Assembly: GCA_964016885.1 (NCBI GenBank)
Contig: OZ024750.1
Location: 32,178,001 to 32,242,000 of the forward strand
DNA: 64,000 nucleotides
Origin: Eledone cirrhosa
Lineage: Eukaryota
Direction: 5' to 3'
Part shown: in pieces, positions 1 to 64,000 of the stretch
Position numbering within the stretch: position 1 is the stretch's first letter
Layout of the letters: each line of letters begins with the position of its first letter
Translations under genes and position numbers: made by a program
Notes under the pieces: model-generated
Database searches by the model: none
The model's input: the letters and a program-made list of their open reading frames with translations, nothing else
Told to the model about the DNA's origin: nothing

Positions 1-225
1 TCACCTATACATGCCATCTTCAGAAATGATGAAGTATGTTTATTGAAAGAAACAAAGTATTAAATTTTAACTCTGTAAGTATATCTATCAATTAATATAA
101 TTTCCTTTTATGTATCTAGGTTTCTTGTTTCTTGATATTTAAATAGTATTAGTATTTCTCACTAACACTCTCATCACCCCAATTTTTTTTCCCTTCGCTT
201 TTAACAGCATTATTTGATAACATCC

Positions 226-638
226 AGGGCGGTGAATTGGCAGTATCGGTAGAGGGTTGGACGCCATGCTTTGACGCATAGAGTTACGGCCCTTGCCATT
301 CTGAGTTCAAATCCCGCCGAGGTTAACTTTGCCTTTCATCCTTATGGGGTCGATAAAATAAAGTACCAGTAATGTACTGGATAATTGCTGGCCTTGTGCC
401 AAAAGTAGAAACAATTATTTGATAACATCCTTACGGGGTCGATAAAATAAAGTACCAGTAATGCACTGGTTAATTGCTGGCCTTGTGCCTAAAGTAGAAA
501 CAATTATTTGATAACATCAATCCCGCCGAGGTTAACTTTGCCTTTCATCCTTACGGGGTCGATAAAATAAAGTACCAGTAATGTACTGGTTAATTGCTGG
601 CCTTGTGCCAATAGTAGAAACAATTATTTGATAACATC
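226..638 (+). mobile_element. tRNA-derived SINE (family A) with two tandem partial 3' re-duplications
   Basis: A-box-like TGGCAGTATCGG and B-box GAGTTCAAATCC; body GCCTTTCATCC..GGGGTCGATAAA..GTACCAG; flanking ATTATTTGATAACATC recurs at about 209, 414, 503 and 623. Confidence 0.85.
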
Positions 639-870
639 AATTTTTTGGGAATCCTTCAATATCTCCTTGATTTGATCTCATTTTAACCCCTATCTCTTCC
701 CCATTGTATTCTTTTCATTCAAAGCATACATTTACATTCCTCCACTCCTAGCATTAAGTTCTACTGTTATTCTATCAACTTGACCGTTAACTCCTTTCTA
801 TTGGTCAATTCAAAACCTGTTCCCAAACAGACTTTTTATATTAATACTTTGTTTCTTTCAATAAACATAC

Positions 871-1013
871 TTCATCATTTCTGAAGATGGCATGTATAGG
901 TGAAGGTATATATATCTCCTCTGATAATTTATAATATTTTTTTACATAGATCTTTAATATAATATACATACCAACACACATATATATCCCAGAAACGATC
1001 GTAAAATGATGAA
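871..1013 (+). ncRNA. Type I hammerhead ribozyme motif with about 100-nt expanded stem II
   Basis: TTCATCATTT-CTGAAGA-TGG...CCA-GAAA-CGATCG-TA-AAATGATGAA: 10-bp stem I and palindromic stem III ACGATCGT. Confidence 0.75.
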
Positions 1014-1200
1014 TTTTGCAATATAAGGAACCTGTTCTTTGTTTTTATTTCATTGTTTTTATTAATTTATCTTGACTCTGTTTTCCTATGATTTTTTATC
1101 TTTAATTTTTTAATGCATTTTCTCTTTTCATAATATCTTCTATATTTGGATTATATTGAGTTCTTCATACGGATTGGACACTGCCGTTTATTTTGGTAGA

Positions 1201-1290
<90 letters not shown>

Positions 1291-1877
1291 TAAATGGAAA
1301 CTATATTTATAAAACCATATTTATTTTATTATATATATTTCAAGGGCGACCAAGCATGCCTGGTGCGTTTTCAGCAGATAAAATACAAAATTTGTTTTAT
1401 AAATAACCCATGGAAATCAACCTTAACGGTCGGGAATTCGCTGGATAGTGGAAACTTATTAGGGGTAATTCAAAGTTATGTGTGAATATGCAAATGAATG
1501 TATGAAAAATTGAAAAAAATAACCGTTTATTTAAATTACGCTGGGGAAAGATAGGGAAGAAAGAGAAGAAAGAGAGAGAGAGAATTACTGTTATGAGATA
1601 GATAGAGGGATAGAGATAAGAAAGAAATTTATCAGAGGATGAACTCATGTAACGTAAATAAGTCTTAAGTTTATATTAATGTTACGTATATTTACTAATT
1701 AATGTTAGAATTCTAATATAATACAATATAATATTTACTATTATAAGTATATAGAAAAAATAGATATATAGAAAAAGTAACGGCTTTCAAAATGTTTATT
1801 TATAAGCATACCGCATTTCTTTAGAAATACGAAATTCTAATTCCAGTACAGGTCTGCTCGAAACTAAATTCTAATTC

Positions 1878-1991
<114 letters not shown>

Positions 1992-2501
1992 GTAATTAAA
2001 AGGACAAAAATTCAGTGTTCCATCATATGGATATTTACTTACATATTACATATGTTTCACTATCGATCAGCTTGAGAATTGATCGATTGATGATCGATCC
2101 GGACTCTGGAATCGGAAGCTCCTCGGATATCTAGACTCACTCGACAGTGAAACGTATGTAATTAAGTATGTATATGATGCAATACTGATTCTTTGTTATC
2201 TTATATATTATTATTATTGACACTCTGCTCCCCACGAGCATCGAGCTCTCATCTTGGCATACCACCTAAGGACGAAATTAATTTGCACCTATATATATAT
2301 ATATGACGGATATTCCTGGCTTCTATTTCTAATTCTTCATTTATTATTTATCTTCATTCATTTTTGTTATTTATACAAAATATATAGAGAGTAACATTAA
2401 CTAATTTCGATCCATTGAGTACACAGCTGAAATTCCGGAATACTATACAAGACGAAAACAATATATATACACACAAACCTACGAACCTATATGTATATAT
2501 A

Positions 2502-2880
2502 TATAAACATGAAGTATAAGTCCACAGTCTAAAATTAACTTAGTTCATACATAGTCGCTGTTATATATATTTCGGTGAAAACCGTTACTCAACAGCTATC
2601 ACCTCATCAGAAATCTAGAATGTGAACTGAAAAACAAAGATAAAATAAAGTTTATTTTTGTTATTTCGATTCGTTGATATGCTCCAGCCCGAATCCAGTC
2701 TTGCTTTCTCAAGGCTCCGGTAGCATATGTTATCACCGAAATATATATAACAGCAACTATGAATAAAGTTAATTTTAACCTGTTGACTTATACTTCGTGT
2801 TTATAAATATACTCTGGAGTTAACAGACCCACTTGCGCACCTCGTCGAGTGCTCTGCGACAGGGAGAGTGTATGTAATAG
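2502..2880 (+). mobile_element. Older palindromic PLE-type unit, same family as 40131-40532; decayed HHR on minus strand at about 2557-2615
   Basis: Imperfect inverted arms 2502-2578 / 2733-2805; minus strand CTGATGA-GGTGA..TCACC-GAAA-TATATA-TA; tail ACTCTGGAGTTAAC..GCGCAC..TCGAGTGCTC matches the reverse complement of 40180-40222. Confidence 0.7.
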
Positions 2881-3629
2881 AAAAAAAACGAGCAGGTTTC
2901 ATTTACATATGAAAAATAATTATTGCGTGTCGACCTCTTACGCGCGTTTCACAGAGGATTGGCTTAAGGTGACCCATAGGAGTTATGGACCCTTACTATT
3001 TTTTCTTCCTATCAATATTATCCACAACCAGGCAACTCCCTTTTTTTTTATTCCTTGACAAAAACTTTGACAAAATCTGTCTTTACTGACACGATAAACT
3101 AGCACCGGGTCGTCCAAGCGTGACACATCCCATAAACCCCTGCTTCCTTATTTCACCAAAACAAGTCTTTGAGTGACCAATACACATTCCAAAACACGAT
3201 CACACACGCGTACAGACACACCACACACGAATCCTTAATTGCTGGCGCGCTCAGGCAAACACACACATGAATATCGATGAATATACACCCGCATTGATGC
3301 TCCACCAACCACACCAGCATATGAACACGAAATACAGGTATAGATGCAAGGGAATTAATCTAGTGTGATTTCTATAGTTTTCTCCCTTGCACTGTTGAAC
3401 GTTGATAAATGATTTATGCTAGCAATCTTTTTTCCTCGATGTGTGCATGTGTCAGCACACACACCAAACCACAGACACATGAAAGTATGCATGTATACGT
3501 GTTCACATATTCCCATGCATAAATATATAGGATATAATGAGTATCTACACACTCGCATATAATATATATCACAAAACAAGCTGGTGTAGAACAGAGCAAA
3601 CGAGAGAGAGAGAGAGAGACAATATAAAA

Positions 3630-3812
3630 TAGTCACTAAGGAAGTCACAGAATGTGTGATGGCAGAGCTTTGACAATAAACAAATAAACAATAAACAAAT
3701 AAACAACCATCTGGTTATTAAATTAATCGACTGGAAGTTTATAACAAATTGAAGTGAAAACAACAGGTGCGTGTATTTTTATTGGTAGCATGACCCTCCC
3801 AAAGTACAACAA
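3630..3812 (+). mobile_element. Decayed solo pseudo-LTR of the Naiad-like PLE family
   Basis: Aligns by eye to 33912-34122 (GTCACAG..TGTGTGA; AAATTGAAGTGAAA..GGTGCGTG..CATGACCCTCCCAAAGTA); HHR core mutated. Confidence 0.8.
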
Positions 3813-5847
3813 TATATATTTATATAGTATATACAACCTTGTAACAATATGTACGACGCTGTAATAGTAGGGATGACCCTGTAATTGTATACATGACGTG
3901 ATGTGACGTGCCATATATTTTTTGTTTATATGCAAGTGTGACACCATTTGAGATGTAATAAATATTGTTTACCTGAAGAAAAAAATATATATAATTTGAT
4001 ACTGGATATTAATAAACCTGGTTAAAGCCAGGTAGAGCTGCTCCTCACTTATATGATTTACAGGAAAATATTAAGTATTGATTGTTAATAATGACCAAAA
4101 GAGGGAGAAAAAATAAAGAAATTAAAAGAAGAAAAACGAAACATTGATTAAGCAGCGAAAGAAAATAAGATAGGGAGGAACGGACACTATATCCCAGGCT
4201 AAGCAGTGCCTCAGCTCCACCATGCAGACAAAATGGCAAAAGCATTACCAAAGAGAATGACCAGAGACTCCGGCTGAGAGAGCCACCCCACGTCATAGGG
4301 CTCCCTCATCAAGCGGACCACCGTCTTTCCGACTTGCAGTCTTTATTCCACCCACAAGCTCTCAGATATATATATTCATGTTGAGAGCAATATTTGTTTA
4401 TATTTGGATTTCTTTTGGTTATCTTTATTGCAACTGTAGATGTATAACAACAGAAGGGTCGTTTCAGTCCTTTTTTAGTTGGTAGATCTGAAACAACTTT
4501 CATTTTACTACCTAAACAACGACCATTACAACCACCATCTAAACCACCGTCGCCATTACAACGATTGTGTTGAGATATATTTGATGCTTGTATGTCTAGT
4601 AGACAAATATAGTAAAAGGAATTTTTAAAATATTTTTTTAAAATTTAGTGTCAGAAGGAAATGTTTTTTGTCAACAACTATTACAGATCTTCTGGTTCTC
4701 GTGGGGTTTATACAGTTGATAGTTCCGGTGTTCGTGGTACCCCGGACCACATCCCTACTCACTGCTATCGGAACGAGGTTGGCTACACGCAGGTGCCAGC
4801 CCCGCGAGGTGGAGTGGCTGTTTTAGTGCAGCTCCCTCGCCGTAGTTAGGGACAATGCATTCTCTATCATGTCAGCAGCAGAGATCCAGAGGCCGAAGGC
4901 AAGTTAGTTGGTAGTGGTGAATACTAAGTCCGAACGTCACTTTCTACAACTAAAGTATATTTACAAATGCAAACATATAGATGTTAAAACAGTGAAATTT
5001 TATTAGAAGATTGACGTTAGCAGCACAGAAAATTACTGAGAATGTTGTTGAGAAAGTCAGTATGGATGAAGAGAGAAGATGACTCAGTACTAGTGAATGC
5101 ATAAAGTAGAGATGAACTGCAGCTTGGTAGTGACTAGTAGTAGAGTTTGTTGTTAGAGTGGTAAATTATACAGTGTAGGAAGGCAGCGTTCCTGTAGGTT
5201 AGACTACATATTGCGTTGGGGAGTAAGCCTTTGTTGATTAGTTGGGTGGAGTTATACTCGATGTGGTATTGGTTGCCTGCGTTTAGGTGATTTACAGATG
5301 TGGGAGCAGTAGCCTATGGCAGATATTATTTTAGCTTTAAATGTTCGACTGCATTGAGGTTTGTGAATTAGTGCATCTTTTCTGTCCCAGAAAACTATAA
5401 ATAATAACAATTACTCCAGCGTTAACAGCACAATGATAATGTGCGTCTATTTACATAACAGCAACAAATTATAGACTGCTACAGGATATCTTTACATGTG
5501 GATCTCTATATTTCAACCCTGTTTACTGTAGACATATAAAATATTGTACATACTATAGACGAGGATATATTAAACACTTCTATAAGATGGTGCTTAAAAT
5601 AACAACAAAAAGAACAACAGGATCTACCAATACAAACTGGACAAACAATAACTTATATTCTGCCACTAAATGATTCTTAGAACGTACTGTTTACTATTTA
5701 CATTAATTGGTTAATGCAGTCAACCTGAATCGATTCGAACGAATCTCCAATCACAGAAAGGGCCCGTTCTCTTTATTTACTGTCATTGTATTCTATGTGT
5801 AAATATATTATAATTTATAGTTACTTTACCGTTAATAATAATAATAA

Positions 5848-5889
<42 letters not shown>

Positions 5890-6277
5890 TATAAGTATTA
5901 ATAAAATAGATGTTCTTTTGATCAATTACATTTTATTATACATATTTCGGATGTACAACAGTACCTCAACAGACAAAATATAATGATACATGACATACCC
6001 TGAGATATTAAATGTTTAAGATTTAATCATTTGACATAATCATCGAATATTGTTTAACAACTTAACACTTATATATATATATGCGTGTGTGTGCGTGCGC
6101 GTATATGAATACGCGCGTACTTTATCCCCTTTTCTTTTCTTATTTTACCTCCGTTCCTTCTTCTTCTCACTCTTTATCTTTCTATTTTATGTTTTATTTC
6201 TAACTATCTTCTAATGGAGTACTAGTGTCCAAAATGTTAAAACTCTTATTCCTATTGTTTCAAGCATTGAATAATAG

Positions 6278-6473
6278 AGGGCAGTGGATTGGCAGTATCA
6301 GTAGATACGGACGGCATGCTTTTCTGCATAGAGTTACGGCCCTTTACGGTCGGAGTTCAAATCCCGCCGAGTTTAACTGTGCCTTTCATCCTTACGGGGT
6401 CGATAAAAAAAAATGTACCAGTAATGCAATTGGGATAATTGCTGGCCTTGTGCCAAAAGTACAAACAATTATT
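6278..6473 (+). mobile_element. SINE family A
   Basis: Same head/body as 226-420; degenerate TSD TTTCAAGC.TT.AATAATA. Confidence 0.85.
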
Positions 6474-6575
6474 TCAAGCGTTAAAATAATATATTTCTTC
6501 ATTGCACTGTGTCGTTTGTTTCAGTTTCTGTTTACTTTTTAATATATAACATGCATACATACATACATACATAGA

Positions 6576-6625
<50 letters not shown>

Positions 6626-7410
6626 CAATTTCTGTAGTAAAAAAAAAACCTTACTATTATATATATGTATACTTTTGTTGGTGTTTATATTACAAACAGT
6701 AGCAACGTCATGTTATGTTCCAATCGTAGGGACTGTGATTTAATCACTAACGTGTTCCTCCTACCATAGTAAAAAGAGGATATCATTGTTAATTGATCTG
6801 GAATTTGGCGAATAATTGTATGTTTGTAAGCAGCAAGGAAATATTGGCTTGTTATTTTCAGGCTAAATATTAGGTTATTTCCCTTGTCGATCAATTTTCT
6901 ATTGAGTTTTCTCCCTTGCTACGTGGCGAAAAATTTGAAGTGCGTGTGTGATAACAGTGTTACACTTTCTTAATATACATACAGGTACTTCGTTCTCTTG
7001 CCTATCACACACACACGCACGTTGATTAATCTACTGAGGTGATTCAACTTGCCCTCGTATTCATCTCATTCTAGATGCGCGACTGTGTGTCCGGGAATTA
7101 CATATACATACCAGAACCAAACTCCTACTGTCACTGCCTGCATCTATCCCGCTCTTCCCATCTCTCACTAGTATGAGCAAATGGGAGCCCAGACGCCTGA
7201 CAGAATAGAGGAGGCGTTTCCCAGAAGGATGGTGGGGGGAGACGCGCTGGAAGAGCAATTCCAGTTCACGAGGCTCACTCCTGCGGGTTGCCAACTCAGT
7301 GCCGAAGGTGGGGAGCATGGAGGAAGCCCAAGGGCCAAGGACAGCAGAAGTCTCCACTGCCATGACCTTGACCGCAAACCTGTCGGAGAGCAACCGATAT
7401 TATATAGGCC

Positions 7411-7580
7411 TTGGATTGGCAGTATGGGTAGAGGGTCGGACGCCATGCTTTGACGCATAGAGTTACGGCCCTTGCCATTCTCAGTACAAATCCCGCCGAG
7501 GTTAACTTTGCCTTTCATCCTTACGGGGTCGATAAAATAAAGTACCAGTAATACACCTGTGCCAAAAGTTGAAACAATTA
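7411..7580 (+). mobile_element. SINE family A
   Basis: Family consensus; TSD ATTATATAGGCC on both sides. Confidence 0.85.
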
Positions 7581-7963
7581 TATAGGCCGAATTCTCAACT
7601 TATATTATTTGGTATAATTGTAACGTTTGGTAGAATAATTAACATTCAATGCTCTCTAAACCTTTTCTCACTCTTACTTATTTTTAGTTCAATTAGTCTA
7701 AATGTTTTATACCCATATAGGTAATTCAGCTGACAATCAATGTTTATATTTGATTGACCAACAGTTAAATATATATATATATATATGAGAGACGTAAAAT
7801 AAGAAAATTAGTAAGTAAGTTAATTTTATAATTTTCTTATTTTGCGTCTCTCATATTACTGTTCTGCATCCCATGTATTGAACCACAAAGTTACTAAGAC
7901 AAAACCTATATATTTGCTAGCATAAGTATGCATCTGTGTATATATATGTTACTAGATATATTA

Positions 7964-8005
<42 letters not shown>

Positions 8006-8982
8006 TGGTAAAAAGGTAAAGAAAATGCTGACAAATTTTTCCCAGTGAAAAATAGTTTAATTAGGAATAAGTATAAATTAGTAATAAGTATTAGTTAGTA
8101 TTCAGTTTTAGTTTTAAGTTTTTACCGGTTGCGCATTTCTTATGCTTTTCAAAAATAATTTTGAGGTAGAGTGCTCGTGATTTTTGCTCTAATCTGATCA
8201 GTTTTGGAAATTCTTCTAGTTTTATGTGAAAAAGGTGGCTTGGAATGTATTAAGATTTGGTTGGTTGCTTAATGTCACGTGAATAAGCACTATAAAATTC
8301 GCGCCAATTAGGTTTTTGAAAAATTCTTGTAGTCAAAACTATTTTGATTGGTCGGTAGAAGTCACGTGAATGTTTAAATTGGTTTTACCGCGAGCTGGTT
8401 TCGCGCCAAATGTTGAAACATATTTTTCAGCTCCATCATTTTTTTTTCTTTTTACCAATATATCACAACTCGTGTGTCACACCTCCATAAAAAAAAAAAA
8501 AAAAATAGAGAGAGAGAGAAAAGCTTCTACAGGACGAGAATTGGTTCATTCGTGATAAATCATCAGGAAGCTGTTTGTCCAAATAAATATGGTGGTATTT
8601 ATATATTTTCTGGTGGTAGAAGATGGTGGGGATTGGGATGGGTGGAACTCATTGGTTGATGGGTTTAAATAAACCCCCTTTCTTTAAACCCATCAACCAA
8701 TGAGCTCCAACCATCTTGTAGACACCTGAAATATAGGCATTGTTAGCTTAAGAGAAACTTAAAAATAAGGAATGGCACTCAAACCTGAACTGGCGAAACA
8801 GATCACTTCGGATTTGAACGTGTGTTATATAGTTATAGAGGTATTTATTTACGCTTTAATTTATATTTTTAATTATCGTGTCTATACTCTGCCTTCCATA
8901 GGTTATAGATTCCATACACTGGTGGGTTTTCCCTGTTTTATTGATGGCGCACTGTATCTCTCTCTAGTGTGTTACCTTTTAA

Positions 8983-8984
8983 AC

Positions 8985-9047
<63 letters not shown>

Positions 9048-9306
9048 TATACACACACACACATATATACACACACACACACCTATATATATACACACAC
9101 ACATATATATATATACACACACACACACATATATATATACACACACATATATATATATACACACATATATATATATATACACACACATATATATACACAC
9201 ACACATATATATATATACACACAGATATATATATATATACACACACATATATATATATACACACACACACACACATATATATACACACACACACACACAT
9301 ATATAT

Positions 9307-9341
<35 letters not shown>
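8983..9341. repeat. Compound (TA)n(CA)n microsatellite
   Basis: Direct reading. Confidence 0.95.
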
Positions 9342-9477
9342 GTCTCTCAAAGTTGTCTAAATGTTGATATAGATTTCGACGTTAAACCTGTATCAAGGTA
9401 ATTTTAACAAAATTTTAACAAAAAGAATTTCCAGGATTACATTACAAAAAAATCCTCTACTACTCCTAAAATGTATA

Positions 9478-9572
9478 ATAATTGTTTCTACTTTTGGCAC
9501 AAGGATAGCAATTACCCAATGCATTACTGGTACTTTATTTTATCGACCCCGTAAGGATGAAAGGCAAAGTTA
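9478..9572 (-). mobile_element. SINE family A, 3' half
   Basis: Reverse complement of family body and tail. Confidence 0.8.
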
Positions 9573-10099
9573 TGTATAATAATGTTTCATATTGTATTTT
9601 GACAAACGATTCTAAGTTCCAAACTCTTCTTGACTTTTACTCCATGAATGATTTTGACTAATTCATTTTCAAATTTTACTAGATACTTGTTATATGGTGG
9701 GTTTTTCGTTGACCTAAATTTCCCCTCGAAATTATTCCTAGCTGGGTTATCCTGATTTTCCTTTTTTCTTTCATCAAAGTGGGAAGCACGTCACCGCATT
9801 CTACGTACGAAGAAATCAGTTTTTCAATTAGTTGCTTGGTAAACTCTACCTTTCCAGCTATGGGTACATCCTTAAGTGATGAGGAGATATTAAAACATTA
9901 CAACTTTTCAGTATCTGTTATAGAACAAAGCGATCAACTATGATAAGAGCATAAGTTTGTTCAATTAGAGAAAGTTGGTTCATTGAAAATCTGTCGATAT
10001 TTACATAACAGATGTCAAGCCAGCTTATGCTGGCCAGTCGTTGAAGTGAATAAGTCGTGTGACCGGCTGCATATGAACGGATATTTATATCTCTTGTGG

Positions 10100-10172
10100 A
10101 TTTTATCTGAAGAGAACACGTTGGCACATGTTATAGAAAAGCCATACGTCTTCGAAATACGTATAATAAAAT
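10100..10172 (+). ncRNA. Type I hammerhead ribozyme motif
   Basis: ATTTTAT-CTGAAGA-GAA.ACGT-TGGC..GCCA.ACGT.TTC-GAAA-TACGTA-TA-ATAAAAT; palindromic stem III ATACGTAT. Confidence 0.85.
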
Positions 10173-10454
10173 AAATAGGAATGGACTAACGCAACCGTAC
10201 TTGTTTATATATATATATTATGATTCAAGATATAGTGAGGCACACAAACATTTTGATCATCAATTGTCCCTCATACCATATAACAATTTCAAATATTTGT
10301 GAACCAACAAACACATATCATTACCAGTACAAAAACTATATCAGCGAGAACAACAGAATTATCGGAACATTGGTAAACTAAACATAGAAATATACAGTGA
10401 ATATCTGTGTATATATAATATATAAGATCAAAAGATGGTTAAATGAGTTCCATG

Positions 10455-10525
10455 TATTTTATTATGCGCATTTCAAAAACAAATATCATCATGCAATAAC
10501 ATTTGTGTTTTCATCAGATAAAATA
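10455..10525 (-). ncRNA. Type I hammerhead ribozyme motif (mirror of 10649-10719)
   Basis: Reverse complement reads TATTTTAT-CTGATGA-stem II-GAAA-TGCGCA-TA-ATAAAATA. Confidence 0.85.
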
Positions 10526-10648
10526 TGAGGACATGATATGAAGGTTAAAAACACTCGTGGATAGTGCAGTTTTAAATCAACATATCATATATGTTGATTT
10601 AAAACTGCACTATCCACAAGTGTTTTTAACCTTCATATCATGTCCTCA

Positions 10649-10719
10649 TATTTTATCTGATGAAAACACAAATGTTATTGCATGATGATATTTGTTTTTG
10701 AAATGCGCATAATAAAATA
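10649..10719 (+). ncRNA. Type I hammerhead ribozyme motif
   Basis: TATTTTAT-CTGATGA-AAACACAAATGTTATT..GATGATATTTGTTTTT-GAAA-TGCGCA-TA-ATAAAATA; 8-bp stem I and palindromic stem III. Confidence 0.85.
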
Positions 10720-10842
10720 CATGGAACTCATTTAACCATCTTTTGATCTTATATATTATGTATACTCCAGTCCTACAAACTGTAGAGTCCTTCTTATCCG
10801 ATATCTGCATTGCTTTATTGTACTACAATAAAACTCACCTCC

Positions 10843-10881
<39 letters not shown>

Positions 10882-12920
10882 CAGTCGTTAAACTGTTGTC
10901 AAATAAACAGAACTAATATAAATATTAAGTTACTTGCTGTATATGTTTATCTTTCTGTTTGTGATTTACCAATGTTCCGACGATTCTGTTGTTTATTCAC
11001 GTATACGTATAAGTGTGTATGTACTTGTGTCTACGATAGTAGGGTGTATATGTGTTATTTGTATGTTTTTTTTAATTTATTTTTTAAATTATAAGTGTGT
11101 ATACATATATATATATTTGTGTGTACGATAGTTGGGTGTACAAGTGTTCTGTATGTGTTGTTTAGTTCTCTAATTTATTTTAGTCACCGATACCTAAAAT
11201 GCTGAAACACCATGTACATATGAAATGGTGTGTGTGTGTGGGCTAGCATGTGTATGCGTGTGTGCGTGCGAGTGTGTGAGTATATGTGTAATAATTGCTT
11301 TTCAATTTCTCGAGTTTTCATTATCACTAATATGTAAACTACTGGAGCAGCACTACATGCGAAAGAAGAGTGTGTATGGAGGCGAGCATATATGTGTACG
11401 TGTTTATGTGTGTGTGTGTATCTGTGTACGTGTGTGTATGTGTGTGTGTATATATGTGTACGTGTGTGTAAGTGTGTATGTGTGTGTGTATATGTGTAGT
11501 TGAGTGTGTGTGTGCGCGTGTGTGTATTAGTTGCTTTCAATTTTACCCACTCTTCATTATGTCTCCTTGACCTGGCTTAGGTTTCTCTGCTATCTGAACA
11601 GATAATTCTGATTAATTCAGCAGTGAAACAGCTATAAAATATGCCGTATTCATTTTAGCAGAACACTTGATGAGAATTCGAGTTATGGCCATCAAATAAA
11701 CCCCTTTAATGAAGGTCATTTAACTCGAAGCTTTAGAACTTAAAGAGAAGGACACTCCGTATCGAAAATATTTAAAACCTAATGTTGAAAACTCAGTTGA
11801 AATGCATTAATGTTACTTCAACCGCCTGGTTGTTTTATTTGTTGTTGTTGATGTTGTTCTCTGCCATTGTTGAGCAAACAGATGTGTTATGACAACTATT
11901 CCAACCGTGACCAACCTGTCTCTGCGTTTTGATCTTAAAGTGTCCAGTTCTACATCATATACCGTCATCCCATTGTTTATAAGATAGTAAAGAGTGATTC
12001 GAGGGAGATTCATATAATTCAGAGCGAGATTCTCGTGTATTTATTATTGCATTCATATACATCCCTATCATATTTTAGTAATATATTTCATATTTTATGC
12101 GTAGTTATTTTCTATTAATTGCTATCAATTCCCTATATTTCCCACTGTGTACTTTTACAGATGAGGCAGAGCTAAGTAACTGCCACAGTTTTTTTTGTAG
12201 TATTTGTTCTTGATCTTAGAACTCTAATTTCTAATCCGCTGAGGTCAACTTTGTCATGTCATTCATGTATGTATTGGTAACTGAATTACTATTCCAAGTT
12301 ATTGTATCAGTCGTAGTTTAGAGCGTGCGACAAGATACTTTGTGACACCTGCTGCATTCTGAGTTCCAATTCAGCCCAGGTGCCAATGGTCAGGGTTAAT
12401 TACCTAGAACAACACCCCGTCCAAACCCAATTGACCAAGGCAGAAAAAGTAAGCCAATGATTACTATAGATAAGCCACCAACAATATCCAGCATAGAACT
12501 AACAACGACTACATGGAATTGTATAATTTACACAAATCTTTCGATTAACTGGAGTGGAAACGTATTGTCTCGTGGTGTGCTGGACTTAAAATCATAATGT
12601 TTTGGGTTTGATTCCTGGATCAGATTGTAAGTTGTGTCCTTGAACAAAACAATTTCTTGTTACTGTAGATTATTCAGCTGAAAATGATAACCAGTAATAG
12701 CTAGGGGTAACCATGCGCTTGACTGGCATCCTGTTCAGGGATGGGTCTTCTACTCTCAGACGCTTCAGTGTTCTACTCATCGACACCAGGATAAGCACCG
12801 ACCTGGTCAGTTACCGATCTCGAGACATTCTAGTTTATCGAAAAACAACGCGTCTATAAAATAACCTAATGTCATACATAATTTAGAATCCATGAAATGC
12901 AAGTAAACTATTAAATAGTG

Positions 12921-13258
12921 AAGGCGAATGGCTTAGTCATAATCGCGTCGGGCTTACAATCGTGAGAATATGAGTTCGATACTCCGACCAGGCTTTGCAA
13001 TGTGTTCTTGAGCAAAGAACATTATTTCCTGCTGCTCCAGTTCACTTCAGCTGTAGAAATGAGTTGCGACATCACTAATGCCAAGCTGTATCGGCTTTTG
13101 CTTTTCCTTTGGACAACATCAGTGGCATGGAGAGAGGGAGACTAGTATATATGGGTGACTGCTGGTCTTCCGCAAACAACCTTGTCCGGATAATGCCTCG
13201 GAGGGAAACTCCATGATCATTCGTGACTGAATGGGAGGGGGGGGGGCTTTACCCTTTA
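12921..13258 (+). mobile_element. tRNA-derived SINE (family B), diverged; a related decayed copy lies at about 12565-12830
   Basis: TGGCTTAGT A-box-like and GAGTTCGATAC B-box, then GTGTTCTTGAGCAAAG body; matches 18420-18680 inverted. Confidence 0.7.
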
Positions 13259-14376
13259 CTATTAAATAATAAAAAAATCTATTAAATAATTAGAATGATT
13301 AAGAGAATTTATTTTTATGGCTTTATACGTCAAAGAATAATGACAAGTCCATCATTGGTGTTCTTTGGTACTATATGTTGAAGCATCTATACTTCAAAAC
13401 TCCTGTTTTATATAGTTTAAAAATATATATATATTCTGTTGTGGGGAACACCCTTTTGGGAGTCAAGAAATGGACTCGGCGAACTATTATAAATAAGCAA
13501 CGTTGTCTTGTTAGCATTTCGGTTGAGATTCTGACGTTTTGTAGTCAGAGCTTTCGCATGAGATAAAATTATTCGTCACCCCACATCGTAGAAAATATAA
13601 CCAGTCCAAAGGGTTATAAAATATTCTGATAATATTTTTTTAAGTTATCAGAATATATATTGTAATAACTATATGAAGAAAATCATAAACAAAACTCATG
13701 AAGTAGGTAATTAGTATTTGTTATCTAATATAAAGTTTGACATTAGATAATGATTCAAGTTTAAATATTCAGGAACAAATTTACTTTATTCAGCATTTAA
13801 CACTTTGTTTAATTCATCAATTACTCCCAGATTATCTATAAAATTAAATTATGATTTATTTAAATATATATAACTTAGTGAAAAACAACTTGAAACAACA
13901 GTGAGTGTGTTTATATTGACAGCGTGACCCACCCAAATAAATTATATTTACGTCTTTCTAGTTGTAATAGAATTTTTATTAAGAAATGAAAGTGTGCAGC
14001 CTTGAAATAGTAAAAATAAAAAAGATCTTTCTGCTGTTTATTGACTTTATCTAAAGAAGGTTTAGTTGGAAACATCAATATTTATTGATTATATGCATGT
14101 AGGTGTTATAGGAAATACGATCATTGGCTATTTGCTCAATTCTAAAAATACGACCTAACATATTGAAGTTGCCAGACTATGCACAAAGATGATATAGATT
14201 ATTCGTAATGCTAGCCAATAATTTTTTTGCATAACCTATCACCGTATACATTTCCAGACTAGTGTACAATTTGTAAAATTGCTTACAAATTTTACTGACA
14301 AGAAAATGTTTTTCGTAATTAAACTCATGCATTTTAAATTAAAATATATGCATATAATACATGATGACATAATTAG

Positions 14377-14696
14377 AATTTCATGATTAATATAAACACA
14401 CAATATCAGAGAGATACACGCATTTATATATATATATCAATAGTTGTACATATGTGTGTGTATATATATATATATATATTAGAAAAGGGAAGTGAGATTC
14501 TATACAAAGCAGTGGATATATTTTCTCATATACTTTATATACTTCAGAAAAAAATGTTTTTAAAGAGAATTGTTCCTCTCATCTTTTAATAACATTATCT
14601 TTTTAATAACACTATCATTTCAATAATGTCACTTTGACGAATCAAATAAAGAAAAACAGACCCATAAATATATCTCCCATGCGTCATCTTTTCTCC

Positions 14697-14731
<35 letters not shown>

Positions 14732-14801
14732 CAACTATTGATATATACATATAAATGTGTGCATCACTCTGATAGTGTGTATGTATATTAATCATGAAAT
14801 T
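14377..14801. mobile_element. Element bounded by about 75-bp imperfect terminal inverted repeats (MITE-like or PLE-type palindrome)
   Basis: AATTTCATGATTAATATAAACACAC.. at the left end; ..GTGTGTATGTATATTAATCATGAAATT at the right end. Confidence 0.55.
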
Positions 14802-15052
14802 GTGACCAACCCAAGGACGCGCAAAGCGGATGAAGGTGGACGATATAGGCTTGTAGGGCCAGAAGGGCCAGAAAACCCCAGAAAAAGGATATCATCCTAA
14901 TCAATAGACGTGTCCGAGGAACCTGCGAAACTGGCGTCAGGTAGATCCGCACCTCGAGCTTCTCGCCGGGGAAACAATTGTAACACACAATAAATTGAGT
15001 TCAGATGCATCACTGATTTTTTGTTTTTCATTCTATATTTATATATATATAT

Positions 15053-15330
15053 TAATTTACTTTGCAAAGTTTTTGATATGAAATCGTGTGTGGAAACACA
15101 TATTGTTATATATTGGTTTGGGTTGGTTTTCGCTTCTGTATCTTTTATATCTCCATAGTTAATTATCCGGCAATCAATGTTTATCATTGATTGACTAACG
15201 GTTAAACATACAGATATAAATATATATATGTATAGTCTATCAAAGTTCTTTCGTCACACATCTGTCACATCATCAGTGGTATTATTATGTTTTCTCCCGT
15301 TGTATTGTAATGCCTACGGCATTTTTGTTT
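15053..15330 (-). mobile_element. Solo pseudo-LTR + tail related to the Naiad-like PLE, with HHR at 15238-15281
   Basis: Minus strand CTGATGA-T-GTGACA-GATG-TGTGAC-GAAA-GAAC-TT; tail TAACAATATGTGTTTCCACACACGATTTCA matches 34115-34145. Confidence 0.75.
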
Positions 15331-16067
15331 CATTTATTTATTTATTTATTTATTTATTCTTGTCTCTGTCTCTGTTTGCGCATGTGTGTGTGTGTCTGTG
15401 TACATGTTTGAGTGTATGTGTTTTTGTATTCTATCTTTGTTCACTAATATGCATTTATATGTTTGTTGTTATTGTACTTGTGTATATATTTATTCATTTA
15501 TTTATATTTACCTTAAGTCAGTATTGTTTGTTTGGGTATGGCTGTTGCTGTTATACTTGTGTGTATACATATATAAATGGGGGAAGAAGAAGAAGAAGAA
15601 GAAGAAGAAGAAGAATGATCTACATATACAAAAAAAAATATTGATATAACCTCCATAGTTTCAGTTGAAAGGAAGTGTAGCTACGGTATTTTGTTGTGTA
15701 TTTCAATATATTTTACATGAATTACATGAGTAATTTATTCCATGAGAGAAAATAGGCAAAGATTGTGTCATTATTGAAGCAAGGAAAGAGTAGTATTAAT
15801 CGGGACTTCTCTTTCGATTAGGAAAGCTACTCATTATGAGTAATTTTATATATCTTTCATTCCATCACTTTTATGTAGAGATCAACAGGCACGAAAGCTA
15901 GAACTAAATAAATAAAATACAATGAAATAAAAATATTGAATAAACTAAAGCAGCTAAATGAAATAAAGTGGCAGTCGTAACGGCGACACAGAATGATTAT
16001 TTGTAATTAAATATTGTTATTTTCTTTAATTTTTTCTCTGAATCCATTCCCATTTGTATGCTTTAAA

Positions 16068-16377
16068 ATATGCATCTAGCTTAGAAAAGAATGAAAATAT
16101 AGTTGGAAGATTGTAGGAGACAAACATAGTCGGTCACTCCTGCAGGAGTAGTAAGAGCGTTGAGCATTTTACATTTAATGGGGCCCATACCGCTTCAAGC
16201 TCATTTCATCTCAAATGACTAAAGTAAAAGAAATATGTATCTAATTTAGAAAAGAATGAAAATGTAGTTGGAAGTGTGTAGGAGACAAACAGTCGTTCAC
16301 TCCTGATGGTGTTTTACATTTAATGGAGCCTGTTCCGCCCCAGGCTATTTCATCTCATATAACTAAAGTAAAAGAAA
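16068..16377. repeat. Diverged tandem duplication, about 150-165 bp x2
   Basis: ATATG.ATCTA..TTAGAAAAGAATGAAAAT...ACTAAAGTAAAAGAAA occurs twice head-to-tail. Confidence 0.8.
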
Positions 16378-18419
16378 CAAAATATAGTTTATTGACCAAT
16401 ATTTTCGCTATACTATCTAAGCTAGTCTATTATAATTGTTTGTTGATATGTTTTCGGCGTGTTATTTTATTATGTGTTACGTCTATTATTTTTTTGGAGA
16501 CGGCATTGGTAAATTTGAATCCTTCAGGGCAAAAGGGTTGTAGAAATGTTAGTAGAATATTGGAAATACCAATTAACCAAAGATGTGTTTTAATTTTTTT
16601 TTTCCTAATTTGACTCCAAATTAAATCACCTCAATACTAGGATAGGTTTCCATATACGCTTCAACTATTTTCATTCATAAGTTCTTGACAATTTTTCATT
16701 GTAAAAGAATATTAATTGGCTGATCATAGCCTAAGGAAATATTGTGTTATTAAGAAAATTGGGTTTTTAATATGCCGCTGTAACACTGTAACACTTTGGG
16801 TCTCGATTGATTATGAATTACAAATTTCTGTGTCCTGCAACTAGAAATACGTGTGTATTCAAGTGGCAATAAATCAACTGAGCTAAATTTCAAATGTTTA
16901 GATTTTGATATTCCTTTTATTACGGATGTAATTTTCCTTGTTTGATATATTTATTTATTTGTATTCTGGTTCTCTGTATGAAATCTGTTAATCCACACTT
17001 CATTATGTGTTCCTCGTACAGAATGCATCCTAGGAAATGTTACCATCGTATCATGTTATGCGTATTTATCATGTTATATGTATTTTCCACTTGGATTCTC
17101 TCTATTTTCTCAGTCAGTCTACGATAGGGTAAGTGATGGAAAGACAATGTGTCTCCGAAAAGTTATAATAAGGGAGTATTATATCCGAGATTCGCACCTT
17201 ATTTCACAAATATCAATTTCATTCATCACTGCCTGTTGCATTTAAATTTAAACGATTTGCTTCTCGAATTTATCTTCGATATTCATATATTCCTGCAAAT
17301 AATTATCATTACCGCCAAAGATGTTTGTCTTTTCATTACGAGAGTAATTTACCTCATCAAATATTTTAGTGTTCGCTACAATAGTTATGTCAGCTACCAC
17401 GTAAATGATTTGATATAAGAATTGTTTTTTGTTTCTTGATACGTTAGTATCTACAATAAAATGTTTGTAAGAAAGTTGTTGGACATCTCGGAAATATTGC
17501 TAATTCCAATAGAGAGATGGAGTTTCAGAATTGGTAGAGCATAGAATAAAATGCCATTACAATATTTGCCCACCGGTTAACATTCTAAGATCTAACCTAA
17601 CCAAACTGAACGACAGATAGAATGTGTCTTGTTCCAAGAATGACAGAACCTGTTTCTTTGTTTAATTGCTGCTATCTTATGAAACCTTCATAAGCAACAG
17701 TGTATCTTCGTTATACAAATTACAATCAACAATAAGTTTCTAATAAAGATTATCGTACCAAATCCATGAAACCCTAATTAACTTATCAAGAAAGGATGGA
17801 GGATGAAATAGAATCTCAAATCCATGAAACCCTAATTAATTTATAAGGAATCCTTTATAAAGGATTGGAGAAGAATCAGAATCTTCAATAATCTGATTAG
17901 TTATCAGTGTCACTACTAACAAGAATTTGAAGTGGGTAATGCCAATGTGTGATTAAAGAAACTCTAATATAATTAAGTATATTTCTACCATTGTGTTACT
18001 AGTTGTTAATTATAAGAAGCTACAGTAATAAATTGTAAAGTAAACCAATGTAATTTGAGAATTGGAAGTGTCTGTTGTACAATAAAACTGTTGAATACGA
18101 ATTGATCACATGTTCTTCAAGTGAAACATTGGATGTAAATATAAAGATAACAACCAGTGACTCTGATAAAAAGTACTTCTACTTCGCTTATGATTGTTTA
18201 ATATCTAGCTCATTATCTCTTACATTGACATGAAGTATCACCGTAAAATGAGGATATATGTGAAGGTTTCAAACACTCATTCGTAGAATTTACTTCTCAG
18301 ATACATTTCACAAATTAGTTGAAGCGTTTCAGATTACATTACATCTGGCAGCAAAGTCGTGTTTGGTTGATATTCGTAGTCTCACTTCGGTCACGAATGA
18401 ACACATCAAAAGTCCCCTC

Positions 18420-18680
18420 CGAGGCACAAGTCCGGGCAAGTTTGTTTGTATCAGACCAGCAGTTGCCTGTGCATGCCAGTCTCCCACCTCCACACCACCA
18501 ATGTTGCCCATGGGAAATGCAATGGCCGATAAAGCTTGGCACCACTGGCATCAGCACTAATTTTGACAGCCGTGTGAAATGGAGCAACGTCAACTAAAGT
18601 ATTTTGCTCAAGAACACAACACACCGCCCGGTCCTGGATTCGAACTCACATCCTTACGTTTGGGAGCTCAACGCTCTTTG
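18420..18680 (-). mobile_element. SINE family B
   Basis: Minus strand GAGTTCGAATCC B-box and GTGTTCTTGAGCAA body. Confidence 0.7.
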
Positions 18681-18699
18681 TTATAGTCAGACTACGGAC

Positions 18700-19232
18700 C
18701 CTAACCTTTGCTTTCACAGCAAACTTCATATTTACATGAACTAGACGATGATCAGTCTAGCATTCAGTCCCCCACATAACCCTGACACTGCACACATCAA
18801 GAACACCACACGTTCAAACAAGAACATAATCAATCATGTGCCACTGCTTTGAGCCTGGGTGCATCCAGGTTTTGAATTTATCTTTGCTGAAATAGGGTGT
18901 TTGCTATGTACAGATCCAATTCCTGATACATTTGTAGCAGCAGCAGCAAACCGCTGCTATTGAACCTTCCAACTCAATATTTTCCTAGCACATCCCAGGT
19001 TTCATAATCCTTGCCAATTCTAGTATTGAAGTCACCCAAAATGACAACTTTGTCAGCCTTAGGAATCATGCCGATTAGTTCCTTCAGTGAAAGATAGAAA
19101 AGGAGTTTTACGTCCTCAGAACTCATGGCTGGAGCATATATACTCACTTGAATGACAAACCTGTTCTTTGATAATGGAATTCCTATTGATATAAGGGGAT
19201 CAGTTAATCCACATGGAAGAGCTCGTCCAGTT
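18700..19232 (-). pseudogene. Degenerate RTE-clade LINE AP-endonuclease fragment
   Basis: Minus-strand translation SIYAPAMSSEDVK..IPKADKVVILGDFNTRIGKD..IANTLFQQ..TDHRLV, with stops and frameshifts. Confidence 0.8.
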
Positions 19233-19235
19233 TAG

Positions 19236-19268
<33 letters not shown>

Positions 19269-19336
19269 AAGTTAGAACACTGGAAGCTAATATCCGTAGT
19301 AGTAGAGCAGTCAGACCATGGGACGAATTTGGTTGA

Positions 19337-19656
19337 AGTAGTTACACAACAGTTAGTTCACCATACCGAGAACAACTATTTCACCTTCATTTGCATAATG
19401 TGAAACGATTGTTCTGGGTATGGTGAACTAACTGTTGTGTTACTACTTATATATATAACTGCTGACAACATCAACATATTCCTAACAAGCTGATATGTCC
19501 CAAGGCTCTGATACCATCAACACTATACACACAGAGCTGGCATATCTAAGAACTGACTAACTGCCTGATGAGGTCATAGCCATTCGATGGCTATCATCAA
19601 AATATATATAGCAGTAAATAAAGGATTATGAGTTCATGCAATTGACTTATGTTTCG

Positions 19657-19660
<4 letters not shown>
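19337..19660 (+). mobile_element. Two adjacent PLE-type remnants: short palindrome 19337-19448 and decayed HHR 19560-19615
   Basis: Palindrome arm matches 50255-50303; ACTGC-CTGATGA-GGTCATAGCCAT..ATGGCTATCATC-AAAA(for GAAA)-TATATA-TA-GCAGT. Confidence 0.65.
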
Positions 19661-19703
<43 letters not shown>

Positions 19704-19951
19704 ATAATAATAATTTGAAGACTAAAATCCAAAGTGGGTAATGCCAATGTGTGATTAAAGAAACTCTAATATAATTAAGTATATTTCTACCATTGTGTTA
19801 CTAGTCGTTAAATATAAGAAGCTACAGTAATAAATTGTAAAGTAAACCAATGTAATTTGATTATTGGAAGTGTCTGTTGTACAATAAAACATATATATAT
19901 ATATATGTGTATATATATATAATTATATACATTTACATAAATAACCCCCCC

Positions 19952-19987
<36 letters not shown>

Positions 19988-20699
19988 AGGCAGAAAGAGA
20001 GAGATACGTTCATGTCGTTCATGTGATTTCACCCCCTTACTCAAATGAATATGTAACAGCTATTCTGTCTCTTATTTCTACAAGCAAACCTAGAAACACA
20101 CAAGATTTCGTCTGAATTAGTTGAGTGCTTATACGAATATGGATGTATATCGTTCGGCTTTATATATATATAACAACAATAGCAACAAAACAGAAAGACC
20201 GGATACTCTTCCAGGGAATAATCCTGTGATTTTCTTGGATTTTTATGGAATTGGACAGCTATTCCCCTGTTATAAGATATACGTAAATATTATATGCATG
20301 TGATATTCAATAATAAATATATGGTGCGATATTTTTATTCAGACAATGCAATGGAGGGAGGTATGGACATCCATCGTCGGTTGGATGCCTGTAGCATAAT
20401 TCTCAGGGAGATTCAGCGTGACACACAATGGGACAATATTTTCGATGGGCTTCTCACAGTTTTCATTTTTATAATTTCACCCATAGGGCATGGGTGTAGT
20501 AATGGACATCTGTTTAACATGCCAGCCAATAGGATCGGTCCGAAGACCAAATATATGCGAGGTGAACATCTATACTGAAAGACGGGGTCATACTAAAAGA
20601 AAGGCATAAAACCATTAATAGAGTAACTTTTATATGACTAGAAGGAAATAAACAGAAATATGTATTGGCTATATGTAGACTCTGAAGGTACGTAGATTT

Positions 20700-21011
20700 G
20701 TGGTTAGGGTATTCGTCTCAGGCTTGACCGTAAGGTCGTGAGTTCGATTCTCGGTGGCGAGTTGTGTTTTGAGCAAGACAGTTTATTTAACGTTGTTCCA
20801 CTCCAATCACCTGTCACAGGTGAGAAGTATTTGTAATTTGAAGGGCCAATGTTGTCGGATTCTTTGCCACGCTGAATCTCCCTTAGAACTACGTTAAAGG
20901 CACGCATATCTGTGGAATACTCCACCACTTGCACGTTAATTTCATGAGCAGGCTGTTCCGTTAATCGTATCAACTGGAACAATCATCGTCATTATTGACG
21001 GAGTGCCAGTA
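20700..21011 (+). mobile_element. tRNA-derived SINE (family B-like); a related inverted fragment lies at about 20305-20470
   Basis: TGGTTAGGG..GAGTTCGATTC boxes; GTGTTTTGAGCAAGACA body; CACGCTGAATCTCCC shared inverted with about 20405-20420. Confidence 0.7.
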
Positions 21012-21949
21012 TACATAGAATACTTTAACTTATCTACTTCTAATTGCCATGCTGATATGCCTTATACGTAAATGATGGCTGGATATCATAATATCTCTAA
21101 ATAACTGACCAATAAGCCACATCTGCTTATAATATGGGAACCTCTATTTCTGTCTACTTATAATATGTGACAAACCTGATCACCTTAATAGGTTATAAAA
21201 TATACGATGTATTGTGAAAGAGAACATTTATGGCGACAAACTCTGGTTGAAGTTATTGTGTTTTTGAGAAACTTGAAATGAAAAGATGCCAAACGATAGT
21301 ACATAAAAATCTTATTATTAAGAAAAATCTTGACATCTATATAATACATCGAGAAGAAACATGACAGTTCTGTATGATTTAATATATATAGTGTTATATT
21401 TCAACGTAAAGAACAGTATCTTCTCACAAAGACCTTTATTAAGATTGCTTAGAATTCATCTATCTATCTATATATCTATCTAGTTATCTAGCTATCAATC
21501 TCGTAAGAAAGTGTTTTTTCATTATAAACGTTGACCAATTCTTTTGTTAAAAACGTTACGGGTCATTAATACTTTCTTTAAAGTACAATTTCGAAAAGAT
21601 CACTCCAAGAAATCTGTCAGATTCTATCAACACTAAAGTTCTAATGATTAGTGCCTATAGCAGTTAGTATACAAATGATATTGTAATTTCTGAACAATAT
21701 TAACATATATACTATTTAATGGTGATGAACGAGATTTAAGTAGGGGCAGAGGATACCGACAAGATGTTGGTAAAAGGGTTTGCAGAGTTAGGGAGTATCT
21801 ACTAAATATTGAAGATATCTTACCACGTGTATAGTCTATTGCTTTACAATATATAATCTTATTTAATGAGAGGCATTTCCATTGAAGGCCAACTATTTTA
21901 TGAGAGAGCAAAGCCGATTAAATCTTCACCAGTGCATGACTGGTTCTTA

Positions 21950-22334
21950 CCGTATTTCCCGACGTCGAAGACATTACTTTTTTTCCTAAAATAGATCTCA
22001 AAAATCTACCATGCGTCCTGGAGGCTGAAGGGTGTTTATTATTTTCTTTCAAAGGGCGGTGGATTGGCAGTATCGGTAGAGGGTCGGACGCCATGCTTTC
22101 CAGCATAGTTACGTCCCTTTACGATCTGAGTTCAAATCCCGCCGAGGTTGACTTTGCCTTTCATCCTTACGGGGTTGATAAAATAAAGTACCAGTAATGC
22201 ACTGACTGGATAATTGCTGGCCTTGTGCCTAAAGTAGAAACAATTATTTTCTTTCAAATGTGTGTGTGTGTGTGTTGGGGCAAAATTAGGGTGCGTGCCC
22301 GCGGACGAAGCGTCCTCAGCCCCGGAAAATACGG
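21950..22334. mobile_element. pogo/Tigger-like (Tc1/mariner superfamily) MITE with a nested SINE
   Basis: TA-CCGTATTTCCC ... GGAAAATACGG-TA: terminal inverted repeats with TA duplication. Confidence 0.75.
22053..22247 (+). mobile_element. SINE family A nested in MITE
   Basis: Full-length family match; TSD TTATTTTCTTTCAAA. Confidence 0.9.
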
Positions 22335-22591
22335 TAATTTGATATACCCCATAAGGATGAAAGGCAAGATTTGAACTTAGACCTTAAAGGGACATAACTA
22401 TATGTATATTGTCCCCAAAATTATATGATTGTTTCTGATTTAGATTTAGACACATAGTTAACAATTGTTGGGGCACGGGAGAGTCGATTAAATCTTTACC
22501 AGTGCGTTACTGGTACTTTATTTTATCTTCTCTGTAAAGGGCCGTAACTACATGCCGTAAAGCATATGCCGTCCTTTAGGATTAGTTATAT

Positions 22592-23004
22592 AATAATTGT
22601 TTCTACTTTTGGCACAAGGCCACCCAGTGTATTACTGGAACTTTATTTTATCGACCCCGTAAAGATGAAAGGCAAAGTTAACCTCCGCAGGATTTGAACT
22701 CAGATCATAAATGGACGTAACTCTATGCTTCAAAGCATGGTGTCCGACTCTCTACCGATACTGCCAATCCACCGCCTATATAATAATAGTTATATATAAT
22801 ATATAGTTATATAATAATTGTTTCTATTTTAGGCACAAGGCCAGCAATTACCCAGTACATTACTGGTACTTTATTTTATCGACCCCGTAAGGATGAAAGG
22901 CAAAGTTAACCTCGGCAGGATTTGAATTCAGACCATAAAGGGACGTAACTATGCTTCAAAGCATGGTGTCCGACTCTCTACCAATACTGCCATTCCACCG
23001 CCCT
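22592..23004 (-). mobile_element. Two tandem SINE family A copies (22592-22777, 22813-23004)
   Basis: Reverse-complement family match; TAGTTATATAATAAT recurs at the boundaries. Confidence 0.85.
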
Positions 23005-23373
23005 AGTTATATAATAATATCAGATAGTAGGATAGAATATTTAGCTGCTATTTTCAATGTTTTCCTCAAGATTCCCACTTTTCCCCACCATTATACATAT
23101 CTTTGCTACCATATTGGTTGAATTTCATATGACAAAGATTTTGTGGCTATTATGAGTATGACGAATGCCCACATAAACGATTTCTAGCTATTACTGTTTT
23201 AATGCTTTTATCTCGCTATAAACTTTGAACCGAATTGTATTTCGTTAGGATAGTATTACCTGGCCTCATTTTCTCTATTTCCAAATTATATAGCAGATAT
23301 ATTGACGTTTTTCTTTCGTTTTCAAAGAATGAAATTGTCATAATCAAATATGGCCTTTCGACAGCGCTTAATC

Positions 23374-23430
<57 letters not shown>

Positions 23431-23431
<1 letters not shown>

Positions 23432-23745
23432 GGAGAGGGTCATATTTGTGTAATAATATTGCCAGAATTAATAACAGAACACACACACTGTTTGGTTGGT
23501 TTCGCTTCTGTGTCTTTTATATCGGTTAATTTAATTTATGCGGCCCTCAATGTTAATATTGACTGACCAACGGTCAAAAAGACAGATTCAATATAGACAC
23601 AAACACATATAGTCTAACAAAGTTCTTTCGTTGCACATCTGCAACATCATCAGTGGTGCTATTATGTTTTCTTCTGTTGTATTGTATGCCTACGCCATCT
23701 TTATTTAGTCTGTTTATTTATTAAAAACCTCGCAAAACTAAACAT
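23431..23745 (-). mobile_element. Solo pseudo-LTR related to the Naiad-like PLE, with HHR at 23616-23657
   Basis: Minus strand CTGATGA-T-GTTGCA-GATG-TGCAAC-GAAA-GAAC-TT; ends ATGACCCTCTCC next to (TA)n; alignable to 15110-15330. Confidence 0.75.
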
Positions 23746-23965
23746 ACATGTGTGTGCGTGTGCGTGCGCGTGCGCGTGTGCGTGTGTGTGCGCGCTTGTG
23801 TGTGCGCGCTTGTGTGTGTATGTATTAATATATATATATATATATATGTATTTATATATAACTGAAGTTCAATTAAATTTCTAAATTTGAAATCTTCCAA
23901 GCCTTGAAATGACATGATACGAATAAAATATTTTCTGGGCACTCAACATTACGTTCGTTATATAC

Positions 23966-23998
<33 letters not shown>

Positions 23999-24064
23999 AT
24001 ATATATATACTACCATGACTGAATCTTAACCATCTACTATGTCAAGGTATGTAATGCATCATCT

Positions 24065-24131
24065 TATTTTATCTGATGAGGACGTACTGTTGAAGATAGC
24101 TCAGTACCTCTGAAATATGTATAATAAAATA
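24065..24131 (+). ncRNA. Type I hammerhead ribozyme motif between two (TA)n tracts
   Basis: TATTTTAT-CTGATGA-GGA.GTACTG..CAGTAC.TCT-GAAA-TATGTA-TA-ATAAAATA; decayed relative on minus strand at about 5930-5980. Confidence 0.8.
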
Positions 24132-24213
24132 TACTTGATCACACGAATGTCTATTTTTGTTAATATTTTGAATTAGTATATATATATATATATATATATA
24201 TATAACCCTTAAT

Positions 24214-24254
<41 letters not shown>

Positions 24255-24262
24255 CCCTTAAT

Positions 24263-24298
<36 letters not shown>

Positions 24299-24504
24299 CA
24301 TTAATCTTATATATATATATATAATCATTAATCTTATATATATATATATATTACAAATTGTAGATTTAGTCCAGAAATAGCCGTCGAATCGGCTTGAGCT
24401 CTGCCGTCGGGGGTCATACTTTTTCCTATTCCCCACTCTACTTCCCTAAATATTGAGTACTCTGGTGCGTTATGGTCCATTTGGTTACTTACCACAATTC
24501 CTTT

Positions 24505-24550
<46 letters not shown>

Positions 24551-24894
24551 GAATGTACGTATAGTATATTTGATAATATACCGTATGTTTATTTTAAAAC
24601 ATTTTCAAGACCATTCGCTATGAGTTCTACAGTAGTGACTACGTCACTTACTTGGTCTCGACAAAAGCAAAGCTAAACAATCGACGGCCATTACTCGCTC
24701 GTTAGCGGTTGTGAAGATATACCTTCGCTTTTGTCGAAAGTTACAAAAGCTGGATTGTTTTAGAATTCGAGTGATGTTTAAGAGCTGATTAAATTGTCTT
24801 AACGAGTCCGGGTCGATCCTTTGACTGCATTAAATTATAGGGAATTAATGTGAGTCTTTGACTTGTTTCTTTTTCAAATTTGATATGTATATGT

Positions 24895-24949
<55 letters not shown>

Positions 24950-25161
24950 CATATATAGATACTTCATTATTAATTTGTTTTGCAATGTTGCTTATCTGAA
25001 AACATGTGTTGAAACAGATATTGTTATTCTTTCTTCACAACACATAACAAACAAAAACAGATAGTGTAGGACGAAACAAAAACCAAATTACTGAGGAGGT
25101 CACAGAATGTGTGACGTAAAAACTTTGTCAATATGTATATATATTTATATATATATATATT

Positions 25162-25214
<53 letters not shown>

Positions 25215-25281
25215 TTCAAAAGTAACCAATCTCAAAGAGAGTAGTGAAACAATTGTAAACGGGCATTATTATTATTAATAA

Positions 25282-25472
25282 AGGCGGTGGATTGGCAGTA
25301 TCGGTAGAGGGTCGGACGCCATGCTTTCCAGCATAGTTACGTCCCTTTACGATCTGAGTTCAAATCCCGCCGAGGTTGACATTGCCTTTCATCCTTACGG
25401 GGTCGATAAAATGAAGTACCAGTAATGCACTGGGTAATTGCTGGCCTTGTGCCTAAAGTAGAAACAATTATT
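25282..25472 (+). mobile_element. SINE family A
   Basis: Full-length family match in an (ATT)n context. Confidence 0.9.
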
Positions 25473-25844
25473 ATTAATATTATTATTATTATTATTATTC
25501 TCTACATTCCTTACATCAAACTAAATATGTTCACAATCTTTTAATAATGTATTCCTTGTGAAATTTGTGGTCTTGTTTTGCTTAACTAATGAATAATATA
25601 TATATATATATATATATATGTCCCCCACCTACCCCCCACTCTCCTGAGCGTGAAATTAATAAACATTTATTGTACTGCCTCTCTGTTTTGTCCCTGTTCA
25701 AATTTTTCCATTATATATATATATATATATATATATACACTGTACATATAGTTGTCTAATATTTAGTGTGGGAGCGCCCGTATACCTCGCAGGGCTTTCC
25801 TGACAGCGATAGACTTCATGCACACTGAAACTCATAAACAAAAT

Positions 25845-25906
<62 letters not shown>

Positions 25907-26176
25907 ACCAATTACACTTACGTGTCGGCATATAAGTACACTTCAGGAAACAAGTATTTTGTTTACTCTCTTCGTATGACACTCAACATGTTTATGGCAC
26001 TATACACAAACGTGATATACGTATATATATATATATATATATGATGGCTGGCCCCTTGTTATCGTGTATTGCCATTGCATGATATACCATTACTAATAAT
26101 TATTAATTAATTCTATCGGGCAATGCCTGTGCGTGAAGATATTTTTGAGGAAAGACTATGCACCGAAGTAATCTAG

Positions 26177-26230
<54 letters not shown>

Positions 26231-26251
26231 CTATCTCTATCTCTCACTCTA

Positions 26252-26300
<49 letters not shown>

Positions 26301-26583
26301 CACTAATAACAATATATTTACCGGCACATATACAAATAGACAGTCCAGTACACAGACGTACAAATTTATATATTATGCCAAATTATCCATATATTTTTAG
26401 CTCCAATTACTCGTAGAATATTTCAACCATGCTCTCCGTTTTTACCCCCAAAAGCACGCGCATTAAAAAAAAAACACTACATACACATACAAGAATGCGT
26501 AAATATATATATATATATATATATATAGAAAAACAAAACACACACTTAATTGTGTCCACATCTGTCCCTCTCTCTCTCTCTCT

Positions 26584-26636
<53 letters not shown>

Positions 26637-26638
<2 letters not shown>

Positions 26639-26777
26639 CGGAAGAAATGTGGTAAGGAACCAGGTGGACCATAACGCAACAAAGTACTCAATACTTAGGG
26701 TAGTAGAGTGGGTAATAGGAACGAGTAGGACCCCGACGGCTTAGCTCAAGCCGTTTCGACGTCCAGAATTAGCCGTT

Positions 26778-26845
<68 letters not shown>

Positions 26846-27051
26846 AACGAGTAGGACCCCGACGGCAGAGCTCAAGCCGTTTCGACGGTTAATTCTGGAC
26901 TAAATCTAATTAGTCCAGAATTAGCCATCGAAACGGCTAGAGCTCAGCCGTCGGGGTCCTACTCGTTCCTATTACCCACTCTACTACCTTAAGTATTGAG
27001 TACTTTGGTGCGTTATGGACCACCTGGTTCCTTACCACATTTCCTTCGTTT
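26637..27051. mobile_element. Two opposite-orientation copies of one tail-bearing palindromic family within one (TA)n tract
   Basis: 26637-26760 is the reverse complement of about 26925-27051; internal palindrome 26841-26972; relatives at 24362-24508 and 41300-41503. Confidence 0.75.
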
Positions 27052-27189
27052 TATATATATATATGTTTCTTCCAGAATACATTTACACACAAACACACAC
27101 ATGCACATATATATATGATATATATATGTGTGCATGTGTGTGTTTGTGTGTAAATGTATTCTGGAAAAAACAAGAGACGAAGAGACCGG

Positions 27190-27228
<39 letters not shown>

Positions 27229-28033
27229 CGATGAATAAATAAATAGATAAATAGATATTTCGGCACGATGCCAATAGAGCTTCAATATTCTGTTTCGTTC
27301 AATGTGCCTCCAACGAACATATTCTATTATCGATTTACTCAGAGATGTCGTTGAGGCTATAGACTATGTAAGCTTCTATTAAAAAGTAGGTTCAGTTAAG
27401 AAAGAATTTACAAAAATAGCTTCGCTACTGGAGAAATTAATCAGAAGTATCTTAAAGTGAGATAATTACATATGTACAGAGACATACAAATAACAGCAAT
27501 AACATCAATATACAGCAATAGATCATTAAAAATATAAAATATACAATATAAAATTGAAAAGAAAAAAATATCACCAATGTTCCAAAATAGATCCTCGCTG
27601 CAAGGTACTTTTCTACATACACACACACACATACACATGTATATATGTGACACAAACACATGCGTACACACACACAGTCACACACACAGACACATTCTCT
27701 CTGACTCTCTCTCACCCCCCCCCCCCCCCATATATATATCTATATATATATATATATATTACTTTATTTATAATATCATCATCATTATCAGGAATTTTCT
27801 ATTGAAAACACTCGCAAAACCTTAAATACGTTGGAAGGATTAGATAAGATAAAACTACATAAAGCAAACTATAAAGACAAAAAAAAAGAAAAAGAGGAGG
27901 ACAGAGAGAAATAAGGCGAGAGAAAGAAGGGCAGGGGATAGAGGAGAAATAGAGCGTTTTGAGGCAAAATTGTTAAGCGGAAAATTTATTAAATGCATTG
28001 AAGCACAAATATCTAGTTCAAATCTACAAATTG

Positions 28034-28085
<52 letters not shown>

Positions 28086-28089
28086 TTAA

Positions 28090-28186
28090 TCTTTATATAT
28101 ATATATATATATTCGAAAAATATATATATTTATATATATATAATATATATATATCTATATATATATATTCGAAAAATTTATATATT

Positions 28187-28242
<56 letters not shown>

Positions 28243-28308
28243 GAAAAATATATATATTTATATATATATATAATATATATATATATATATTCGAAAAATA
28301 TATATATT
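28090..28308. repeat. (TA)n-based minisatellite with TTCGAAAAA unit; continues beyond the PLE at about 34175-34270
   Basis: TATATATTCGAAAAATATATATATTT occurs four times on the left and again, same orientation, on the right of the PLE. Confidence 0.8.
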
Positions 28309-28474
28309 TATTGTTATACTTTGGGAGGGTCATGTTGCCAATAAGAAACACACGCACCAGTTGCTTTCACTTCAATTTAATTTAATATATATTTATAAAT
28401 TTACAAATTTATAAATTTATAAATTTCTGGTTGGTTGGTTGGTTCCACAACCAGATAGTTGTTTATATATATAT

Positions 28475-28519
28475 AGTCATAGTTCTTTCGTCACACACTC
28501 TGTGACCTCTTCAGTGACT
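28475..28519 (-). ncRNA. Minimal type I hammerhead ribozyme motif (mirror of 33912-33956)
   Basis: Reverse complement of the pLTR HHR. Confidence 0.75.
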
Positions 28520-28823
28520 GGGGATTTCTTTCTTCGTTTCTGTGCCTTTCCTTTCTTCTATCCTACGCCATTTTGTTTGTGTGTGGGTTGCGTGCTCAGT
28601 TTGCGCATGCGCCACATCCGGGTGTCTGTGTGTGTTTGTGTTCATTTTTCTATTTTTCTATTTTTATATTTATATTTGTTTGTTTATTTATTTATTTATT
28701 GTTGGTTGGTTGTTTGTTCTATGTGTGTGTGTGTTTTCATTTTGTCTTGTGTGTGTTTTCATTTTGTGTGTGTTTTCAATTGTAAGTTGTTTATATATGT
28801 GTGTGTGTGTTTTCATTTTGTCC

Positions 28824-30035
28824 TTAATTGTAAGTTGTGATGTTGCTGTTCCACTCATATTTTCTATTTAATTTTGGTTTTAATTCTTTTATGCTTACTG
28901 CCTCTGTAATTTGCCTAAACATTGCGTCTTTCTTGTGTGTGGATTCTATTTTTATTTCTATGCTCTCTAATTTACCCCTGTGTTCTATCTTAGCATGTTG
29001 GTAGAGCACAGATGATTCTTTACTATCTTGGAGGTCTCGCCAGTGTTCATTTATTCGTTCCCCTATACTACGAGCTGTCTCACCTATGTACACTATATTT
29101 TTGTTTCTACATTGTCCCTCAGTACATCTTATGCTATATACTACATTTCTAGTTTTACAGTTAATATGGGGGCTTATTTTACAGGTTATACATTTCTTAT
29201 CTATACATGAGGGTCTTTGGAACGGGTATGTCTTGCTAATAAGTGTTTTTACGGAGGTACCAGGTCTTTCTACTATCTTAATATTGAGATTATGTTTCTT
29301 TAGGGCCCTTCTAAATTTGTAGGCTAGTTCACCTCTAGGGGTTGTATTGATGAACATTACACTCTGGTATTTATTGCTATCATACCATGAGTTTATTCTA
29401 TTGGCCTTGTTCTTAGTTCTTTCTATTCTATTCCAAAATTTGCTCCTATACAAGGGGCAGGTCCCATTTATGTCATTATTTACCATTTTTTCCCATTTGG
29501 TTCTGGCTCCTTTATACACTCTGATTCTATCTCTCTGATTGTAGCCAGAGAACTGCATACGGTGGATGAAGTGTTGTATGTGTCTCTCTAGTTCTTCGGG
29601 GTTGCACATGCGGGACACATTTCTCATCACCCGTATCAAATCCGCAATCAGTATGTTGATTTTGGTATGGTCCGAAATGGCCGAGTTTCGGTGGATCAGA
29701 TGTTTGGAAGTCATGGGTTTGGCATAATGGGAATGGAGGATTTGTTTTTGGTTGTTAATAGTATCTAACCAGAGCTCTGTGTCTAGTACAGGTAATCGAT
29801 GGTTGGGGTGTCTACTTGGGTAGTCTATAGTAACTCTAATGCTCTGGTGGATGGAGTTTGCTATTTGCTGGATGCTTTCCATTGTGTTTTTCTCAGGTTC
29901 CTGACTGTTCTTTAGTGGGGGTGTCTTAACTACGATGTTTATATCATCTACGTAGCGGGAGTACATTATCAGGGTTAATCTGTCTTCTAATTGTTCTTTA
30001 AGTTTTTGTTTAAGTCTACTGTCCCACCATACCAT
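28824..30035 (-). pseudogene. Inverted duplicate of the C-terminal 403 aa of the PLE ORF (RT YVDD to GIY-YIG)
   Basis: Translation identical to the end of ORF 30344..33607. Confidence 0.9.
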
Positions 30036-30343
30036 TACAACTCACCAAAAAACAAGCAGATAGGCTAAAACGAACTTTAATTCTAAACATAAAAAAGAAG
30101 ATCTATAGAGAATTAAGTCATCAAGAAAAACTAAAGCGTAACCTAATAGATGAAATATCTAAAATCACCACACCAGCAGAAAAACTAACATTTATAAGCC
30201 TTATACGCCCCGAAGAACAGTACATTACTCAAGAATGTAATAAGCACTTTAACAGAAAATTAAAGTGGCTTAAACAGGCAAAGCTAAATCGGGATACTAT
30301 AGAGTATACCAATAGATATCCCGACAAAATTGACGGTATCAAC

Positions 30344-33300
30344 ATGGCCGACACCTCATTATCTGAAGAGTTCAACAATAAAAATACCAACATTTATGGA
30401 AACACGAAAATAGATAATAATGAAATGTCTGTGTTACGTTTGCCACCCAAATTTGCGACATTCAAGAAGGTAAATATGATTAGTTGTCTGTCAGAAATAG
30501 AAAAATCATTTACGAAACTACGCTGGAGCATCAAAAACAAAAACAAAAGCAACAATATACGCACACACATATACAACACACATCCCAACAACAACAGACA
30601 CACAGACACAAACAATAACAACAACAACAATAGCAACATACCCAGATACAATACCAACAATAGCAACATACCCAGATACAACAGACACGCAGACACAAAC
30701 AACAATAACAACACACACGGAGACAACAATAACAACAACACACACATCAACAACAACAACAACAGCAACATACCCAGATACAACAACAACAGACACGCAA
30801 ACACAAACAACAATAACAACACACACAACAACGATAACACACACACACACGGAGACAACAACACACATCAACAACAACACACATCAACAACAACAACACA
30901 CACACATTCAATGCCTCTCACCACCACTACAATCTTAACAAACACACAGACACAGAAAACAAGTAATGACAGTAGCACAGAAATCAGAGAAATAAGAGAA
31001 AGTAATAGGATTAAAAGGAGTAGGGAGACTAAGGACAAAGAGAATAACCAAGACGAACACACAGACACACAAAATAGGGTAGATAACAACATTGAGCCAG
31101 TGGAAAGAGACAGGAGTAATTATGAGAGACATAGAAACAACCATGAAGCTGAGGCTGCTGCTGTTGGTGGAAATAGAAACAACACAACTAACAATAGCGC
31201 AAGTACACATAAAGCAGCAGCCTGGAACTCTCCGTTTTATAACCACTCCGATAAATCATTCGACCTACGACGAGTCCACGCCACGACTTTGCCATTTAAC
31301 AAACGCACGCAGTTGCCGTCGCAGGTCGATGAACAAACAGAAGCACAATTTAGTATAGCTAAATCCGAACTTAGAAATATTATAGAACAGTATAGCAAGA
31401 AGCATAATAGAATAGAGGCCCAGCAACTGGGAGAAGAATCTGCAAATGGCTTGCGTAAGCTCATGCAGCGCTCGCGTAATGGAGAGATAGCATGCTTTCC
31501 AACAGACAAGTCTGGCAGAATGTCGGTTGACAGCCTGCCAAACTACATCCAGGCAATGCAACCCCACATCACTAACACAAGAGAGGTAACACCACAGGAG
31601 CATGAGGACAGAGAAAAAACCCTCAATGCCCATATGGTGATGTGGACAAATATAATGCAGCCCAACAAAAGGACTGCCAACAACTTCCAGGCCTGGAACA
31701 ATGACGTGCCGGCGTTGTATGGGCTTCGAAAAGACCATAAAACGGGCTGGGACCCTGTCGCGGGACCACCAACACGGCCAGTCTGTGGGGCTAACATTGC
31801 TAGTAACTACAGACTGTCCTACTTCCTCTCCCTGATCATACGCCCCATCATTGAGATGTCCCCAGATGTGTGTGACAGCACGGAGGACCTCCTCAGCAGA
31901 ATCGACGCGGGTAACCGATCTGGGGACCTAACAAACTGCATAATAGGCAGTATGGATGTTGTGTCCCTGTATCCATCTATTGACGTGGATTTTGCTGAGG
32001 AGAAATGCGTCGAAATGATCAGCGAGAGCAAGGTTGAGTTCCGTGGGATTGATACCAGTGAGCTGGGACTTCTACTTAAGCTTACCCATAGTAATAGTTA
32101 CCTAGACACTTATGACCTTAGCAACCTGTGCCCTACAAGACCAGCAAGAGGCAGACCACCTACCATTACCTCAATGGCCAAGAAAACCCACACAGATAGA
32201 TGGAACGGGTGGACCAGAGCCATACGGACACCCGAAAACCACGATGAACTGAAGAAAATGATTGCACATGCGGTAGGGGCCAGCATAAAATTAACCCTTA
32301 AGGAACATATGTTCAAATTTAATGGTAAAACATATGCCCAAGAGGAAGGAGCAGCCATTGGTGTTAGCATTGCAGGCGACATAGCTAACTTGTTCATGGT
32401 ATGGTGGGACAGTAGACTTAAACAAAAACTTAAAGAACAATTAGAAGACAGATTAACCCTGATAATGTACTCCCGCTACGTAGATGATATAAACATCGTA
32501 GTTAAGACACCCCCACTAAAGAACAGTCAGGAACCTGAGAAAAACACAATGGAAAGCATCCAGCAAATAGCAAACTCCATCCACCAGAGCATTAGAGTTA
32601 CTATAGACTACCCAAGTAGACACCCCAACCATCGATTACCTGTACTAGACACAGAGCTCTGGTTAGATACTATTAACAACCAAAAACAAATCCTCCATTC
32701 CCATTATGCCAAACCCATGACTTCCAAACATCTGATCCACCGAAACTCGGCCATTTCGGACCATACCAAAATCAACATACTGATTGCGGATTTGATACGG
32801 GTGATGAGAAATGTGTCCCGCATGTGCAACCCCGAAGAACTAGAGAGACACATACAACACTTCATCCACCGTATGCAGTTCTCTGGCTACAATCAGAGAG
32901 ATAGAATCAGAGTGTATAAAGGAGCCAGAACCAAATGGGAAAAAATGGTAAATAATGACATAAATGGGACCTGCCCCTTGTATAGGAGCAAATTTTGGAA
33001 TAGAATAGAAAGAACTAAGAACAAGGCCAATAGAATAAACTCATGGTATGATAGCAATAAATACCAGAGTGTAATGTTCATCAATACAACCCCTAGAGGT
33101 GAACTAGCCTACAAATTTAGAAGGGCCCTAAAGAAACATAATCTCAATATTAAGATAGTAGAAAGACCTGGTACCTCCGTAAAAACACTTATTAGCAAGA
33201 CATACCCGTTCCAAAGACCCTCATGTATAGATAAGAAATGTATAACCTGTAAAATAAGCCCCCATATTAACTGTAAAACTAGAAATGTAGTATATAGCAT

Positions 33301-33607
33301 AAGATGTACTGAGGGACAATGTAGAAACAAAAATATAGTGTACATAGGTGAGACAGCTCGTAGTATAGGGGAACGAATAAATGAACACTGGCGAGACCTC
33401 CAAGATAGTAAAGAATCATCTGTGCTCTACCAACATGCTAAGATAGAACACAGGGGTAAATTAGAGAGCATAGAAATAAAAATAGAATCCACACACAAGA
33501 AAGACGCAATGTTTAGGCAAATTACAGAGGCAGTAAGCATAAAAGAATTAAAACCAAAATTAAATAGAAAATATGAGTGGAACAGCAACATCACAACTTA
33601 CAATTAA
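30344..33607 (+). CDS. PLE polyprotein: reverse transcriptase + Cys linker + GIY-YIG endonuclease (frame open back to the inversion junction at about 30035; true start lost)
   Basis: Motifs PTDKSG, LYGLRKDHK, PTRPVC, SMDVVSLYPSI, QEEGAAIG, RYVDD, LPVLD; linker CIDKKCITC; VVYSIRC..C..YIGETARSIGERINEH..H..RQITEAVSI..PKLN. Confidence 0.95.
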   Translation: MADTSLSEEFNNKNTNIYGNTKIDNNEMSVLRLPPKFATFKKVNMISCLSEIEKSFTKLRWSIKNKNKSNNIRTHIYNTHPNNNRHTDTNNNNNNNSNIPRYNTNNSNIPRYNRHADTNNNNNTHGDNNNNNTHINNNNNSNIPRYNNNRHANTNNNNNTHNNDNTHTHGDNNTHQQQHTSTTTTHTHSMPLTTTTILTNTQTQKTSNDSSTEIREIRESNRIKRSRETKDKENNQDEHTDTQNRVDNNIEPVERDRSNYERHRNNHEAEAAAVGGNRNNTTNNSASTHKAAAWNSPFYNHSDKSFDLRRVHATTLPFNKRTQLPSQVDEQTEAQFSIAKSELRNIIEQYSKKHNRIEAQQLGEESANGLRKLMQRSRNGEIACFPTDKSGRMSVDSLPNYIQAMQPHITNTREVTPQEHEDREKTLNAHMVMWTNIMQPNKRTANNFQAWNNDVPALYGLRKDHKTGWDPVAGPPTRPVCGANIASNYRLSYFLSLIIRPIIEMSPDVCDSTEDLLSRIDAGNRSGDLTNCIIGSMDVVSLYPSIDVDFAEEKCVEMISESKVEFRGIDTSELGLLLKLTHSNSYLDTYDLSNLCPTRPARGRPPTITSMAKKTHTDRWNGWTRAIRTPENHDELKKMIAHAVGASIKLTLKEHMFKFNGKTYAQEEGAAIGVSIAGDIANLFMVWWDSRLKQKLKEQLEDRLTLIMYSRYVDDINIVVKTPPLKNSQEPEKNTMESIQQIANSIHQSIRVTIDYPSRHPNHRLPVLDTELWLDTINNQKQILHSHYAKPMTSKHLIHRNSAISDHTKINILIADLIRVMRNVSRMCNPEELERHIQHFIHRMQFSGYNQRDRIRVYKGARTKWEKMVNNDINGTCPLYRSKFWNRIERTKNKANRINSWYDSNKYQSVMFINTTPRGELAYKFRRALKKHNLNIKIVERPGTSVKTLISKTYPFQRPSCIDKKCITCKISPHINCKTRNVVYSIRCTEGQCRNKNIVYIGETARSIGERINEHWRDLQDSKESSVLYQHAKIEHRGKLESIEIKIESTHKKDAMFRQITEAVSIKELKPKLNRKYEWNSNITTYN

Positions 33608-33911
33608 GGACAAAATGAAAACACACACACACATATATAAACAACTTACAATTGAAAACACACACAAAATGAAAACACACACAAGACAAAATGAAAACAC
33701 ACACACACATAGAACAAACAACCAACCAACAATAAATAAATAAATAAACAAACAAATATAAATATAAAAATAGAAAAATAGAAAAATGAACACAAACACA
33801 CACAGACACCCGGATGTGGCGCATGCGCAAACTGAGCACGCAACCCACACACAAACAAAATGGCGTAGGATAGAAGAAAGGAAAGGCACAGAAACGAAGA
33901 AAGAAATCCCC

Positions 33912-33956
33912 AGTCACTGAAGAGGTCACAGAGTGTGTGACGAAAGAACTATGACT
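33912..33956 (+). ncRNA. Minimal type I hammerhead ribozyme motif in the PLE pseudo-LTR
   Basis: AGTCA-CTGAAGA-G-GTCACA-GAGTG-TGTGAC-GAAA-G-AA-C-TA-TGACT: 5-bp stem I, 6-bp stem II, vestigial stem III. Confidence 0.75.
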
Positions 33957-34221
33957 ATATATATATAAACAACTATCTGGTTGTGGAACCAACCAACCAA
34001 CCAGAAATTTATAAATTTATAAATTTGTAAATTTATAAATATATATTAAATTAAATTGAAGTGAAAGCAACTGGTGCGTGTGTTTCTTATTGGCAACATG
34101 ACCCTCCCAAAGTATAACAATATCGGTTTCAACACACGATTTCAGATAAAGAATCTTGCTAAACAAATTCAGAAACGAAATATATATATTTATATATATA
34201 TATATATTCGAAAAATATACA

Positions 34222-34259
<38 letters not shown>

Positions 34260-34269
34260 AACATATTCT

Positions 34270-34335
<66 letters not shown>

Positions 34336-34571
34336 CGAACGTAATGTTGAGTGCCCTGAAAATATTTTATTCGTATCATGTCATTTCAAGGTTCGGAAGA
34401 TTTCAAATTTAGAAATTTAATTGAACTTCAGTTATATATAAATACATACAGACACATCCATACCCATACATAAATACACATAGACGCATACATACATAAA
34501 TAGATACATACCTCGCACATCCACATCCACACTTCTTAGTGGAAAACAAGTAAATTAATTATCCTTACGAG

Positions 34572-34620
<49 letters not shown>

Positions 34621-34622
<2 letters not shown>

Positions 34623-34935
34623 CAGAGCTTAATAAACACAGTGCTGAGTATAAGCGTCACAGAGCCTAGTCACTCGAACAATCAGAATGCATTGCATTCT
34701 GATTGTTCGAGTGATTAGGCTTATACTCACCAATGTGTTTATTAAGCTCTGATGATTCCTTCCAAAAGGTATGGATGAAACATTGTAAGCAAATAAAAAC
34801 TGTTTGAGTATGTAAGCGTTCTTTGTTTCTTTTAAATATAACGGCTCTGTTCTTGTACATTGAGATAACACAATACTGTCATAACACAACACGGTACATG
34901 TGTGTTTATAGACATATGCTCCGTGCTATACTTAA
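34621..34935 (+). mobile_element. PLE-type unit: palindrome 34621-34753, HHR motif 34746-34790, tail, then TA tract
   Basis: GCT-CTGATGA-TTCC..GGAT-GAAA-CATTG-TA-AGC; inverted arms centred near 34691. Confidence 0.65.
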
Positions 34936-36257
34936 ATAAATATATATATATATATTCTCACCTGTTTTCAAAGTCCAGCAGTTGCAAGAGTGGGAGGTAT
35001 TCTGCCGATGTGAACCAGTTCAGTTCGAAATGCGCATCCACGATTGTTCCCTTTGCTTCTGCTGGACACCTCGCGTGGATCCTTCCTCAGACGGACCGCT
35101 GATGTTACGAACTTGCAGAGGTATTTGGTATCTTTTGCACTTCGTTTTGCCTTTGGCATTGAAATTATTTTACATAGTATACGTGCAATACCTAGCAGTG
35201 TTATTCTCTATGTTGCGCACTGTCTTATAGTTATGTATTTCTTCGTCTTTTACATTTTTATTCCTGACCAGGGCGCAGAATAAAATTGTTTGACGTTTTA
35301 TTTCAACTCTTTACTTTTAGTTCAAATCCTGCCGGTGTCAACATTGTTTTTCATTCTATCGGTGGTGATAAATGAAAGCTCATTTCAAGGCCTTGGGATT
35401 GGCTGACCTGTCAAAGCGTTGGATGTAGCTGTAACGGGTTTTGGCGTCGTCTTGTAGGCTACCCTACCAATTTCATTTTGGGTGTTTTAAAGAAGCCCAG
35501 TCTGGTTCAAAATTTCGAGATAGGAGTAGGATGAAATATGCGTCCCACCGTCTCCCTCAGTCTAGGATACAGGAAATGTGTCATGGCTAATAAAATGTCC
35601 TACCTGATTAAGTAGTAAAGACGCCTCTCTTAAGCTAGAGACAGTTTCTGTTTTCAGTCACTACATTCTAAATACCATAATGTCATGTGTTCGATTTCTG
35701 AACTGTGTTGTGTGTTGTGTTTTTCACCGAAGCACTTCATTTCATGTTGCTCCAGCACACCCACTTGAAAACAAGTACCATCAAAAGCTATGGGTTCAAG
35801 CCTGAGAAGGACTAGCGTCTTGTCCAGGAGCGGGTCTTGTACTCTCAGTCGCTTCCTATAATTAAATCGGGATAAGTCCCGGCCTGATGAACCTGCTGGT
35901 TTGAGACAGACTTTAGACATTCTAAATAGCTTTGTATCGAAATATTTTTTATTTCAATTGTTTGTTGGAGCTGATACTTCAATTATGAAATATATTTCTC
36001 CCGCTCATCTTTAAACACAATACCCAGAAACAATATACTTACTTGTTTAATTCTTCTTCCCAATCTCTCCATATATTGCAATTATTTAACGTATTCTACG
36101 TCATTACACTATTTTGACAATTTCTCATAGAAAGACTTCGATCTTCGATCATGTACGCCACAACCAATATTGTAGATTTTCTGTCGCTATTCTGTCCAGT
36201 CTTTGTTCTAGTATTGTTCATATATCTGTTATATTTTTCAGATTCACTTGCTATTCT

Positions 36258-36483
36258 GCTTTGCCTTTCATCCTTCCGGGGTCGATAAAATAAAGTACCA
36301 GTCACATAAAAAGGTCAAGGTAGTGACATTTCCCCTCCCCACAAATTGTCGGCCTTGTGCCTAAATCAGAAACCATTATTGCCGAGGTTGACTTTGCCTT
36401 TCATCCTTACGGGGTCGATAAAATAAAGTACCAGTAATGCACTAGGTAATTGCTGGCCTTGTGCCTAAAGTAGAAACAATTAT
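36258..36483 (+). mobile_element. Two partial SINE family A bodies
   Basis: GCCTTTCATCC..GGGGTCGATAAAATAAAGTACCAG occurs twice. Confidence 0.8.
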
Positions 36484-36925
36484 TATTAATTCGCTTGACT
36501 TATCACAATTTTGTCGGTGTCGTTGTTTCTCATTTCTTTCCATTCCTATATATAGTTACATCCTATTAAACTCCTTCAAGGCGCAAATCATTTTTTGTTA
36601 GTGTTTCGTAGCTATTTGTATGACTTTTCCATTATTCTTTAGCACGTATTTAGTTTTGCAATGGACATTTTCTAATAACTTTCTCTGTTGGCTCAGGCTG
36701 TGAGATTAATTTCTCTTTTATTTTTATCCTGTTCTTGATAGAATCGTTTTGGTTTGCAGTCGAAATGTTCGGATTGATAAGAAAATCCATGATGATTTTC
36801 GTACCAAGGAATTTGTTTCGATTTATCCAAGATAATTTATTTTAAACATTTGTTTATAATTTAGGTAACTTTTTTGTAGAATTTGTCGCTCCATTTTCTC
36901 AGTTTTGTCGTTGCGTTATTTATCT

Positions 36926-38240
36926 AGGGAGGCAATAAATTGGCAGAATCGTTAGAACGTCGGATAGAATTCTTTGTTATTCATTCCGGTTCTCTGTTCT
37001 CTGAGATCGAATCCCGCCGAGGTCAACTTTGCCTTTCCTCATTTCAAAACCGATAAAAAAAAGTACCAGTCTAGTACTGGGTCCATTCTTCTGCTATATC
37101 TGTTCTATACCTTTCTCCCTCTTAGATTCAATACTTCTCTGAAACACATATTCTGTATTCAGACCTAGAGAGTGATTAGCTCCACCAGATTTTAAAATGT
37201 CCTAGAAACACTGTATGCCACTACGGCCTCCCCACTACTCCATCAGAAGTAACGCGACCATGCATGCATAGATCTAGTGATCAAAATATCATTTCTCTTA
37301 ATGTCTGTTTTTCTGTATATTTGTTTTACTTTGCAGTTTATTTCAGTTATGACATTCTTATTTGAATAGATCTAAAAACTTCCCCCATTGTCATGCAACT
37401 ACAGTATCTGTTGCACATTATTTCACTTCAAATAGGGCGGTGGATTGGCAGCATCGGTAGAGGGTCGGACGCCATGCTTTGACGCATAGAGTTACGGCCG
37501 TTGCCATTCTGAGTTCAAATCCCGCCGAGGTTAACTTTGCCTTTCATCCTTACGAGGTCGATAAAATAAAGTACCAGTAATGTACTGAGTAATTGCTGGC
37601 CTTGTGCCAAAAGTAGAAACAATTATTTCACTTAATATTCTGATATTGATATTTCTTTCTGTAATCATAAGCTTAATATTTTCTTTGTTGGTGTTATCAT
37701 TTCATTTTGGCAGTATTAGTAGAGCGTCAGACACCATGCTTTGCTACATAGCATTATGGCCATTTACGTTCTGAGTTGAAATCCCTCGAGATTAACTTTG
37801 CCTTTCAACCTTACGAGGGTCGATAATATATAGCTCCAGTAATGTACTGCTGGCCTTGTGCCAAACGTAGAAATAATTATTAGGTTTTATCAATGGGAGT
37901 TTCTATCGTTGTTCCGTGTGAAGAAAGTACTTCTTGTTATAACCTGTTCATTTGAATTCTTTAATTATTTCCACCATAAGATTGTCATTTTTGAAATTAA
38001 ATCTTCCTAACAGCGGTAGATTGGCAGAATCGGTAGAGCGTTGTACAACATATTTTGATGCATAGAGTTACATTCCTTTACGTTCTGAGTTCAAATTCCT
38101 TCGAAGTTAGATCTGACTTTCATCTTTATGGGGGTCTTCAGAACAAAATACCAAGAACGCACTGGGGTCGATTTATCGATTTAATCGACTTCTCACTTCC
38201 TCCCAAAATGTTGACTTTGTGCTTTAATCAGAAACCATAA
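36926..38240 (+). mobile_element. Four SINE family A copies (36926-37085, 37435-37627, 37708-37880, 38011-38240)
   Basis: Family head/body matches of different ages; TSD ATTATTTCACTT around 37435-37627. Confidence 0.8.
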
Positions 38241-39552
38241 TTGAATCTTCTTCGTGTAGCTTTTTATTTTCTTTGTATCGTTCTGGTTCCCTGTTTGTTA
38301 GTATTCTATAGATGTAATAGGGTTTTATAGTGTTATGCTTATTATGTATTTTGCTTGTTTTGTCTCGTGTCCCATGTTACTTCTTATGTTCGAGATTTAT
38401 GTTGTCAATTAAAAACAGGATCCCGTATTGTTGGCCCGTCTGAGGAAGGAGCTCTGCGTGGTGAGGTGGCTGTTACAGCGGGTGTTGCCGGCCATTATCT
38501 GCGGGAATGCTGTTGCCGTCTTACACTGCTGAGCCCTTATCCCAGAGCCGAATCTCATTTCCCCTTCTTCTCTGATACTAGAGCCCTTGCCATTCCCTTC
38601 CCTTTTCCATTTTCTTATATTTTCTTATTTTACATACCATTCTTTCTTCTCAATCTAAACTTTTTTTTTCCCTTCTCTATTGAATTGTATTTACATGATA
38701 TCTTTTTACAAAATTGCTGATTGTTTTCAATCCGTTGATTCTGTCTTCTTTCACGAGTGTTCTACGTCGCTTTGCAAAAGATTTCTGCCTTTCGAAACAC
38801 TCTTTTGTTGTAGGTTGTCTAGTCGTCGTGCCCAACGTTAAGTTTACATGATAGTTATTTCCCTTTAAATTTTATACAAATATATTGTCATAGTTTCGAA
38901 TTTGAGTAGAACATCATTGATATCTATGCATAGAGAATAAAAACATATTCCTTCGTGGACATTCATGTCTTTTTTATTTTAACTGCAGGATTTGAGAAAT
39001 CCAACCCTTTGTTTAAGTCATGCACGCCGAGAACCGCTTTAAACAATTCTCCGTAAATCACCGTTTGAACACATCATTTTTCCCACTTTCTCTGCATCAG
39101 ATTCCAAATACGTATTCAACATGGAGTTGAATAATACATTTGTATTTGTGTTGTTAGTCATTTTCTGTCAGTATGCGAGTGTTTTATAAATAAATGTCAA
39201 AATGGTTGAATAGAGAAAAGCAAAGACAATCATGATAAGAGTAGAAGTGAGACTGCCTTCATTGATTTGTAAAGAAGTAGATTTATCTGAAAACATTTCA
39301 GAACTGTAATAGTGCTGAGGGGAACATTGCAATGATGTGTAAAGTGACGACACCGATATGATAAACAAGAAGATCGAGGGAGGGAGGAACATTAAGAACA
39401 ACAAAAACAACAACATAACATACAAAGTGACAAGAAAAAATATCGTTGGAAACAGAAATCAAAGAAACAGTAATAGAAAAATAGTAACGCGGACTTCATT
39501 AACAGAAACATGGCGGCTGCCAGGGGCAGCAGCAGCAGCAACAACGAAAAAA

Positions 39553-39632
39553 GAAGAAGGAGAAGAAGAAGAAGAAGAAGAAGAAGAAGAAGAAGAAGAA
39601 GAAGAAGAAGAAGAAGAAGAAGAAGAAGAAGC
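39553..39632. repeat. (GAA)n microsatellite
   Basis: Direct reading. Confidence 0.95.
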
Positions 39633-39783
39633 AGAAAAAAGAAAAAGAAATATATATATGTATAAATATATATATATATAAATATATATGTATATAATGT
39701 AGGAGGTGAGTTTTATTGTAGTACAATAAAGCAATGCAGATATCGGATAAGTAGCACTCTACAGTTTGTAGGACTGGAGTATG

Positions 39784-39973
39784 AATAATTGTTTCTACTT
39801 TAGGCACAAGGCCAGCAATTACCAGTGCATTACTGGTACTTTATTTTATCGACCCCGTAAGGATGAAAAGCAAAGTCAACCTCGGCGGGATTTGAACTCA
39901 GATCGTAAAGGGACGTAACTATGCTGGAAAGCATGGTGTCCGACCCTCCACCGATTCTGCCAATCCATTGGCG
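39784..39973 (-). mobile_element. SINE family A abutting a PLE-type tail (39697-39782)
   Basis: Reverse-complement family match; adjacent sequence is the reverse complement of 10764-10847. Confidence 0.85.
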
Positions 39974-40093
39974 TATAAATAATATTATATATGTATATAT
40001 ATATATAAACACACATATATATATATATATATACATATATACACATATATAATATATATATATGTATGTATCTGTATTTTTTCTCTCTCTCTC

Positions 40094-40132
<39 letters not shown>

Positions 40133-40270
40133 TTTTGAGTATATGTTGGTTGTATACCAACACCTCAGTTTGCAGGTTGGAGCACTCGACGAAGTGCGCA
40201 GGTTGGTTTGGTTACTCCGGAGTAAAGTAAAATAAATAAGTCAAATCTTTAAAATTTAGCTTCGTTTATT

Positions 40271-40325
40271 ACTGCTATATATATTTCGGTGACAGCCATC
40301 TTTGGCTGTGACCTCTTCAGGCAGT
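40271..40325 (-). ncRNA. Type I hammerhead ribozyme motif
   Basis: Minus strand ACTGC-CTGAAGA-GGTCACAGCCA-AAGA-TGGCTGTCACC-GAAA-TATATA-TA-GCAGT. Confidence 0.85.
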
Positions 40326-40430
40326 CCGAATTCGTGTGGTATAGACAAGTACATATGTTGTTGAGGTGTATAATTTTGTCAATTTTACACCTCAACAAGA
40401 TATGTACTTGTCTATACCACACTAATTCGG

Positions 40431-40485
40431 ACTGCCTGAAGAGGTTACAGTCAAAGATGGCTGTCACCGAAATATATATAGCAGT
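40431..40485 (+). ncRNA. Type I hammerhead ribozyme motif
   Basis: ACTGC-CTGAAGA-GGTTACAGTCA-AAGA-TGGCTGTCACC-GAAA-TATATA-TA-GCAGT. Confidence 0.85.
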
Positions 40486-40545
40486 AATAAACGAAGCTAA
40501 ATTTTAAACATTTGACTTATTATTTTACTTTATTTTATATATGAA

Positions 40546-40599
<54 letters not shown>

Positions 40600-40644
40600 T
40601 ATATATACATATATATACACATACATATATATATATATATATAT

Positions 40645-40675
<31 letters not shown>

Positions 40676-41299
40676 CACATACATATATTCACGGTTTCAT
40701 TTCACAAACCACGTGAGCAATTTTGAATATTTCTGAGTGAAATGAGGAAATTATTACAACTGATTGTCTGCAGTGGAAGTTAATTATATTCAGGCATTAC
40801 ATTTTGAGACAGCAGTAAATTAATATAAAATCATTTTGCCTGGCCTTCCGTCACTCTCAAAATAAATGTTGAAATTGCATTTCTTCTGAAGTACTTACAA
40901 TTAGAGACTTATTTCAAAAGTGATTCTAATAAATGAAATTAATATTAATTAAAGATATCAGTAATTACATTTAATTTTACCGACTTCAATATTGAATTTC
41001 CTTTCTACAGAGTTGAAAAATAATTAAACAATTGATTAATCTCAATAAGATTGATTAACGAATTCATTTACATACCCCCCTCCCATACACACACACATTA
41101 TTATATATATATACACTCACACACATACATATATATACACCCTCACAAACATACATATATATATATACACTCACACACATACATATATATATACACTCAC
41201 ACACATACATATATATATATATATACACTCACACACATACATATATATATATATATACCCTCACACACATACAAATATACACACACACATATATATATG

Positions 41300-41497
41300 G
41301 GAAAAAGTATGACCCCAACGGCAGAGCTCTAGCCGTTTCGACGGCTATTTCTGGACTCAGAAAGTCCAGAAATAGCCGTCGAAACGGCTAGAGCTCTGCT
41401 ATCGGGGTCATACTTTTTCCTATTTCCCACTCTATTACACCAATTATTGAATACTCTGGTGCGTTATGGTCCATCTAGTTCGTTACCACAATTCCTT

Positions 41498-41503
<6 letters not shown>
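41300..41503 (+). mobile_element. Short palindrome (41300-41420) + tail + (TA)n; same family as 26841-27051
   Basis: GGAAAAAGTATGACCCC...GGGGTCATACTTTTTCC, then tail CACTCT..TGGTGCGTTATGGTCCA..ACCACAATTCCTTTG. Confidence 0.75.
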
Positions 41504-41544
<41 letters not shown>

Positions 41545-41640
41545 CATATATATGTAAACATTCAAATAAAATATAATAGCATTGCTGTATATGTCTGGTC
41601 CTTTTGTTTTAACCAGTAGCATCTGATGGAGTCTCGGGCA

Positions 41641-41815
41641 TTTAAAACATGTTTCAGACCATCCTCACCCCTGGTCTAAACATGTTTGAGAACACACCCA
41701 CTCCGGTCTAAACATGTTTGAGAATATCTCCACTCCCGGTCTAAACATGTTTGAGAATATCCCCACCCCGAGTCTAACCATTTTTAGAACAACCTAAGCC
41801 CCGGTCTAAACAGCT
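41641..41815. repeat. Diverged minisatellite, about 32-34 bp x5-6
   Basis: Unit CCGGTCTAAACATGTTTGAGAA.. Confidence 0.8.
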
Positions 41816-42001
41816 GATTTCTACCAAAGAAGATGAAAGACACAGAAGAAGTGAGAAAGAGATATAGAGTTAGAATAGACACCTAGCGGAGGACTTGAAC
41901 AAACGACCAGCATATGTTGTTAGCTGTCGAGACACAGCATCCTTCAAAACTTGCATACCTCCCGAAATTCACCAACACTACACCTGATATTCCCTGTACA
42001 C

Positions 42002-42387
42002 AATAATTGTTTCTACTTTAGGCACAAGGCCAGCAATTACCCAGTGCATTACTGGTACTTTATTTTATCCACCCCGTAAGGATGAAAGGCAAAGTCAACC
42101 TCGGCGGAATTTGAACTCAGATCGTAAAGGGACGTAACTATGCTGGAAAGCATGGCGTCCGACCCTCTACCGATACTGCCAATCCACCAATAATATTCAT
42201 TAAGATTGGCAGTTTCGGTTGAGGATAGGACACCGTCCTTTGCAGCAGGAAGTTACGGTCCTTCACAGTCCGAGTTCAAATCCTGCCGAGGTTAACTTTG
42301 CCTTTCATCCTTACAAGGTCGATAAAATAAAGCACCAGTAATACACTGGAGTAATAGCTCGCCTTTTGCCAAACTAGAAACAATTAT
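42002..42387. mobile_element. Head-to-head SINE family A pair (42002-42188 minus; 42204-42387 plus)
   Basis: Family matches in opposite orientation, about 15 bp apart. Confidence 0.85.
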
Positions 42388-42957
42388 TATTTTATTTGTC
42401 TCAACGTTGTTACACTGCAATGCCACAGTTTTCTTCCCCTTAAATCACTGTCTAAACAACTATTTCCACTCTCTAAATCACTCTTCCTCCTACTACATAT
42501 TTTGTTTCCATCGTCAAAATCTCATGTATCTCATATTCGCATATAAAATAACCAGGTTTTCTGAGATTTTATATCGCAGCTTGAAGCAAGATAAATTTGA
42601 ATAATATTTATGTTTGAAGTAGATGAAGAACAAATATGTGTAGAAATTAAAGTCTTCAACTAAAGTTGAATTCACCTAATAGTGTACAATTATTGAAATG
42701 TTCTCTTATTAAGAACATTTCCAGTGGGAAATAAAACACACTTTAATTTGGATGTCCTTAAGCGATCTTCGAGAAAATGAAATGCAGAAACAGGCGTCTG
42801 GAGTTCTCACACGGCTGCTTAGTTAACACAGCAACACAGCTTAACACACTTGTAAGAAGAGTCTTATATTTTTATTATATATAAGAATATCGTATTTACC
42901 TCCGCACACTCACATATACAGGAGCACGTATGAGTGAGAGAGGGGGAGAGAGATAAG

Positions 42958-43027
<70 letters not shown>

Positions 43028-43505
43028 GAGAGAGAGAGAGAGAAAGAAGGGGGCTATTACTATATGTTTTACTTCTCAGAGTTGAATGTCTACATTCAAC
43101 ATAAATAAAGCTAGGAGTAGGTACATGACAATCACTGATTGTTCATGTTATCGTTTGTGGGGTTGTAATCGAACTGCTGTGGACGGATATAACTTGGAAT
43201 GAACGTTTCTCTGAATGCTAAGATTTTCTTTTAATTTCTAATATATATGTATATATGCAGAGAGAAATCTGTGTCTCTGGCAGAAATGTAATCACAGTCA
43301 ATTGCATAGGATTGCCTTTAATTTGAAAGAGATTTATTGGTTCCGTCTTCTTCCGTTTATCAACTTCATAAGTTGTGAGTCGACATTTCATACAGATTCT
43401 AATATAATGCATCAGACCGAGAAATCTTTACTATTATAATACACGTCCACACTCATTCACACTAAAGCATACGCCCAAATACTCATAGACACCCCCACTA
43501 TAAAT

Positions 43506-43550
<45 letters not shown>

Positions 43551-43593
43551 CACACGCATACATATATGTGCATATATATATATAAACGTACAT

Positions 43594-43653
<60 letters not shown>

Positions 43654-45159
43654 ACATACACACATACATATATGTGCATGTATATATATATATCATGCAT
43701 TCGTATATCTGAATGTATGTTGTATGGATGTAACAGTGAGAGTTATCATTAAGTATTGTAACAGTATACCGACCACTATAATATTTGCAATATAAAAATA
43801 TAGGTCCATTTCAGAGATAATATGAAAATACTGATATATTTCATACATATAAGATTGGTTTATTCTTTAAGTTGACATAAATTTCCGTACATCCCATACA
43901 GCTTTAGAAACGAACCCACCACCTCACAATCGTGAATTGAATACCTTAGTTACTAAGTCTCGGGGTTTGTAAATATACTTTTAATGACCCAAAGCTAGAA
44001 TGGAAAGCTTGTCTTAGTGTATGATCGTACATAGTTGAACTGCCGGGAAATCTTTTTAAACGTCTTAAAAAAGAATATTACCTGTTATATATAAAAAAGA
44101 TAAATGAGATAGATAAAAGCCTAGAATTTGTTTGGAATATGAAAAACAATGTGAATTACAATGCAAAGTTAAAATGTGTATTTCCAAATATATTAGCATT
44201 GTTATAGTTGTGTATTAAATATAAGGAACAGTAAACTGTTGGTAATTTGTGAATATCTTGAGCATTTTATATATGCAGCATGCAATTCAGCTTAGAAGGT
44301 TTATACAATATCACCCCTTTATATCTGTGAATGCTAGCATCAAACATGTTTCTAGTAATCATGTTAAATCATAAATATAAAATACAATGTGTTTTCGCTA
44401 ATCCATGACAAAATCAACGCAGCAATGTTAATGTAAGGAAAAACAATGTTGTCCTTTATCTTGTTCCATATAATGAGAGTTAGAAAAGCCCAACCCAGAG
44501 GAGAACAAAGGAGAGCCGGTATCCAATCTACAATATGCTAATGATTTGAATGTAGAGACTGATCTGAAAAATAGCGCTTGTATCATTTTGATATAAAATA
44601 ATTATTGCTATAATACCAGAAGGCCTTGGTATTAGGGTATGTACTGGATTGACAAAAATGTCCTGATTGTTGCGTTGTGGCTTGGAAAGGCAACATGGGG
44701 AAGTAGATGTATGAAAGAAAGTGCATAAAATATCACGGGCATAAGGAGCCTTTCATAGGTGAGAACGGCATAGTACTTTGTTTCTATTTACGTGATATTA
44801 AGTGGATTTGTTGCTGGATCTACCATGTCCTACTTAACTAGTAATGGACTTGAAAAAAAGAGTAGCAGGATAATTCGTGAACGTTTCATTTTATATATAG
44901 CAAAAATATTTAGCTCTCCGCTAGAAAAAGAATAAACAATTTCTGAATGGTGAGAATAATTAAAACCTCATCAAGGATCTGATGATAGCAGTATTGATAA
45001 TGAAAGGAAAATTCATGATGTGAATTCTAGACTCTTTAGGCATGGTGTTTGACATAGTTAGAAGGAATGCTTTCTATGCCCAACTTAGACTATTTTTCAT
45101 AGGCAAAAAAAATCGATAGTTCTAACTTACAATTCAAAACTTCCTATCTCTCAACGTTC

Positions 45160-45200
<41 letters not shown>

Positions 45201-45205
<5 letters not shown>

Positions 45206-45666
45206 AATAATATAACAAGGACGATTGGTTACTCCTTCATTACGTCTATTGGTTGGTGACTGACGCGCGCTTCGCCACTGATCAGCTCAAGGTTCGATCT
45301 GTATCGATCGGACCCGACTCTGTAATGCACGATTCGTCAGATCCTTTGTAATGATAATGGAAAAAGGCGAAAAAGATATCGGATGCTGAATTTCCCGACG
45401 ACAGAGTTCTGTCGACATTACACGGGGTCTGACGAGCCGCGGCTACAGAGTCGGGTCTGATCGATACAGATCGAACATACGGCTGATCAGTGGCGAAACG
45501 CGCGTCACCAAACAATAAACGTAATGAAGGAGTAACCAATCGTCCTGGTTATATTATGTGACTATAATACACTCTGTCTAGCTCTACACTTCGAAACTGA
45601 AGTGAACCTAAACATCGAGTGCTCAACTGGGTGAACCTACAGTAACTCCAAGTTACACTACCTGGA
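45201..45666 (+). mobile_element. Palindromic PLE-type unit (arms about 45201-45341 / 45417-45563) + tail, between (TA)n tracts
   Basis: Imperfect inverted arms; HHR in right arm, GAAA-to-GAAG mutant in left arm; tail contains TCGAGTGCTC. Confidence 0.8.
45426..45509 (+). ncRNA. Type I hammerhead ribozyme motif with extended stem II
   Basis: GGT-CTGACGA-GCCGC...GTGGC-GAAA-CGCGCG-TC-ACC; palindromic stem III ACGCGCGT; GUC cleavage triplet. Confidence 0.7.
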
Positions 45667-45689
45667 TATATATATATATATATAAATTT

Positions 45690-46590
45690 CATGGTCAGTG
45701 TTCAAGTTTCAGACTCGTTCAGCAGCGCACACTCCACTACAGCAATGAAGAGACGGATCTTCAGGTCTTTAGGAAGGTCCGACTTCCACACCAATCTCAA
45801 ACTGTGGCACACCACCCAGGCTTTGCTCTTCCTCTCAACCACATCATCTTCCGTATTCCCGATCTTTGCTCCCAGATACAGGAAGGCTTCAAACCAATTC
45901 TAGCGGCTTCCCGCCTACATTCATAATCTTCTCTGGCTTCTTAATATTCTCTACCAGATACTTCGTCTTAATCTCATTCATTTTCAGCCCACACTCATTG
46001 ATACTGTCTCCACCTCCAGCATCATCTCCTCTGCCTCCTTCACTGTTTGTTACCAGAACTATGTCATCGGCAAATTCAGCATCCGATATCTTTTACGCCT
46101 TAACTCTTCTGCTCTGAGCCAGTGTTACAGTAAAGCCAGAGTCCTGGTATTTCTCTAGCGCAAAGCCCTTAGAATAGTCCACTGCGATGATAAAAAGGTA
46201 GGGAGCCAATGTATCTCCCTGGAGCACTCCAGCCAGTATCTCAAAGAACTCCGTCATCCCATCAGGTGTAATGACTTGGGCTTTGGAGTAGAGCAGATGG
46301 TGGATGGGTGCTACACGAGAATGCTGAGGATGGCTCTGAACATTAATCAGTATACACTGAGGATGAAGACCTCAGAGCTGTACGGGAGCCTCCCAAAAGT
46401 CAGCTCGAAAGTAGTACAGAGGAGACTGAGGTTAGCTGGACATGCTCACCGACATACATCTAGAAGAGGAAGACCGAGGTTGACATATGTTGATGCCCTA
46501 AGGACAGACACTAGTCTCTGGAGACGCAGGCCATGGCAGTGATGATGAGGGACAGAGACCATGGATCTCGGAAATGTTACCCGCCCTAGA
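45690..46590. pseudogene. Degenerate RTE-clade LINE with internal inversion (RT core minus 45690-46275; 3' end plus 46276-46590)
   Basis: Minus strand VITPDGMTEFFEILAGVLQGDTLAPYLFIIAVDY..DAEFADDIVL; plus strand DGCYTRMLRMALNI..LYGSLPKVS..RRLRLAGH..RRGRPRLTYVD. Confidence 0.85.
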
Positions 46591-47561
46591 CATATATAAA
46601 TTTACATATATATATATACGGTATATAATTTTTCTTATTGTTATATATACTGTTATACAGATCATGGTATTATGTATCATAAAGCTTGCAGATGTTTTTT
46701 TTTCTGTTTATTTGTTTTAATATTCATGTTGTTGTATTATCGAAAATCATAAAATGAGTCTTGTGAGGAAGTTAAATTTCCGCTTACGCCTATGCTTCAT
46801 CCAAAAATTCACATAACCTGACACGCCACTGACCTAGAGCATTTCATGTTTCTCGAGAAACGTAGGAATTCTGTAATTTCTACGACGATCAAAAGAATTG
46901 TTAAACATATTCTGGCTAAGTCTAGTAAGCTATTGATTTGTATGTAATTTGCTGGAATACACGTTTGCCAACATAATTGCGATTGCACATTTTAGATTTA
47001 CTAAGGATTGCCGTTACCGAAAAGTCTAGATTAACTAAACTAATAATTTACTCACCAATTTCTCTTGCCTCATTAAGTTAAAGACTAGCAGGAAGCAAAA
47101 TAAGAAAATTGTATTTGATTTCCAAGTGATAGTTTGTAAGAAAATCTTTGGCAAATATATCCATGCAACAGAAAATTGTTAGCACGAGATAAAATCGAAG
47201 ATAATTTCACTATAATGTGTATGAAAATTCTGGCATATTTTCAATGAAGAATTACTGTTTAAAAGAACGGCGGTGAATTCTATCAAGTAAAACTGTAATA
47301 TATATCTAAAATTTTTAAGTAAAAACATTTTCGTTTATATTTTTAAAAAGTGGTTATTCAAGAGAGGACAAGCATTATTCATTTTTTAAATGTATGTTTT
47401 CATAATCCTTAAGATGATAATATCAGTTGCACCACATTAACGTGTACGACAATATCTTGGAAATAGATGGCCGGGTGAAGATTTATGTTTATATGTTTTG
47501 TTTGAATGTGGGGTTGGCTTTGTTTCTTCCTCTTCTTAATATTATTTTTATTATTATCATA

Positions 47562-48706
47562 AGGGCGGTGGATTGGCAGTATCGGTAGTGGGTCGGACGC
47601 CATGCTTTGCAGTAAAGAGTTACGGCTCTTTATTATCTGAGCTCAAATCCCGCCGAGATTAACTTTGCCTTCCATACTTATGGAGTCGATGAAATAAAGT
47701 ACCAGTCACGCACTGGTTCGATTTAATCGACTTTCCCCTCCCCCCAACTTACTGGCCTTGTGCCTATATAGGGTTGGACGCCATGCTTTCTAGCATAGTT
47801 ACGTCCCTTTACTGTCTGAGTTCAAATCCCATCGAGGTTAACTTTGCCTTTCATCCTTATGGGGTCGATAAAATAAAGTACCAGTCACGCACTGAGGTCG
47901 ATTTAATCGACTTTCCCCTCCCACCAAAAATATTCTTGGCCTTATGCTTAGATCTGAAACCATTATTATTAGAATTGGCAGTATCGGTAGAGGGTCGGAC
48001 ATGCTTTCCAGCGTAGTTACGTCCCTTTACGATCTGCGTTCAAATCCCGCCGAGGTTAACTTTGCCTTTCATCCTTACGGGGTCGATAAAATATAGTACC
48101 AGTAATATACTGAGTAATTGCTGGCCTTGTGCCAAAAGTAGAAAGAATTATTATTATTATTATTGTTAGAGTATCAGACGCCATACTTTGCAACATAGAG
48201 TTATGGCCCATTTCATTCTGAGTTCGAATCCCGCCGAGGTTAACTTTGTCTTTCATCCTTACAGGGTCGATAAAATAAAGAACCAGTAATGCACTGGGTA
48301 ATTGCTGGCCTTGTGCCTAAAGTAGAAACAATTATTATTATTATTATTGTTAGAGGGCGGTGAATTGGCAGTATCAGTAGAGGGTTGGACGCCATGCTTT
48401 CTAGCATAGTTACGTCCCTTCACGGTTTGAGTTCAAATCCCGTCGAGGTTAACTTTGCCTTTCATCCTTACGAGGTCGATAAAATAAAGTACCAGTAATG
48501 TACTGGGTAATTGCTGACCTTGTGCCAAAAAGTAGAAACAATTATTATTATTATTATTGTTAGATTGTCAGAGGCCATACTTTGCAGCATAGAGTTATGG
48601 CCCATTTCATTCTGAGTTCGAATCCTGCCGAGGTTAACTTTGCCTTTCATCCTTACGGGGTAATGCATTTGGGTAATTGCTGGCTTTGTGCCAAAAGTCG
48701 AATTAT
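47562..48706 (+). mobile_element. Tandem array of six SINE family A copies
   Basis: Repeated B-box/body units, several separated by (ATT)n linkers. Confidence 0.85.
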
Positions 48707-48869
48707 TATCATTATTGCTAGACAGTTCAGGAGAGAATATATAATAAATGTGAACAAATAAATCATGACTAAGCGGTAATAGATCCTTTGATGTAGAAAT
48801 GATTACTGGATAACAGTTTATTATAAAATCAGGAGTATTAATAACTTACGCTATACCAATCACATCAGC

Positions 48870-49388
48870 AGCAGCGTCAGTAGTAGTGGTAGTAGTGCTG
48901 GTGTTGTTGTTGTTGTTGGTGGTGGTGGTAGTGCTGGTGGTGGTGGCGGAGGTGGTGGTGATAGTGGTAGTGGTAGTAGTGCTGGTGGTGTTGGTAGTGT
49001 TAGTAGTGCTGGTGGTGTTGTTGGTGGTGGTGGTAGTAGTGCTGGTGGTGTTGGTGGTGGTAGTAGTGTTGGTGTTGGTGGTGGTAGTGGTAGTAGTGCT
49101 GGTGGTGTTGTTGTTGTTGTTGTTGGTGGTAGTGGTAGTATTGGTGGTGGTGTTGGTGGTGGTGATAGTGTTGGTGGTGCTGGTGCTGGTAGTAGTGCTG
49201 GTGGTGATGTTGGTGGTGGTGGTGGTGGTGGTGGTGGTGGTGGTGGTGGTGGTGGTGGTAGTGGTAGTAGTTCTGCTGGTGATGTTGGTGGTGGTGGTGC
49301 TGGTAGTAGTGCTGGTGATGTTGGTGGTGGTGGTGGTAGTGGGGATCGTTGTGATATTGGGGTTACGATAGAAGTAGTGATGTTGGTC

Positions 49389-49420
<32 letters not shown>
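48870..49420. repeat. Compound (GTG/GTA/GTT)n trinucleotide repeat
   Basis: Direct reading. Confidence 0.9.
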
Positions 49421-49619
49421 CTAAGGAATATAAGAATGCTGACATTGTCTTTTTGCTTTCTGTATTTTTATATTTCCTCCTTTGTCCTGTTTCTATAGAA
49501 TTCCACTTTCAAGATTCTACTCACTTGAATAAATACAATATAATACATATAACTTTGCATGTACAGGTTTGGCTGTCCATACACATACACATATGCACGC
49601 ATAAACTCACATCATTCAT

Positions 49620-49845
49620 CCTCATTATCATCGTTTTTACCTCACTTTTTTCACGCTTGCATGGGTTGCATGGTTCTTTCTCAGTACACCATCTCTCCAT
49701 TCACTGCCCTCCTTCGTTATCTCTTAAGGTGAGTCTCAGCGATTTGAGGTCAGCTCTCACCACTTCTACCCAGGTTATCCTTGGTCTACCTCTACTGCGG
49801 CTTCCTTCCACTGGGATTTCCTGGCACTTTTTCACTCAAAGATCA
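49620..49845 (-). pseudogene. RTE-like LINE 3' fragment
   Basis: Minus-strand translation VEGSRSRGRPRITWVEVVRADLKSL. Confidence 0.65.
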
Positions 49846-50175
49846 TATAAGCTAACTGCTGCCAAAACATTTTCTCCTTACAATCTCTACTACTCTGACA
49901 ATCTTAAATCCTAAGACTCCCTCCCTTTACTCGCTTCCCTCTTCCTCTTCCCTTCCTACCTCCTTCTTTCTCTTATATCTAGTGTATAAAATATTTTCAT
50001 ATCATTCTACCACAAAGGTCTGACGACATGGTGTGTTTTCTTACAGTGTACCTACGATTTATGATAATATTTTTATATTATACAAATAGCGAGGTATAGG
50101 TAACCCATACACTATAGAAACAATTGTTACCTAATAAATTCTTTATACCCGCATTTCCGTTTCATAAACTTCTTC

Positions 50176-50223
<48 letters not shown>

Positions 50224-50235
50224 GAGATAGAGAGA

Positions 50236-50271
50236 GAGCTGAAGATCCGCTGAGGTGAAACAATTGTTCTC
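50236..50271 (+). ncRNA. Compact type I hammerhead ribozyme motif
   Basis: GAG-CTGAAGA-TCC-GCTGA-GGT-GAAA-CAATTG-TT-CTC; palindromic stem III; weak stems I and II. Confidence 0.55.
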
Positions 50272-50326
50272 GGTATGGTGAACTAACTGTTGTGTTACCA
50301 CTTTTATATATATATATATAACATAA

Positions 50327-50995
50327 AATAAAATAAACATATCAAACATTGATAGGGGATAGTTTGTAATGAGTGTAAAGACACCGTGTTATGTAATTAA
50401 CATATTAAAAATTTAACGACAACTTTGAATGTTGATACCTTGCAATAATGATTAACCTCCTTTGTATATATTCCATATTTCACCATTAATAGGTAAATCA
50501 TATATGTTAAATCCTGGATCATCAGCAAAGAAGAAGATTTAAAATTATCTCTGATTACGCCCTATAACGACGAAAAACACGCGGTTTTTTTTAGAAAAAT
50601 ACAAATCCCCCCGCCGTCAACCCAGTGGCGTGAATAGGCTTATCGACAGCTAGAAATAGCAACCGAGCCCATTCAACAGAAAAGCTCTACTAACAAAATA
50701 TATAGGAGCCTCAAATATTAACAAAATTACATTAAATATGTCATCGACGAGAATATCAGACAACAAGCGCCATACCACCTGTAGAAGTTCAAATATTCTA
50801 AGGAATAAATCCGAGCATATGATTAATCTATTAATGGTGAAATATATTTCTTTAATGGAATATATTCAAAGGAGATTAATTGGAAGTTATATATATCCAA
50901 AGTTCCAGTTAATTTTTTAATATGTTACCTCCGTAACTATGTGATTACACTCTTTACAAATTATCCCCTGTCAATGTTTGATATGTTTATTTTAT
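50327..50995. mobile_element. Element bounded by about 90-bp imperfect inverted repeats
   Basis: ATAAAATAAACATATCAAACATTGA.AGGGGATA.TTTGTAA at left; reverse complement at about 50908-50995. Confidence 0.55.
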
Positions 50996-51941
50996 ATATG
51001 TCAATCGACCTTTAATTTAATTGTATTTCCTATTGTAGTAATTCTACGTGGTTTTCTCCCAGTTTTATCATTATTAACATCAATTTCGACATCATTCATC
51101 TCAATGTAATTATCTCCCCCTTTATTGTGTCTTCATTATTATTATGAGGAATGATTAATATACTTTGACATCAGTGATTGCTTGACAAAGAATTGTAAAA
51201 GAATGTAAACATTTCAAAATTTGCAATGGATGCAAGTGCTAGCTCTCAGTACGTTACTGAAAATACAGTACGTTTCAAAATATTTGATACCAATGGCCTG
51301 TTCCAAAGTTTCTCACAATATATATTTAAAATATATATTGCGATTTAGTGTCATAATGCTGAACAACGTTTGAGCACTTTATCTTATATTTCTCAACATT
51401 AAGTCTGCCCAGTCTCGTTGGCCTAGATGGTGTATTTTCTGGGATATCTACATCTCAAATGATATGAAACCTTTGGAAACACTATATATAAATCTACGTC
51501 GAACTACATACTATAATACATGCAACATAGCGAAGACAAAGTTGATAAAATCATTTTATCCTTTTATTCGTTATTCAAACTTCCTGGATTTCTTAGTATA
51601 TTCCTTTAAATATCCAGCACAAATCATTTTCGCCTAATTAAAAGCAATAATGTGGTGATCAAATTAGTTAATCAGCGACAAAATCATAAGCGAGTGTTAA
51701 CGGGAAGCAAGGAACAAGTGTTAGGATGTTACCCAGCATGGCACCATTCTTTACAGGAAAGGGAGGGCGTTATGGTTCCACCATCATTGAAACATATTTT
51801 CAATACATCTTAAAATGATTTATTTATCGATGCAAATTAATGCGAACAACCAACAGCATTTTCCACATGGCTGATCTATTCAGTGAATTGAAAGGTTGTG
51901 TTTGATCAATGAAATTTTATATTATAAGTATATACACGCGA

Positions 51942-52053
<112 letters not shown>

Positions 52054-52117
52054 GGTAAGGGCTATATTTATACGGGCACCCACATATACTTAAATGCATA
52101 TTCAGTCAGGTGTGTAT

Positions 52118-52150
<33 letters not shown>

Positions 52151-53217
52151 GAGAGAGGGGGTGAGGAGAGAGTCTGCGGTGCTGCGAGGAGACAACTAAT
52201 CCTATGAGTACTCAATACACGTAGGTTTTGATGTAGTTGCCCATAAATTGTATTTCTCCCTAATTTAGATAACCCCTTCCCGAATGGGGAGATGAAGTGG
52301 GCATTAAAGATAAATGGAGATAAACGGAAGATAAAAAATACTAAAATTTAAGACGTTATTACTACTATAGGTTTCTGTCAAACCAATGATTCCAGCAAGT
52401 AAAAGATTTGTTCAGGCTAGTTTTATATGTCAAATTAGCCATCCATCATTATTTGAAACGTTAGAATTTTGTACATGTAAGCAATTCTTTCTAGAGCCTT
52501 TACGTTGTCTAGCTCTTTCCAATAGCTCAAAGGAAGGTTTTGCAGTCTATAATTGAAGCTTGCAAACTAATGCTTTCTGATTGGTTTCAGTTGTTATAGA
52601 TTATGTTAGAAATCCTTCATGCGAAATCTGACACCAAAATTATTTGATATCTTCCTGAGATGGGTTTCCTTTTAGAGAGATGGTTTTTTTTAACATCCTA
52701 TATACAGCTTTTGGCTTATAAACAAGCTTGTGTTCAATGATACTTTGGTAATGGTCGCATTTTCGATAGTCACACATTCTTATTCAAGGTAATCAACGGA
52801 TTTTAATTTCTTCCTATTCTTCAGGATTTTTAGCAAAGAAAGAAAATTCATCCTTTGTTTTTAGATGTGAAAATACAGTTTAACAGTTTCACTGGTTAAC
52901 TATTCAATTTTCAGATTATGTAATTCTTTTTGTAAATACCCTAGTTATAGAAAGCAATATCTAAACATTTATTAACCTAATTGATTAGCTGTATCACTGT
53001 CACAGAGTGATTGATAAATAATAATTTGGAAACCTGACAGAGGTTCTAAAACTACGTTATAAAAAGCTTCACAGCAGTTAAATCCAATCCCTCAGTCATG
53101 ATAAACACAGAAATATATATAAATATATCTCTATCTCTCTATCTATCTATCTATATGCTACTATGACAATATTTGTTTCAACACACGATTTCATATAAAA
53201 AACCTTGCAAAACAAAC

Positions 53218-53722
<505 letters not shown>

Positions 53723-53809
53723 TAACTTTGAATAACTTTGAAATGTTTTGGCCAGTATTGGCCCAGGCCATGTCTAACTTAATAGCACCACCTGGCGAAG
53801 TCTTTCAAT

Positions 53810-56800
53810 TCAGGATTTGGGCACCATGGCCCATTCGAGAAGAGAATTACTGTTTGCAGAGACATATCCGGGTGTGGGTGGTTTGTCCGGGATTACTTGG
53901 AGGAATTTGTCCAAAGACTTCTTGAATTTTGTGTGGTCAGTTTCTGTTTTGACGTGTCCTGGTGTGATGTTGAAGAGAGCAGGGCCGATTGAGGTGAAAT
54001 AATTGTGCCGTATTGTTGTTATGAGTTGCGATTTAGATTTTTGAATGGGACGGATAGCACGGGGCCCAAGCCTTGGGTGTATCTTGAAGGCGATGCCAAC
54101 ATCATTTGGGCAGTGATGATGGAACATTTTCCACATCATGCAGATAATATAACGCTCACGGCGACGTTGGAGTGAGTAAAGTTTCAGGTTTTCCAATCGA
54201 CCCCAGTAGTCAAGGTCTGACATGCCATCTATCTTTTTCGTGATTGCCCTTTGAGGAGCTTCAAGTTTCATGATACTTTGTTTCGTGTGGGGAGACCACA
54301 GTGGACAACAGTATTCAAGGTGTGGTCGGGCGAAAGTAGAGAAGAGAAGGATAATGGTGCGGGAATCTCTCGACTGGAAGGTTCTGAGGATCCAGGAACA
54401 CATTCTGCGGGCCATGTCAACTTTGCTGCTTATATGCGTGGTCCAGCTTATGTTGCTGTCCACGGTTACTCCCAAGTCTCTGATGTTGTTAGATGCCACG
54501 AGAGTTTCCCCGGAGGGAAGGGAGTACGGGAGTTTCAGAGCATCCTCTTTTCCAAAGTGGATCAGTTCGAATTTGTCTTCGTTCAGTAACATGTTGTTCT
54601 TTTCTGCCCATTGGGTAACAGCCAGTAGGTCTGACTGAAGGCTTATCCGGTCATCCACGCCATTGATGAGCTTTTGGAGCTTGGAATCATCAGCGAAAAT
54701 TTTAATGTTGCTGTGTTTGATGATGTCAGTGATGTCATTAATATAGATGATGAAGAGAAGTGGGCCCAACACAGTGCCTTGTGGGACTCCACTACTGACT
54801 TTGGCTGGGCTTGATTTGACTCCCTCAACTACAACATGTTGGGTTCTGTTTGACAGGAAGCTCTTGATCCACTGCAGCAGCTTTCCAGTGACACCAATAT
54901 TGGACAGCTTTCTCAGTAGAATGTTATGATCAACCCTGTCAAAGGCCTTGCTGAAATCAAGGTAGATAACATCAGTGTTGGAACCCTCTCCCAAGGCTCT
55001 CAAAATGTCATCAAAGTGATGCAGTAGTTGCGTCAGGCAATCCCTTCCATTACGGAATCCATGCTGGTTGGAGTTCAGCATATTGTTACTCTCAAGGAAG
55101 TGGGTCATTCGCGATCTCACCACTCGCTCAAATACCTTAATGATATGAGAGGTGAGTGAGATTGGACGGTAATTCACGGCAAGGGATTTGTTTCCCTTTT
55201 TGAAAACTGGGACAACAGACTGGGATAGAAGGTTTTCTGGCACATATCCAGCATCCAGTGAGTTCCGCCACAGATTGGCAAGAGGAGAAGCAAGTTGGTG
55301 TTGACACGCCTTCAAGACACAAGCAGGGAACCTATCGGGACCTACTGCTGAATTATGCTTGATTTCCTTTATTGCCGCCAAGACATCAGGGGCGCCAAAC
55401 GTTATGTCCGATAAGGTGTAATGGGGAGTAACATCGCCGATACAGCCCAGATCGGCCATATCAGGATTGCTGAAAACAGAGCAGTATTGTTTCTGCAGTA
55501 TCTCACCCATGGTTTTAGCATTGTCTTGAAGAGTGCCATTTTCATCAATTAGAGGGCCAACAGTAGAGCCAGTGATTTTGTGTTTTTTTGCAAATGAAAA
55601 GAACACTTTGGGATTGAGTTTGATCTTCTCAATGGCCCAGGCCTCTTCAGCTCTTCTCTGATTGTTGATGAGGGACATTATGTTGTTTTGGAGGTTATGT
55701 TTTTTAATCTCTAGTGATGAAATGGCAGTCAAGTTGATGTGTTGCTGCTGACAGTATTTCAGCTTGTTGATTTTTTTGTTCGTTCTCTTAATTTTTCTGA
55801 TGAGCGTTTTTCTATTTCTAGGGATTCTGCTCTTAGATTTGTTTATAGTTCTTAATGGGGTGTGTTTAGCACATATGTTTGTAACAGTGTCCACAAATGT
55901 CTGCCAGGACATTTTGATGTTAGTGGGTGTATGAGTGTGCGTGAAGGACCAGTCGACATGTGCAAGATCATGACTGATCGCTTCCCAGTTTGCATTGTGG
56001 AAATCCATAGCGTGAAACGGATGGACAGGAGAGATGACATTGGGTTTGTATATTGGACGGTGGAATCTCAGATCACAGAGAACCATGTCATGATCAGAGA
56101 GTAGAGTTTTCTCCACTGCAATATTGTGGATATTGTCAGTGTGATTGCTGAAAATTAAGTCTAGGACGTTTTTGTGGCACCTCGTTGGTTCGAGCACTAG
56201 TTGGGATAGGAAGAAATCATCCATGAAGTCAAGAAGCGATTCCACAGCTTCCCTGTCAGAGGTTGAGGCAGAAGAACCTGGTGGTAGGGTGTTTGTGGAC
56301 CAGTCAACTCCGGGGAGGTTGAAGTCCCCCATCATTAAGATGTTGTCAGGGTGACACTCTTGGATGAAACACTTTATGCTGTTGAGGCATTCCTTGAAGC
56401 ATGGTACAGGCGTTTGGGGTGGCCTATAGAGCCCAACTACTAATAGGTTGTTGGTTTGACTGAATACAGTGACTGCCTCACAGTATCCATTAGTGAATAT
56501 GTTCATAGCCTCTGTTGAGAAAGAATTATGGACATAAATGGCAATTCCGCCCTTTCTTCTGCCAGCGCGATCAGCACGGATGGCTTTGAAATTTTTCACT
56601 TTCACCTCGGCTTCCAAGTGGAGGTTACTGAGATGGGTTTCAGTGAGGACGAAGAAAGGGATGTGGTTTGGATGGACATCAATCCAGTCCTCCAGGAATT
56701 TGATCTTCCATTTTTGAGTATTGGTGGAAGGGCTGATGCCTTGGGCGTTAAGCAAAAATGTAGAGGCGAGAGTGGATGGTTTTAATTGTTTTGGTGTGTT

Positions 56801-56947
56801 GTTAATTTGTTTGTTTGTTAATGGCAGCAATGGGAGTTTGTGCAGTGGGGTGATAGTGGAGGGTGGTGCTGGGTGATAGCTCGAATGTTTTTTTCCAGTT
56901 CTTTTGCCAGATTCATTATGGCTAAAAAAGAGGAAGAAGTTTCCTGT
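53810..56947 (-). CDS. LINE ORF2: AP endonuclease + reverse transcriptase (stop-to-stop frame; no AUG before the endonuclease domain)
   Basis: LTETHL, YRPP, MGDFNLP, LDLIF, SDH; [44 protein letters not shown]. Confidence 0.95.
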
Positions 56948-57423
56948 TTAGAAGACTGTTGGTGACTGTGGTAGTGGTTATTTTTATGTAGGTTATGGTT
57001 TTTGTTTTTGCTTTTATTCTTAATTTTATTTTCATTTATCCGACGGGTCCCCGGGAGATGGGTAAAGGGACAATCCCGGTCTAAACACAATCTGTCTCGC
57101 AGGGAAAAACGGCAGATTTGTGGATTCCTTGTTTGAGTTATTGGTGGTTGTGTTGGTGTTAAATTAGAGTATGTATTATGGTGGTGGCTGTTTGTGGGGA
57201 TAGATCGTTTTGTCCTAGGTAAATGGGTGAATTTGCAGCCACTATCCGTACATATTCTATAGCGTAGAGAGTAGCGGCAAATGATGGGGTTTCGAGTGGG
57301 TGGGTATGTGGGTGTGGGTGTTGTGAGAGGTGTAGATGATGGTTTGGGTAGGATTTGACGACCTTTGTGGACTGTGGGAGGGAGAGTTCTTGTTCTGGTA
57401 TTAGAAGGTAAATTCCTTGACAT
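56818..57423 (-). CDS. LINE ORF1 (201 aa from MSRNLP) with two CCCH zinc fingers
   Basis: [19 protein letters not shown] and [19 protein letters not shown] (C-x8-C-x4-C-x3-H); directly upstream of and overlapping ORF2; start uncertain. Confidence 0.75.
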
Positions 57424-57453
57424 AGCAGTAGACAAAAATGTTGTAGTAGTAGT

Positions 57454-58610
<1,157 letters not shown>

Positions 58611-59602
58611 GGTTTTTTGTTCAAGAACAGAACTCACAACGTAGTGAAGTAATCAAACGCATCCCATAACCTTGCCACTAGGTAACGTGTATAATGAAAA
58701 TAAACCTCGGTATAAAATATATTTTCAAAAGACACAAAAAATGTTGTAAGAGATTATAAATTTTCTTACAAACTCTAGTTTAAAAAAATCAATATGACTA
58801 AACTTTCAAAAATTATTTGATCGTAACAGACGTTAAAACAAAGAGGTTGAATAGAAGTCAAAGACATGCATATCTTATTAAATACACCATTGTATTTCAA
58901 AAGAAAACCTCACAAACATCGCAGAGTTATCCCAACAAATAAACCTATTTTTCTCATTGAAAATATTAATCTTTATAATAAATGTTCATTCAGCTTTATT
59001 AAGCAATATAATACCCATAAATATATCCCGCAACCAATCACACAAATGATTTTGAAAATGCATTATTTACTCTCTTTGCATTTAAACTGCTATAATGAAA
59101 CTGAATTGAATATTCCCTAAAATATTATCGTTAATTTATACTTATTATAAAAGATCACAAACCATAAAATGCTGCCAAAGCATCGATAAAGCTGGTATAC
59201 GAAATGTTCATTCCCAAACAAAGACGAAGCAACGTAATTCTGTTTTGTGTATGAAATATGACAAATAAATATACCAAAAAATATATCAATGTAAAAATAT
59301 CACAAACATAACAATGCAAACTGTAAAATCCCATTGCGATATTTCTGAAATGTAAAATCGAGCAATATGTTCCAAGAATAGCCTGTTCAATTTTAGAACT
59401 CACAATGATGGACGTAGATTAAAGAATGGTGTAAATATTCTTTACGAATAACGTAACAGAATACTATATGTATAGTGAGGAATTTATATCAAATTAATTG
59501 TAGAGTGTTCTAAACCTGCTTCATATAATCTGCTCCACGGAAGCTATGCCACATAGATATGCCTGGATATTTTGCGTCGGAGAACATCATAGTGATTCGT
59601 TC

Positions 59603-59745
59603 AATATCGGCCAACAATGTGTTAAATGGGTGAGAGAAACATCAGCTAGGGGCTCGGGCTTCTTGAAATATCGGTGAACAATGTGTGTTAAGTGAGTGAG
59701 TGAAACATCAGCTAGGTGATCGAACGTCTAGAAATATCGAGCAAA
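59603..59745. repeat. Short tandem duplication, about 65 bp x2
   Basis: AATATCGG..AACAATGTG..TTAA.TG.GTGAG.GAAACATCAGCTAGG repeated. Confidence 0.7.
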
Positions 59746-61152
59746 AGTACATGAAATCACATTCCATAACAGTTGTTAAATTAATGATACAAGTTGGTCT
59801 CTAGAGCAATTTAGAACTGATTTGTGTTATTTGGTGGGTTCGTAATTGTGCTTCTTATTGTGTGTAATGATGCATGTGTCATGTGGTGTGAGGTATGTAA
59901 TAAAATAAAGTACCAGTAACACAATTGGGCGATTTAATCTACTCTCCCCCAGATATTCGTTGGGCATGTGCCTAAATCAAAAACCATTATATGCAGAACA
60001 TTACGCAGATCGATTGGGAGGGTCCTTAAAGAGTTGTATAAATCCTTAATTCTATTTGTTCTGGGTATTTATATTCTGAGTTCTCAAATAATCTTTCCAG
60101 CGGGTCCTGTCAGAAGAAACAGTCTTCAAATGATGCGGCTGAATCCCCAGGCGTGACCAGCCAAGCTAATGGATGTTATCCAACCATCTTGCTCTGAGTC
60201 TACACCAGGGTCTCCTGTCAGTTGGTTTTGTTTATAAATTCTCTCCAGTCTTTCTTTCCTGAGACATTCTAAACACATACCCGTAGTATCGGATCTGTGA
60301 TCCCTCAAGTCAGAAAAGTAACGATTCTACCTGGAATGACTCTGATCTCCGTACTATGCACTTTATCGAGTAACTTTACTACAATGACCCTTCGGAGGTA
60401 TCCCATTCGCGATCCCTGTATTCGCGATCGTATTCATTCGGTCATTATCCAAGATACATGACTTTATGTAAAGATTGGCACAAAAGCCGAATTGAAGATA
60501 GCGAGTTTGGCTTTTACGCCTACCTTCCTTCTTCTGAATGCTGAAGCTAGTGCATTTCTGGACTAGATCCTGCAATTCTTGGACTTAATTCAGCCTCCCA
60601 ATTTCCCTTCTCTAAAAATTCTTGTTATGAAAATCGAATTCATATATCACATGTATCATATAGTAACGAATTTACCTTTGCTGTTGAAAGCTATGGCTTC
60701 TGCCCAGTCGTAGTTTAATGATTAAATATGTGACGTGATGTAAACAAGTTGTTTACTTGTAATTCAACGCGTTAGCATGACACGATCCCTCAAATAGCAG
60801 GCATTCTGAAGTATCAAAGAAAATGACGATTAATCAGGAAACAAATAACATTTAACACATTGACATTAAAACAAAACTTCCTTTCTCACTCTTATGAAAA
60901 GGTCTAAAATATAGATTGATACATCAGTAAATTTTCGGAAATCCTTTTGACATTTACACCAATGTTATTGTAAAATCATTTGAAAATTTATTTATTTATG
61001 TATATGTATGTACGTACACGCGTGTACGCTTTTTTGTGTGTGTAAGTATGCATATATAATATATAAAATAAACAAAGAAAGAAAATCGTATGTTTATTAG
61101 ACACAGACATATATATGCTTCTATAACCTCTTTCACCTTCTGTGGCTCTGTC

Positions 61153-61155
<3 letters not shown>

Positions 61156-61251
<96 letters not shown>

Positions 61252-61542
61252 TATATAATATATATATATATAATATATATATATAATATATATATATAAT
61301 ATATATATATAATATATATATATATAATATATATATATAATATATATATATATAATATGTATATATATAATATATATATATATAATATGTATATATATAA
61401 TATATATATATAATATATATATATACTATATATATTATATATATATATAATATATATATAATATATATATATAATATATATAATATATATATATATAATA
61501 TATATAATATATATATATATATAATGTATATATATAGTATAT

Positions 61543-61580
<38 letters not shown>

Positions 61581-61586
61581 GTATAT

Positions 61587-61622
<36 letters not shown>

Positions 61623-61628
61623 GTATAT

Positions 61629-61662
<34 letters not shown>

Positions 61663-61668
61663 GTATAT

Positions 61669-61711
<43 letters not shown>

Positions 61712-61712
61712 T

Positions 61713-61746
<34 letters not shown>

Positions 61747-62357
61747 ATATATATAATATATATATATATAATATATATAAATATATATATATATAATATA
61801 TATAAATATATAATATATATAAATATATAATATATATATATATAATATATATAAATATATAATATATATATATATAATATATATATATATATAATATATA
61901 TAAATATAATATATATAAATATATAATATATATATAATATATATAAATATATAATATATATATATATAATATATATAAATATATATTATATATATATATA
62001 ATATATATATATATAATATATATATATATATAATATATATATATAATATATATAAATATATAATATATATATATATAATATATATAAATATATAATATAT
62101 ATATATATATAATATATATATATATATAATATATATATATATATAATATATATATATATATAATATATATATATATAATATATATAAATATATAATATAT
62201 ATATATATAATATATATAAATATATAATATATATATATATAATATATATATATATAATATATATATATATATAATATATATATTTAATATAATATATATA
62301 TATATAATATATATATATATATAATATATATATAATATTAATATATATATAATATAT

Positions 62358-62431
<74 letters not shown>

Positions 62432-62528
62432 AATATATATATATATATAATATATATATATATATATAATATATATATATAATATGTATATATATATAAT
62501 ATATATATATATAATATATATAATATAT

Positions 62529-62560
<32 letters not shown>

Positions 62561-62581
62561 ATATATATATATATAATATGT

Positions 62582-62613
<32 letters not shown>

Positions 62614-62668
62614 ATATATATAATATATATATATAATATATATATATAATATATAATATATAATATAT

Positions 62669-62721
<53 letters not shown>

Positions 62722-62799
62722 TATAATATATAATATATATATATATATATATATAATATATATATATAATATATATATATATATAATATATATATATAT

Positions 62800-62848
<49 letters not shown>

Positions 62849-62943
62849 TAATATATATATATATATAATATATATATATATATATAATATATATATATAT
62901 ATAATATATATATATATATAATATATATATATATAATATATAT

Positions 62944-62988
<45 letters not shown>

Positions 62989-63074
62989 TATATATATAAT
63001 ATATACATATATATATAATATATATATATATAATATATATATATATAATATATATATATATATATAATATATAT

Positions 63075-63138
<64 letters not shown>

Positions 63139-63146
63139 ATATATAT

Positions 63147-63203
<57 letters not shown>

Positions 63204-63218
63204 AAATATATATAAAAT

Positions 63219-63250
<32 letters not shown>

Positions 63251-63645
63251 ATATATATATATATAATATACATATATATATATATAATATATATAATATA
63301 TATAATATATAATATATATATATATATAATATATATATATATATAATATATATATATATATATAATATATATATATATATATAATATATATATATAATAT
63401 ATATATAATATATATATATAATATATATATATATAATATATATATATATATAATATATATATATATATAATATATATATATATATAATATATATATATAT
63501 TTATAATATATATATATATATATAATATATATATATATAATATATATAATATATATATATATATATAATATATATATATATATATAATATATATATATAT
63601 ATAATATATATATATATAATATATATATATATATATAATATATAT

Positions 63646-63702
<57 letters not shown>

Positions 63703-63731
63703 ATATATATATAATATATATTATATATAAT

Positions 63732-63763
<32 letters not shown>

Positions 63764-63851
63764 ATATATATATATATATATAATATACATATATATATAT
63801 ATATATATAATATATATATATATATATAATATATATATATATATAATATAT

Positions 63852-63896
<45 letters not shown>

Positions 63897-63948
63897 TATA
63901 TATATATAATATATATATATATATAATATATATATATATATAATATAT

Positions 63949-63982
<34 letters not shown>

Positions 63983-64000
63983 ATATATATCTATATAATA
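61156..64000. repeat. Almost pure A/T satellite, (TA)nA units, over 2.8 kb; runs off the window
   Basis: Direct reading. Confidence 0.95.

Follow-up and report, generated by a model that had tools for sequence, protein, structure and literature searches.

A palindromic, hammerhead-bearing insertion in Eledone cirrhosa with the likely footprint of Penelope-like elements

Insertions of EN+ Penelope-like elements (PLEs) have been described as comprising an inverted 5'-truncated copy and a one-sided tail of 30-40 bp, with targeting to TA repeats (PMC8557442), and inverted pLTRs, tails, junction palindromes and Asn-rich inserts are on record for PLEs (PMC3846280); non-autonomous PLEs are also already known. 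The formation of such a head-to-head insertion with a one-sided tail is called unresolved in PMC8557442; self-priming has been proposed (PMC3846280), as has EN-mediated resolution of the tail (PMC8557442). In vitro, the Poseidon PLE of Anolis cuts AT-rich DNA and extends both strands, and two RT start sites on its RNA delimit the tail (PMC11167929); the main text of that study does not address head-to-head pairs and gives a start site that is no different between the strands. Metazoan PLE hammerheads have been reported to occur in pairs that lie on opposite strands at distances of 100-700 bp and are attributed to truncated PLEs (PMC4209133), and metazoan non-LTR retrozymes have been proposed to be PLE-dependent (PMC7229834; bioRxiv 10.64898/2026.07.22.740005). 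Further related literature includes PMC7229834, PMC9977147, PMC13282606, and PMC2377424.

The window (the whole 64-kb stretch of DNA analysed here; 33% G+C and rich in (TA)n) contains an insertion that is real and young, belongs to a hammerhead-bearing family, and shows this known PLE footprint (Table 1). As the initial annotation had described, the focal unit is a near-perfect palindrome of 357 bp with one outward-reading hammerhead per strand: two inverted arms of 177 bp differ at two positions (10618 and 10760) and meet head-to-head across a 3-nt loop, CAT (10586-10588). The one-sided tail of about 80 bp that ends in (TA)n was likewise correctly recognized, and measures 82 bp. The direct arm is 5'-truncated, because other family copies extend upstream of 10589, and the tail belongs to the element, because a tail-only copy exists elsewhere in the window. 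Both arms carry A at 10648, where C accounts for 99.6% of contig depth in run X3, and A at 10730, where C or T accounts for 92%; since these rare alleles are common to both, the arms would derive from one template or one source locus. The focal unit contains no ORF and has no blastn match to the coding PLE in the window, and the upstream extension of the family (30 letters of which are visible in reads) is absent from the 64 kb.

Like the EN+ PLE insertion unit (PMC8557442; PMC3846280; Penelope of D. virilis, PMC2377424), the focal unit has a head-to-head inverted copy, a tail at one end only, palindromic junctions, and a hammerhead near the 3' end, which for the focal unit is predicted from motif and fold. 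The (TA)n target bias of the Hydra, Naiad, and Neptune types is matched too, behind both fixed 3' ends of the focal family. It differs from the described units in having neither an ORF nor an identified coding partner and in that the junctions of its family cluster at one point; moreover, tails in the window span 47-97 bp, beyond the published 30-40 bp. Judged by its anatomy, the focal insertion would work like a PLE insertion, and it is this anatomy that may link the focal family to a PLE enzyme. Being short, AT-rich, non-coding, high-copy, and equipped with a type I hammerhead, the family also resembles non-LTR retrozymes (PMC7229834; bioRxiv 10.64898/2026.07.22.740005); however, these are defined by head-to-tail arrays and circular RNA, whereas the focal locus is arranged head-to-head, each strand having one hammerhead. 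The locus has no two head-to-tail hammerhead units, and we reject it as a retrozyme array; no tandem joint of the family is among the joints listed (best 15 of 89). The focal family was not found in the sources searched, although it may already be present in the consensus libraries of PMC8557442 and PMC13282606, and exact-pattern scans gave 0 loci in metagenome contigs, prokaryote genomes, and viral contigs.

Table 1. Coordinates of the focal unit, the coding PLE and further arm-arm-tail units in the window.
Feature	Positions	Strand	Details
Inverted arm without tail (focal)	10409-10585	-	outer end (mirror of 10764/10765) adjoins short TA run
Minimal type I hammerhead, predicted	10455-10525	-	core from 10517; predicted cut after 10463
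Direct arm with tail (focal)	10589-10765	+	5'-truncated
Minimal type I hammerhead, predicted	10649-10719	+	stem I 8 bp; predicted cut after 10711
One-sided tail (focal), 82 bp	10766-10847	+	part of element; family reads cross tail to 10847, then TA
(TA)n target tract	10846-10881		seen in the sequence
Tail-only copy of focal family	about 39697-39781	-	adjoins SINE-like repeat (at 39784)
Inverted tail-less arm of coding PLE	28309-30035	-	1727 bp, 0 mismatches
5'-truncated coding PLE	30036-34122	+	frame open to 33607; hammerhead 33912-33956
Coding PLE tail, 47 bp	34123-34169	+	followed by TA-rich tract
Second family	40131-40532		153-bp arms, 5-nt loop, 92-bp left tail, hammerhead in both arms
Older copy of the 40131 family	2496-2880		87-bp shared arms (86%), 146-nt spacer, related tail; hammerhead core confined to one arm
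Third family	26841-27051		63-bp arms, 6-nt loop, ~79-bp tail, no full hammerhead core
Copy of the 26841 family	41297-41503		61-bp arms, 5-nt loop of different letters, ~80-bp tail
45201 unit	45194-45666		~155-bp arms (84%), 62-nt spacer, ~97-bp tail, hammerhead core on one arm
Small unit	7783-7907		32-bp arms, 11-nt loop, ~51-bp tail, no hammerhead core
Additional unit outside the nine of the initial annotation	19267-19455		52-bp arms, 9-nt loop, ~69-bp left tail, TA at both ends

The two focal hammerheads, predicted from motif and fold, have a long stem II and an AUA cut site; on the plus strand, the parts are a core (10657-10663), stem II (10664-10699), GAAA (10700-10703), and a palindromic stem III. 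In common with the hammerheads of PMC4209133, the focal motif has a type I core, a long stem II, and a stem III whose palindrome suits dimers, but it departs from that consensus by a longer stem I (8 bp) and stem II (~15 bp) and by A-U in place of the usual G10.1-C11.1. A looser hammerhead scan returned seven loci in the window, compared with 0.09 on average and at most 1 in 100 block shuffles; it missed the two hammerheads of the coding PLE, as well as plain-pattern cores at 2570, 34749, and 45429, whereas a strict scan returned only the two of the PLE, the focal motif being missed through a mismatch in stem II. No hammerhead is among the Rfam matches listed (150 of 196), and the palindrome centre has sub-threshold miRNA matches in Rfam. 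Pairing is kept in 7 of 8 stem II variants in the reads (assessed by hand), but about 60% of transitions preserve pairing anyway, and we discount these variants as evidence of pairing. Elsewhere in the window, a hammerhead at 871-1013 combines a 10-bp stem I with a palindromic stem III, and an insert of 104 nt takes the place of stem II. Single hammerheads at 10100-10172 and 24065-24131 have the stem I of the focal family with different stems II and III, and each lies ~40-55 nt before a TA run, resembling tail-less arms.

Read-through RNA from either strand is predicted to form a 177-bp hairpin (-288.7 and -291.4 kcal/mol), compared with about -10 to -11 kcal/mol for the fold of the hammerhead itself, and on both strands the antisense arm would be transcribed first. 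The self-masking ribozyme within a long dsRNA hairpin that had been proposed for this locus is thus upheld as a folding prediction. Such masking would require no selection, since geometry alone yields the hairpin. siRNAs matching inverted regions of Penelope have already been described (PMC3681739).

The focal unit was compared with 7 of 20 public runs (X1, X2, X3, X4, X18, X19, and X20). None of the listed runs is marked long-read; the raw reads are short Illumina reads, and RAD libraries sample few loci. X4 gave 32 contigs, and the small shares in X4-X17 are no evidence of distribution. The focal family is very abundant, with a summed contig depth of 10^5-10^6 over the focal unit versus 5.16 on the sole flank contig, values that are not copy numbers. 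Two fixed 3' ends were identified, both followed by (TA)n: one at 10764 (57, 53, and 56 contigs in three runs; 274, 222, and 203 raw reads) and a second at 10847 (1225, 1670, and 1362 raw reads, probably from few RAD loci); TA after the tail is also found among the loose ends listed for the family (there are 321 more). Just upstream of 10764, summed contig depth is ~2-3 times as high as over the tail (in X3, ~2.2 million versus 0.8-1.2 million), which hints, roughly, that each tail is matched by one or more tail-less ends.

Arm lengths and loop junctions, which the initial annotation had allowed to be either fixed or variable among copies, proved variable, with 89 head-to-head joints (contigs of X1, X2, X4, and X18) and at least three loop forms. 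In the best supported 15 of the 89 joints, one side lies at 10579-10589 in 14, the partner side varies from joint to joint, and in 5 the partner side falls within the tail. Four different opposite-strand joints are present in raw Illumina reads (1-3 read starts each): 10587/10752 in all three libraries, 10666/10827 and 10615/10692 in two of three, and 10589/10816 in one of three; these reads do not reach far enough to reveal whether a lopsided joint has a tail on its long arm. The clustering of junctions at 10589 is a new detail, and this position is probably a template end or stop. It is passed by other copies and is not the absolute end of the family: loose ends before 10589, found in 278, 354, and 409 raw reads of three runs, lead into one non-palindromic upstream sequence.

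These data bear on the initial proposal of a class of non-autonomous palindromic ribozyme elements, transcribed and reinserted as whole hairpins, which we regard as unlikely. The same symmetric centre does recur, minus 5 letters at 10581 (10 and 13 contigs, summed depth 9303 and 8385) or minus 2 letters at 10587 (6, 8, and 3 contigs), deletions that leave 0- or 1-nt loops, and it is possible that a subset of the focal family amplifies as a palindrome. For the focal family as a whole, however, the proposal is not supported: at least three loop forms exist at the focal centre, the family has 89 joints, 278-409 reads per run extend into the non-palindromic upstream sequence, and the fold is symmetric in only a small minority. 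Raw-read depth is 3.6, 0.3, and 0.3 to the left of the centre versus 380, 362, and 477 to the right (in X3 contigs, 4,315 versus 284,837), so that less than 1% of raw-read depth spans the focal centre, a rough floor in view of possible under-amplification of hairpins and of the few loci that RAD libraries represent. Long inverted arms between TA tracts would also be expected of a DNA-transposon MITE with terminal inverted repeats, whose TA target duplication could sit inside (TA)n. This alternative is extremely improbable: the 82-bp tail is outside the inverted repeat yet part of the family, some copies consist of the tail alone or of a single arm, neither size nor junction is constant (the 89 joints and the upstream-extended copies), and the same layout occurs in an RT/GIY-YIG element within the window. 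The inverted repeats are not both termini and copy size is not uniform, and the reads and the tail-only copies largely refute a MITE. Because junctions vary, copies pass the fold, and less than 1% of depth spans the centre, the focal family is neither a fixed palindromic element nor a MITE.

We consider it very unlikely that the palindrome is a fold-back artefact of sequencing or assembly. The structure of the focal locus is known from the assembly, with no record in the seven public runs joining unique flank to arm, no listed run is marked long-read, and the arms of the coding PLE are 100% identical, all of which an artefact would accommodate. Nevertheless, the focal arms differ at two positions and the arms of other units are only 82-95% alike, the tail-less end coincides with a family-wide fixed point, and raw short reads of all three further libraries contain head-to-head joints.

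The same layout at a 5.9-kb scale, in a coding PLE at 28309-34169, was confirmed, with a 1727-bp inverted arm and a 47-bp tail; the direct copy is 5'-truncated, because its frame enters from the inverted arm. This frame is a single ORF with an RT (YVDD), a CX4CxxC linker, and GIY-YIG at its C terminus. The whole protein as query gave no Pfam match; matches were obtained to GIY-YIG (PF01541, E 1.8e-5, above the cut-off) and RVT_1 (E 2.6e-4, below the cut-off). A PDB search gave only a weak match to a homing endonuclease (E 0.15). There are 116 homologs, the best a protein named for Octopus vulgaris with 70% identity. Neptune and Nematis PLEs have a CX2-5CxxC linker and a CCHH motif, in contrast to the CxCX5C linker, absence of CCHH, and short element of the Hydra clade (PMC8557442). 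With CX4CxxC at aa 1071, two Cys before YIG, and His at about 1125 and 1141 (CCHH), the coding PLE is by its predicted protein motifs of the Neptune or Nematis type; assignment to the Hydra clade is rejected, as the linker is not CxCX5C, CCHH is present, and the element is not short. At ~30550-30950, the frame includes, unbroken, an Asn/Thr/His-rich simple repeat, resembling the N-rich inserts that rotifer PLEs carry (PMC3846280). Older pieces of 3' end with a relationship to the coding PLE lie at 3631-3815, 15034-15346, 23491-23722, and 53162-53233, and include tail-less, tailed, and tail-only forms.

The initial annotation had placed the arm-arm-tail layout at nine further places in the window, with mirror-image hammerheads and unrelated sequences. 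The layout was recovered at seven of these (2502, 7783, 26841, 40131, 41300, 45201, and the coding PLE) but not at 34621, where the unpaired part is ~180 bp and itself contains a hammerhead core (34749); at 1-1200, the window begins inside an arm, and SINE-like copies crowd the spacer. Mirror-image hammerheads proved to be confined to two of the nine (40131 and the PLE); 2502 and 45201 have a full core on one arm, and a pattern search for CUGANGA...GAAA found no core at 7783, 26841, or 41300. Nor are all units unrelated in sequence, given that 2502 and 40131 belong to one family, and 26841 and 41300 to another, of which further copies are at 41297-41503 (the 41300 unit), 24351-24508, and 26638-26780. 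The last of these is a reversed copy whose inverted junction is collapsed and has two steps; a TA tract lies directly between it and the 26841 unit. A search for common structure among 11 tails gave z of -2.46 to +1.12 with one value below -2, which does not support a shared structure.

Several further observations concern these units and their surroundings. In the 45201 unit, 48 of the 62 spacer bases (45364-45411) are 92% identical to 46054-46101 on the opposite strand, 640 bp away, around the catalytic motif of a degenerate RT-like frame; from this match, the piece is possibly captured filler. The RT-like frame (46096-46371) has an RVT_1 match of only E 0.13 and no tblastn match to either RT of the window; by its motifs, it may be an RTE-type LINE. 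The 19267 palindrome turns immediately before the core's GAAA half, and this family has a single tail-less arm with a hammerhead-like core at 50239-50305. Short palindromes at 27065-27171 and 8637-8715 have no obvious tail or hammerhead. A SINE-like family of ~190 bp is present in many copies, some in tandem (208-641, 22053-23019, 47540-48722, and others), and between two long TA-rich arrays an open 1045-aa endonuclease-RT LINE frame (53810-56947, minus strand) matches RVT_1 and Exo_endo_phos_2 in Pfam.

The initial annotation attributed all these units to one integration route into TA repeats. As a PLE-type route, this is supported by the focal anatomy and by the TA that follows both fixed ends, and it is largely in print; that some form of it operates, whether by priming from two ends or by self-priming, we judge to be highly probable. 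For the focal unit itself, we lean, at slightly better than even, to its being a 5'-truncated head-to-head pair for which a PLE RT/GIY-YIG enzyme primed both cut strands and the cDNAs were joined. A Penelope-like enzyme of this type would cut both target strands in (TA)n; one strand would prime at the end of the tail, giving the tailed arm, and the other at the start of the tail, giving the tail-less arm, with one RNA, or RNAs from one source locus, as templates. Each cDNA would stop upstream, often at 10589 as the likely 5' end of the template or a strong stop; where both reach 10589, a near-perfect palindrome with a 0-3-nt loop would result, and otherwise a lopsided joint. The mirror-image ribozymes and the masking hairpin would be by-products. 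L1 twin priming, in which two primers from one target site lead to 5' inversion, resembles this route in its two primers at one target site, but L1 arms are non-duplicate and the second start is not fixed, whereas the focal arms overlap and both starts are fixed.

Two-end priming is favoured by the two fixed 3' ends of the focal family (10764 and 10847), which match the two RT start sites of the Anolis PLE (PMC11167929), and the layout agrees with the legend of Fig. 2 in PMC8557442 and with PMC3846280. A fold-back origin, as suggested in the initial annotation, is itself a published candidate: with PLE machinery and priming from a single strand, either the cDNA or an antisense template would fold back and self-prime, and the endonuclease would resolve the product at the tail boundary. 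We hold this to be a serious alternative, but less probable. Self-priming would account directly for the symmetry of the units, seven of nine small two-armed units having loops of 1-11 nt. It also fits the tailed arm being the longer in the coding PLE (4.1 versus 1.7 kb) and two copies of the 26841 family that turn within ~5 nt of each other; the rare alleles common to both focal arms suit it equally well. The tight loops count against two-end priming, as near-symmetry exceeds that of independent truncation (P from 0.026 to 3e-6 by assumed range, biased by palindrome detection; the count omits the PLE, 1-1200, and 8637). Two-end priming therefore needs a shared stop, because most small units are near-symmetric, and the 10589 hotspot may be one.

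Against self-priming, the tail boundaries have been mapped in vitro as RT start sites (PMC11167929), and the 0-1-nt loops in the focal family would leave too little room for a simple snap-back. Single arms with tail-less ends exist as well, at 3631-3815 (with the same end base as the inverted arm of the PLE) and 50253-50305. At 26841, the tail-less arm is the longer by ~5 nt, and the loop letters belong to it; this argument from loop orientation concerns one case, and a loop can be flipped later through recombination between arms. The foreign filler at 45364-45411, 48 nt of RT-like DNA in the 45201 spacer, is consistent with what end-join filler would be, again in one case. Overall, the two fixed 3' ends, the lopsided junctions, and the 0-1-nt loops suit two-end priming somewhat better than a fold-back. 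No title or abstract opening in our literature search states a two-end model, although Figs S1-S2 of PMC11167929 may bear on mechanism.

The anatomy of the focal unit is already published, and the unit is likely a PLE footprint and not a new kind of palindromic element; the value of the discovery is accordingly modest. Annotation tools can mistake such units for MITEs or miRNA hairpins. It is conceivable, though doubtful, that the focal family is a short non-coding hammerhead RNA with its 5' end near 10589, copied by a PLE dimer, of which some hairpins re-amplify whole. If so, double run-off from two fixed starts, by a PLE enzyme dimer on the two ends of one cut, would repeatedly give perfect palindromes, each silencing the ribozyme that it carries, and the very high copy number of such a family would allow the inverted-insertion route of PLEs to be settled by junction counts. 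The focal locus alone does not decide between two-end priming and self-priming, but its family, being abundant and having two sharp 3' ends and many junctions, is suited to separating the two.
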